DNA of 41,064 nucleotides from Candidatus Helarchaeota archaeon. Its GTDB lineage: Archaea > Asgardarchaeota > Lokiarchaeia > Helarchaeales > RDOG01. Under the pieces are notes generated by a model. The model saw nothing but the letters and a program-made list of their open reading frames with translations, had not been told where the DNA came from and ran no database searches. The stretch spans positions 1-41,064 of the forward strand of contig JALGVI010000097.1 of assembly GCA_029838215.1 (NCBI GenBank), read 5' to 3'. Positions within the stretch are counted from its first letter, which is position 1; every line of letters starts with the position of its first letter. A program made the translations under genes and the position numbers. Of this stretch, positions 1 through 41,064 are shown one piece after another.

Positions 1-260
1 TCACTAGTGATCGTTCGATTTTTTTTATCGTATTAAAATGATTTTTTTTTAATTTAATTGAAAGAATCGTTTTTTGGGCGTGGTTGGGCGGTATTCGACA
101 TTTTTAAGCGAATTAGAGCGAAAAATCGTTTTGTTTATATAAACGTTCTTTTGATCAAACACGTCGTCGTGCAAAAATTGAGGATTCCCTAAATGTAAGA
201 GAGGCATATGAAATTATTTAAATAGTACCGACATTAAAATATATCTTACTTATTTGTTCA
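1..260. promoter_or_regulatory. AT-rich non-coding region with a TATA-like box; possible CRISPR leader for an array left of the window, and/or promoter of the downstream gene
   Basis: No credible ORF. Palindromic GTTTATATAAAC at about 133-144 (a TATA box readable on either strand), repeated AATCGTTTT (about 65 and 124), long T/A tracts. Lies upstream of the cas1-2-4 module. No repeat unit is visible, so the leader role is inference. Confidence 0.3.
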
Positions 261-331
261 AATGCTGAGTGGAGTAATTCGAAGGAAGTCTTATCAATGT
301 CGAGGACTGTTAGGGGACCCATCTCGAATTA

Positions 332-1201
332 TTGGATTTGGAGCAGGAGCCGAGTTTTTTATCGGGACTTTTGGAATTTGTGGTACGCGGTTATGGTTAT
401 CAGTCAGTGGTAGATATTTTTGCACCACATTTAACAGTAGTTTCAAATTTTGGAGATATTCAGGTCGTGCCATTTCTTGGACTGGTAATTTATCAATTGA
501 GCAGGGATCGTTTTTGCGAGAGTTGTTTTTGTCAGGTTGATTTGGGTGAGGGTTTATGTTCTTCGTGCCGAAAGGAATTGGGCTTGGAGTTTTTACAGTG
601 CGTGAAGATTGGTCCGGGTTTTGGTACGCAATGTTGTGATTTAGCGGATCCGCCTTGTCATTCAGAATTTAGTCAAAGTTATTGTCAGCGAAGCCATGTA
701 TTATATATAGCGGCTTTTGATGAGGAGATCATTAAGATTGGCATGTCGAGAGAAGACAGGGTTTATTTTCGGTTGGTGGAGCAGGGTGCAATATCGGCAA
801 TGATATTTCAACATCCATCCAAGTGTAATTTCGTGGAGACACACTTGTTGGAGCAAGATATTTGTAAGAACTTGGGGTTGCGTGATTTTTTAGTATTTGA
901 GGACAAGATTGAAATTTTTTCAAGATGTGATTTTGATTTTCATTCAATACGGAATGATTTACGGGAATTAGGTGATGTCTTGCGTGCAAATTATGGACTG
1001 CAAATGATCGAGCATTTAGACTTTGTTGATGAATATTGTCTTGTTTCTGATGTTGATGTGGTCGAAAAGGAGCCACTGGTATTGGATGGAATCATTGTCG
1101 GATTTCGTGGTAATATTGCTTATTTAGAATCGCGTGATAGTATCATGGCATTTGACATGAATAGGTTGCAGGGTCGAAAACTCCTTAATATTTCTGGTTA
1201 A
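332..1201 (+). CDS. DUF2797-family protein (Cys-rich Zn-binding N-terminal part plus a GIY-YIG-like C-terminal part)
   Basis: Cys cluster FCESC..LCSSC..C..CC..CH..C..H followed by HVLYIAAF-x5-KIG-x2-R-x6-RLVEQGA, matching the DUF2797 pattern H-x-VYLA..KVG..R..R-x2-QGA. TTG start is uncertain. Confidence 0.7.
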   Translation: MDLEQEPSFLSGLLEFVVRGYGYQSVVDIFAPHLTVVSNFGDIQVVPFLGLVIYQLSRDRFCESCFCQVDLGEGLCSSCRKELGLEFLQCVKIGPGFGTQCCDLADPPCHSEFSQSYCQRSHVLYIAAFDEEIIKIGMSREDRVYFRLVEQGAISAMIFQHPSKCNFVETHLLEQDICKNLGLRDFLVFEDKIEIFSRCDFDFHSIRNDLRELGDVLRANYGLQMIEHLDFVDEYCLVSDVDVVEKEPLVLDGIIVGFRGNIAYLESRDSIMAFDMNRLQGRKLLNISG

Positions 1202-1280
1202 CAATAAATTTGGAGTGATTTGAGTACGAAGGAGAGTTTGAATTGTTTTTTTTTGAATATAAGAATTGGGAGCATTCAAG

Positions 1281-2303
1281 ATGACGTACGTGTTTGACAA
1301 ACCAGGAACTTATATTGGCAAGAAGGCGGCCACGTTGAATATCAAGCTTCCTGATAAGACAAGAAGAGAAATTGCAGTCAAGAAAATTGGTTGTTTGATA
1401 ATTTGTACTAGAGTTCAGTTGAGTTATGATGCCTTAAAGCTTCTTGCGTTACACGGAATACCGGTAATATTCGTGAGTGGTAATCGACCGATTGCGATTT
1501 TTCATCCTTTTGCGTTACATGGAACTGTTTTAACTAGACGTGCTCAATTTTTAGCGTATTTAGATGAAAGGGGTTCATATTTAGCAAAAATGTTTATTAA
1601 GGCTTCGTTGGAGAACCGTACTCGTTTTTTAAAAAGGATTCGTCGAACTAGAAAAGTTTTACATCCTGAGATTGCAGAGAAGATTGAAAAATGTATCGAA
1701 AAAATCAAGTCAAAACAATTTGAAATTGATGGATTAAACGGAATTATTGATGACATTCGATGGCAATTAATGGGATTGGAAGGAATTGCGGCCAAACAAT
1801 ATTTTGACGGTTTTCGAAGTGTTTTTCCTGATGATCTTGAGTTCAAAGGGCGGGTGAAGCGTCCACCAAGGGATCCTGTTAATTCATGCTTGAGTTTTGG
1901 TTATACCATGTTATATGGGGACGTGCTTGTTGGCATTGCGGCAGCGGGTTTGGAGCCATTTGCAGGATTCATTCACGCGGATCGGTCTGGAAAGCCATCT
2001 TTGGCACTGGATTTAATTGAGGAATTCAGGCAAGTCACGGTGGATCGTTTGGTCCTGAAGCTTTTTTCAAGAAAAAAGTTAGGCAAGGATGATTTTGCTT
2101 TAGAAGAATCTCGATGCTTGTTTACAGACAGGGGAAAGGAATTGTTCATCAAGGAGTACAATGACATGATAGATGAGGGCATACTCATGCCTGATGGAAA
2201 ACAAGTTTCTTTCAAGAAATTAATTATTAAGCAGGCACGTTTATTGACCAGATATTTGGTTGGTAAGTCTCCGACTTATGATCCTTTCTTGATACCGTGG
2301 TGA
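1281..2303 (+). CDS. cas1: CRISPR-associated integrase Cas1
   Basis: Motifs LMGLEGIAAKQYF, RPPRDPVNSCLSFGYTMLY, GFIH..KPSLALDLIEEFR. ATG at 1281 is preferred over TTG at 1266. Confidence 0.97.
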   Translation: MTYVFDKPGTYIGKKAATLNIKLPDKTRREIAVKKIGCLIICTRVQLSYDALKLLALHGIPVIFVSGNRPIAIFHPFALHGTVLTRRAQFLAYLDERGSYLAKMFIKASLENRTRFLKRIRRTRKVLHPEIAEKIEKCIEKIKSKQFEIDGLNGIIDDIRWQLMGLEGIAAKQYFDGFRSVFPDDLEFKGRVKRPPRDPVNSCLSFGYTMLYGDVLVGIAAAGLEPFAGFIHADRSGKPSLALDLIEEFRQVTVDRLVLKLFSRKKLGKDDFALEESRCLFTDRGKELFIKEYNDMIDEGILMPDGKQVSFKKLIIKQARLLTRYLVGKSPTYDPFLIPW

Positions 2304-2307
2304 TGTC

Positions 2308-2610
2308 GTGAAGCATCTCGTGATATATGATGTTCCCAAGGAGTTTAATAAAGTCAGAACCAAGATTGCCCAGTGCTGTAAGAATCACGGATTGGAACGA
2401 ATTGAGTATTCCGTGTTTTTAGGAGACATGAGTCCAAATGAAGCGGAAACGCTTGCGATGGAATTGGAGGACCTGACACGAGAAATTAGTGCCGACATCC
2501 GCATTTTTCCGATTTGTCAGAATTGTCTGAAAAAATCCATCATCGTGAGGATCGGGGCGTTGAGTTGGGATTTTCAGGAGTCAATTAAGGGAAGTGTTGA
2601 ATTCGTATGA
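2308..2610 (+). CDS. cas2: CRISPR-associated protein Cas2
   Basis: LVIYDV N-terminus, ERIEYSVFLG, 100 aa, GGTGA RBS before the GTG start, directly after cas1. Confidence 0.95.
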   Translation: MKHLVIYDVPKEFNKVRTKIAQCCKNHGLERIEYSVFLGDMSPNEAETLAMELEDLTREISADIRIFPICQNCLKKSIIVRIGALSWDFQESIKGSVEFV

Positions 2611-3206
2611 GTGGCATGAAGCACCATCCGCTCGAGAAAATCGTTTTTACAGCAGAAGATGTTCGTCAATATACGTATTGTCCCCGAATCATTTACTTCC
2701 GATACGTGATGAACGTGAACATGCCCCCGAGAACATATAAGATGGAAAAGGGAATCGAGAAGCACGAAAAGGACGTTCGGAATTTTAAAAGTCCGCCAGA
2801 ATCTTCACCACAAAAATATGCCAATATTTATCTCAAGGATGAGCGAGTGGGATTAATTGCGTTATTGGATTTTTTGGAAGTGGATGGGGACGAAGCCATC
2901 CCAATAGATTTGAAAACGGGCAAGCGTTATCAAGAACCCATCTCGGATCATCATTTCGCCCAGTTGGTAGCACAGGCGCTTCTCGTAGAAGCCTGCATGG
3001 GACAGATTGTTCGTCGAGTTCGTGTTGATTACACGCGCCTGAAAAAAGTCCTTGAGCGGCAGGTTGATGTTGACGATAAGTTTCGTGTCTTGCGTGATTT
3101 AGAAAGAATGCAGGAAATTGTAGAAACGGAAATCATCCCTTCACCAACGAACATCGAAGGAAAATGCACGGACTGTGAATTTTGGAGGTATTGCCTTCGA
3201 GTTTGA
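2607..3206 (+). CDS. cas4: CRISPR-associated exonuclease Cas4
   Basis: YCPR N-terminal Fe-S Cys, RecB-like D..IDLKTG, QLVAQ, C-terminal CxxCx5C (CTDCEFWRYC). ATGA overlap with cas2. Confidence 0.95.
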   Translation: MSGMKHHPLEKIVFTAEDVRQYTYCPRIIYFRYVMNVNMPPRTYKMEKGIEKHEKDVRNFKSPPESSPQKYANIYLKDERVGLIALLDFLEVDGDEAIPIDLKTGKRYQEPISDHHFAQLVAQALLVEACMGQIVRRVRVDYTRLKKVLERQVDVDDKFRVLRDLERMQEIVETEIIPSPTNIEGKCTDCEFWRYCLRV

Positions 3207-3312
3207 ATCCAATGTTTTAATTTAAAATTGATATAAATAAATCACAGATTTGGATAATCTAGAAGATATTGGAAAAAAATCAAAATTGAAGGAATAAAAT
3301 AAAAAATGGATA

Positions 3313-5793
3313 TCATTCGGTCAGTCCAAACCCTTCTTGATATGGAACGTTCAAAATGTATATGTTGTAATCGTTATCATATTCTATTTTTTTTTCTTTC
3401 ATATACTTAAAAAGACGTCTTTTTGAAATCGAAACAAGCAAATTCGTAGCAATTAGAAATTGTCTGTTATCAATTAAATCTTTAAATTCTTTGTGATATT
3501 GTATTGGTAGGACTTCAATGGAATCAAACAATTCTTCAAATTCTTTAAAGATTTTTTTATCAGATGTAAAAGGTCGAAGATAAGTAACTATGAAATCAAA
3601 GAAGTGCTTTTTCGTTGATTCAAAAATTTTCTGTTCTTTTTCTTCATAACCGTTTTTATATAAGAGTTGAACTAAATTATTAAAATCAGCGTTACTCAGC
3701 GGAAAAAAATCGGGATTTTCATCTTTATACACTTGACGAATATTTTGAATTTTTTCTTTAAGTAATTCAAGGGTTCTTTTCAATCTTTCTTTTGAATAAA
3801 TGGTTTTATCTTTAAGGGAATCTTGTGTAAAAATATGGATTTTTCCCAATGATTTGTTCTTTCCTTTTCGATTAACTCTTCCAGCACGTTGAATTAAGGC
3901 ATCAATAGGAGCAATCTCGAAGTAGCCAGTCATAAAATCTAAGTCTAAAGAGACTTCAATAGCTTGAGTTCCAACCAAAATATTATATTGTTGTAAATGT
4001 TCTTCGACTGCTATTCGATCTTTTTGAGTTAGACGCCCATGAATCAAGCCAATTTCAGCTTTATTCGGTTTTTTAGAGAACCCAAAAATTTTTTTTTCAA
4101 TGAGTTTGAGGTAAACAAACTGAGCTGTTTTTACAGAATTGCAAACAATCAAGATGCTTTTTTTATTTTTGACATCATTTTTTATCATTGAAAGAAAATT
4201 GGGATTCAATCTACCTTCAGCATCAAAATTGACCATACTACCTTCAATTAATCGAAATTCGTGTTTAATTTGTGTTTTTAGTTTTTCTTCAGGGCATTTT
4301 AGAATTTGAGGATTGTCTAATACATCTTCAAATTCCTTTTGAAGAAACGTAGGCATTGTTGCTGTCATTATAAAAAATTGAGTGTGAATGGACTTTTTTA
4401 AAAATTTTATTATTACAATTATTTGGGCAATAGTTCGGGGATCATATACATGAATTTCGTCAAATATGCATTTTGCCCCAACCAATTCAACCAATATCTT
4501 TTCAAATCCTTTATATCCGAAAAAAAGTTTAATAATTTGAAATGGTGTGGTAACCTTTATTGGAATATAAAGACTTCTACTTAATTGAGTTGTATTTTTG
4601 ACTTTTCTTAAAATTTCTATATTTGAAAGGTCTTCTTCACTTTTAGAATAAAAATTGAATAAATATTGTTGAGATTTATGATGAAGAATCCCAACATTCT
4701 CACTTCCAAAATACTCCATTAATCTTGAATGCATTTTATTGCAACTTGCAGTATATGGAAGAATAAAAAAGATACGTTCACCCCTCTTAGTTGATAAGTT
4801 ATAATCTGCCCAAAATAAAGCACTTTCCGTTTTTCCAGAAGCAGTCGGTGCGAATAAAAAACAATCACCTTTCATTTTAGAACATTTTTCTTGTATCGTT
4901 TTAAGAGTCCAATTTGGATGATTTTTATGAAAAAGTTCAGTAAATGGATGACATAAGACCGGTATTTCTGAACAGTTGGCGGAAGCCAAATGGTCAGCAG
5001 ACAGAAATATGCCACGAAACAGAATCGCCAAAACAAATTTTGTGAAATGGTTTTGATTTATCAAATCAAGGGAATTGGAAAGAATTGAAGTACTCCAATC
5101 CAATTTCAATTTTTGAGTAAATTTTTTCCATGGAATAACTAAGGATTCATAATATCTTGGAATTTGATTGATAGTGAAATTCTTTATCGATTCAATTGAA
5201 TTGTCTGTTAATCCATTAAATTGAATATTATCAATTCTTAGATACTTTCTCTTTGAATGTATGACTGATGAAAATTTTTTAATAATTTCAGTATTATGAA
5301 AAAACTCCTGCCACTTTGTAAATAAACGTTCAAGAGCATAAGAATTCTTAGTGTTGTAATTCTCCATCAAATAGTCAATTGTCTTGTGATTTGTTACTAA
5401 CGATAGAAATGTAAGATAAAGACTATATTTAACGTTTATTTCTATATTGTCTAACTTAATATTTGAAAATAAGTTCGGTTCCAGCGACAGAAAGTATGTT
5501 ATGCTCAAAATTTCATGTCTATAATTCCAGCGCTCTTTAGTATTTAATAGGAGACTTTGAAATCCTGGAGCAATTTTTCCAAAATCATGAAAAATTAGAC
5601 CTAATCTTAAACATTTAAAAAGTTCAATTTGCTCATCTAAAAAACAGAAAATTTCGTTTGATGTTATAATCGATTTGAGAACATTTAAGGACTTATTTGT
5701 ATGCTGTGCTAAGGTTTCTCCTGTACTTTTCGCTAGAATTTTCTCCTCGAAATGATTAGGAAAAAAATGTTTAAATTTTGAATTACTCATCAT
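3313..5793 (-). CDS. cas3: Type I Cas3 (HD nuclease fused to SF2 helicase)
   Basis: N-terminal H..HDFGK..FQ and RHEILS, plus SADHLAS (HD domain). APTASGKTES (motif I), DEIH (II), TAT (III), TQAIEVSLDLD (V), QRAGRVNR (VI). Confidence 0.97.
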   Translation of the reverse strand: MMSNSKFKHFFPNHFEEKILAKSTGETLAQHTNKSLNVLKSIITSNEIFCFLDEQIELFKCLRLGLIFHDFGKIAPGFQSLLLNTKERWNYRHEILSITYFLSLEPNLFSNIKLDNIEINVKYSLYLTFLSLVTNHKTIDYLMENYNTKNSYALERLFTKWQEFFHNTEIIKKFSSVIHSKRKYLRIDNIQFNGLTDNSIESIKNFTINQIPRYYESLVIPWKKFTQKLKLDWSTSILSNSLDLINQNHFTKFVLAILFRGIFLSADHLASANCSEIPVLCHPFTELFHKNHPNWTLKTIQEKCSKMKGDCFLFAPTASGKTESALFWADYNLSTKRGERIFFILPYTASCNKMHSRLMEYFGSENVGILHHKSQQYLFNFYSKSEEDLSNIEILRKVKNTTQLSRSLYIPIKVTTPFQIIKLFFGYKGFEKILVELVGAKCIFDEIHVYDPRTIAQIIVIIKFLKKSIHTQFFIMTATMPTFLQKEFEDVLDNPQILKCPEEKLKTQIKHEFRLIEGSMVNFDAEGRLNPNFLSMIKNDVKNKKSILIVCNSVKTAQFVYLKLIEKKIFGFSKKPNKAEIGLIHGRLTQKDRIAVEEHLQQYNILVGTQAIEVSLDLDFMTGYFEIAPIDALIQRAGRVNRKGKNKSLGKIHIFTQDSLKDKTIYSKERLKRTLELLKEKIQNIRQVYKDENPDFFPLSNADFNNLVQLLYKNGYEEKEQKIFESTKKHFFDFIVTYLRPFTSDKKIFKEFEELFDSIEVLPIQYHKEFKDLIDNRQFLIATNLLVSISKRRLFKYMKEKKIEYDNDYNIYILNVPYQEGFGLTE

Positions 5794-5797
5794 TGGT

Positions 5798-6646
5798 CTA
5801 TATCCATTTCATATTTTTCTTTTTTCTATTCATTTCTATTTGTACTTTTCTCTCCTGTTCTTTGTTTTGGAGATTAAACACATGATCTTGTTGTTTTCGA
5901 CATACTTCTTCTAAAAATGTCATAAAAAAATATTCATAAGATTCAATGATCTTATTGTAATCAATTTCGTCATCCCCTATTTCATCTTCATCTATATTGG
6001 ATTCCCAATATGTTATGACATCTACTTCGGTTGCTTCGTCATATGATGAACATCTAAAAAGAGAGTCAGAAAAATCATTCCAGAAAAATAAATTTGCATT
6101 TTGTTTCATTAATTCGATCAATTTATGATTTCGTAAGAAAAATTGCTTTCCTTCACATTTAATTGCCAAGATTGGTTCGGATGTTTTTAAATCAAGTAGA
6201 AATTCACTTACATTTGAGAGAAATTCCTTAAATAAATCTTCAATTTTTTCTTCTTTATGCTTTAAGAAAAAAGTTTGACTTTTCATAAAAGGAATTAAGT
6301 TCTGCATTTTTTCTTGTATCATTTTTAGAGTTGTTTTAAGGAAATAGTTAATTTGAGAAAATTCATCATCATATCCTTTAAGATTGTGAAGAAATCTACT
6401 TCTATATTCGTAAATTTTTTTGAATTCTTTCTCTTTAAATGTTTTAATTTCATTCTTACTTAAAAAAATTGAACAAAATTGGTCTAATTGTCTTTTAAAT
6501 CCCTTCGTATTCTGTGGTGTCATTAATAAGGCTTCGATCATACAAACTAACACGGTCCCTTTCAACGAGGCACTTTCGATTTTTTCAAGATCTTCTACTA
6601 TAATGGAGGAATGATTTAATCGACTCTCAAGACTTTCATAATTCAT
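5798..6646 (-). CDS. HEPN-domain protein (ApeA-like HEPN signature) with an acidic C-terminal domain of unknown function, inserted between cas5 and cas3
   Basis: ATG at 6646 gives 282 aa; the ORF-track start at 6766 overlaps cas5. Shows MIEALL (E38) and KKIYEYRSRFLH (R82-x4-H87; codons 6403-6401 and 6388-6386), the E...Y-x2-RS-x2-hH HEPN signature. 37 nt after the cas5 stop and 4 nt before cas3. Confidence 0.75.
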   Translation of the reverse strand: MNYESLESRLNHSSIIVEDLEKIESASLKGTVLVCMIEALLMTPQNTKGFKRQLDQFCSIFLSKNEIKTFKEKEFKKIYEYRSRFLHNLKGYDDEFSQINYFLKTTLKMIQEKMQNLIPFMKSQTFFLKHKEEKIEDLFKEFLSNVSEFLLDLKTSEPILAIKCEGKQFFLRNHKLIELMKQNANLFFWNDFSDSLFRCSSYDEATEVDVITYWESNIDEDEIGDDEIDYNKIIESYEYFFMTFLEEVCRKQQDHVFNLQNKEQERKVQIEMNRKKKNMKWI

Positions 6647-6683
6647 CTTAAATTCCCATTTATTTAAAATGAAATTAAAAAAA

Positions 6684-7328
6684 TTAAGAGAACATAAAAA
6701 AACAATTCCCAGTTTCAAGTTCTTGAAAAAAGTTTGTGTCTTGTGTTTCAATTGAATTCTCAACATTTACATAATAAAAAATGTCGGAATCAATTAGAGT
6801 TCTGGGAATTTTGCTTTTAATATAAATTGGAAGGCGATAAATGGCACCACGTTCAATTTTATGATTTTTTGGGATAATTGAATCTTTTACAATGCCCTTT
6901 TTGATGTTTTTGGCTTCAACAATTTTAATTGTTCTTACAAAGGCCAAATCTGTTGATCTTCCAAGCAATAAAGGATAAAAAGGTTTTTTGAAATATTTTT
7001 GAAATTCTATAGGAGATAGGTATAATTGCAATGACGTATCGAATAGAAATTCCCTACGATGAATGTTTGTTTTATGATTTCCCTTTGTATCGAATTCGTA
7101 TATTCGTTCAAGGTCAAGTGTCTTGGCACGATATTTAAAAATGTAGCCAAATTCCACATCATTTTGTTCTACAATGTCACCTTTCGCCGCGGATAATAAC
7201 CCGTATATTGTTGACGGAGGAGGAATTGGATACGTGAGTTGCACGCCAGAAATGAATAGTGGTTGTCGAAAGCTTGCAGTCCAAGCTGATATTTCTATTT
7301 TTAGGAGTTCTATTTTTATTTCCTCCAA
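6684..7328 (-). CDS. cas5: Type I-B Cas5
   Basis: ISAWTASFRQP..TYPIPPPSTIYGLLSAAKG and LLGRSTDL are Cas5 (Tneap-type) motifs. Start is uncertain: TTG at 7328, or ATA at 7313 lying 7 nt after a GGAGGA RBS. The ORF-track start overlaps cas7. Confidence 0.93.
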   Translation of the reverse strand: MEEIKIELLKIEISAWTASFRQPLFISGVQLTYPIPPPSTIYGLLSAAKGDIVEQNDVEFGYIFKYRAKTLDLERIYEFDTKGNHKTNIHRREFLFDTSLQLYLSPIEFQKYFKKPFYPLLLGRSTDLAFVRTIKIVEAKNIKKGIVKDSIIPKNHKIERGAIYRLPIYIKSKIPRTLIDSDIFYYVNVENSIETQDTNFFQELETGNCFFMFS

Positions 7329-7350
7329 TGAAATTCTTGAGATTTTCGGT

Positions 7351-8418
7351 TTAAGATTTTTTATTGTTTTTAGATTTGTATATTTCGTTAAGAAAAGCTT
7401 CGACGACCTGTTTTGGGGTTCCAAGATATAAGATATTTTCTTCATCGGATTTGGATGACTCTAACTGTTTTTTTAGTTCTTCTAGATTATTTCTTAAATT
7501 ACCGAGAAAGTTATGCCTTATTCCAATGTAGATTTTTGAAAGAAATTCTTCTTTATAATCCTCAATAATTTCTTTTAATGCTTCAATTGAAAAATTTGGG
7601 ACACCATCATTATCATACATTAGATTTGCAAGTACGTGGTTTCCACCATTAAATAAGGCGAGGACAAGTAATTGTGGAGTAACATCGGTCAAATGAAGTG
7701 TAGATTTTGCACCTCCGAATAGGAACGGCAGTGCTTCAATTGTTTCTTTTATTCTTTTTTGTTTTAAGTCTTCGCTGATTTTAACGGTAGATATGCCGCC
7801 ATTATTTTCAATTATTAGATTTCCGTTTTTTTCATACGACTCTATTGATGATTCATTTAAATTATGAAATCCTGCTCTCGTTTCAGTTGTAAAATAACCA
7901 ACAGCATCCATGTCCAAAGAAAAAATTCCTTTTAAAGTAGCCATATAGAATTGATGTTCATAAGGAACGGGATCACCTTGTTGACGTGCCATTACACCAA
8001 AGTCATTTACAATCCGTACTGGAGACACAGAAACTAGTGGCGAATTTTTTAGAGGAGAAATTCTTGTAACAGTTACGTTTTTTGACTTTTTTTTACCTCC
8101 TTTTCCGTCAACCATTATTTTCTTTGCTCGCATATATCCAAACACATCATCATCAGGATATTTCACAGGATCGGCTTCAGTGTAAGCTATTTTAGTTTCC
8201 CGAGTTATTGGAGACATCTCCCAATTGTACTTGGATTCTAAAGTCTGACGCCACCAATATCTTATAGCTTGTGCAGAAACATACGGATGTGTGCCAGTTT
8301 TTGTTCTAATTTTCTTTACAGCAACAGTATTGTCAGCCATTTCGCCGGGCTCATCGCCAGCGTTGTTTAATGCCGCCGCATCAACACCAATTGCCATTAA
8401 ACCCATAATTACGTTCAT
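7351..8418 (-). CDS. cas7: Type I-B Cas7 (Cst2/DevR family)
   Basis: AAALNNAG, YVSAQAIRYWWR, YPDDDVFGYM, TRISPLKNS, PYEHQFY. Start abuts the cas8 stop (TAAATG) with a GGAGG RBS. Confidence 0.95.
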   Translation of the reverse strand: MNVIMGLMAIGVDAAALNNAGDEPGEMADNTVAVKKIRTKTGTHPYVSAQAIRYWWRQTLESKYNWEMSPITRETKIAYTEADPVKYPDDDVFGYMRAKKIMVDGKGGKKKSKNVTVTRISPLKNSPLVSVSPVRIVNDFGVMARQQGDPVPYEHQFYMATLKGIFSLDMDAVGYFTTETRAGFHNLNESSIESYEKNGNLIIENNGGISTVKISEDLKQKRIKETIEALPFLFGGAKSTLHLTDVTPQLLVLALFNGGNHVLANLMYDNDGVPNFSIEALKEIIEDYKEEFLSKIYIGIRHNFLGNLRNNLEELKKQLESSKSDEENILYLGTPKQVVEAFLNEIYKSKNNKKS

Positions 8419-9777
8419 TTACCATTCCTCCTTTTCATCTTCGTCTTCGTCTATAATTTCGTCTTTGATTTCATCAACAAATTGTTTGAAGAATTTAAAA
8501 CCATGTTCATATATACTAAAAAGAAGAAAATCTCTAGCTTCTTTCCATCCATAAGGCTCAGATTCCGGAAATAGGTATGTAGCAACATCATCAACCTTAA
8601 AAAGCGGTTCATTGAAGTATATGAGACTTTCTTTTTCAAGTTTGATAAGAATCTTACGAAGTTGTTCTGAGTTACGACATTTCTCTATTTGAAAAAGCAG
8701 TTTTTTACTTTCTTTTTTCTTCATTAGTTCAACGATTAGATTGCCAATATTTTTTATATATTCCAAAGTTTCTATTTTCAATTTTAACACCACCTCTGCG
8801 TATAGTTGGAATAATTGCCAACTCACATTGTTTTTATGATTTTTTCTGTCTAAAAAATAATAAAGAATTGTTTTTTCTTGAATTAATCTTTGATAGATAG
8901 GATTCGGACGAATTTTTATGATTTCATCGGGAGCTTTATCTTTATCACGTGAAAATCTTTTCGTTTTACCATGTACGAATTTTTGCCATTCCCCATTAAG
9001 CCCTGCTTGCTTTATATAAGCAAGAAAACGAAATATAGGATGAGGTATGTCAATAAATTTGACTTTAGGGCTTTGCAAAAAATTAGTAAAAAAGTAAAGT
9101 CGAATAAATGGATTTTCTTCACTCCAATTTTCATCATATTCATTAATAATTCGAGATGCGATGTAAAAAATGAAATTGGTTCCATTCTTATAACCAAAAT
9201 AATTAATACCTTGAAATGAATTATTGCTTAATTGCAAGCGGATTGATTTCATTACTTCTTCAGTCCATGCTTTCATCACAAGATCTGAATCGGAATGAAG
9301 TAAAACTAGCTCATCAACACATCTACTCATGACGAGTGTTGCAAATTGAACCGAGAATAAACAGCTTCCACAAATTTTTATTCCATTATCCCAGTTTGGA
9401 TAAAAATTTACCATTTTTAATGAACCCGTTAAAGGAAATTCGGCTCTACTAGAGGAGAAAGAACCCTTGCGATTGTTGCATCCCCAACAACTCTTTGTAG
9501 GTGTAGGTGCAGAACAATCATTAATTAAATTTTCTAAAAATTTTGAATAAGCACCACGACGATCTTTTATAGAAAAGTTAGCTATTTTCGAATTTGGTAA
9601 AATTTGAGTCAATGAACCTCTCCAGGAATCATCGGAAAGAATCTTTACGAGTGTTTCAGAGGAATTTTTTAAATCAGATTTATTTAGGTCTTTTAAATCA
9701 TTTTTTTTCGTTAAATTGAGTAAAACATAGATTCCGGCATCAATAAATGGGTTTCCAGTAATGTCAAACAGATTCAT
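8419..9777 (-). CDS. cas8b1: Type I-B large subunit Cas8b1/Cst1 (CxxC-CxxC family)
   Basis: TGNPFIDAG N-terminal motif, CWGC and CGSC, NFY motif, acidic tail, first gene of the cas8-7-5-3 operon. ATG at 9777 is preferred over TTG at 9816. Confidence 0.85.
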   Translation of the reverse strand: MNLFDITGNPFIDAGIYVLLNLTKKNDLKDLNKSDLKNSSETLVKILSDDSWRGSLTQILPNSKIANFSIKDRRGAYSKFLENLINDCSAPTPTKSCWGCNNRKGSFSSSRAEFPLTGSLKMVNFYPNWDNGIKICGSCLFSVQFATLVMSRCVDELVLLHSDSDLVMKAWTEEVMKSIRLQLSNNSFQGINYFGYKNGTNFIFYIASRIINEYDENWSEENPFIRLYFFTNFLQSPKVKFIDIPHPIFRFLAYIKQAGLNGEWQKFVHGKTKRFSRDKDKAPDEIIKIRPNPIYQRLIQEKTILYYFLDRKNHKNNVSWQLFQLYAEVVLKLKIETLEYIKNIGNLIVELMKKKESKKLLFQIEKCRNSEQLRKILIKLEKESLIYFNEPLFKVDDVATYLFPESEPYGWKEARDFLLFSIYEHGFKFFKQFVDEIKDEIIDEDEDEKEEW

Positions 9778-9901
9778 ATAGTTATCCACTTCCGAATTTA
9801 AAAAATTCCGTTTCAATTTATCTTTTTTTATAAATTCATAGGAAGTTATTAATCCCTTCCAATCAAAATGATATTGAAGATTTTAGTATAAAAGTTTTTT
9901 C

Positions 9902-9934
9902 CATGCATAAGATTAAAATTTAATTATAGACATG
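9902..9934. promoter_or_regulatory. Imperfect 33-bp palindrome between the divergent cas8 and csa3-like promoters (candidate operator)
   Basis: CATGCATAAGATTAAAATTTAATTATAGACATG: 12 of 16 pairs are complementary around the central A. A minus-strand AAAAACTTTTATAC BRE/TATA-like motif lies just to the left (about 9887-9900). Confidence 0.4.
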
Positions 9935-9942
9935 ATCATTTG

Positions 9943-10634
9943 ATGAAACGCATAACGCAAGTCGTGTTGGTGGGTCACACGCGAGTTCGTTTATTGGAGA
10001 GCATCAAGCATTTGAGAATGAGGGTTTGGATGGTGAGTCCCGGGTTCGTGAGGTTGCGTCGGGTTTGGAGAGTATTTTTCAGGGGTTGATGAGGGTTGAG
10101 CGTTTGTTGGTGAACAAGGAGGACGTGTTTGATGCGTGTCGAGTCGTGTTGGAGAAGTTGCATGATGAGGTTAAGTTGGGTAATGAGGTGTTGATCAACG
10201 TTTCGGGGTCGTTGAGGCAGATGGCGATTGCGTGTTATATTGCGGCGTTGGTTTCGGGGACGCCGATTTACAGTGTCATTCCGGAGTATGGGGATGATTT
10301 TCAGGAGATAGGGGTGAAGGAGATCCATTCGATTCCGCATTTTCCGATAACGGAGATATCCGCGAACAGCTTGAGGATTTTGGAGATATTGAATGAGAAG
10401 GGTGCGGTGCGTTCGATAGATCAGTTGATGGTGTTGCTTGATTCGGAGTCGGAGAAGGAGGAGTATCACAGGTTTCGCGGGCGGATCAATTATTACTTGA
10501 AGGAGTTGGATGCTGTCAAGTTCATAGATAGGGAGCGTAGGGGTAAGAGCGTGAGGCTGCGTTTGACGGATTCGGGGCGTATTTTTATTTTTGGGCATCG
10601 CATTCGGGCTTTGAAGGCGGAGAAGAAGGGTTAG
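9943..10634 (+). pseudogene. csa3: Csa3-like CARF plus winged-HTH transcriptional regulator, frameshifted near the 5' end
   Basis: ATG at 9943 gives MKRITQVVLVGHTRVRLLESIKH (CARF strand 1 and helix). The rest is in another frame (..ENEGLDGESRVREVA..INVSGSLRQMAIACYIAA..; wHTH INYYLKELDAVKFIDRERRGKSVRLRLTDSG). The shift falls at about 10010-10020. Confidence 0.75.
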
Positions 10635-10650
10635 GCTTCGGGTTCGTGTT

Positions 10651-11406
10651 TTATTCTTGTTTTTCGATGGATGAGAATTCCAGCGGCATGTATCGGATGA
10701 TTCCTGCGCCTGCGGTTCTGTTTCCGCCGACGTTTGAGTATTCGGCGAATCGCAGCAGGATGTCTATCCAGTGGTTGTATGAGTTTTCGGGGTTTTTGAC
10801 GATGTATGTAGCCCATCCGGTGCACCCTGCTTCGGGTTGTGGTTTTCCGATGTTTATTTGCCTTGTTTGAAGTTTGAAGCTTGATACGGAGATGTTGTTT
10901 ATGGCCCATTTTAGGAAAGCGTCCTTGTCGATCTTGCAGCCGACGGGAGCGAATGCGTTCCATGTATTGGATATGTTTGCGAACAGGTAGTCTGGGGTTG
11001 GGAATCGGTGCTTGAAGTTGCGTCCTTTCATGTTGAAGTATGTTGGGCGGAGGAATTTGACGGTGAATTTTCGTATTTTCCGCGTGGTTTTCAGGAAGTG
11101 GCTGAATTGTAGTTTTTCGAGGTTTATTCGTGCGAGTATTAGTGGGGTTTCTTGTATTTCGATGGACATGTCTTGGGTGGAGATGACTTGTTTTAGGATG
11201 TCGGCGGAGAGGTCTTCCTTGAACACGGTAAGGTAAAACGTGACGGCAGGGTCGTTTCGGTCTTGCCTTACGGATATGGCATACGGGCGGATTTGGTTAT
11301 TGGATTCGTGCAGGTCTTCGACCAATTTTGAGTCGAATTCGGACAGGAATTGCATGAAGAACGCGCGGAATGCGTGCGGGGATAGGTATCGTCTATCGCC
11401 GTCCAT
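10651..11406 (-). CDS. cas6: CRISPR RNA processing endoribonuclease Cas6
   Basis: FLRPTYF, FPTPDYLF..WNAF and the C-terminal Gly-rich loop NVGGNRTAGAG. First ATG is at 11406, but Cas6-like sequence (LTYRFTFDL) extends to 11445 behind a GGAGG RBS. The 376-aa ORF-track start is too far upstream. Confidence 0.92.
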   Translation of the reverse strand: MDGDRRYLSPHAFRAFFMQFLSEFDSKLVEDLHESNNQIRPYAISVRQDRNDPAVTFYLTVFKEDLSADILKQVISTQDMSIEIQETPLILARINLEKLQFSHFLKTTRKIRKFTVKFLRPTYFNMKGRNFKHRFPTPDYLFANISNTWNAFAPVGCKIDKDAFLKWAINNISVSSFKLQTRQINIGKPQPEAGCTGWATYIVKNPENSYNHWIDILLRFAEYSNVGGNRTAGAGIIRYMPLEFSSIEKQE

Positions 11407-11716
11407 GTTTTTCTTAATCAGATCAAACGTAAAGCGATACGTGAGATTCGCCTCCCATTTTTCATTGCCATGAAAATTTGCTTGTTGTAGCTGTATTGCT
11501 GGACGTGAATATAAATTATTTCCTTGCCGTGCGTGGATTTTGGAGTTTTGCGCTTCTTGTTCATGGGTTTGTTTTTTTTGTGATGCCGTGTATTTAGTCA
11601 TTGAGTGATTTAGATTTAGGATGTTTTTTTGTAGGATTGGTGTTTGGCGTGAATTTTTTTGGAGTGTCGTGGAGGTCTTGTTTTTGACGAAGTCTCGGCG
11701 CAGGAAGGATAAGAAC

Positions 11717-11884
11717 ATGGGTCGTCCCGAGTGGGTGGCGACGGATGAGAGGTGTGAGGAGTGTGGTGGTGAGATGGTCAAGACGAGTCGTTATACGTAT
11801 ACGTGTACGGTTTGTGGTTTGATGCAGGTGCGGCACCCGATGAAGAAGGGGGCGATGTCGAATGAAAACAAGAACATCGAGTGA
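11717..11884 (+). CDS. Small zinc-ribbon protein (55 aa)
   Basis: MGRPEWVATDERCEECGGEMVKTSRYTYTCTVCGLMQVR: CxxC-x13-CxxC ribbon. ATG at 11717 is preceded by purine-rich GGAAGGA. Confidence 0.65.
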   Translation: MGRPEWVATDERCEECGGEMVKTSRYTYTCTVCGLMQVRHPMKKGAMSNENKNIE

Positions 11885-11975
11885 AATAGTCGCTGTCGTT
11901 TGGATATTGGTTTTCTTTTTACAAGGGAATGATTTATCAGGTTTTTAATCTTGCCAGCTTCAAATATATAGGACA

Positions 11976-12641
11976 TTGACCAAATTAAAGTATGATTTTA
12001 ACAATTACACAAAGGGAATAAATTTGTCAGAATGGAATCAAAAATTGGATGCTTTAACGGTTGCTCAATTAAAAGAGATATGCAAGAAATATAAAATCAA
12101 AGGTTATTCCAAGAAAAAGAAGAAGCCGTTAATCAAGATGGTCTTGGACTTCATTAAAAACAATGATAAAGCGCAGGAGTTCATTAAACGAAAATATGCG
12201 GGAAAATTTACGAATCAAGATCTTTCTACAGGGCATTCTGCGGTTTCTGTGGATGCAGGTGGAGTAACGCCAGAGATAATTATTCAGATGGAGCATAGGT
12301 TATCCTCTGTAGAAAAACAAGTAGCAGAAATAAAAAGTTTTATCGAGAAATTGCAGGCACCTAAAATAAAGGCATCGAGGCAGGATATTTCCGATGATTC
12401 TTTTTATAGGATTGTTTCAGAGGCATATCACTCTATTGGAAATAAAATGGGGTCTTTGGTTACAATACCCGAATTGACCAGAAAGATATCCAAGCGATTG
12501 AAATGGGATCAACAGAGAATTCATGATGGATTATATCAATTATATATTGATGGTAAGGTTGATTTGCAGCCCGGAAAGGTGAAGGAAGGGTCTCCAATGC
12601 GAATTGAAGGAAATACTTTTTATTGGTTTACGTTTAGGTGA
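11976..12641 (+). CDS. Protein with an N-terminal HeH (SAP/Rho-N-like) DNA-binding motif, a coiled segment and a C-terminal winged helix
   Basis: LDALTVAQLKEICKKYKIKGYSKKKKKPLIKMV is a Rho_N/SAP-like helix-extension-helix. C-terminal VTIPELTRKI..IHDGLYQLYIDGKVDLQPG..YWFTF is wHTH-like. GTGA overlap with the next gene. Confidence 0.65.
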   Translation: MTKLKYDFNNYTKGINLSEWNQKLDALTVAQLKEICKKYKIKGYSKKKKKPLIKMVLDFIKNNDKAQEFIKRKYAGKFTNQDLSTGHSAVSVDAGGVTPEIIIQMEHRLSSVEKQVAEIKSFIEKLQAPKIKASRQDISDDSFYRIVSEAYHSIGNKMGSLVTIPELTRKISKRLKWDQQRIHDGLYQLYIDGKVDLQPGKVKEGSPMRIEGNTFYWFTFR

Positions 12642-14887
12642 CTGAATTGTTCAAATTTAAAAATCTTGAAGAAGTCGAGTCAATCCTCCTAGATCCTGAG
12701 CAGCCAAACCCTTTTCCAGCACCTCCTGCAGCAGTAAATTTTCATAATAATCCGCCTCAATTTATTTGTGGTCGAGCCGAGGAAATCCAAATAATCAAAA
12801 AGGAAATCAGGAATTCGATTAAATTCAAGGAGCCAAAATTAATCAAGGTTTTTGGAAAACAGGGGATCGGTAAATCCACGTTGGTATGTTGGGTTTATAA
12901 AGAAATAATGGAAAATTCAGAGATCATTCATCCCATGGTTTTTCTGAATGCAAGCGGACAACCCGAGGGATTTCATTTCGTGAATTTTTATTGTCAAATT
13001 TTTTCACAATTGGAACAAGATCAAGTTTTGGAGAAACTGGCATATCACAGCATTACAAGATTCATTCAATTGCTAATTGAGAAGGGGGGCAAGCTTGAAA
13101 ACAGTGTATTTAAAGATACACCGATTACAAATGACATATTAGATAAAATAAAGAAAGATCCCAATGAATTAAAATCTTTTCTTGCAGATCAAGGCACTCT
13201 CGTGATCAAGATTATTGACTTGTATAAGAAAGTCATCAATTTTATTAGGGCAGACATTCCCGTTAATCCCGAGTTTTTAGTAACATTGTGGAATGCGTTT
13301 TCTTTTACAGCACGTGCATTTGATGCCCTCAACGCAATAAAGGGCATTGGAGAATTTGAAGGATTTCATGTCCGAATTGCCAGCGATGCCAAGCAGGCGT
13401 TCATCGATTTTATAAATCTGTGTCGGTGGTCTTTTGGCGATGTTTCAGTCATAATTGTAATTGACCATTTGGAAAGTTGCACGAACGAGAATAAATCGGA
13501 CAATTTCTCTAATTTGTTTTCGCTTCTACTCGAGTTGCGGCAATTGACGCATCTTTGCATAATTCTTTCGGGCACCATGGATGCTTTTGTTGCTCTTGAT
13601 GAGGTTCTTCAGGAAGATCAGAAACTGCAGCTTGATAATTGGAGTCGCATGATAACGCTTAGCTCATTGGAGCCCGAGTTGGTCGTGGACGTAATAAAGG
13701 CTTATCTGAGCCGGTTTTGGAGTCAACAGAACCATGAACCGCCGCATGAATATTCTTTTTTTCCCTTTGGTCCCAATAGTCTCATGTATCTTTATGACAC
13801 GACAAACAAGGATTTGCGGAGGACACTCATTCGACTGCATGAAATAATTAATTCATTTAGAAAAAAGCAAGAAATTGAAGGAGTCGAATCATTTTTCGAT
13901 GGAATGAGAAAATTCCGAACCAGAAAAGACATTACTTTGACAGTTCTCGAGCAAAAATACTTTGTTGAAGAGATCTTGAAGTCCGAGACTCAGGATAAAG
14001 AGCGTTCAACGAAGGTTGAGATGGCGGTCTTTAACTTATTTAAAATTGCAAAATCAAAATACGAGTTCATAAGTGATGTCAAACACGAACCTAAGATAAA
14101 AAAGTTGAAACCTGATGTTTTTGTAGAGCTTTTTGGCAATCTTGGCTTGGATAAAATCAGAAAACTCGTTTTCGAGGTAAAAATATATCGTAAGGGAGAT
14201 GAGATTCCTAAATCAGAGGTGACTAAAACGTTATCCCTGTTAAATGATCATCTCGTGGATTACGTGCATTGGGTTACTAACAAGCCACTTTCATTGGCAA
14301 AATATAACTTGAATGTCAACCTTCATGAATATTTGGGTCGGACAAAACCTTTAGAACATCGAGAATTGGCATATGCTTCTCTTGTCACGCATTTCAATGA
14401 GATTTTCGGTAGGGAGCCAACACCAGATGAAGCAATTGAGCTTTTAGAAAAAATTGGAATTGATATTTTAACAATAAGCGAAGAAGTAAAGGCGAGAAGT
14501 TCGCTTTCCGTTGTCAAGAAGAAGCCGAAAAGAATTCCGACTTTAATTGATTTCAAGCCGTCAGAACCCACCGGGATCGAACAGGGCATCGCCGTGAAAA
14601 AACCCGTGCCACCACCAGTCCCTACGCCCGTGATTACAAGCAAGAAACAGGTTCCCGTTCAAGTTATTGAAACGGATAAAAATGAGATTGCATCCAAGAT
14701 TAAAAAAGTCATCAAAAAGCACTCCAATAAGACACGGGTTTATATCAAAACGGTTTTTAAAGATTTATCGGAGAAACAGGGGTTGCGTGTGAAAGAAGAT
14801 GAAAAAGACGATGTTTTTCAAGTCATACACCAAGTCGTGAATGAATTGGGATATCGCATGACCGCTTCCACGATTTCATTTAAATGA
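12638..14887 (+). CDS. P-loop ATPase (STAND/ORC-CDC6/BREX-ATPase-like) fused to a PD-(D/E)xK nuclease-like domain and a small C-terminal domain
   Basis: NPF..FICGRAEE, Walker A GKQGIGKS, Walker B IIVIDHLE. Later KPDVFVE..LVFEVK (PD..ExK). Pro-rich linker KKPVPPPVPTPV precedes a short terminal domain. Confidence 0.75.
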   Translation: MTELFKFKNLEEVESILLDPEQPNPFPAPPAAVNFHNNPPQFICGRAEEIQIIKKEIRNSIKFKEPKLIKVFGKQGIGKSTLVCWVYKEIMENSEIIHPMVFLNASGQPEGFHFVNFYCQIFSQLEQDQVLEKLAYHSITRFIQLLIEKGGKLENSVFKDTPITNDILDKIKKDPNELKSFLADQGTLVIKIIDLYKKVINFIRADIPVNPEFLVTLWNAFSFTARAFDALNAIKGIGEFEGFHVRIASDAKQAFIDFINLCRWSFGDVSVIIVIDHLESCTNENKSDNFSNLFSLLLELRQLTHLCIILSGTMDAFVALDEVLQEDQKLQLDNWSRMITLSSLEPELVVDVIKAYLSRFWSQQNHEPPHEYSFFPFGPNSLMYLYDTTNKDLRRTLIRLHEIINSFRKKQEIEGVESFFDGMRKFRTRKDITLTVLEQKYFVEEILKSETQDKERSTKVEMAVFNLFKIAKSKYEFISDVKHEPKIKKLKPDVFVELFGNLGLDKIRKLVFEVKIYRKGDEIPKSEVTKTLSLLNDHLVDYVHWVTNKPLSLAKYNLNVNLHEYLGRTKPLEHRELAYASLVTHFNEIFGREPTPDEAIELLEKIGIDILTISEEVKARSSLSVVKKKPKRIPTLIDFKPSEPTGIEQGIAVKKPVPPPVPTPVITSKKQVPVQVIETDKNEIASKIKKVIKKHSNKTRVYIKTVFKDLSEKQGLRVKEDEKDDVFQVIHQVVNELGYRMTASTISFK

Positions 14888-14963
14888 TGAAAAACTTTCA
14901 GCACGGGTTTAAGAATGATGGATTGTCTTTGGTGCTGATAGTAAATGTTACAGAGCAGAGCGT

Positions 14964-15308
14964 TTAGATGAACGTGCGGATGCTTTCTCTTTTATTTCTG
15001 AGTAGGCTGATGAGTGCTTCACAGATGAGCAGGAGGTTTTTTTCATCGACTTCGGGAAGTATTTTGTGGAGTTTTTGAGGGCTCAGGTTCATTTTCAGTC
15101 CTTGTATTTTAAGGAGTTGTTCTTTGGTTATTTTGGATATCAATCGGTTCATTCCTCGCTCTTTCACGTATAAATTGAGGTCTGTTTCGCCTGCCTTGAT
15201 GAAGACATCTTGGATCTTGCATTCATTTGGAATTATCACTTCAGATTTTGGTTTTTGTTCTTTCATGAAATCGAGTATTTTTTTTTGCTTGGGGGACATT
15301 GTAACCAC
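14964..15308 (-). CDS. Hypothetical protein (114 aa)
   Basis: Open frame with protein-like composition, convergent on the ATPase gene. No family recognised. Confidence 0.55.
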   Translation of the reverse strand: MVTMSPKQKKILDFMKEQKPKSEVIIPNECKIQDVFIKAGETDLNLYVKERGMNRLISKITKEQLLKIQGLKMNLSPQKLHKILPEVDEKNLLLICEALISLLRNKRESIRTFI

Positions 15309-15471
15309 GTAGGCATTTTTTCGTCGGTGATCCTTGAAAGCAAGATCGACACATGGATGAATGTGTGTTTACCCTTTATAAAGACATGATAAGGCAAGAA
15401 ATTTGGACTTGAATTGAGAGGCGGGTATTTCGGCGTCGGATGATGAGGTTTTAATTTTTTTCTTTCATTTG

Positions 15472-16720
15472 TTATTTTTTAATGAGTGCACGTTTTTCGA
15501 GGATGGATTTGACGTGCTTGTAGTCGGCGGGTATCGTCCACGTTGACAGGATGAAGAACACGCCCGTGATGATCAGGGATGTAGCCCGAGATTGCATTCA
15601 TCATGCCGAATAGAGTTCCCCTGTGTTCGGGTAGGTTCACTTCGGCGATCATTGCGAGGTCGTTTGGGTCTTCTGCGCTCATGAATAAAGCCGCCAGGAT
15701 GGACAGTGTGATTATCGTCACTAAGAATGGGTTGAAGGGGAGCAGGAGTGCGGTTATGAAGAGTGGCACGCCTGCCAATGTTCCGAGTGCGCAGATGATC
15801 GGGCGTCCGCGGAGGGTTTTCTTGAACATCACGTCGCCGAGAAATCCGAATAGGAGGGTTCCTGCCGCGCCGATTTCGAACAGTCCTGCTACGACCTTGC
15901 CGCCATCGAGCGCCATTGAGAATTCCACGCCTTCGGATAGGAATCGCCACGTGAAGACAGCGGGCAAGAGTTGCAGTGCGCCCCAGAACATTTGGCTGAA
16001 AAATGCTTCACAGATTATCCAGATGTTTGTTTTTGCTTTGAGGATGACTTTCAGGTCGCTCGCCTTGATCGTGTAGCCGTATTGGAATCCTTTTTCGCGT
16101 AGGTCTTTCAGCTCTTCTTCGGTGGCGCCTCTTTCGGGGTCTTGCGTGATGGGGTACGTTAGTATGAATCCGAACGTGATGAGTGCGAGGATGATAAATG
16201 GAAGGTTCCACATCGGATCGAGTAGGAAGGCGAGCATGTATCCAATGGCAGAGCCGATCCCTTGCGACACGCCCCAGAGTGACATTGCGAGCCCTCTTTT
16301 TTTAGGGGATATGTAGTCGAGGATGATGGAGAAGCCGACGGATGCGATGCATCCCAGCCCAATGCCTGCCCCGACGTGGAACACGAGCAGCATCATCCAG
16401 TTCCACGAGAATCCCGTGCAGAATATCATCACGGACCAGATGATAGTGCCGTAGAAGAGCAATTTTTTTCGGGATACTTGGTCGCCGCGATAGCCCCAAA
16501 AGAATGACGTGATTACCGTGACGAGTGTCGTGAGCATGAAAATGAAGATGAACACGTATTCGGGTGCCTGTAGCTTGAATACCATTAGTGTCGTGCTGGC
16601 GGGCAAGATGGCGAGAGCGGCATTATCGAGTGATGCCAAAATGACGAAATTCAGGATCGTGAAGAGTTGTCTTTTTTTCATTGCATCCCGACTCTCATTT
16701 TTGCTTGAGGATTTTTTCAC
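15472..16720 (-). pseudogene. MFS transporter with an apparent deletion/frameshift before the last TM helix
   Basis: MFS motif A WGYRGDQVSRKKLL, plus ILDYISPKKRGLAMS and AEVNLPEHRGTLFG. After NAISGY (about 15590) the frame turns to nonsense, while another frame encodes a hydrophobic SLIITGVFFILSTWTIPADYKHVKSILEKRALIKK* ending at 15472. Confidence 0.8.
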
Positions 16721-16982
16721 GTTTACCGAAGTTTTGGGTAAAAAGCCGTGTTCGTTCGTGTTTCGTGCAAGAACGTGTTTTTCGGCATTCGAATGCTTGC
16801 TTTTGCTTTTGAGGTTGAATAAAAAACTTAAATATTGCGGACTTCTATCTTATATCGGCTTAAAGCTTTGAGTTTTAAACCATTTATTCGTGGGATTTGA
16901 GCATTTCGGGGAAGCTTGGGTTTTTGAATGGCTTCTATCGATGTATTAGCGAACCTTTAGATTTTATAGGCGATGATTAAGC

Positions 16983-18122
16983 ATGGAAAAATCCGACAAG
17001 AAACTGATCAAGAAGGAAAAGGAAATTGAGAAGTTAAAGATAAAGATCAAGGAAAGCGAACAAAAGTATAAGCGTGAGATTGACCGTAGAAAGGAGGAAA
17101 TAAAGGAGCTTGAGCAGACCATTCGTGAGCTCCGGGATGAGAAGTCCACGCTTGTAATAAATGAAGAGCAAGCCATCGTGTTGAAAGCCGAAACAAGGGG
17201 ATTAGAGCTGAAGCTTGAGGAGAAATTAACAGAGATCGAGAATTTAAGGGCAGAATTGGCGGGAAGAGACAAGCAAATTTCACGGTTGAGTGCCATCGAG
17301 ACGAGCCTTCGCGATGAGTTGAGGCAGAAAAAGGAGGAAATTGCGAAAAAGGACTCTGAGATTCGCGAGCACATTTCCGAGAAGAAAGATGCCGCACAAA
17401 ACATCAGCGATTTGGACATTGAGATCGGGCGTTTCAAGGATGAGATTTCGAAGTTGGAACAGGCAAAATCGGAGCAAAAGTCGGAGCTCGCTCGGCTGAA
17501 TGCGGTCATTGGACAAAGGGAAGAGGAAATCAAGAATTTAAACATCGTGATTGAGGAAAAGAACCGATTAATAGACAGCTTAAAAGAGCAGATCGAGACA
17601 ATCAAGAAATTAAACGATGACCTTGAAGAGGAGAAGATCAAATTGCGCGAGGGGCTTTGGGCGGCGGAAAACGGGATCATATCGAACCTGTTACCAAACC
17701 TGATCAAGGGTGATCAGCAGGCGTTGGATAAAATCAAGGAGATAATGGGGAGGATGGTCCATAATGCCATCATAGGCATTCCCGTAATCGAGTTATTGCC
17801 CGAAATTTTCTCGGACATCACCCTGAAATCCACGCAAAATCTTCGAGTCATCACCAGTATTGATTTTAACAATCCCAAGCACAAGGCGATTTTTGATGGA
17901 TATGACAAGCCCAACATCACGCTTAGAAATTACGACAAGAAAAACCTGTGGGGCGTCATCAGGGATCAAGAGGAGTTATTGGTCGCACCCGAGGACGCCT
18001 CGGGAAATCCCATTGGAATCGTGGTGAAGGATCCCTATCAGATTGAAATTTTAGGAAATGTCTTGTTGAATATTTGGGCAAAAAGTAAGCGAAATGTTTC
18101 GGAATACGATTTCAAGGCGTGA
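16983..18122 (+). CDS. Long coiled-coil protein with a C-terminal globular alpha/beta (TrmB/PLD-like) domain
   Basis: About 230 aa of E/K-rich heptads, then NAIIGIP..LRVITS..ITLRNY..WGVIRDQEELLVAP, resembling the TrmB C-terminal/PLD-like fold without an HKD motif. Confidence 0.7.
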   Translation: MEKSDKKLIKKEKEIEKLKIKIKESEQKYKREIDRRKEEIKELEQTIRELRDEKSTLVINEEQAIVLKAETRGLELKLEEKLTEIENLRAELAGRDKQISRLSAIETSLRDELRQKKEEIAKKDSEIREHISEKKDAAQNISDLDIEIGRFKDEISKLEQAKSEQKSELARLNAVIGQREEEIKNLNIVIEEKNRLIDSLKEQIETIKKLNDDLEEEKIKLREGLWAAENGIISNLLPNLIKGDQQALDKIKEIMGRMVHNAIIGIPVIELLPEIFSDITLKSTQNLRVITSIDFNNPKHKAIFDGYDKPNITLRNYDKKNLWGVIRDQEELLVAPEDASGNPIGIVVKDPYQIEILGNVLLNIWAKSKRNVSEYDFKA

Positions 18123-18150
18123 GTGAATCTTCCCGACGTTTTCGCGGTGC

Positions 18151-18170
18151 TTTTTTTTTCCCTGCTTTTT
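18151..18170 (+). terminator. Archaeal oligo-T terminator
   Basis: T9 followed by CCCTGC-T5 about 30 nt after the stop at 18122. Confidence 0.45.
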
Positions 18171-18288
18171 GTTATCACATTTAAGATAGTCTAAAATCGA
18201 CGTTATTGCATCACTTTTATAATCTAGTTGAAAACAAGTTATGTTAAAACACGTGTTTCTTATTGTTTAAGACGTAAATTAGTGGTCC

Positions 18289-19671
18289 ATGATGAAAATT
18301 TACAACAAGACAGTGTTTAAATATCTAATTTTAGTGAGTTGTTACCTTGCACTTGCTTGGGGCATCATGGCGGCGGTTTTGTACCTATTCCTTGATTTTT
18401 CTCTCATGGGGATTCTCATCGGTCTATTTTATCCGGAGGTCGCGCCTTTATTGGTATTGACTTACGTTGGACCTACCCTTGTCATCATTAGATTGCAGTT
18501 TTGGCATAAATGGAAGCGTGCCTTGATCGTCCTCGGGATTTGCGGTTTTCTCATGTTTGCGGGGTATTTTCAGTTTTTCACGGCACCGTTTCGTTTATTT
18601 GAAGCGGAGTATCAGATGACGACCACGTATCAGGCGTCGTATTTGGCGCTTGATAAGAGCAACATGTTGCCTTCGCCAGTTTCGCTTTGGAGTTCGGTGA
18701 TGGGCTTGCAGGTTGACGAGGCTCTTTACACGGTTCAGACGAATATTTTATATTATAATAATGGCGTGGACAAATTTCGCTTCGACTATTACAAGCCGTC
18801 GTGGGGATCGGGTCCATTTCCGGTCATCATCAACATCCACGGTGGTGCTTGGGCAGCGGGCGGAAAGGGAATTGCGAATACCCCCGGCTTTAGCAAGTAC
18901 ATGGCATCGAAGGGTTACGTTGTTTTCGACTTGAATTATGGAGTTTATGACCTCAGGATGATTGCGGCTCAGCTCGGGATCGGACCGTTACTTCAATCGA
19001 TTTGGGGCATTTACGGGTCGCTCCTGCCCATTTATAATGGTTCTTATACCGTGGAGGAGCAATTGGAGAACATTGGGCGGTTCACGCAGTTTCTTGACAC
19101 GTATAATGCCACGTATGAGGCGGACATGAGCAACGTGTTCGTCACGGGCAGGTCGGCTGGTGGTCATCTTGCTTACATGGTGGGACTGGGATACAAGAGT
19201 CCGTTATTTGCGGGTAATTTTTCGTCTAGCATGGTCATAAAGGGTATTTTCCCATTTTATGGGCCTACGGACATGAGCCTGATGAGGGACGGAGTTGCTC
19301 GCGGCACGCTCGGAGGAGTTCCGCCACCCATTGGACCGATTGTTGCCAACGTGATATTTGACAACTTGCTAAATGGTTCCTTGCCATTGGAACAACAATA
19401 TCAGAAATACTCTCCGGCATACTTGATTCAAACCTTGTCCGCGAGTGACATTCCGCCGATTCTCATCATCCACGGCGAAAAGGACAATCTTTGTCCATAT
19501 TTTGAGCAGTCCTGGACATTTCACAAGTTGGCGTTGCAAAAGGGCGCGAAATGCCTTTTCATCACGATTCCCGGACAAGGTCATGCATTTGACATATTTA
19601 ATTTTCAGAGTCTTGGTGGCCAGATGAGCACGTATTATATCGAGCGATTTCTTGCTCTTGAAGGAGGTTAA
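18289..19671 (+). CDS. Membrane-anchored alpha/beta hydrolase (HSL/BD-FAE-like esterase), paralog 1
   Basis: Three N-terminal hydrophobic helices, IHGGAW oxyanion loop, GRSAGG nucleophile elbow, HGEKD, GHAF catalytic His. Confidence 0.9.
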   Translation: MMKIYNKTVFKYLILVSCYLALAWGIMAAVLYLFLDFSLMGILIGLFYPEVAPLLVLTYVGPTLVIIRLQFWHKWKRALIVLGICGFLMFAGYFQFFTAPFRLFEAEYQMTTTYQASYLALDKSNMLPSPVSLWSSVMGLQVDEALYTVQTNILYYNNGVDKFRFDYYKPSWGSGPFPVIINIHGGAWAAGGKGIANTPGFSKYMASKGYVVFDLNYGVYDLRMIAAQLGIGPLLQSIWGIYGSLLPIYNGSYTVEEQLENIGRFTQFLDTYNATYEADMSNVFVTGRSAGGHLAYMVGLGYKSPLFAGNFSSSMVIKGIFPFYGPTDMSLMRDGVARGTLGGVPPPIGPIVANVIFDNLLNGSLPLEQQYQKYSPAYLIQTLSASDIPPILIIHGEKDNLCPYFEQSWTFHKLALQKGAKCLFITIPGQGHAFDIFNFQSLGGQMSTYYIERFLALEGG

Positions 19672-19674
19672 AAA

Positions 19675-20148
19675 ATGGAAAAAATGAAGAATAGTTTGGA
19701 AAAAATTAGGGGTGAGCTAAAATCGAAGCGTTTTTTTAAGATCTTTGTTTTTGGCTCGGCATTTTACCTGTTGGTGACGTTATTATTTATAGGGCTCGGG
19801 TTGATGCCGAATTGGATTCTTCAAACGGTTGCGGGTATCGTGCAGTTCATTGCATTCATCGTGATGTTCGTGCAGATCTTGCTAATGTTTTGGAATTCGA
19901 ATCGTGATGATTCGCTTGGACACAAGGTTACGGGAGTTGCCTATATCAGTTTATTTGCGATGTTGATTTGCACGATTTTAATTGTCGTGGCTTCTTTCCT
20001 GAATTCGTTCTATCCCAATCCGGGTTCTAACCCTACTTATGCCCCGATGTTATCGATTTTTGCACTCGGCATTTGTTTTTCCTTTGGTATCTTTGCTTCG
20101 ATGGCTTGCTACATGGCGCTTTCAGAAGATAGTGCATGGAACTTTTAA
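19675..20148 (+). CDS. Hypothetical integral membrane protein (about 4 TM)
   Basis: Four hydrophobic segments, GGAGG RBS, co-oriented between hydrolase paralogs. Confidence 0.75.
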   Translation: MEKMKNSLEKIRGELKSKRFFKIFVFGSAFYLLVTLLFIGLGLMPNWILQTVAGIVQFIAFIVMFVQILLMFWNSNRDDSLGHKVTGVAYISLFAMLICTILIVVASFLNSFYPNPGSNPTYAPMLSIFALGICFSFGIFASMACYMALSEDSAWNF

Positions 20149-20186
20149 CCCATTTATTTTTTTTAATGGAGGAAGGAGTTTTGAAA

Positions 20187-21551
20187 ATGGATTCGAAAAA
20201 GCTACTTAAATTCGGGATCTTGGGCGTTTGTTACTTGGTGATCGGCTTGAGTCTTTGGGTTACCATCACGTATTTGTTTTTTGATTGCACGTTTCTTGGA
20301 TTCGCGTTTTCGGCGGGTTATCCAGCTGTCGGTCCTGTCGTGCTGTTTTTATCCGTGATTTCGGCACTCATAATCATTCGTTTTCAGTTCACGAGGAAGT
20401 GGAAGCTTGCCTTGATATTTGTTGGAATCAGCGGGTTTCTCTTATTTTCGGCATGTATTCCTTACATGGCTTTGCCGTATCGAATTGCGGAAGCCGAGTC
20501 CCAGATGATTGCCACGTATGGGCAGGATTATCTTTCATTGTCAACTGCAAACATGAGGCCGATGCCTTATTCCCTGCAAGATGCTTTTTACGGGATGTCA
20601 ATTGATGACTCCTTGTATTCGGTTCAGTCGGGCATTCTTTACAGGGATAACGGGCTGGATCAATTTCACTTCGATTACTACAAGCCGACGTGGGGTTCGG
20701 GTCCGTACCCAGTCATAATCAACCTACACGGAGGAGCCTGGGTATTGGGCGGACCGGGGTTTGAGAATGTCATTCCTTTTAGCAAGTACATGGCATCTAG
20801 AGGATATGTTGTTTTTGATCTGGAATATGGCGTTTACGACATCTCGAACATCAGCCGCGAGATCGGCGGTGGTGAGCTCGGCACCTTGTTGCAGTCGGTG
20901 ACGGGGATCTTCACGCCGTATTACAACCACTCTTATACCATAGACGAGCAGGTCGCCAATATCGGATATTTCACGAAGTTTCTTGCGCAATATAATGCGA
21001 CATACGAAGCCGATTTGAACAACGTGTTCGTGATGGGACGGAGTGCGGGCGGCCACATGACATCGGTCGTGACCTGTGGATACAAGAATGCGCAGTTTGC
21101 CGGAGTTTTTTCATCGAACATTACCATTCGGGGTGGTCTTTGGATTTACCCGCCAACGGACATGTCCTTGATGAAGTCCGCCTTGATCAGGGGAAACCTG
21201 CTTGCCTTGCCGCCTCCATATAATTACATGTTGGCGAGCGCCATTGACGTGGTCCTGAACATCTCAAATGCACCCAACAATTATGACAAGTATTCGGCAT
21301 CGAAGCTCATCGAAAGCACGCCCGTTGGCGACATTCCGCCGATAATGATAATACACGGAGAGAAAGACAACTTGGTGCCGTATGTCGAGCAGGCCCTGCT
21401 GTTCAAGCAGCGTGCCACTGCGTTAAACCTGAAGTGTATCTTGATAACGATCCCTGGCGCTGGGCATGGTTTTGATTTTATTTTTCCCAGTCCGGGAGGG
21501 CAGATTAGTGCTTATTATGCGGAGCGGTTTTTTGCTTTAGAAAGAACATGA
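20187..21551 (+). CDS. Membrane-anchored alpha/beta hydrolase, paralog 2
   Basis: LHGGAW, GRSAGG, HGEKD, GHGF. ATG at 20187 after a GGAGGAAGGAG RBS is preferred over 20136. Confidence 0.9.
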   Translation: MDSKKLLKFGILGVCYLVIGLSLWVTITYLFFDCTFLGFAFSAGYPAVGPVVLFLSVISALIIIRFQFTRKWKLALIFVGISGFLLFSACIPYMALPYRIAEAESQMIATYGQDYLSLSTANMRPMPYSLQDAFYGMSIDDSLYSVQSGILYRDNGLDQFHFDYYKPTWGSGPYPVIINLHGGAWVLGGPGFENVIPFSKYMASRGYVVFDLEYGVYDISNISREIGGGELGTLLQSVTGIFTPYYNHSYTIDEQVANIGYFTKFLAQYNATYEADLNNVFVMGRSAGGHMTSVVTCGYKNAQFAGVFSSNITIRGGLWIYPPTDMSLMKSALIRGNLLALPPPYNYMLASAIDVVLNISNAPNNYDKYSASKLIESTPVGDIPPIMIIHGEKDNLVPYVEQALLFKQRATALNLKCILITIPGAGHGFDFIFPSPGGQISAYYAERFFALERT

Positions 21552-21569
21552 ATGCGGAGGAAGTGATGG

Positions 21570-22908
21570 ATGAATTATCAAAAACTAGTGCGATATCTGG
21601 CGGTGCTTGCCAGTGGTCTTGTCCTTGTGGTGGCACTCGTCATTACCGTGATATACTTCTTTTTTGAATACACGCTTTTAGGCATAGTCATAGGGATGAT
21701 TTATCCCGATGTTGCGCCGATGCTCGTGCTGCTTTACATCGTGCCAACGTTAATCATCATTCGGCTTCTGTTCTGGAATAAATGGAAACATGCCTTGATT
21801 GTCTTGGGAATTTGTGGCTTTCTTCTCGTTGGAGCATATCTACCTTATTTCACGTATTCAGCTCGGCTGGCTGACGTGGAGCTTCAAATGATTTCTACAT
21901 ATCAGGCGGATTACCTGACTTTAGGCACGACATCAATGCGTCCAGTTCAATTTTCGACTTGGGATGCTTTATTTGGGATTTCGATTGATGATTCGCTTTA
22001 TAGCATTCAAACCGACATTGTTTATCTGGACAATGGACAGGACAAGTTGAAGTTTGATTTCTATAAACCGACGTGGGGTTCGGGTCCGTATCCTGCGATC
22101 ATCACGGTCCACGGTGGTGCGTGGGTTCTTGGCAACAAGGGGATCGGGAACGGAGTTAATTTTAACAAGTACATGGCATCGAAGGGTTACGTTGTTTTCG
22201 ACATCCAGTACGGCTTGTATGACATCATCCAAGCTGCACGGGCTTGTATGACATCATCCAAGCTGCACGGGAAGTTGGAATGAGTTCTTTAATTCCCTTC
22301 CTGCAATCTCAGTTCGGGGGCGGAGCGGCTTCAGGAAATACATTGTTTCCCGATTATAATAAATCCTATACCATCGAGGAGCAGGTCGAGAACATCGGCA
22401 ATTTCACGCATTACTTGGATGAGCATAATGCCACGTATGATGCGGACTTGAACAACATCTTCATTTGCGGAAGGAGTGCAGGAGGGCATTTGGCATCAGT
22501 CGTTGCAACAGGTTACAAGAACGCGTTGCAAACATGAGAACCATGCAGCTTGCGGTTTACCAACAACGGCTATTAGGATTGCCACACCCGTATAACCTGT
22601 ACATAGCTCACGCCTTCGATTATCTCGTGAGCAATGACTTTGACAGGTTCTCATCTTCGTATCTCATTCAGAGCACGGCACCGGGCGACATTCCCGACCT
22701 ATTGATCTTGCATGGTGAAAAAGACGGCATCGTGCCGTATGTTGAACAGGGTCTCGGACTGCACTTACTTGCTCAAAGTCGCGGTGTCAAGTCCGTGTTG
22801 GTTACGATTCCGGGTGCAGGTCATGGATTTGACTTGATATTTCAAAGTCATGGTGGGCAGGTTAGTCTTTATTATGCTGAGCGTTTCCTTTCCTTGACCA
22901 GAAGCTAA
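21570..22908 (+). pseudogene. Membrane-anchored alpha/beta hydrolase, paralog 3, split into three frames
   Basis: VHGGAW lies in 21570-22283, GRSAGG in 22244-22537, and HGEKD/GHGF in 22465-22908. The breaks are a 29-nt tandem duplication at 22212 and loss of about 20 codons at about 22530 relative to paralog 2. Confidence 0.88.
22212..22269. repeat. Perfect 29-nt tandem duplication
   Basis: GGCTTGTATGACATCATCCAAGCTGCACG occurs at 22212-22240 and 22241-22269. Confidence 0.97.
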
Positions 22909-22929
22909 CAGGGCCAAATACCCTTTCAA

Positions 22930-22938
22930 TTTTTTTTT
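22930..22938 (+). terminator. Oligo-T terminator of the hydrolase cluster
   Basis: T9 run about 20 nt after the stop at 22908. Confidence 0.4.
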
Positions 22939-23030
22939 CCTTTAATTTTGAGAAATACTTAAAAGAAAAATAGATGGTAAGGAAGATGAGTTAATGTTAA
23001 ACAGAGTTTTCATTTAGTTGGTGCATTTTC

Positions 23031-23618
23031 GTGAAGTATTTGCATTTTACACACCAAGACATCCACGTGCAATGTCATGAGTTGGCAATGAAGGTGAAAA
23101 AGGATGGTTTTTACCCTGACGTGATCGTTGCGGTTGCAAGAGGGGGTTTTCCTGTTGCCAGATTGCTTGCGGATTTCCTGCGCGTGGTAGAATTACAGAG
23201 CGTTCAAATTGAGTTATACAAGAATATTTCGAAAATGTTGGATTCTCCCAACATCATCGCTTTAAACCTCCAGAATCTCGAAGGGCGCAAGGTATTGGTG
23301 TGTGATGACATCGTGGACACGGGAACGACGATCAAGCTCGTGATCGATCATCTCAAGCAGATCGAGAACGTGGATTATAAAATCGTGACCTTGCACGTCA
23401 AGGAATCGGCGGATTTCGAGCCGGATTATTTTCATTCCAAAGTTACGGAGTGGGTCATTTATCCTTGGGAATTGCATGAAACGATAAGCGTGTTTCTTGA
23501 AGAAGGCATGAAGCAATCGAAATCGACGAAGCAGGTACTTGAAGAGTTGCGACAGATCGGCTTGGAGCCCGACTTTCTTAAGAATTACGAAACATGGATG
23601 AAAGAAACTCCTGAATGA
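23031..23618 (+). CDS. Type I phosphoribosyltransferase (purine salvage, HGPRT/XGPRT-like)
   Basis: VAVARGG and PRPP-binding motif VLVCDDIVDTGTT. C-terminal WVIYPWE. Confidence 0.9.
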   Translation: MKYLHFTHQDIHVQCHELAMKVKKDGFYPDVIVAVARGGFPVARLLADFLRVVELQSVQIELYKNISKMLDSPNIIALNLQNLEGRKVLVCDDIVDTGTTIKLVIDHLKQIENVDYKIVTLHVKESADFEPDYFHSKVTEWVIYPWELHETISVFLEEGMKQSKSTKQVLEELRQIGLEPDFLKNYETWMKETPE

Positions 23619-26049
23619 TTTGCACTTGCCTTAGATTTAGGATTTTTTCTTTAGCTTCGTTCATTGCGTGGTCAAAAAGAATGCGTTCTTTTGCATCAAG
23701 GATTAGCGTGAGGTTGATGTTTTCATCGTTCATTTTAAATTCTTGAAAGATATCATTCAGACCAGTCATGAATGCGGGTCGGTATTTAGCGGGCTCGAGC
23801 AATCTTTGGAAATATAATTCATAGATTAGCGGGTCGAGTATTTCCCTGTCGAAGAAGTTGAACAGGTCCGTCTCTTCGATTTCTTTTAGGAAGATTAGAA
23901 TTTTCACGACCAGAACGATGACTTTTCGTTCGAACGGCGTTGGTTTTGGGATTGGAAACTGGTTGAGGTGCGAGATCTTGATTTCTGCATAAATTTGCTT
24001 TCCCCTCGGATGGATCAGGTGAAAGAAAAAAGTCATTAACGTGGAATTGATCACGCCCAAGAGATATTCAAGAGACCATATTTTATCTTTTAACGTGCAT
24101 GTGAAAAGGTTATTGCTCACGTAGAACGAGTTCCGGTCCAGAGCGGCTTTGATTTGGTATCCCGTGCGGCAGATTAATAGTTTCGGCATTTCAAAATATT
24201 CGGGTTTTCCGAATCCCGCATATTCGCCGCGTGTTTTGTCGACCAATGCGGGGTCGTAACGCACGTATCGTCCTTGCCAGGTAATGTGGTATCGTTGCAC
24301 TTCGCCGCGCCCGAATATGAGCGGTCTTGCGTGAGGAACCGATGAATCAGTCGTGAAGATCTTGTTTCTCACGTTTCCGGAGTGTATTCCTTCGTGGCAG
24401 GAGAGGATTTCCTTGAGTGGCATCCCGCGATTCTGGATGTTCTTGAGTGTTCGCCATCGTTCGAGAGTCAGGTCTAAATTGAACTTATAATCGGGCATTT
24501 CGTGAAAGAGGTTTTGGGGAACTCTGGATGCATGGATGGTGAGATCGGGAAGTTGACGCACGAGGAGCATTTCGTGAAAATCCCTTTTAATTTCGTCCTG
24601 TTCACGTTGTCCCGTGAAGACCGCGGCGTACATTATGACTTGGTCGAATTTCAAGCCAACATGTTCCAGGGATAGAATGCGGAAGTGGGACAGGAGAAAG
24701 TAGCGAGTTTTAGGGTAATTTTTATGGAGCAATATGTCGGGGACTAAGAATGAGAGCACGCCATCGTCAGTCAGTAGAAAGGTGCTTCTCACGAGAAAAA
24801 GGAAGAAAAGATCCATTCGTGTTTCTCTCAGGTATAGATTTCTATAAATAACCTTCTCGATTTCCGAGAAGTGAGATCCCCATGGTGGGTTTCCGAGTAT
24901 GATCTTGAATCCCCAGCCCCTGTTAAACGGCTTCGGGAATGCCTTGATCCAGTGCAGGATTTTTTGTTTCGTCATGAATTGCTTGATTTCCCGTTCTTGA
25001 AGGTATTCGGAATTTTTTTCAAGCATGTCATGCAAGTACGTGCCGAATTCGGTTCCCTTGAAAAACGGTTCACGGTGAGCGTCCCTGAAATCATAACCGA
25101 GCAGGCTATTTCCCGCCATTAATGAGTTTAACTTTGGAAACAGCCGGATGTCTTCGACCTTGTTGATGTATCGCAATAATGATACCCATATCCGCAGCTT
25201 GCAATTTTCAACTGTGCATTCATCGAGTTCAACGCCGAAGATGTTTTTATCATAGATTTCTGATGCCAGTTGAAGGTCCTGCTTCGGTTGCACGGCCTGA
25301 CTCGAATCGTTGAAAAGGATCTTTTTAGTCAGGTCAAATAAGAAATCGTGGGCAGAGACGAGAAATTCGCCTGAACCGGCAGAGGGATCCAGTATTGTCA
25401 ATTCGGAGATGAGTTGATAAATGCGGTCTTTCTTTGCGGGATCTTCTCTTAAATTCGGGAACGATTCGAGTGAGATATCCGGTTTTTCTTCTGCGGGAAA
25501 TAACTTTTTGAGTAGATATTTTTCAATTGCCGAAGATGCGATTTTATTTACCAATTTTGGGGGGGTATAATAAACGCCTCTTTGTTTTCTATCTGAAGAA
25601 CCAAGTGCAATTTCCCCAAGAGTTCGGGGTGAGATCACGCCTTGTTCGTTTGAATCATCGAAAGACCATTGAATGGAATCGAGCGTGTTGTAAATCGCCG
25701 TGATGATTTGATTTGGAATCTCGGGTTGTTTGGGAGCATCAGGGTTAGCCGATCTAAAAAAACGGAATGAATCAGCGGGATCATCTACGGCGGGGTCCAG
25801 CGTTTTCATCACTTCATCATGAAAGTCATGGCTTGCAGGCGTGCTTGATTTCAATTTTTCCATCATTTCTTCTTTTTTTCGAATGGATACTTGCAAAAAA
25901 TAATGGAAGATGAATTGATTTAGGATTTTTTGAGCTTCAAGATTCCGTTTAGCATCATCGGGGATGAAGTGGAGCATGGAATATATGGTTTCACGATATT
26001 TCTTCATCAGGTCAATAAATTTTTGTTGTTCTTCGGAACGATGAGCCAT
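23578..26049 (-). CDS. N6-adenine DNA methyltransferase, Eco57I/TaqI-like (gamma class) with its own TRD and no evident nuclease domain
   Basis: GVYYTP, ILDPSAGSGEFL (motif I), IFGVEL, GNSL, GNPPW (motif IV), TaqI-C-like PKLLICRTG..YLLGVINSTL. Confidence 0.9.
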   Translation of the reverse strand: MAHRSEEQQKFIDLMKKYRETIYSMLHFIPDDAKRNLEAQKILNQFIFHYFLQVSIRKKEEMMEKLKSSTPASHDFHDEVMKTLDPAVDDPADSFRFFRSANPDAPKQPEIPNQIITAIYNTLDSIQWSFDDSNEQGVISPRTLGEIALGSSDRKQRGVYYTPPKLVNKIASSAIEKYLLKKLFPAEEKPDISLESFPNLREDPAKKDRIYQLISELTILDPSAGSGEFLVSAHDFLFDLTKKILFNDSSQAVQPKQDLQLASEIYDKNIFGVELDECTVENCKLRIWVSLLRYINKVEDIRLFPKLNSLMAGNSLLGYDFRDAHREPFFKGTEFGTYLHDMLEKNSEYLQEREIKQFMTKQKILHWIKAFPKPFNRGWGFKIILGNPPWGSHFSEIEKVIYRNLYLRETRMDLFFLFLVRSTFLLTDDGVLSFLVPDILLHKNYPKTRYFLLSHFRILSLEHVGLKFDQVIMYAAVFTGQREQDEIKRDFHEMLLVRQLPDLTIHASRVPQNLFHEMPDYKFNLDLTLERWRTLKNIQNRGMPLKEILSCHEGIHSGNVRNKIFTTDSSVPHARPLIFGRGEVQRYHITWQGRYVRYDPALVDKTRGEYAGFGKPEYFEMPKLLICRTGYQIKAALDRNSFYVSNNLFTCTLKDKIWSLEYLLGVINSTLMTFFFHLIHPRGKQIYAEIKISHLNQFPIPKPTPFERKVIVLVVKILIFLKEIEETDLFNFFDREILDPLIYELYFQRLLEPAKYRPAFMTGLNDIFQEFKMNDENINLTLILDAKERILFDHAMNEAKEKILNLRQVQIIQEFLSSMFRNS

Positions 26050-26053
26050 GAAA

Positions 26054-28177
26054 TCATCCTTTTAAATTTTTAACAGCATCTTGAATCACGTTGATATCTT
26101 CGGCATCCAATCCGAAGCATTCATGAATTAATTTATCGAGTGCTTGTCTTGAATTGCTGCATTTTTCTGAATCGAGTGGAGTTCCTGCTCGAATTTTAGT
26201 GATTAATAGATCGACTTGTTTCGTGATTTGAGACTGTAGTTTAGAATCAGGGGGGAAAATGGGCATCATCTTCACGTGTTCAATCAGTATGCGCGGGAAA
26301 ATCTCTTTTTCTTGGAATAGCTTGAGATAAAGATAATTGAACAGCGTGGAATTAAGGAGTGCAAGGATGTTTTTCAATGAGTACCTGTTGTTGGTGAGAG
26401 TGATGTTATATATTGTTTGAAGCGTGCTCATCTTGCCTTCTTCGTCGATGCTTGCTTGGAGTTTTTTCCCTAATTGGCGCAAGACGATCTTCGGCGTGAA
26501 GTAGAGCGATTTTTTTTGCAATGACTTTTTGTCCACGTATTTGAATGGAGGTCTGATGATGTATGGTTGTACGTTGTTTCCACTGAGAATGGGAACGTCA
26601 GAGGGATGTTCGGGCGCATCTTTAAGTAGCGGAGCCGTTTTTCCGAGTTCTTCCCCCCGATGGATCTCGATTACTTGAGATAATGGCGTGTTTCCATTTA
26701 ACAGCTTCATTATTAGTTCCTGTTCTTGTCTTGTAAGAAATGGAAAAGAGTTCTTATATGTTCGTTGAAAAAATGCCTGAGCGATCCCGAGGCGTTTTCC
26801 CGAATCTTGTTGAAGCTGAAGCAATGAATCGGATTTGGTGAAAATGAATTCCCCACTTGCAGGGTGTTTACTTTTTTGCAGGATTAAAATGATGTTTGCG
26901 ACTTTGGGATCCTCAAAGACGCCTTTAACTTGGTGAATTTCTAGGATATTTGTTTCATCCAGGACCATTTTTCGAATGGATGCAAAGTTACTTCGAATTA
27001 AAAACGATTCGGGTATGATATAACCGAGATGACCTTTTTGTTTTAGGAGTTCAATACCCCGTTCCAGAAACAACGAATACAGGTCAAATTGTCCACGAGC
27101 GGTTTTAAAAGACTTCCGAAAGTATTCTTTTTCGATGTCATGAATTTCTTTCGAACTCAAGTATGGCGGGTTTGCCATCAACACGTCGAATCCACCTGCT
27201 TCGATGATTTCGGGGCATGCCAGTTCGAGCGATTTTCCGGTTTTTTCGTGCCTTTGTATTTCATTATTTTTTCGCAGGGCATCCCCAACGTGAAAATTCG
27301 TGAGGTCGGGCATCTTGTTGCAGCGTTCATGGAGTAATAGTAAAATAAGACGAATCTTGAATATTTCGACGGAGATATCTTGGATGTCCATTCCGTACAG
27401 GTTATTCTGGATCACTTCAAGTAGAAATTCCTGTCTTGACACGGCGTGAGAATGGGCGACGTGAGTTTCGTAAAATTCCAACAGAACTCGCAAAGCATTC
27501 ATGAGAAATGCTCCGGAACCCATTGATGGGTCAAGGATCTTGATGTTTAATTTATTTTCATTGGAGCAATAACGTGCTAAAATGTCATCAGATAATAATT
27601 TTTTACAAATCCAGTCCGTGATGATGGTCGGTGTATAGAATGAGCCTGTCTTGTCGGTTTTTTTTCGGGATTTATTTCGAATGCTTTTTTCCAAGAACTG
27701 CTCCAATATCTTGGGCGTGATCACGTCGTTGTTAGCTTCAAATTCGTTTAATGACCACTTGAATTGCTCTAACAATTTGAATAATGTCCGCTTTTCACGT
27801 GCGTGAAGCCAAACGTCATCGGGCATGAAGAGCGTCTTTTCGAATTTTGAACACTTGAACAGTGAGCTTCGGAAAAAAAAGGCGTTTTCATCTTTGGAGT
27901 TCAGGGGAAGTTTCACGCCATCAGAAAACAGGATCATTTTAGGGAGTAGATGGTCTTGAAAGAAATTTTCATAATTATTGCGCGTGAACTGGATTTGAAG
28001 AGCCATTTTTGGAATGAATCCGGATCGTTCGAGGAATTTCAATACCAAGATGCGAGATAACAAGATTTGGGGGAAATTTGATGGTGATTCTTGGTCCGTG
28101 GTGGACATGAAGGTTTCGATTTTTTCGTGAAATTCGGTCAGGATGTTCAAGAGAATTGAATTTTTATTTGAGATCAT
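26054..28177 (-). CDS. Second N6-adenine DNA methyltransferase, Eco57I/TaqI-like with TRD and no evident nuclease domain
   Basis: GSFYTP, ILDPSMGSGAFL, LYGMDI, FDVLMANPPY, DLYSLFLERG, PKIVLRQL..LALLNSTL. Confidence 0.9.
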   Translation of the reverse strand: MISNKNSILLNILTEFHEKIETFMSTTDQESPSNFPQILLSRILVLKFLERSGFIPKMALQIQFTRNNYENFFQDHLLPKMILFSDGVKLPLNSKDENAFFFRSSLFKCSKFEKTLFMPDDVWLHAREKRTLFKLLEQFKWSLNEFEANNDVITPKILEQFLEKSIRNKSRKKTDKTGSFYTPTIITDWICKKLLSDDILARYCSNENKLNIKILDPSMGSGAFLMNALRVLLEFYETHVAHSHAVSRQEFLLEVIQNNLYGMDIQDISVEIFKIRLILLLLHERCNKMPDLTNFHVGDALRKNNEIQRHEKTGKSLELACPEIIEAGGFDVLMANPPYLSSKEIHDIEKEYFRKSFKTARGQFDLYSLFLERGIELLKQKGHLGYIIPESFLIRSNFASIRKMVLDETNILEIHQVKGVFEDPKVANIILILQKSKHPASGEFIFTKSDSLLQLQQDSGKRLGIAQAFFQRTYKNSFPFLTRQEQELIMKLLNGNTPLSQVIEIHRGEELGKTAPLLKDAPEHPSDVPILSGNNVQPYIIRPPFKYVDKKSLQKKSLYFTPKIVLRQLGKKLQASIDEEGKMSTLQTIYNITLTNNRYSLKNILALLNSTLFNYLYLKLFQEKEIFPRILIEHVKMMPIFPPDSKLQSQITKQVDLLITKIRAGTPLDSEKCSNSRQALDKLIHECFGLDAEDINVIQDAVKNLKG

Positions 28178-28199
28178 TTAGGATCGTCCAACCGGTTTT

Positions 28200-29045
28200 T
28201 CATTCCTTGCGCAAGATCAAGATATTTTGATGAACCATTGATGGAACGTAAGCGTATGGATATCCGTAGACGTGGAGGCGCCGTTCAACGTCATACCATA
28301 CAATATTGGCTTTTAGGACATAACCCGCTTCAACGAGTTCTCGTGCCAGTTCGGCGTGCAAGAGGTGGTATTGGCTTCCACGATACATGTCTCCAACGAA
28401 AACTGCACAATAGCCCTTATGACGCAATTTTGAAAGGGTTTTTTCAAATACCTTTTTCATGGTGGAGAGCCACTCCTGTTTTGACGTGAGTTTATCACTG
28501 CCAAAATTCTGCAATATGCTTGCGGCGACGTTTCCTTTTTGTATGTTGCTTGCACCTCTCGTATGTTCGAGCTTGTCCATGTTCCAATACGGCACGTCGG
28601 TCAGCACGAAATCAAATTGGTCGTCCTTGATTTCATCAAGTTTGTTAGTGGCATCTCCAATAATGGTTTCCTGTTCTTCAAGACCTTCAAGAGAGCATAT
28701 TTCCTTATATATTTCCACCCATTTTGGGTTTATCTCGATTCCCAGGGCAGTCCGCCTGCCGCGTCCGTTTTTTTCACATAACGAGGCACCGAGCAGGGTT
28801 CCTCCCACGCCCATTAGTGGGTCAAGTATGCGTGCGCCCGATTTCGTAAAAATGCGTATCAAGTCCATGCACATGAGAGGGGGTTTATTTCCACCATGTT
28901 GCTTGCGTTTTTCGAATTGACAATGCTTGTTATAGTGCTTGTTAAAGACGCTCTTTGAAAAGAACTTCCATTCTTTCCCCGTCAGGTCGTTCAATTTATT
29001 TCGGGGGTCATATCCGCCTCTTGTTTCGTTCTTTTTTGATGCCAT
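28200..29045 (-). CDS. Amino-DNA methyltransferase (N4-C/N6-A family) with motif I before motif IV
   Basis: NKLNDLTGKEW N-terminus, H..NKP, ILDPLMGVGGT (motif I), GIEIN, GDA, VLTDVPYW (DPPY variant), IVW. Confidence 0.85.
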   Translation of the reverse strand: MASKKNETRGGYDPRNKLNDLTGKEWKFFSKSVFNKHYNKHCQFEKRKQHGGNKPPLMCMDLIRIFTKSGARILDPLMGVGGTLLGASLCEKNGRGRRTALGIEINPKWVEIYKEICSLEGLEEQETIIGDATNKLDEIKDDQFDFVLTDVPYWNMDKLEHTRGASNIQKGNVAASILQNFGSDKLTSKQEWLSTMKKVFEKTLSKLRHKGYCAVFVGDMYRGSQYHLLHAELARELVEAGYVLKANIVWYDVERRLHVYGYPYAYVPSMVHQNILILRKE

Positions 29046-29442
29046 GATGAAACCATCCTGAAACGTGCATGTATCTCATTCTTATTAACAATGCTTCTTT
29101 TTTAAATTCGAGATATTTTCTCACGATTAATTCTTTTGAGCTTTTTTTCATTGAATATTTCAGATTTTTCAAATATTTGTATATAGATACAAGACGAATC
29201 TCAAAGAATCATGGAGAGATAACTCAGAAATTCGCAATGAGAACAAATAATTGAAATATCGGTGAGTAAGAATAAATAAACTTTAAATGTCATCAATTTT
29301 TTAGATTTATTACACCGACGATAATGATATATCTTAATGCAAAGTGCATTATCGTCCTACTTGAATCATTTATTTAGTTGATTTTTCAGTAGATATTACT
29401 GAAGTTTTTAATCCAGATTAAGGATTCAAGGAGAGGATATAC

Positions 29443-31560
29443 ATGGAATATGAATGGAACTTTTCATTTGGTCGCGTTAGGTTACTGCCGGAGGAACTTC
29501 ATGTCATCGACCCTAGCATCAAATTCAATGAATTGGAAAAGGAGTACGGAGATGCCTTACGAGTCCTCGGAAAGGAAGCTCACGGGATCTTGAAAAAGAC
29601 TTGGAAGAAAGGAAAGACCGAAGTGAAAGAATTTCGTTCGTTTGTTGCAAAGGATGAGCTGAAGATCTGCTTCGAAAGGATTGCAGAGCAGGAAGGCGTT
29701 ACTGCGACCGAGAGGTCGTCCACGACTTCTTATGGAGTAGGCGATGCCGGAGCTTCTTCAAGCAGTGAGTCATATGAGGCAAGAGCTGCGACTACAGAAG
29801 AAGAAGAAGCCGTCGAGAGCAAGTACTTGGTAAAAGTGGATGAAACGGTTGATTACAAGATCAACCACGAAAACGAAGTTCTCGAATCTTCAGTCATTGG
29901 GTCCCTTTTGATCGAGAACCAGGGGACGAGCAATCGAATTTGGGACATTGACCTAAAGCTATCGGGTGGCGACACCACGGATCTTGATGCCACGGATTAT
30001 CACATCTTGGAGTTGGATCCCGAAGAAAAGTGGGAACAAGCATATAAGATTAACGTTGAAACGGCAACACCTCCTTTGCAGATAACGGAAAGTATTGATA
30101 CATTTCCTGATACGGAGGAAGATAGCACCACTTTCATTTTGGACAAGGAAAAATTAAGCGATTGTTTTTTCACGATCAAGTTAGAAAATACGGGAGACAA
30201 GACCATTAATGACGTTGAAGTGGTCAAGACCCTGTCTGAAGATTTTGAAAGCGTGAAGATATTAGAAAAGACTGGTGATGTTGATACTGAGTCTGATAAG
30301 ATTACATGGAAACTTGACGAGATCGGCCCCAATGAGACCGTGGAACTGAGCTTTAAAGCGGAAGTCAAGGCAGACGAGGTCAAGATTATTGATTCAGGTG
30401 AAATCAATGCCAAATACGTTCTCTCGGAGGGAACATTCAGCGGATTAAACATTGATTTCATTGACGGCTTGAGCAAGAACATCTACTACATTGATCGGGA
30501 TGAACGGGACGAAGAACCTGACGTGTGGGACTGCACGTTCATTTTCGAGAATCGTTCTGAATTCCCATTTCGGATTCAAAAAGTGGAGTTGAAGTCGGGT
30601 GACTACAACACCGAGGAGAAAACGTTCGCAGTAGAACCCAACGTTATCGTCAATCCGGGGAAGGAATGGGTTTCAGAGGCTTGGAATCTCGAAAGCGAGG
30701 ACTTGCCCACTTTCGGTGAAAACGTGCTTTTCACGATCGAACCCAACATCGTGATGCAGCTTTCGGCTTCAACCACGATCACGTCGGTCCCGATGATGGT
30801 CCTATCGCTTGAAGGCATCAAGGAGTTCTCGAAGACTCAAATACCGTCCTATCGAAAGACGGAGCTTGAAGTCAATATTGACGTTAAGACCACGGGCAAG
30901 GCGCCGATTGACGAAATTCGGATTGAAGACACGATTCCAAAGGATTTTGAGAATCCTGCCGAAGTCACGATGATAATTGAGGAAAAAGAAGTCAGTGCAG
31001 ATAACGTGACTCTTCGTTTCGAACCCGACACGGAAAGTGTTGACGATGAGCGAAAGATGATCGTCGAGACGAAAGACGTGCTGGAACACATCGGCGAGTT
31101 GGATGCGGAAACACATATCGTGTTGAAATATCCATTGAATTCGGTTCGTCCTGCAAGGGATGCTCGATATGATGCACCCGTCTTGTTCCAAGCATACACG
31201 AAACCGAAAGGACCCGTTATCGAGTGCTATATCGAACCAGAACCCATTGAAGTCGTCCATCAACGACGCAGGCTCACGGTCGGCAAGTCGGTCATGCCCG
31301 GCAGCAGCAAGGGATTATACGACATCCTGCTGATCTACAAGAACCGCGGCGACGCCGTCGAAACAGACGTGACCATAATGGACATGGTTCCCGATAACTT
31401 CAGCCTCGAATCTAGCGATCCCAATCCGGAAAAAGAAGGAAACCTGCTCACGTGGGTTTTTGAAAGCGTCGAACCCGATCAAAAAGTCGAAGTCCAATAC
31501 ACCATTAGGGGCGAAGGCGAATATCGCGTTCGGGACGCACAGGTCTTTCATAAGGCATAA
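29443..31560 (+). CDS. Acidic all-beta multi-domain (Ig/beta-sandwich) protein of Asgard type; first strands resemble the adaptin mu-homology domain
   Basis: Repeated beta-sandwich units (I-K-L-EN-x-G...V-x-K/D-x-I/L-P-x-x-F; LTW). N-terminal VKVDETVDYKINHENEVLESSVIGSLLIEN. GGAGAGG RBS. Confidence 0.6.
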   Translation: MEYEWNFSFGRVRLLPEELHVIDPSIKFNELEKEYGDALRVLGKEAHGILKKTWKKGKTEVKEFRSFVAKDELKICFERIAEQEGVTATERSSTTSYGVGDAGASSSSESYEARAATTEEEEAVESKYLVKVDETVDYKINHENEVLESSVIGSLLIENQGTSNRIWDIDLKLSGGDTTDLDATDYHILELDPEEKWEQAYKINVETATPPLQITESIDTFPDTEEDSTTFILDKEKLSDCFFTIKLENTGDKTINDVEVVKTLSEDFESVKILEKTGDVDTESDKITWKLDEIGPNETVELSFKAEVKADEVKIIDSGEINAKYVLSEGTFSGLNIDFIDGLSKNIYYIDRDERDEEPDVWDCTFIFENRSEFPFRIQKVELKSGDYNTEEKTFAVEPNVIVNPGKEWVSEAWNLESEDLPTFGENVLFTIEPNIVMQLSASTTITSVPMMVLSLEGIKEFSKTQIPSYRKTELEVNIDVKTTGKAPIDEIRIEDTIPKDFENPAEVTMIIEEKEVSADNVTLRFEPDTESVDDERKMIVETKDVLEHIGELDAETHIVLKYPLNSVRPARDARYDAPVLFQAYTKPKGPVIECYIEPEPIEVVHQRRRLTVGKSVMPGSSKGLYDILLIYKNRGDAVETDVTIMDMVPDNFSLESSDPNPEKEGNLLTWVFESVEPDQKVEVQYTIRGEGEYRVRDAQVFHKA

Positions 31561-31566
31561 TATCCC

Positions 31567-31582
31567 TTTTTTTTTATTTTTT
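31567..31582 (+). terminator. Oligo-T terminator
   Basis: T9-A-T6 immediately after the stop at 31560. Confidence 0.5.
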
Positions 31583-31698
31583 CGCATTAATGCTTCTCAT
31601 TTTCATTCCTCGCGTGTTTCAATCGCAAGAATTTAATATGAAATTCAGGACTTTACTTCAAGCACGCATTAAATTAATGACCAGTAGGAGAAACGATC

Positions 31699-32619
31699 GT
31701 GAGCAATTCAACAGAAAAAATCAAGAAATTACAGGATGAAATCTTGAAATTAAAGGACGAGAAAGACTTCGTCTTGCTGGCACATAATTACCAGCTTCCC
31801 GAAATTCAGGAAATCGCAGACTTCTGTGCGGATAGCCTGCAACTTGCAAATCACGCTAAAAATGACGTTGAATCCCAAAACGTGTTATTTGCCGCCGTGA
31901 AATTCATGGCAGAATCGGGAGCCATCTTGAACCCATCAAAAAACGTTTACGTGGCCAATCCCGAGGCACTCTGCCCAATGGCACGCATGGCGCCCGTTGA
32001 CCTGATGAAAAAGGTCAAGCAAGAATCTCCAGACCTGCCGCTCATGATGTACATCAACACAACCGCTGCGGCACGCGCCCAGGCGGATTTCATCTGCACC
32101 TCGGCGAATAGCCTGAAGATCGCCAAGGTCATCAACAAGCAGGAAATAAATTTCGCTCCCGATAAAAACCTGGCATACTTCATCCAGACAAGGCTGGGAA
32201 TCAAGGTCAATCCCGTGCCAATCACGGGACATTGCACGGTCCACGAAAGTTTCAAGGCAAGTTACATCACGAACTTAAAAAAGAAACACCCGAATGCCAT
32301 CACCATCGTTCATCCCGAGTGTCCGCCCGAGGTCCAACAAATCGCCGATTTCATCGGGTCCACCAGCCAGATGGAAAAATTCGTGAAGACATCGGACCGG
32401 AAAGAGTTCATAGTTGGGACGGAAGTGGGACTGATCGACAAGCTGAAACGAGAAACCGAAGGCAAGATTTTTTACAAGGCACACGACAAGCCCATTTGTT
32501 ATAACATGAAAAAAAACACGCTTGAAACGATCAACGATGAGCATTTGGTAAAAATTCCCGAGGAAATAGCGAAGAAAAATCGGCAATTGTTAAATGACAT
32601 GTTGAAAAATTCCGAGTAA
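31699..32619 (+). CDS. nadA: Quinolinate synthase A
   Basis: LAHNYQLPEIQEIADF..DSLQL, VKFMAES, CPMA, YINT, CTSAN, PDKNL, CTVH, VHPEC, GST, VGTE, CYNMK. All three Fe-S Cys are present. Confidence 0.96.
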   Translation: MSNSTEKIKKLQDEILKLKDEKDFVLLAHNYQLPEIQEIADFCADSLQLANHAKNDVESQNVLFAAVKFMAESGAILNPSKNVYVANPEALCPMARMAPVDLMKKVKQESPDLPLMMYINTTAAARAQADFICTSANSLKIAKVINKQEINFAPDKNLAYFIQTRLGIKVNPVPITGHCTVHESFKASYITNLKKKHPNAITIVHPECPPEVQQIADFIGSTSQMEKFVKTSDRKEFIVGTEVGLIDKLKRETEGKIFYKAHDKPICYNMKKNTLETINDEHLVKIPEEIAKKNRQLLNDMLKNSE

Positions 32620-32899
32620 TTTTTAGTATTAGTTACTAATGATCAGTTACACTTATATTAAGTGTAATTAAAGGCAAAATAGTTCAAAATTAAGAAAGTC
32701 AATGTTATCTCAGATCATAAATTTTACGAAAATGTCTTAATTCAGAGAAAATAATAGAAATATTCCATTTAACTTATCCTTTCTTAAAGATATTACCATT
32801 TGGGGTGGCTAAAAACGATAATTTCTATCTTTTTATTAAATACTTGATTTTAAATTTTGGAAAATTCATCTAATTATTCTCTTTATAAAAATAATGGAC

Positions 32900-32989
32900 A
32901 AGTTATAACTTTGAGATTAATTGTAATAACAATTAAATTTAAATATATTTGTTACAACAAATGTTATAACATTGAAGATGTTAATACAT
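32900..32989. promoter_or_regulatory. Array of five palindromic (T/A)GTTATAAC(A/T)-like boxes upstream of the island operon
   Basis: AAGTTATAACTT 32900-32911 (perfect), TTGTAATAACAA 32921-32932, TTGTTACAACAA 32949-32960, ATGTTATAACAT 32961-32972 (perfect), ATGTTAATACAT 32978-32989. Flanked or interleaved by TATA-like CTTTATAAAA (32881) and TTTAAATATA (32938). Confidence 0.7.
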
Positions 32990-33020
32990 TTAATGGATTG
33001 AAGAAAAGGGAAGAGTAATA

Positions 33021-34076
33021 ATGTCTTATGACAATAATTTATCTGACAATGAAACAAATGTTAAGTCAGAAGAATTCAAACAGTGTGATAACTGTAAAAC
33101 AACAAAAAGAAAATTATATCGAGTTAAAGATTTTGAAAATGGTCATATCGATAACTTATGCTACGATTGCAGATTCAATAGGTTTTTTGGACGAACCTTA
33201 CAAGAAATCTTAGATGATTCTGATGGATTTATTGTTGCACAAGAACTTTTTCAACTAGTTCGTAATGGTACCTATCTTGCACCTTATTCCCAAATCGCAA
33301 ATTATATTTATTTTGCATTTATTTCAGGTCAAATAAAAGACGGAAGTATATTGAAAGCAATTTTTGAAGATAAAAAGAATATATCACAGTTTAGTGAAAG
33401 AAGAGATGAAATAGTAAATAATCTTAAACGGGCTCACATCATCGACAGAGAAGATCAAGAAAAATTTTATTTTACACAAAAATTTTTAGAATTGCTCTAT
33501 AAATACCAAGATAAATCCGATGAATTATTTTCACGAATTTTAGGTTTGTGTCTAGTTAACATAATCTCATATAGTAAATATGATTCAACAATGAAGCAAA
33601 TATGGCTTAGATCTTTGACTAGCAATAAGATTATTAATAGAAACACTGGGGAGGCAGACGAAGAAAGATTAGTACAAGAAGTTGAAAAATATCGGTGTCT
33701 TGAATGTAATAGATTAATAGAAACAAAGGAACAAGCTATTGAACATTTGAAGGTTGATGAACATATTGATCTACCAAGAGAAGATCAATATGATAGACAT
33801 CTTGAGCCTATTTTTGAAGCCATTGGTTATAAGTTATATGTTAGTGAATTGGAAAAAACGATTCAAAGGCGAATGTCACCTTCCGCTTTTATGAAATTCT
33901 TTTCGGATGGAATTAATGCAAATTTCTACTTCTACTCGAAAAAGGGAGAAAAACTTATTAAAGAGGATGAAGACGGAAGAAGGTATTTCATTGTTAAGGC
34001 ACCATGGATAAGAGTTATGTGTAAAACCTTAGAAAAAATGAAAGAATTGGAATTAACAAAGGGGATTACAAGCTAA
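33021..34076 (+). CDS. Zn-finger / putative tandem winged-helix protein
   Basis: N-terminal CxxC..CxxC (CDNC, CYDC), internal C2H2-like CLEC-x12-H-x4-H. Two wHTH-like segments (RDEIVNNLKRAHIIDREDQEKFYFT; MSPSAFMKFFSDG..DGRRYFIV). The wHTH call is inference. Confidence 0.6.
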   Translation: MSYDNNLSDNETNVKSEEFKQCDNCKTTKRKLYRVKDFENGHIDNLCYDCRFNRFFGRTLQEILDDSDGFIVAQELFQLVRNGTYLAPYSQIANYIYFAFISGQIKDGSILKAIFEDKKNISQFSERRDEIVNNLKRAHIIDREDQEKFYFTQKFLELLYKYQDKSDELFSRILGLCLVNIISYSKYDSTMKQIWLRSLTSNKIINRNTGEADEERLVQEVEKYRCLECNRLIETKEQAIEHLKVDEHIDLPREDQYDRHLEPIFEAIGYKLYVSELEKTIQRRMSPSAFMKFFSDGINANFYFYSKKGEKLIKEDEDGRRYFIVKAPWIRVMCKTLEKMKELELTKGITS

Positions 34077-34823
34077 ATGGTACGATTAGATGAAGTACAA
34101 GAAATTCCTCTTCTTGGTAAATTTCACAACGATATATGCTCAAAATGCGTCTCCCTTATTAAACATCAATGCAATAATCGTATTAGTGATGGTGTGAAGG
34201 GAGTTTTATTCTACGGAGTTCCAGGAAATGGAAAAACGACTACGTCCTTCAAAATCATTGAGAAGATCTTTGCGGAATTGGGTCAAGGAATTGATTGGAA
34301 AGAGCACATGATATATACAGATTGTGGTGACCTTGCACATTATCGTTATGGAGAGACTGAACAAAAAATAAGAAACGTTTTTAAAAGAGGACAAAATAAG
34401 ACAAAATCTATAGTACCTATAATTTATATCTTTGATGACGCAGATGGTTTATTTATTACAAGAGATTGGGGCGTAAAACTTGAAGCATGGTATCTAGGGC
34501 ATTTAAATGTTTTTTTTCATCAGATTGATAATCTAGATACAAAAAAAGAATTTATAATACTAACTACCAATCGAGTTGATTTAATAGATAATGCAATAAG
34601 GGATCGATTATACGAAATCGAATTTCCAGAACCTAGTTTGGATGTTAAGATAGAATTATTAAAATACAAAACACGAAAATTAAAAATTGATAAAGATATT
34701 CAAAAAAACATGTTAAATATACTTTCTAAGGATAAAAATATAAAATCGTTAAGAGATGTCGAAAATTTTGTTCTCATGAAATATTTGGATGAGATCTGGA
34801 GGAAAGGAGGTTCTTTTGATTAA
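34077..34823 (+). CDS. Minimal single-domain classical AAA+ ATPase (CDC48/Vps4/Pch2-like clade)
   Basis: GVLFYGVPGNGKT (Walker A), pore-loop-like YRYGETE, IYIFDDADGLF..R (Walker B with D in place of E), SRH TTNRVDLIDNAIRDR, IEFPEP. Confidence 0.9.
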   Translation: MVRLDEVQEIPLLGKFHNDICSKCVSLIKHQCNNRISDGVKGVLFYGVPGNGKTTTSFKIIEKIFAELGQGIDWKEHMIYTDCGDLAHYRYGETEQKIRNVFKRGQNKTKSIVPIIYIFDDADGLFITRDWGVKLEAWYLGHLNVFFHQIDNLDTKKEFIILTTNRVDLIDNAIRDRLYEIEFPEPSLDVKIELLKYKTRKLKIDKDIQKNMLNILSKDKNIKSLRDVENFVLMKYLDEIWRKGGSFD

Positions 34824-35166
34824 AATTGGTGAATTCGATTATTTTTTAATTGAAGTTACGAATATGGAAGATAAAAATGATTACGAACTTTTAAAGAATT
34901 TATGCAGGAAGATTGCGCTGAAATCAGAAGTAATCGACTATAATATTAAGTATAAGGAAAGAAAAGCGTTAATAGAAGTTAAAAACTCTTCAAAAGCAAT
35001 ATTTTTAATGCATTTAATTTATAAAGAATTTAAACCATGGGTTTTAATTAAGGGAATTAAAAAATTGTTTAAGTCAGATTTTCCAAAAGAGATTTTTGGA
35101 GATGATTTTTTACCAAAAAAGTGGAATTCAAAGTTAAATAGTATTATTCATAATCTGGTTCATTAA
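34816..35166 (+). CDS. Hypothetical small alpha/beta protein (116 aa)
   Basis: TTG start at 34816, 5 nt after an AAGGAGG RBS, overlapping the AAA stop. Co-oriented in the operon. Confidence 0.7.
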   Translation: MIKIGEFDYFLIEVTNMEDKNDYELLKNLCRKIALKSEVIDYNIKYKERKALIEVKNSSKAIFLMHLIYKEFKPWVLIKGIKKLFKSDFPKEIFGDDFLPKKWNSKLNSIIHNLVH

Positions 35167-35182
35167 TAATTGGTGAAATAGA

Positions 35183-35317
35183 ATGAAAATATTCAATGAG
35201 GAAGAATTAGAAAAGATTGAAAAAGATATAATTGATACCCTAAAGGAGCTTAAAAGAACTAGTAGAAGTAATGCTCAAAAAATTATTGAGGAGGCTATTG
35301 AAAATGCTATCAATTAA
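35183..35317 (+). CDS. Small 44-aa helical protein missing from the ORF track
   Basis: MKIFNEEELEKIEKDIIDTLKELKRTSRSNAQKIIEEAIENAIN*. GGTGA RBS upstream, fills the gap exactly, overlaps the SMC-like start by 14 nt. Confidence 0.65.
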   Translation: MKIFNEEELEKIEKDIIDTLKELKRTSRSNAQKIIEEAIENAIN

Positions 35318-37241
35318 TGTGACAAATATTGGAGGATTAGATGGGTCAAATGAATTTAAATTTACGGAAGGATTGAATATCATACGTGCCCCAAATGCTT
35401 CGGGAAAATCTAGCCTAATAAACGCCTTTAAACTGGCCTTAAGTGGACCTGATTTTACAAATTTTAAAAATCTCAACGAATTTTTGAGTGATTTTAAAGA
35501 TTCAGGTCTAATTCATATCAAGTTGAATGGTAATATTGTAGATTTACGAATTGAAAGAAAAAAAGATGGAAAAGTGGTTATATCAGATTATAAAAGTAAT
35601 TTTAATTTCTTAGACGATAAATTAACACGGTTAATATTTTTTGATCAGTTTTCAGAGATTTATCAGACGATTATTTCTGGTGATAGTAAAAAGTTTCAAG
35701 ATTGGATCGCAAATATTACAGATATCAAACTTTACCTTATTGCTAAAACATTAATAGATAATAAAGAGAGTGAGTTAAAAACACGATTAGCGCACCTTAC
35801 CGAACAAGAGGCAGGAAAAAAAGAAATTTTAGGTGAGCAGCTCCACATCAATACTGAGGAATTAAAGAAATTAAAAAAAGAACGGGAAAAATTGTTGCAA
35901 ACTAGTGAAGATACAGAATTGAAATCTAAGTTACAGTCCATAAATAAAGAATTTGATAAAATAACCAAAGGTTTAAAAGATTTTAAAAAGAAAAAAACGA
36001 ATATTTCTCAAAAATTGCTGAAATTGAATAAAGAAAAAAGTAACATTGATTTAAAAATAAAAGAAGATATCGAAAAACTCGAAAAGGTTAAAATAGAATT
36101 GCTAGAGGTTGAAGGAACAATAGATAAACTAGAAAATACTCTTATTAAGTTAGAGGACGAAAATAATTCTCTCAGGATTGAATTAAACGGAACTATTAGA
36201 AAAGTGAATGGAAAAAAGAGAACTATCGAGGGATTACGAGAAAAATTAAAGGCCAAGGAGAGAAGAAGAAAAAATCAACGTTCATTATTTAATTATATTG
36301 AATGCCCCACTTGTTTTCAACCTCTTGATCAGGAAATATTGAAAACAAATGTAAAGAAAATTGATGCAGAAATAAAGAGTTTAATAAATGAAATTGAAAA
36401 ACGAGAGATAAAAATAAATTTAAACAAATCTCAAATTGACAAGATAAAAAATAAGCTAGAAAAAGCAAAAACAGAACTACCTAATATGAAGAAATCTTTA
36501 GAAAAACAAATAGAAGAGAATAACAAGGTATTTAAAGGCATCAATGATGAGATTGCAAAACTTGAAACAAAGATACCAGAAATAGATAGAAAAATTTCAG
36601 ATCTTGAAAATAAATTTGAATCAATTCAAAAAAAGAAAAAGAAATTGTCGGTAAATTTGGATAAAATTAGAACAGAATATACAGAAATTGACCAAAAAAT
36701 AGAAGATAAAAAAGAAGAAATTGAAGTTCTGGAGGAAAAAATTAGAAAATTAGAGCAAGACACAGAAATAGTACAAAACCTTAAAATAAAAACTCAAGCA
36801 TCAAATGAAATAAAAAATCACTTTCAAAAGAAGATTGAGCTCATTCGCAATGACATAATAGGCACAATCAACGATGAAATTTTAAATTGTTTTACGTTAT
36901 TAGAATTGGCAGAAATAAATTATCTTTCGATTGAAGCAGGGACTTACGAACTGGAAATTCGAAGAAAATTAGGGAGAAAGACAGAGTTACTTGAATTGTC
37001 CGCCGCAGAACGTACTTTAGTGGCATTAATAATCCTTTATATTACGAAAAGAGTCTTATTACCAGACGTTCCACTATTTTTCATAGACGAGACAGCAAAT
37101 GCTTTTGACGATACAAGATTTCAAAGAATTATACATTATTTAGCAAAAGAAGTGAATACGCTTATATTAACAAAAAATGAACCTTTTCAAGGAAAAAGGG
37201 GGGAAATTATCACTCAAAAGAATATTATTCATAGTTTTTAA
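35304..37241 (+). CDS. Rad50/SbcC/Sph-like SMC-family ABC ATPase with Zn hook (645 aa)
   Basis: ATG at 35304 after GAGGAGG. INVTNIGGL, Walker A APNASGKS, long coiled coils, central CPTC hook, signature LSAAERT, Walker B FFIDE, D-loop AFD. Confidence 0.92.
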   Translation: MLSINVTNIGGLDGSNEFKFTEGLNIIRAPNASGKSSLINAFKLALSGPDFTNFKNLNEFLSDFKDSGLIHIKLNGNIVDLRIERKKDGKVVISDYKSNFNFLDDKLTRLIFFDQFSEIYQTIISGDSKKFQDWIANITDIKLYLIAKTLIDNKESELKTRLAHLTEQEAGKKEILGEQLHINTEELKKLKKEREKLLQTSEDTELKSKLQSINKEFDKITKGLKDFKKKKTNISQKLLKLNKEKSNIDLKIKEDIEKLEKVKIELLEVEGTIDKLENTLIKLEDENNSLRIELNGTIRKVNGKKRTIEGLREKLKAKERRRKNQRSLFNYIECPTCFQPLDQEILKTNVKKIDAEIKSLINEIEKREIKINLNKSQIDKIKNKLEKAKTELPNMKKSLEKQIEENNKVFKGINDEIAKLETKIPEIDRKISDLENKFESIQKKKKKLSVNLDKIRTEYTEIDQKIEDKKEEIEVLEEKIRKLEQDTEIVQNLKIKTQASNEIKNHFQKKIELIRNDIIGTINDEILNCFTLLELAEINYLSIEAGTYELEIRRKLGRKTELLELSAAERTLVALIILYITKRVLLPDVPLFFIDETANAFDDTRFQRIIHYLAKEVNTLILTKNEPFQGKRGEIITQKNIIHSF

Positions 37242-37308
37242 TCCCATAATTTAATTCTTTGGTATTTCGCGATTAACTCTTTTAAATTTCAGTTGAAGAG
37301 GGAATAGT

Positions 37309-39084
37309 TTGGTAAATTGTGATTTTTCATTTGAATCAAAAAGAACGACCCTATTTGGACTTACCCAGAATAAAAGTTCAGCTCCAGTAATTCCTGAAAA
37401 ATTTAAAGTTATTCAAAAAATCGAGAAATGTATTGTTTCATTAAACCAAGAATTCTGTTTTACAGAAGAAACAGATAAACTTAATGAACTTATCAAAATT
37501 GCGCAAATAGTATTTTTAAAAGGCTATGGAAGACTAAGAATACAGAGAGATAAGAATAATAAACTTGCACAATTATCAATTCGATTTGCCATAGAGAAAT
37601 TAAAGATTGAAATAGAAAAGGAGTTGATTGATCGATTTACATACTGGAATATTCAATTGTATGGGAAATTTTTTCATCTTCTTGAAATTGAAGAAAAAGC
37701 CTATCTTAAGCAAAAAGATATCGTAAAAGATTTCTGGTTATATTCAATGTATCAAGATATGGTTAATGATTTAGAAATTGCAGAAAATTTCCAGACTTAT
37801 AAGGAAATTGAAGAGATTTTTTCACAATTGGTGATAAAAGGGCTTCATATCGGAAAAAATTTATTTAATATTTATTATTATTGTATTGCAGCTGTGATTA
37901 TCGATGATATTTTTGAAGATAGTAACAATAACATAACTCCAGAATTACTATTTGATATTTTAAAAGTCGAATCGAAGATGTATCAGAATTTGATAAAGCA
38001 AATATTTGAAATAAAAGCTTTGATCCATTTTGAATTTGAAAAAATGATATGTAAAAATGATCAATTAGGTATTATCGGGAAAAAAAAGGAAGATAAGTTA
38101 TTAACTGAGATAGAAAAAAGGAAGAAAAACATTATTGACAATGAAATTGATTTGATTCCAACAGAAAAAGAGAAATTGATAATTACCAGCGATTTCAATT
38201 TTGAACTTCAAAAAATTAGTAAAAAAATGTTCAATTATAAAGATTATTTTAAGGAAGTTACACTAGATTCGGTTATATTTTTTCTTTATAGATTTTTAGA
38301 GACTAATTTGATAACCGATTATAACCAAATTCTAAAGATAATTTATACTTCAATTAATATTTTTGATACAAATGTTATAACTTCCTTTGAAAAGTGGTTT
38401 AATGAAGATTTAAATGTCGATTCAATGTCAGGGTTCGATTTGAGGAATTCGGATGAATTACAAAAGTTATTAGATGAATTTCTTAATATAAATCAATTTC
38501 TAAAGAAAAAACGATATTCTAATAAAATAAAGATACGTGATTCAATATTGGATTATAAATTAGGTAAAAAGAAATCTCATTTAACGGAAATAAAAAAATA
38601 TTTTGTAAATTGTAGAGATTTGATCAAAAAGAAACCAACAAAAGAAGAAATTCTCATTTTTTTTAATAATTTGAATAAATTAATTGAAAATAATCAACAA
38701 TTGAATCCAGACAGTTTACTCGTTTTATGTTCGCTCCTAAATCACATCAATAAATCATCCATTGATATCGTACTCGACCCGAAAATGATTTATAACATCT
38801 ATTTGTTGATTATTAATGAATTTCGTAAAAATCGTAAGATTAGAAAAGTGAAATTAAAGTCTATTAAGATGTTATTAAAAGCAATTATTACTTATGACCA
38901 ACCTTTAATTTTATGGTTTACAAAGAATTTCATCAAAAGGAAGCAGATTAATGAGGAATTTATATTATTTTTAGAGAATTATACGGATAGATTAAAAATT
39001 AATTTGTATTCTCAAATATTTTACGGAAAAGACTCATTCTCTCAGATTTACGAACAAAAAACATTAGAATATTTTTTAAAATAG
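37309..39084 (+). CDS. Hypothetical predominantly alpha-helical protein (591 aa)
   Basis: Long AT-rich ORF, I/L/K/N/E-rich amphipathic helices, no motif recognised. TTG start after GAAGAGGG. Confidence 0.7.
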   Translation: MVNCDFSFESKRTTLFGLTQNKSSAPVIPEKFKVIQKIEKCIVSLNQEFCFTEETDKLNELIKIAQIVFLKGYGRLRIQRDKNNKLAQLSIRFAIEKLKIEIEKELIDRFTYWNIQLYGKFFHLLEIEEKAYLKQKDIVKDFWLYSMYQDMVNDLEIAENFQTYKEIEEIFSQLVIKGLHIGKNLFNIYYYCIAAVIIDDIFEDSNNNITPELLFDILKVESKMYQNLIKQIFEIKALIHFEFEKMICKNDQLGIIGKKKEDKLLTEIEKRKKNIIDNEIDLIPTEKEKLIITSDFNFELQKISKKMFNYKDYFKEVTLDSVIFFLYRFLETNLITDYNQILKIIYTSINIFDTNVITSFEKWFNEDLNVDSMSGFDLRNSDELQKLLDEFLNINQFLKKKRYSNKIKIRDSILDYKLGKKKSHLTEIKKYFVNCRDLIKKKPTKEEILIFFNNLNKLIENNQQLNPDSLLVLCSLLNHINKSSIDIVLDPKMIYNIYLLIINEFRKNRKIRKVKLKSIKMLLKAIITYDQPLILWFTKNFIKRKQINEEFILFLENYTDRLKINLYSQIFYGKDSFSQIYEQKTLEYFLK

Positions 39085-39153
39085 AAAAAATATAAAATAT
39101 AGGCATTCTTTTCAAGAAGTCGATTAACACGATTTCATTCTTCATTAAAGAAC

Positions 39154-39522
39154 TTATAAATGAGATCGTCTATAATTGAGAACGTCTTTATACTCTTTGT
39201 CGAATTTTGATTCGGACAATAATACCAATTCAAACTTCCCACCAGCTCTGAAATTCAAATGGACAACATTGTAGTGGCTCCCCGGATATATTTTTTCTAA
39301 TGGAAAATTACTTTTTAAAACGTTAATCAATTTTGGATAGAATTCTCTACGATTCGGATTTCCTGAAACAGCGAATATCACATCCATATCACTATCAGGG
39401 CGGTGTGTTCTTCTGGCTCGGGAACCGTGTGGTGCGATTCTTGAAACTTTTAAATTTGAGTTCTTCATCACGTTTGTAATAGATATCCATTTAGAATGAT
39501 AATGTTCTTCGGACATACTCAT
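39154..39522 (-). CDS. Stand-alone Pol-beta-superfamily nucleotidyltransferase (MNT-sized; OAS/CD-NTase/CCA-head-like topology)
   Basis: HGSRARRTHRPDSDMDVIF (GS...DxD), with a third carboxylate in KFELVL. 122 aa. Confidence 0.85.
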   Translation of the reverse strand: MSMSEEHYHSKWISITNVMKNSNLKVSRIAPHGSRARRTHRPDSDMDVIFAVSGNPNRREFYPKLINVLKSNFPLEKIYPGSHYNVVHLNFRAGGKFELVLLSESKFDKEYKDVLNYRRSHL

Positions 39523-39860
39523 CCCTCTCTTTGTCGAAATTTGCTAGAACAATTCCGACAATTTGAATATTGATGGTTTATAGTGATTTAGTTAAGAATA
39601 GAATAAGTTATAAAAATTTTTGTTAAATATGAAAAATAACTAAGGCAATATTTCAAAAAAATAATTAAATTTCCATCAAGGAAAGGAGAAAAATTATCAA
39701 GTTTTTCATAATTTACTCACTATTCTCCTTTAGAGGATAAAACGTAAATTGTTTTTAAGAAATTGGATAAATTTATACGAATTCTTCTCAATAAATCATT
39801 AATTAGCATTTTTTGAAGAAGGTTGAACAGGTCATAAAATTATTCGAGTATGTGATTCTC

Positions 39861-40775
39861 ATGAAAAAAATTGATATAAAACAAGAAGGACAAAGTCTCT
39901 TAAAGCACCATGCCTTTTTATACGAATTTTTGATAAAAATTCCAGAAACTAGAGAGATAATTTTCATCGAAGACACAGAAAATAGGAAAAAAATAGGAAA
40001 ACCCCGGTTTAAAAGGTCCAAATATCATTGGTCAGTGGAATTATTAAAATTTCTTCGAGATCACTTACAAAATATATGGAATTTTCTTTACAAGTACTCC
40101 TATTGGTTTGATGAGACAATTTATCCTCTTATTGCTTATGAAAATAGAAGAATTTCAAAAAAGTCAATAATTTTTTTATTAGAAGAAGATGTTTGGTCAA
40201 CAGATGAGGTATATGGGAATTATCTTATCGAAAAAAGTAAAGAAGAAACAATTATCAGTTATTTTCGTAGAAGAAAAAAGATTAAACAGTTCAAATTACC
40301 ATCAACAAATGATAATGAAATCAAAAGATGGATCTGTAATAACGCAGTTAAACAAATCCAAGATCAATTTGATTTTTTATGGCTTAAACTAAAAACGGAA
40401 ATAGAAACGTGTATAGAAGAAACCTACCATCGAGAACCTAAATTAATTCTCACTACGGAATATTTACGAGATCAATTAAGGAGAACGAAAGATATTTCAG
40501 ATGATTGGTCAGAAGCAGCTTTACTTAGTTTAGGAAGAATCATTGAATTATGGTTGCTAAAATTACTTGGAAAGGAAGAGAAAAAAATCTATCATGATGA
40601 AGATATTATAAGAAGTGCAGAAATAGAAGGGATTATTAATAAGCACGAAGTTCGACTGTTAAATAAAATTAGAAGAGAGTACAATAATCTTAAGCATAAA
40701 TTATATTATAAAATAAAAAAAAATATTGTGGTTGATTTAATAGAGGATTTTTCTAATCTTTTTCTTAATGGATGA
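39861..40775 (+). CDS. Protein with a C-terminal HEPN/DUF4145-like domain (degenerate catalytic motif)
   Basis: WSEAALLSLGRIIELWL..IIRSAEIEGII..LLNKIRREYNNLKH fits the DUF4145-type HEPN pattern, with Y where R of RN-x2/3-H is expected. Start is uncertain (TTG 39813, GTG 39852 or ATG 39861). Confidence 0.6.
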   Translation: MKKIDIKQEGQSLLKHHAFLYEFLIKIPETREIIFIEDTENRKKIGKPRFKRSKYHWSVELLKFLRDHLQNIWNFLYKYSYWFDETIYPLIAYENRRISKKSIIFLLEEDVWSTDEVYGNYLIEKSKEETIISYFRRRKKIKQFKLPSTNDNEIKRWICNNAVKQIQDQFDFLWLKLKTEIETCIEETYHREPKLILTTEYLRDQLRRTKDISDDWSEAALLSLGRIIELWLLKLLGKEEKKIYHDEDIIRSAEIEGIINKHEVRLLNKIRREYNNLKHKLYYKIKKNIVVDLIEDFSNLFLNG

Positions 40776-40884
40776 ATGACTTAGACTTCAAAATCAGGAA
40801 TTCATGTTTTATTTCAATCCTTAGATTTTAATTTGAAAAGTTTTTAAGTTGTACTTGATATTACAGTGTAATGGTGATGAATGA

Positions 40885-41064
40885 ATGTCGAAAGAGAAAC
40901 CCGTTTTACCCACGTCGGTGAATTGCCTTAATTGTGGGCAAGATCTTTCGGAAGAAGAAATGCAAAATCTTTGCGTGAAGTGCCTGCTTAACCTTGATTT
41001 TAAAATAGAAGAAGCAGATCAGGAGAAGGTTAGAGATCACCTTAATAGAATTTTGGATGAATTT
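40885..41064 (+). CDS. Partial Zn-finger protein running off the window end
   Basis: MSKEKPVLPTSVNCLNCGQDLSEEEMQNLCVKCLL.. (CxxC..CxxC), GGTGA RBS, no stop before 41064. Confidence 0.6.
   Translation, partial: MSKEKPVLPTSVNCLNCGQDLSEEEMQNLCVKCLLNLDFKIEEADQEKVRDHLNRILDEF

Follow-up and report, generated by a model that had tools for sequence, protein, structure and literature searches.

A candidate HEPN-like protein encoded within an archaeal type I-B CRISPR-Cas operon, next to cas3

The window (i.e., the whole 41,064-nt stretch of DNA that was analyzed) carries an interference operon, cas8b1-cas7-cas5t-cas3, whose four proteins all score above the NCBIfam cut-offs and assign the system to type I-B of the Cst/Tneap kind. 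Between cas5 and cas3, an initial annotation had placed a 282-aa gene, here termed X, and the open reading frame and its translation confirm this gene on the minus strand, running from an ATG at 6646 to a TAG at 5798-5800 (Table 1). The distances that had been reported on either side, 37 nt separating the stop codon of cas5 from the start of X and 4 nt (ACCA) separating the stop of X from the ATG of cas3, came out the same when they were re-measured. A longer ORF of 322 aa, starting at 6766 inside cas5, would be an alternative for X, but it is with the start at 6646 that Met1 of X pairs with Met1 of its sole homolog, P0002. X is not a chance ORF: the probability of 282 codons staying open at its composition is about 7e-13, and stops number 11-37 in the other five frames across it. 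Two JGI metagenome contigs carry identical copies in the same context. For cas5t, whose ORF could reach 7445, the length of 214 aa equals that of the gene calls on sibling contigs L008 and L009.

The composition of X matches that of the genes around it. Its GC content is 27.3%, and its GC3 of 23.7% agrees with the earlier statement that it shares the AT-rich character of the cassette, GC3 being 22.5-26.8% in cas3, cas5, cas7 and cas8, 36-50% in cas1/2/4 and 55-66% in csa3/cas6. No terminator-like site was noted on the minus strand within the operon; a sigma-70 promoter scan was set aside because the host is an archaeon. The short gaps, the matching GC3 and the lack of an internal minus-strand terminator-like site bear out the proposal that X is embedded in the I-B interference operon, and it is probably transcribed with the cas cassette and translationally coupled to cas3. 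The locus has the look of a functional one: on a sibling contig from the same population, cas1 is followed by a CRISPR array with at least 56 repeats. A role for X as a substitute for Cas6 was rejected, given that a cas6-like gene lies nearby and that the repeat bears the usual ATTGAAAT handle. The contig is itself a defense island; it also carries a second AT-rich cluster, of ATPase type, and two methyltransferase genes of the Eco57I/TaqI_C type.

Table 1. Genes of the type I-B locus and features within gene X, in window coordinates.
Feature	Position	Strand	Basis and remarks
Adaptation module cas1-cas2-cas4	1266..3206	+	Convergent on cas3; higher GC
cas3 (HD + helicase, 826 aa)	3313..5793	-	TIGR01587, 1.4e-72, plus HD domain; ATG 4 nt past the X stop
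Gene X (P0001)	5798..6646	-	282 aa + TAG stop; orphan CRISPR-linked protein; ORF and translation
X: acidic patch, residues 203-230 (pI ~4)	5957..6040	-	Followed by a basic C-terminal helix (pI ~10); P0002 acidic at the same place
X: N-terminal domain, predicted all-helical, HEPN-like, residues ~20-123	6278..6589	-	Basic (pI 8.8, residues 1-125); predicted helices; hhalign to HepT
X: R82-S-R-F-L-H87, candidate HEPN Rx4H catalytic motif	6386..6403	-	RSxFxHN in both members; end of helix 75-87, then loop
X: residues 44-50, PQNxKGF, polar loop after helix 26-41	6497..6517	-	Same in both members except x
X: E38, acidic and conserved, within predicted helix 26-41	6533..6535	-	Invariant in P0001/P0002; pairs with the Glu in the 'GEa' block of HepT
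cas5t, ~214 aa	6684..7328	-	TIGR01895, 5.5e-41, covering residues 46-231 of the long ORF
cas7 (Cst2/DevR type)	7351..8418	-	TIGR02585, 8.4e-58
cas8b1 (Cst1)	8419..9816	-	TIGR01908, 2.8e-35; PADLOC PDLC01387 positions 3-475/477 matched, full length
Csa3/HFX_2341-like regulator gene	10026..10634	+	Weak NCBIfam matches; GC3 66%
cas6-like gene	10651..11781	-	TIGR01877, 1.5e-10, under the curated cut-off; outside the AT-rich cassette

An exhaustive search of 1.84e9 cluster representatives returned a single relative of X, P0002 (272 aa, 26% identity), and no member of the family outside a cas locus. The gene for P0002 adjoins a type I-B cas3, to which it is convergent and downstream, so it is not part of that operon. 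The Cas3 proteins encoded beside X and beside P0002 are close relatives of each other, with 38% identity and common clade-specific insertions; X and P0002 are both linked to cas3. Homologs situated mainly outside cas loci, a pattern that the initial annotation had set against its own reading, were thus not seen. The cas5-X-cas3 arrangement, the conservation of which was to be checked, is not conserved: beyond the different placement of P0002, five related I-B loci have no X-like gene and their cas5 abuts cas3, and X is therefore a lineage-specific insertion.

Other searches left the family at two members. A word-indexed homolog search, run with either X or the two-sequence profile as query, recovered nothing besides P0002, and no further relative appeared in scans of collections of genome contigs, metagenome contigs (twice) and viral contigs, in a tblastn search against plasmids and phages, or in the genomes of 60 relatives. 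Scans of X, its halves and P0002 against Pfam, NCBIfam and PHROG gave chance-level matches only (CDC14, NigD_C, MINAR1_N, IZUMO), as did PDB sequence searches with the profile and both N-terminal domains (an LRR 'repebody' and other chance matches). Derivation of X as a duplicated Cas8 C-terminus was also rejected, BLASTP of X and P0002 against Cas8b1 having shown no similarity. X is best read as an accessory protein that is rare and confined to one lineage, belonging to a single clade of Cst-type I-B systems and found here in an archaeal metagenome-assembled genome.

Toxin, toxin-antitoxin and Abi genes often nest in archaeal cas cassettes without being wired into them, and X might be such a gene, i.e., an autonomous single-gene toxin or Abi-type defense gene, HEPN or not, that uses the transcription of the cas operon and has no mechanistic link to Cascade or Cas3. 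Its unconserved position, with P0002 placed convergent to and downstream of cas3, is consistent with this possibility, as is the fact that the five related loci with abutting cas5 and cas3 manage without X; moreover, related I-B operons adjoin other defense and toxin genes, such as AbiEi/AbiEii abutting cas8b1 in locus L072, and the contig of X has the defense-island genes mentioned above. However, both members directly adjoin the cas3 of the same Cas3 clade despite their divergence to 26-38% identity, and no member is known elsewhere. The 4-nt coupling of X to cas3 and a composition identical to that of the cassette also argue against independence, and the 37-nt and 4-nt gaps are too small for a partner antitoxin gene. 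On balance, an autonomous toxin is a live rival account of X, if a less likely one.

The initial annotation credited X with an intact HEPN signature and an acidic C-terminal domain, and E38, R82-S-R-F-L-H87 and DEDEIGDDEIDY are all found in its translation. Because 15% of shuffles of X contain an Rx4H motif, this element alone is weak; it weighs more than chance because the same motif is conserved in the sole relative, where it reads R-S-V-F-F-H, and E38 is kept there as well. At 26-36% identity, the best conserved blocks between the two proteins are E38, PQNxKGF and RSxFxHN, and the residue that follows the motif Arg is Ser in both. Among the HEPN features described in PMC3710099 are a polar residue after the Arg, a motif that ends helix 3, and an acidic residue in an earlier helix. 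E38 of X does not lie in an Ex3[KR] context.

Comparison of profiles points in the same direction. When the P0001+P0002 profile was aligned by hhalign to 26 HepT (PF01934) sequences, the score was 17.3 over residues 36-93, with E38 falling on the HepT Glu and R82/H87 on RNxxxH; P0001 alone scored 19.45 over residues 60-122, and the best local alignment of P0002 alone was in the same register at a score of 11.3, which is the null level. A score of 17.3 was reached by 2.3% of column shuffles, by 2.4% of those in which the motif was held in place (p ~0.02), and by none of 51 natural segments matched in composition (maximum 15.7). By the same bare set-up, HepT compared with PF05168, both of them bona fide HEPN families, scores no more than 13.2, such that PF05168 comparators are uninformative for X. 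The ESM-Atlas neighbors of P0001 include an ApeA-like HEPN (rank 3), MauJ and Csm6_HEPN, beside unnamed clusters, and for the N-terminus of P0002 the named family sets shown are all of HEPN type (HEPN_Apea, MauJ, YopA_C, Csm6_HEPN, RnaseLS, RiboL-PSP), at neighbor scores (0.78-0.86) that lie under the 0.9 threshold of the tool. The PADLOC Csx1 model matches marginally across the motif (E = 0.013, residues 59-115); none of the HEPN models in Pfam, NCBIfam, PHROG or PADLOC is significant against X.

Claims about X are limited by the rarity of its family, which has two members, and by fold models of low confidence. Because the AF2 models are unreliable (pLDDT 42 for X as a single sequence and 53 for the two-sequence N-terminal alignment), only their secondary structure is usable. 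The predicted helices span residues 26-41, 47-61, 64-73, 75-87 and 95-113/123, and in both runs, at pLDDT 42-53, E38 lies in the first of these and the motif ends helix 75-87, after which come a loop (88-94) and a long helix. With models of this quality (pLDDT 42-53), too poor for a fold comparison to weigh as a test, Foldseek against the PDB returned nothing at E <= 0.001, and neither VIA-align nor the Atlas shape search had a HEPN row, the full-length model matching generic helical hairpins and the Atlas search returning spurious MFS transporters. The assignment of X to the HEPN superfamily therefore holds in part: the conserved Glu and RSxFxHN, the in-register HepT alignment (p ~0.02) and the language-model neighbors speak for it, but no HEPN model is significant and no HEPN structure matches. 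From these sequence comparisons, we regard it as moderately supported that the N-terminal domain is a divergent HEPN domain, in which case the predicted E38/R82/H87 active site would make X a metal-independent RNase.

The C-terminal half of X (~130-282) aligns with that of P0002 at z = 4.2 relative to shuffles, and the acidic C-terminal region that had been pointed out is present and common to both proteins. We infer that this half may serve to regulate or tether the RNase. A different view of the molecule is that R..H is structural and X serves the effector complex without catalysis, as a helical subunit or a regulator: it would be either a Cas11-like small subunit with an added C-terminal domain or a regulator of Cas3 that uses the acidic patch as a nucleic-acid mimic. 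Residues 104-158 give weak matches to PADLOC Csm2, of the Cas11 family (E = 0.004-0.018), and hhalign places residues 127-156 on Cmr5 with a score of 18.7 and 37% identity over 30 aa, a score reached by one of 150 shuffles and by none of 51 natural segments. Of the 50 best VIA-align rows obtained with the N-terminal model, about ten are Cas11-type chains (Cas11d, Cmr5, the Cas10d C-terminus and the Cas11 region of Cas7-11), and a fusion of a nuclease to Cas11 exists in variant I-E3 (PMC12669027). We judge a non-catalytic role of either kind rather unlikely, though a live rival.

The reading that we tentatively prefer, and that we hold to be a serious possibility falling somewhat short of probable, is that X is a CARF-less ancillary HEPN RNase linked to the Cas3/Cascade of this I-B system. 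It would have arrived with the AT-rich cas8b1-cas7-cas5-X-cas3 cassette, and may act as an ancillary RNase arm that arrests growth or degrades transcripts when Cascade/Cas3 is engaged or failing, in a role analogous to that of Csm6/Csx1 in type III but without CARF or cOA signaling. The RNase activity, its trigger and its coupling to Cas3 are all putative, and the argument for functional coupling rests on two loci only. A complex prediction of X with Cas3 residues 286-826 scored 0.05, a value that counts neither way on binding. One specific form of this reading, which we consider quite improbable, would make X a Cas3-coupled collateral RNase that provides abortive infection in the manner of types III and VI but needs no cOA; its HEPN domain would be held off by the acidic C-terminal domain or by Cas3 binding, and would be activated by engaged Cas3 or by short pieces of DNA released from it, much as ApeA is by deoxydinucleotides.

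Among CRISPR systems, those of type I are the commonest, and their action is attributed solely to Cas3-mediated destruction of DNA; HEPN RNases are the hallmark of the RNA-sensing types III and VI. If the ancillary-RNase reading were true, a CARF-less HEPN RNase in a Cascade-Cas3 operon would imply a second output for type I, one that is RNA-directed or suicidal. Because there is no Cas10/cOA pathway here, the trigger of X would have to be new. Our search of the 2025 CRISPR-Cas classification and of a survey of HEPN proteins turned up no description of such a component.

Several known systems offer points of comparison. Toxins embedded in type I cas loci, as in CreTA and CrePA, can safeguard Cascade or back it up against anti-CRISPRs, and the description of CreTA is from type I-B (PMC12737573). 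X, which lies within a Cascade-Cas3 operon, could similarly be a toxic element tied to the integrity of Cascade, i.e., the toxin of a guard or addiction circuit that is repressed or neutralized while Cascade is intact and released upon Cascade loss or an anti-CRISPR block. In CreTA/CrePA, however, there is a crRNA-like antitoxin and a Cascade-repressed promoter, neither of which is detectable around X. The window has no creA-like degenerate CRISPR repeat above chance (best 22/36, compared with 21-23 in shuffled sequence), although very degenerate repeats could escape this search; the 37-nt gap is too short for a separate promoter and RNA antitoxin; and if X is co-transcribed with the Cascade genes, Cascade cannot repress it at a promoter of its own. 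We consider a guard circuit of this type very unlikely.

HepT is another comparator: like it, X is predicted to have a helical domain of about 100 aa, with a conserved Glu situated early in the helix order and an R-[polar]-x3-H that ends a later helix. (Structures of HepT or minimal HEPN toxins, PDB 5YEP and 7AE8, are among those cited in bioRxiv 10.64898/2026.01.26.701840.) Against this likeness, HMM matches do not reach significance, X has no MNT antitoxin gene beside it, and its Arg is followed by Ser where HepT has Asn/Asp. X also bears 150 aa more at the C-terminus, a domain that includes the acidic patch, and sits in a type I-B interference operon.

Csm6 and Csx1 are CARF-HEPN ancillary RNases of type III that also occur near some type I loci. 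They resemble the proposed X in that a HEPN RNase is an accessory to class 1 CRISPR effectors, and X has both the marginal Csx1 match and the Csm6_HEPN neighbors described above. X lacks a CARF or SAVED sensor, and the initial claim that it has no CARF sensor is upheld by the lack of any CARF, Csx1 or Csm6 family match in Pfam or NCBIfam. In 151 sampled genomes of the class, the PADLOC Csx1 model found nothing. With no such sensor, and with no Cas10 in a type I-B system that could produce cOA, X must be activated by another route than Csm6/Csx1.

A precedent for an additional nuclease within type I is variant I-E3, in which Cas11 carries a fused PD-(D/E)xK nuclease although the system has retained Cas3 (PMC12669027). 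As would be the case in the I-B operon, the extra nuclease lies within a type I effector operon beside an apparently active Cas3, and the middle region of X is weakly Cas11-like; nonetheless, the nuclease superfamily and the subtype are different, and Cas11 is only a candidate identity for part of X.

Finally, the label 'ApeA-like', under which X was first described, is not supported as a family assignment. PF18739 (HEPN_Apea) had no match to X at E <= 10, PADLOC searched to E = 10 gave no ApeA-family match either, and PF18739 had none at 1e-5 in the window's own genome; HEPN_Apea was likewise absent from 301 sampled genomes of the phylum. The architectures also differ. In ApeA the split HEPN domain is C-terminal (335-583 in Ec2ApeA), preceded by an N-terminal and a Mid domain, and most ApeA homologs form decamers or dodecamers (bioRxiv 10.64898/2026.01.26.701840), whereas X has only 282 aa and carries its motif near the N-terminus. 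What likeness there is comes from the language model, in which HEPN_Apea clusters are among the nearest neighbors of both X and P0002. ApeA is a single-protein HEPN anti-phage nuclease that acts on tRNA anticodons and is activated by deoxydinucleotides, which are small products of DNA breakdown, and it may provide a model for how a Cas3-coupled trigger of X could work.

Gene X, which encodes the 282-aa protein P0001, is a real gene within the type I-B operon, as the initial annotation had it. At the composition of X, the chance of 282 open codons is about 7e-13, and each of the other five frames contains 11–37 stops; its gaps of 37 nt from cas5 and 4 nt to the cas3 ATG were exact on re-reading, and its neighbors, all of them cas genes (cas8b1/Cst1, cas7/Cst2, cas5t and the HD-helicase cas3), exceed the NCBIfam cut-offs. 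A longer alternative open reading frame begins at 6766 and overlaps cas5; this start is probably not the one in use, given that the sole homolog of X, the protein P0002, aligns Met1 to Met1 with the start at 6646. A scan of the operon revealed no minus-strand terminator-like hairpin inside it.

The composition of X likewise matches the AT-rich cassette around it, as originally described. In this 3.6-Mb metagenome-assembled genome (GC 38.6%), of which the window is the complete 41-kb contig C80, GC3 is 22–27% across the interference cassette including X, as opposed to 36–50% in the adaptation genes and 55–66% in csa3/cas6. This contrast marks the cassette as a compositionally foreign module to which X belongs, and X was acquired together with it. 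The cas locus as a whole is a mosaic, in which the low-GC3 cassette, itself without cas6, is wedged between cas1-cas2-cas4 and the csa3-like/cas6 pair, a pattern suggesting that the interference module was replaced by horizontal transfer.

Features of the contig, its genome and related loci (positions without prefix are on the window's contig)
Feature	Position	Strand	Remark
cas locus	1266-11781		mosaic
cas1-cas2-cas4	1266-3206	plus	convergent on cas3 cassette
cas3-X-cas5-cas7-cas8b1	3313-9816	minus	interference cassette
cas3	3313-5793
gene X	ATG at 6646, TAG at 5798-5800	minus	ORF and translation, 282 aa
cas8b1	8419-9816
Csa3/HFX_2341-like regulator			after cas8b1 in gene order
cas6-like gene			last in locus order, after the regulator
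Methyltransferase-like gene pair	23578-28177		823 and 707 aa
Second AT-rich island	33021-40775	plus	five genes
CRISPR array, at least 56 repeats (GTAGCAGAAATAAGCCTCATGTGAGAGGATTGAAAT)	L008:10173-14278		sibling contig, JGI 3300033141; beyond cas1 and a DUF2797 gene
CRISPR array, ~33 repeats	C52:37252-39534		contig end
McrA-like gene	C27:59711-61297 (L007)		590 aa
AbiEi/AbiEii pair	L072:1090-2950		overlaps cas8b1 start

No CRISPR array was found within the window. The same locus occurs on two JGI metagenome contigs, with 1 mismatch in 6.7 kb, and one of them runs past cas1 into an array whose repeats end in ATTGAAAT; the window's contig ends just short of this array. A similar array, with near-identical repeats and no adjacent cas genes, lies elsewhere in the window's genome, and given the two arrays the CRISPR system looks complete and active.

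X has no family in Pfam, NCBIfam or PHROG, and its PADLOC matches are only marginal. Among 5.8 billion proteins, a word-indexed search returned X itself alone; phmmer, run exhaustively and at any length against 1.84 billion cluster representatives, yielded one relative, P0002 (272 aa; E = 4.9e-6; identity 26% overall and 36% across the first 84 residues); and no further relative came from profile searches or from scans of three contig collections, of plasmids and phages, and of 60 related genomes. P0002 is encoded on a 7.9-kb contig with cas8-cas7-cas5-cas3, where it lies convergent to cas3, 72 nt downstream on the opposite strand and behind a 482-aa gene. The window's Cas3 counts the adjoining Cas3 among its three nearest relatives (38% identity, with clade-specific insertions in common). 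In five related Cst-type loci (L005, L072, L073 and the contigs of P0011 and P0007), cas5 abuts or overlaps cas3 with nothing between. X is therefore a lineage-specific insertion whose exact slot between cas5 and cas3 is not conserved. The gene nonetheless adjoins cas3 in each of the two known family members (2/2), and no member was found outside a cas locus. We rejected X as a replacement for a missing part of Cas8b1, since the loci without X encode a cas8b1 of the same size (456–464 aa where complete, the P0007 copy being cut by the contig end, vs. 465 aa in the window). Cas3 of this clade (the window's, P0004 and P0005) exceeds typical Cst-type I-B Cas3 in length by 80–100 aa and has insertions common to the clade in the HD-helicase linker and C-terminal domain; at L004, the locus with the closest Cas3, a CRISPR array directly follows cas3, and the upstream side lies beyond the contig.

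The HEPN signature residues attributed to X are present. An Rx4H motif occurs in 15% of X shuffles and is, on its own, weak evidence for HEPN. The motif residues are conserved in P0002: the best-conserved blocks of the pair are, in order, C-x2-E-x-LL (E38), PQNxKGF and Y-x2-RSxFxHN. AF2 runs on X alone (pLDDT 42) and on the two-sequence N-terminal alignment (pLDDT 53) both put the motif at the end of helix 75–87, after which come a loop and then a long helix, and place E38 in an earlier helix. When compared by hhalign with HepT (PF01934), represented by 26 aligned sequences taken from related genomes, the two-sequence profile placed residues 36–93 on HepT 36–98 (score 17.3), with E38 on the HepT Glu and R82/S83/H87 on R-N-x3-H; P0001 alone scored 19.45, and P0002 alone gave its best local alignment in the same register, at a score not above the null. 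The score of 17.3 was reached by 2.3% of column shuffles (2.4% with the motif held in place) and by none of 51 natural segments of matching composition (maximum 15.7). Because HepT and PF05168, both bona fide HEPN, scored just 13.2 against each other, this set-up appears insensitive rather than permissive. ESM-Atlas feature neighbors of P0001 include an ApeA-like HEPN cluster (rank 3), MauJ, Csm6_HEPN and unnamed clusters, and in a separate search with the N-terminus of P0002 all named family sets shown were HEPN-type (HEPN_Apea, MauJ, YopA_C, Csm6_HEPN, RnaseLS, RiboL-PSP); the scores, 0.78–0.86, fall short of the tool's confidence line of 0.9. PADLOC added a marginal Csx1 match at residues 59–115; no HEPN HMM was significant against X, and fold searches with the two poor models returned no HEPN structure. 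On these comparisons, the N-terminal part of X probably adopts a HEPN fold.

That X is instead a Cas11-like or other non-catalytic subunit is suggested by the middle of P0001, where residues 104–158 marginally match Csm2 in PADLOC (E = 0.004–0.018) and hhalign aligns 30 residues with Cmr5 (37% identical; score 18.7, reached by 1 of 150 shuffles). P0002 shows neither signal, neither returned with the full-length model of X, and related loci with a Cas8b1 of the same size manage without X; this reading is kept only as a rival, and an improbable one.

The acidic C-terminal region also held up: residues 203–230 are strongly acidic (pI ~4) and precede a basic terminal helix (pI ~10), the N-terminal domain being basic (pI 8.8). 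An acidic stretch occupies the corresponding place in P0002, and the C-terminal halves align at z = 4.2 over shuffles; autoinhibition and nucleic-acid mimicry are guesses at their role. Cas8b1 ends in an acidic tail of similar character (DEIKDEIIDEDEDEKEEW), and BLASTP detected no homology between it and X.

Our tentative reading, which we hold at somewhat below even chances, is that X would work alongside or behind Cascade-Cas3 as an ancillary HEPN RNase. No CARF domain was found in X, in agreement with the initial annotation, and neither a partner antitoxin gene beside it nor a creA-like repeat near it was detected. The main rival, a rather unlikely one, casts X as an autonomous toxin or Abi gene merely nested in the operon: toxin and Abi genes nested in archaeal cas cassettes are a common pattern, and AbiEi/AbiEii abut cas8b1 in L072 in the same way, a toxin-antitoxin pair nesting against a Cst-type I-B operon. 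It is very improbable that X is the toxin of a CreTA/CrePA-like guard circuit (PMC12737573), since the RNA elements of such circuits were not found.

Two large neighboring genes elsewhere on the contig, with Eco57I, N6_Mtase and TaqI_C domains, are predicted to be tandem type IIG-like or BREX PglX-like methyltransferase genes, a pair that marks the contig as a defence island. The second AT-rich island (GC 23–30%) encodes an AAA ATPase (248 aa), a P-loop/coiled-coil protein (656 aa) and ORFs of 351, 591 and 320 aa with no family, and could be a further defence module gained by horizontal transfer. The genome also encodes an archaeal-type EngB and a divergent McrA-like protein (274 bits vs. TIGR03256; cut-off 768 bits), which may be an enzyme of the alkyl-coenzyme M reductase type; together the two genes identify the host as archaeal.

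The label 'ApeA-like' did not survive. PF18739 gave no match to X at E <= 10 and was not found in the window's own genome, and the PADLOC library yielded no ApeA-family match. An ApeA protein runs from an N-terminal through a Mid domain to a split HEPN domain at its C-terminus (residues 335–583 in Ec2ApeA); most homologs are decamers or dodecamers, and activation proceeds via a ligand-binding pocket, the ligand of Ec2ApeA being a 5'-phosphorylated deoxydinucleotide (bioRxiv 10.64898/2026.01.26.701840). Whereas HEPN is C-terminal in ApeA, the motif of X lies near the N-terminus of 282 aa; with this different architecture we rejected X as a family member, and ApeA-type clusters are its nearest language-model neighbors, no more than that.

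Such a gene is described neither in the literature searched for HEPN components of type I-B operons nor in the 2025 CRISPR-Cas classification (PMC12669027). The 2013 HEPN survey presents the HEPN families associated with CRISPR types I and III as CARF-HEPN proteins (PMC3710099). X is a candidate CRISPR-linked HEPN accessory from a family of two known members. If it were a HEPN-plus-Cas11-like fusion, it would parallel variant I-E3, which retains Cas3 while carrying a PD-(D/E)xK nuclease as a fusion with Cas11 (PMC12669027).

What the first reader, a model, noticed from the sequence alone, without database searches (positions are those of the whole stretch)
33021..39084. Candidate new SMC-based system: Zn-finger/wHTH + minimal AAA+ unfoldase + two microproteins + Rad50-like Zn-hook ATPase + long helical protein
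Seen: five tightly coupled genes (0-nt gap, 8-nt overlap, 16-nt gap, 14-nt overlap) followed 67 nt later by a 591-aa helical ORF, all in an AT-rich island. The SMC-like protein has a CPTC hook and full ABC motifs, but no Mre11/SbcD phosphoesterase, JetD Toprim, Lamassu-type effector or Dnd gene is adjacent. Known: Wadjet/MksBEF use SMC plus wHTH (kleisin/kite) subunits, and Lamassu/ABC three-component systems use Rad50-like ATPases with small partners. A classical AAA+ unfoldase is not a standard part of these; Pch2/TRIP13-like AAA+ occurs in CBASS type III with HORMA proteins. Inference: a DNA-scanning SMC complex whose wHTH or small subunits are remodelled by a dedicated AAA+, acting in anti-plasmid/anti-virus defence or element segregation.
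Basis: partly seen in the sequence, partly recalled or inferred. Interest (0 to 1): 0.82.

Follow-up and report, generated by a model that had tools for sequence, protein, structure and literature searches.

The report
Archaeal SMC-like ATPase operon with AAA+
Six tightly packed genes in an Asgard archaeon encode a known type of archaeal SMC-like DNA ATPase (ASRP, the coalescin/Sph family) together with partners not described in the papers searched: a zinc-finger/winged-helix DNA binder, a small Cdc48-like AAA+ ATPase and two tiny subunits. The set recurs across archaea, moves between genomes and often lies among anti-virus genes.

Summary

The "Rad50-like" protein belongs to the archaea-specific SMC-related protein (ASRP) family of ClsN/coalescin and Sph. 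So the core is a known family, not a new SMC type.

What looks new is its fixed company. The order Zn-ribbon/wHTH/C2H2 protein, classical AAA+ with an invariant Walker-B DD, ferredoxin-like ~120-aa protein, ~44-aa microprotein, ASRP is kept in 10 distinct loci, at identities down to about 25%. Sister versions, with other wHTH proteins, a histone or a DndC-like enzyme, occur in Asgard, Thermoplasmata, Thermoprotei, Nitrosotalea, Nanoarchaeota and Methanocellales.

A 12-bp palindrome, ATGTTATAACAT, is conserved upstream of four diverged cassettes. The 591-aa protein is specific to one sub-lineage.

The cassette is a compositional outlier. It sits beside CRISPR-Cas, methyltransferases and an MNT-like gene here, and beside Mokosh-, CBASS-, PARIS-like and PDC-S01 genes elsewhere. 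It does not map onto Lamassu, Wadjet, Dnd or Sph-RdfA.

Function is untested. I favour control of foreign DNA (~0.45) over chromatin organisation or mobile-element maintenance.

This scan found the same operon family earlier on other DNA (histone/273-aa variant). This Zn-finger variant was not noted before.

The parts
32900..32990 (.). Operator-like array of GTTATAAC-core palindromes (AAGTTATAACTT at -121 and ATGTTATAACAT at -60 from the ATG, plus degenerate copies) in the promoter region of the cassette
   Evidence: The same 12-mer or 8-mer core occurs two or three times within about 135 nt upstream of the homologous first gene in L022, L024 and L020, although the L020 proteins are only 26-49% identical. 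The 12-mer occurs only twice in the 3.6-Mb genome, and the other copy lies inside a metabolic ORF.
33021..34076 (+). 351-aa DNA-binding subunit: N-terminal C4 zinc ribbon, winged helix (~69-183), second alpha/beta region carrying a C2H2 finger (~220-266), C-terminal long helix
   Evidence: Invariant C22, C25, C47, C50, C226, C229, H242. AF2 model pLDDT 77, pTM 0.71. wHTH matches at Z 5-6.5 and AFV1p06 zinc finger at Z 6.5. The family is rare: about 20 full-length representatives in 1.84 billion proteins. It is found in all 10 type-A loci.
34077..34823 (+). 248-aa classical-clade AAA+ ATPase without an N-domain; Walker A GxPGNGKT, invariant Walker B FDDADG (Asp-Asp), pore-loop-like [RK]YGETE, one SRH arginine
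   Evidence: PF00004 E 1e-16. Best solved relatives are Cdc48/p97 D2 and NSF, E ~2e-17. Motif table over 40 homologues. Lies next to an ASRP in 27 distinct loci.
34816..35166 (+). 116-aa (125 aa from the ATG at 34789) ferredoxin-like beta-alpha-beta-beta-alpha-beta subunit with a conserved C-terminal DFPKEI...KW tail
   Evidence: AF2 model pLDDT 80. NikR C-domain/ACT/RAM-like matches at Z 8-8.7. An iterative HMM joins it to the ~120-130-aa proteins of the sister operons, and every hit lies just upstream of an ASRP. hhalign E 3e-4.
35183..35317 (+). 44-aa helical microprotein, translationally coupled to the ASRP (14-nt overlap); weak RHH-like match
   Evidence: 65-68% identical in L022 and L024. 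A 43-66-aa ORF ends at -10 to +46 nt of the ASRP start in nearly all non-ClsN ASRP loci. Family HMM covers types A and A'. RHH_1 E 6.5e-4, just under the cut-off. Complex prediction with the ASRP gave weak support.
35304..37241 (+). 645-aa ASRP-family zinc-hook SMC-related ABC ATPase (ORF open from 35271)
   Evidence: NF045487 ASRP E 4e-74, 250 bits over the whole model, below the 300-bit cut-off. PADLOC LmuB 3.5e-21, PbeC and DndD weaker. Motifs. Forms a supported clade with the other type-A/A' ASRPs (99/96).
37309..39084 (+). 591-aa protein of no known family; lineage-specific sixth gene
   Evidence: No Pfam, NCBIfam or PADLOC hit. Nothing from the Atlas. Homologues only in L022, L023 and L024 at 37-40% identity, while the other five proteins are 54-76% identical there. 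In L024 it is fused to a wHTH and a beta-helix. Absent from L020 and L025, where a TFIIB-core protein follows the ASRP.

Best explanation
The locus is a horizontally acquired, self-contained operon. It encodes one variant ('type A') of a conserved archaeal machine built around an ASRP-family zinc-hook SMC-like ATPase.

Shown: the gene set, its conserved order, the families and folds of five of the six proteins, the conserved upstream palindrome, the patchy and mobile distribution, and the defence-rich neighbourhoods.

Inferred mechanism. ASRP dimers joined at the zinc hook bind DNA with their ABC heads. The ferredoxin-like ~120-aa protein and the ~44-aa microprotein are constitutive ASRP subunits; they occupy the gene position that LmuC holds before LmuB and that the Mre11/SbcD C-terminal Rad50-binding part holds before Rad50/SbcC. 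The Zn-ribbon/wHTH/C2H2 protein supplies sequence- or structure-specific DNA binding. It, or the microprotein, probably also represses the operon through the ATGTTATAACAT boxes. The DD-variant AAA+ ring acts as a slow switch or remodeller that loads, resets or releases the complex. The 591-aa protein is a swappable lineage-specific adaptor or output module.

I think the most likely biological role is surveillance and silencing or exclusion of foreign DNA (SMC-based immunity), not housekeeping chromosome folding.
For: Family and module. ASRP match E 4e-74. Type-A order ZnF-AAA-p125-micro-ASRP in 10 distinct loci at 22-76% identity. AAA+ beside an ASRP in 27 loci from Asgard, Thermoprotei, Thermoplasmata, Nitrosotalea, Nanoarchaeota and Methanocellales records.

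Subunit inference. Stop/start overlaps with SD-like motifs. A microprotein ends at the ASRP start in nearly all non-ClsN loci. A p125-like protein always lies directly upstream.

Complex prediction, ASRP + p44: weak support. Score 0.60, best of 3 controls 0.00. The mark was reached by 58 of 80 solved complexes and 2 of 110 mismatched pairs, but at 0.60 or under by only 7 of those 80 and by both mismatches that passed. The runs agree in at least 100% of contacts, and the partner's pLDDT is at least 82. My own alignments were used, so these counts hold only roughly.

DNA binding. wHTH and C2H2 folds. Conserved palindrome upstream of four diverged cassettes.

Mobility. 27.5% GC against 38.6% for the genome; only 0.8% of 2-kb windows have 30% GC or less. 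Flanks differ in every locus. Two diverged copies occur in one MAG. ASRPs above about 180 bits appear in only some 30 places among 400 genomes of the phylum.

Defence context. Cas1, Cas3, Cas7b, Cas8b and three methyltransferases on the same contig, and an MNT-like NTase next door. Elsewhere: MkoA (L061), PDC-S01 plus PIN plus HNH (L022), CBASS-like cyclase plus SAVED effector (L025), an AriA/PtuA-like ATPase (L059).

Nearest defence-library families are the SMC-like LmuB, PbeC and DndD. Sister operons carry a DndC-like PAPS-reductase/4Fe-4S gene overlapping the ASRP stop.
Against: No nuclease, protease, Sir2, TIR or other recognised effector was found in the cassette, and the 591-aa protein is unassigned. 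The characterised ASRPs act in chromosome compartmentalisation (ClsN) or rod-shape determination (Sph3 with RdfA), not in defence (PMC9389158, PMC10869688). The sister operon carries a histone-fold doublet, and two type-A loci carry a TFIIB-core protein, which fits chromatin or transcription roles as well. The defence-island association is qualitative: about 6 of 10 loci, with no matched control. An archaeal member of a 'defence' ATPase family (Cran1, OLD family) was reported to act in the cell cycle (PMC12796447, abstract as listed; paper not read). The Walker-B DD may mean that the AAA+ barely hydrolyses ATP. Binding of p44 has only weak in-silico support, and no interface was given.
Confidence: 0.45

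Rival explanations
1. Chromatin or chromosome-organisation module. This would be a coalescin-like ASRP complex that compacts or compartmentalises host DNA, with the wHTH/Zn-finger protein as loader and the AAA+ as unloader. It would have no immune role.
For: The family includes ClsN, which shapes chromosome compartments in Sulfolobus (PMC9389158). Type-B sister operons start with a histone-fold doublet. Type-A loci L020 and L025 end with a TFIIB-core protein. On the midpoint-rooted tree, ClsN-type ASRPs group with an AAA+-linked ASRP from a genome of the same class (99/99). No effector domain was found.
Against: Patchy presence even within one class. Strong compositional anomaly. Every locus has different flanks. 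Two diverged copies occur in one MAG. Frequent neighbours are defence genes. The palindrome is not enriched genome-wide, so no genome-wide loading sites of that sequence exist.
Confidence: 0.2
2. Maintenance or partition module of an integrated plasmid or virus. The upstream palindromic boxes would act as a centromere/operator. The ZnF protein or RHH-like microprotein would be the centromere-binding protein, and the ASRP plus AAA+ the NTPase machinery that segregates or protects the element.
For: Repeated palindromes lie directly upstream of the operon and are conserved across diverged cassettes, as in par loci. p44 has a weak RHH match. The AT-rich island runs to the contig end and carries an MNT-like gene of the kind found in toxin-antitoxin pairs. 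In L020 the cassette follows Cdc6-like, RPA-like OB-fold and RadA genes and many small ORFs.
Against: No relatives of the ZnF protein or the AAA+ in 2.9 million viral contigs. No tRNA in the window, and no integrase or Rep family among the listed family matches of the type-A flanks (only the 25 commonest families are shown). The replication-type neighbours of L020 are not seen in L022, L024 or L025. No partition system built on an SMC-like ATPase is known to me (own knowledge).
Confidence: 0.2
3. Cytoskeletal or cell-shape role like haloarchaeal Sph3-RdfA.
For: Sph3 is an ASRP and needs its neighbour RdfA for rod formation. The pairing of ASRP with a small neighbour gene is conserved in haloarchaea (PMC10869688).
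Against: No cassette protein matched any NCBIfam model at E<=0.1 other than ASRP/SMC-type and AAA+ models, apart from one weak SfsA hit for p125 at E 0.079. Whether that library holds an RdfA model was not checked, and no RdfA sequence was on hand. Three DNA-binding modules and a conserved operator point to DNA work. The defence-island and HGT pattern is as above.
Confidence: 0.05
4. A diverged copy of an already described SMC-type defence system (Lamassu, Wadjet or Dnd/Pbe), with all parts accounted for.
For: PADLOC LmuB 3.5e-21 over the full length, with PbeC, DndD and JetC weaker. Small genes precede the ATPase, as LmuC precedes LmuB (PMC12663957).
Against: The ASRP model scores far higher (250 bits against 74 for LmuB). 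No LmuA, LmuC, JetA, JetB, JetD, DndA/C/E or PbeA/B/D model hits any neighbour. The AAA+, the ZnF protein and p125 have no counterpart in those systems.
Confidence: 0.03

Closest known systems
ASRP family (archaea-specific SMC-related proteins: Sulfolobus ClsN/coalescin, Halobacterium Sph1/2, Haloferax Sph3; Yoshinaga, Nakayama & Inagaki 2022, PMC9389158; NCBIfam NF045487)
   Same: Size of about 600-650 aa. N-terminal Walker A and C-terminal Walker B head halves. Central antiparallel coiled coil with a CxxC zinc hook. Full-length match to the family model. Clusters with other ASRPs, including ClsN-type ones, on the tree.
   Different: It scores 250 bits, under the 300-bit cut-off, and belongs to a separate clade (type A/A'). 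It is embedded in a fixed operon with an AAA+, a Zn-finger/wHTH protein and two small proteins. The family paper reported no consensus among flanking genes, and Sulfolobales-type ClsN loci lack these neighbours.
Lamassu (LmuA-LmuC-LmuB)
   Same: A short SMC/Rad50-like ATPase preceded by a small DNA-contacting partner gene. LmuB models are the best defence-library hit. Defence-island context.
   Different: No LmuA effector and no LmuC match. An AAA+ and a Zn-finger/wHTH protein are present. The ATPase is closer to ASRP than to LmuB.
DndD-DndE dyad / Pbe (phosphorothioation systems; PMC10853773)
   Same: A coiled-coil ABC ATPase tied to a small, possibly RHH-type protein. Sister ASRP operons carry a DndC-like PAPS-reductase/4Fe-4S gene.
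   Different: No DndC, DndA or DndE match in this window. The microprotein precedes rather than follows the ATPase, and its RHH assignment is sub-threshold.
Wadjet/MksBEF and Smc5/6 (SMC + kleisin + KITE)
   Same: An SMC-superfamily ATPase plus a wHTH-containing accessory protein. The wHTH of the 351-aa protein aligns with Nse1/Nse3 and JetB at Z 5.5-6.4. Its C-terminal half weakly resembles a DUF3375 cluster, a domain I recall as that of JetA (own knowledge).
   Different: These scores are no better than those for ordinary wHTH regulators. There is no JetD/Toprim, no recognisable kleisin, a zinc hook instead of a hinge, and an AAA+ that none of these complexes has.
Cdc48/p97-type classical AAA+ ATPases; TRIP13 of CBASS type III; IetA
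   Same: PF00004 fold, Walker A, sensor-1 Asn, one SRH Arg and an aromatic pore-loop residue. PADLOC TRIP13 4e-11 and IetA 4e-10.
   Different: A single 248-aa module without an N-domain. Invariant Walker-B Asp-Asp. No HORMA partner, since p125 is ferredoxin-like, and no IetS protease.

Membership tests
ASRP (NF045487) | Full-length match to the family model above the curated cut-off | tested here: inconclusive
   E 4.1e-74, 250.3 bits, model positions 1-590 of 593, but the cut-off is 300 bits. The next best model, arcadin-4, scores 61 bits.
ASRP (NF045487) | Split ABC head (N-terminal Walker A, C-terminal signature and Walker B) separated by a long coiled coil | tested here: met
   Invariant P30 N31 G34 K35 S37, S566/E569 and D595 across 12 homologues. 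Coiled-coil Pfam hits over about 190-530.
ASRP (NF045487) | CxxC zinc-hook motif at the coiled-coil apex | tested here: met
   C334 and C337 are invariant (CPTC in the window).
ASRP (NF045487) | Groups with ClsN/Sph rather than Rad50, SMC or DndD in phylogeny | tested here: inconclusive
   It clusters with 35 other ASRPs, including ClsN-type ones, but no Rad50, SMC or LmuB outgroup was included. Model scores favour ASRP (250 bits) over Rad50 (50), SMC (50) and DndD (38).
Lamassu | LmuB SMC-like ATPase | tested here: inconclusive
   PDLC03859 LmuB E 3.5e-21, 74 bits, full length, which is much weaker than the ASRP match.
Lamassu | LmuA effector (nuclease, protease, Sir2 and others, with a conserved CTD) in the operon | tested here: not met
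   No PADLOC or Pfam hit of that kind for any cassette protein.
Wadjet / MksBEF | JetA kleisin, JetB KITE and JetD Toprim genes next to JetC | tested here: not met
   No JetA, JetB or JetD model hit. There are only weak JetC hits to the coiled coil. Structural resemblance of the wHTH to JetB/Nse at Z 5.5-6.4 is within the generic wHTH range.
Dnd / Pbe | DndC (PAPS-reductase-like, 4Fe-4S) and a DndE partner adjacent to the ABC ATPase | tested here: not met
   Absent from the window. A DndC-like gene is present in sister operons L018, L062, L063 and L082.
Mre11-Rad50 / SbcCD | Adjacent Mre11/SbcD phosphoesterase | tested here: not met
   No metallophosphoesterase match in the cassette. Rad50 models score 50 bits or less.
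CBASS type III TRIP13-HORMA | HORMA-fold partner of the AAA+ | tested here: inconclusive
   The p125 model is ferredoxin-like (NikR/ACT/RAM, Z 8-8.7), and no HORMA entry is among the listed matches. The other small protein has only 44 aa. The 351-aa model gave wHTH and zinc-finger matches. The 591-aa protein was not folded.
Classical AAA clade (PF00004) | Walker A, Walker B hhhhDE, sensor 1, SRH arginine(s), aromatic pore loop | tested here: inconclusive
   PF00004 61.7 bits against a 21.2-bit cut-off. Walker A, sensor-1 N, one Arg and the [RK]YGETE loop are conserved, but Walker B is invariably DD, not DE, in types A and B.
KITE proteins | Tandem winged-helix domains that dimerise and bind a kleisin | tested here: inconclusive
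   One clear wHTH (69-183) and a possible second (186-338; SarS two-wHTH alignment Z 5.5). No sequence relation to the 273-aa wHTH proteins of type B. Dimerisation and kleisin binding were not testable.

The most novel reading that the evidence does not exclude
A new class of SMC-based DNA-control machine, widespread in archaea and perhaps ancestral to coalescin. In it a zinc-hook ASRP with two obligate mini-subunits is targeted by interchangeable DNA-binding proteins (Zn-finger/wHTH, double wHTH, histone, TFIIB core). It is switched by a dedicated Cdc48-like AAA+ ring with a hydrolysis-attenuated DD Walker B. It serves as an immune or silencing system against foreign DNA in the lineage closest to eukaryotes.
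Probability: 0.3. Interest if true: 0.85.

Novelty: new variant of a known kind. Interest (0 to 1): 0.68.

Why it matters
ASRPs are the main SMC-like proteins specific to archaea. They include coalescin, which shapes Sulfolobus chromosomes. The family paper reported no consensus among flanking genes, and apart from haloarchaeal RdfA I found no partner proteins described in the papers searched.

A fixed set of partners would give the first parts list for an ASRP holocomplex. That set comprises two mini-subunits, a DNA-targeting protein and a dedicated AAA+, which no known SMC complex has. The list is directly testable by co-expression, cryo-EM and ATPase assays.

If the role is control of foreign DNA, this adds an archaeal branch, including Asgard archaea, to SMC-based immunity alongside Wadjet, Lamassu and Smc5/6. 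If the role is chromatin organisation, it links SMC-like loop or compartment formation with histones and AAA+ remodelling in the closest relatives of eukaryotes.

The conserved 12-bp operator gives an immediate handle for DNA-binding experiments.

Tried and rejected
- Pfam, NCBIfam and PADLOC gave nothing for the 351-, 125- and 591-aa proteins beyond weak zinc-finger hits.
- ESM Atlas feature search gave no usable hit for the 351- and 591-aa proteins.
- The word-indexed homologue search for the 591-aa protein returned only itself, because low-complexity words swamped the candidate list. It is therefore no evidence of uniqueness.
- Foldseek against the PDB gave no match at E<=1e-3 for either model.
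- Atlas fold search of the 351-aa model gave only wHTH-type rows with TM<=0.33 by query. One was a weak DUF3375 row, which I keep as a lead only.
- hhalign of the ZnF351 family against the 273-aa family of type B showed no relation.
- Viral contigs (IMG/VR) held no relatives of the ZnF protein or the AAA+.
- No tRNA was found in the window. The sigma-70 promoter scan was at shuffle level and does not apply to archaea. One terminator-like hairpin follows the sixth gene at 39116-39136, but the count is at shuffle level.
- Sequencing runs: none was listed and no RNA holder was listed, so expression could not be examined and read laying was not used.
- I tested whether the palindrome is a genome-wide loading site. 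It is not enriched: 2 copies of the 12-mer and 31 of the 8-mer against about 35 expected. The second 12-mer lies inside a metabolic ORF.
- The idea that the triad (p125-like, microprotein, ASRP) is universal to ASRPs is rejected. Sulfolobales-type ClsN loci lack it.
- The HORMA, kleisin or LmuC identity of p125 got no support from the fold matches listed.
- The RHH identity of p44 remains sub-threshold, and no monomer fold was available.

Full report
**1. The observation**

The six ORFs are present as described.
- The 351-aa gene ends one base before the 248-aa gene starts.
- The third gene can start at the ATG at 34789, or at the TTG at 34816.
- The 44-aa gene starts 16 nt after the third gene's stop.
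- The SMC-like ORF is open from 35271. Its homologues align from the Met at 35304, which follows GAGGAGG and overlaps the 44-aa gene by 14 nt.
- The 591-aa gene starts 67 nt after the SMC-like gene's stop.

The cassette has 27.5% GC in a genome of 38.6%. Only 0.8% of the genome's 2-kb windows have 30% GC or less. The window is a whole 41-kb contig of a 3.6-Mb Asgard MAG. Close homologues are labelled Helarchaeota or Promethearchaeota.

**2. What the proteins are**

*The SMC-like protein.* It matches NCBIfam NF045487, 'archaea-specific SMC-related protein', over the whole model (E 4e-74, 250 bits, cut-off 300). It scores far above Rad50, SMC and DndD models. In PADLOC its best hits are LmuB (3.5e-21), PbeC and DndD. 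Across 12 homologues the Walker A, the CxxC hook, the signature Ser/Glu and the Walker B Asp are invariant. The H-loop His is replaced by Lys or Arg. ASRPs were defined by Yoshinaga et al. (PMC9389158) and include ClsN/coalescin and Sph1/2.

*The 248-aa protein.* It is a classical-clade AAA+ (PF00004). Its best solved relatives are Cdc48/p97 D2 and NSF. It has no N-domain. In all 39 type-A and type-B homologues examined the Walker B reads hhhhDD (FDDADG and variants), not DE. The one type-C AAA+ aligned keeps DE. A [RK]YGETE pore-loop-like motif and one SRH arginine are conserved.

*The 351-aa protein.* It has an invariant CxxC...CxxC ribbon and a C2H2 finger. Its AF2 model (pLDDT 77, pTM 0.71) shows a winged helix at about 69-183. 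That domain aligns with IscR, CRP-type and MarR-type regulators, and equally with Nse1/Nse3 and JetB (Z 5.5-6.5). The finger matches the AFV1p06 zinc finger (Z 6.5). These values are generic for wHTH domains, so kite or kleisin identity is open. A DUF3375 cluster appears only weakly in the Atlas search. The family is rare: about 20 full-length representatives among 1.84 billion proteins.

*The 116/125-aa protein.* It folds as a ferredoxin-like beta-alpha-beta-beta-alpha-beta domain (pLDDT 80; NikR C-domain/ACT/RAM matches at Z 8-8.7). It has a conserved C-terminal DFPKEI...KW tail.

*The 44-aa protein.* It appears helical from its sequence pattern; no monomer model was made. It has a sub-threshold RHH match (E 6.5e-4).

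*The 591-aa protein.* It matches nothing.

**3. Is the set conserved?**

Yes. The full six-gene order is kept in two metagenomic lineages (L022/L023 and L024). There the first five proteins are 54-76% identical and the sixth only 37-40% identical.

The first five genes are kept at 22-52% identity in L020, L025, L071, L073, L084 and L096. They are also kept in a Desulfurococcaceae MAG (L072), which has two paralogues of the Zn-finger protein. That makes 10 distinct 'type A' loci. One MAG holds two diverged copies. In L020 and L025 a TFIIB-core protein takes the sixth place.

More distant variants exist:
- Type B: histone-fold protein, one or two 273-aa proteins, DD-AAA+, ~120-130-aa protein, ~55-65-aa protein, ASRP. 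It occurs in Asgard, Thermoplasmata, Nitrosotalea, Nanoarchaeota, Methanocellales and one Thermoprotei genome.
- Type C: a 412-aa AAA+ with DE, a 45-aa protein and an ASRP, often with a DndC-like PAPS-reductase/4Fe-4S gene.
- Type A': p125-like protein, microprotein, ASRP and a DndC-like gene.
- Type D: triad only, with no AAA+.

An iterative HMM started from the p125 family recruits the type-B ~120-aa proteins. Every hit lies directly upstream of an ASRP (hhalign E 3e-4). A 43-66-aa ORF ends within -10 to +46 nt of the ASRP start in nearly all these loci. Sulfolobales-type ClsN loci lack all of this.

On an ASRP tree, types A and A' form a supported clade (99/96). ClsN-type proteins group with an AAA+-linked ASRP from a genome of the same class (99/99). 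The tree is midpoint-rooted and has no outgroup.

DD-AAA+ homologues in Binatia and other bacteria, and in Nitrososphaerales, sit with cupins or a KaiC/GvpD-like ATPase and have no ASRP. So the AAA+ family is not restricted to this partnership.

**4. Regulation**

The first-stage note on GTTATAAC-like boxes (e1-5506139) holds and extends.
- ATGTTATAACAT or its 8-10-bp core occurs two or three times within about 135 nt upstream of the first gene in the window, L022, L024 and L020. This holds although the L020 proteins are only 26-49% identical to the window's.
- The 12-mer occurs twice in the whole genome. The second copy lies inside a metabolic ORF.

This is a conserved local operator. It is presumably bound by a cassette-encoded DNA binder. 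It is not a genome-wide loading site.

**5. Do the small proteins bind the ASRP?**

Genetic coupling argues for it. A complex prediction of ASRP + p44, with alignments, gave weak support:
- Score 0.60, best of 3 controls 0.00.
- The mark was reached by 58 of 80 solved complexes and 2 of 110 mismatched pairs.
- At 0.60 or under it was reached by only 7 of those 80 and by both mismatches that passed.
- The runs agree in at least 100% of contacts, and the partner's pLDDT is at least 82.
- My own alignments were used, so the counts hold only roughly. No interface was reported.

**6. Context and mobility**

Flanking genes differ in every locus. On this contig the cassette shares space with Cas1, Cas3, Cas7b and Cas8b and three methyltransferases. 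An MNT-like nucleotidyltransferase lies next door.

Other type-A loci lie within 6 kb of:
- MkoA (L061);
- PDC-S01, PIN and HNH (L022);
- a CBASS-like cyclase with a SAVED effector (L025);
- an AriA/PtuA-like ATPase (L059).

That is about 6 of 10 loci, without a matched control. No relatives were found in IMG/VR viral contigs. In low-GC Asgard genomes the cassette's GC matches its host, which fits transfer into this 38.6%-GC genome from a low-GC relative.

**7. Interpretation**

Firmly supported: this is a type-A member of a conserved, mobile archaeal operon family built on an ASRP.

The mechanism is inferred and is set out under Best explanation. The role in foreign-DNA control is favoured by context, patchiness, HGT, similarity to LmuB/DndD/PbeC and the DndC-linked sister operons. 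It lacks an identifiable effector and any experiment.

The rivals remain open:
- Chromatin organisation, supported by the coalescin precedent and the histone and TFIIB-core companions.
- Mobile-element maintenance, supported by the centromere-like boxes and the Cdc6- and RPA-like neighbours in L020.

A paper on archaeal OLD-family Cran1 (PMC12796447, abstract only) warns that 'defence-like' ATPases can have cell-cycle roles in archaea.

**8. Known or new**

The ATPase family is known. I found no paper describing its AAA+, wHTH or mini-subunit partners. The library lacks most subscription journals, including the 2020 ABC-ATPase classification, which I could not read.

Earlier follow-ups in this scan reached the same reading for the histone/273-aa variant and for a six-gene variant on other genomes. 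Look-ups with the 351-aa protein and the ASRP returned no note on other DNA, and the AAA+ look-up only an unrelated one, so the Zn-finger variant was not noted before.

I class it as a new variant of a known kind: an SMC-like complex with a new accessory set.

Noticed in passing
window 39154-40775: A divergent pair right after the cassette, in the same AT-rich island. One is a 122-aa MNT-like nucleotidyltransferase (Polbeta/NTP_transf_2; PADLOC PDC-S09 3e-7). The other is a 320-aa protein with a weak DUF4145 match at its C-terminus.
   Followed up: partly
window 1266-9816 and 23578-29045: The same contig holds a type I-B CRISPR-Cas set (Cas1, Cas3b, Cas7b, Cas8b by PADLOC) and three adjacent DNA methyltransferases. 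The contig is therefore defence-rich.
   Followed up: partly
L019 8001-8732 (= L069 6001-6732, Helarchaeota LW55_61): A 76%-identical copy of the DD-AAA+ stands alone, without ZnF, p125 or ASRP genes. It lies next to a small Ras/Arf-like GTPase and an INSIG-like membrane protein. It may be a remnant or a second use of the ATPase.
   Followed up: partly
L086-L093, L097 (Binatia, Deltaproteobacteria, Terriglobales MAGs); L094, L095 (Nitrososphaerales): Homologues of the AAA+ at 30-37% identity sit in a conserved cupin-cupin-AAA-bicupin arrangement (Pfam-checked in L087; same ORF sizes in L089 and L092) or beside a KaiC/GvpD-like ATPase (L094). There is no ASRP. The AAA+ family seems to serve other clients too.
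   Followed up: partly
L062 11810-13678, L063 7191-8912, L082 9046-10812, L018 12437-13810: A DndC-like PAPS-reductase/4Fe-4S gene overlaps or follows the ASRP stop in several sister operons. This links part of the ASRP family to a Dnd-like DNA-modification chemistry.
   Followed up: partly
L020 11204-11794 and L025 9188-9997: A TFIIB-repeat (cyclin-fold core) protein of 196-269 aa directly follows the ASRP in two type-A loci. Only the two TFIIB repeats match, and at 196 aa the L020 protein has no room for an N-terminal zinc ribbon. It could be a promoter-binding decoy or targeting subunit.
   Followed up: no
L100-L114 compared with L108: Sulfolobales-type ClsN genes stand alone. Their nearest neighbour on the ASRP tree is an AAA+-linked ASRP from a genome of the same class. 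This hints that coalescin descends from an AAA+-linked operon. No outgroup was included, so direction is unproven.
   Followed up: partly
L058 and L061 (G229 contigs C82 and C68): One Promethearchaeota MAG carries two diverged type-A cassettes. One of them lies next to a Mokosh MkoA-like gene (E 4e-169).
   Followed up: partly
L078 (= L015): The record title of this contig names a bacterium (Candidatus Deferrimicrobium). The genome was served as a same-order relative of the Asgard MAG, and the contig carries a histone-fold gene and an ASRP operon. The public label is probably wrong, or the bin is mixed.
   Followed up: no
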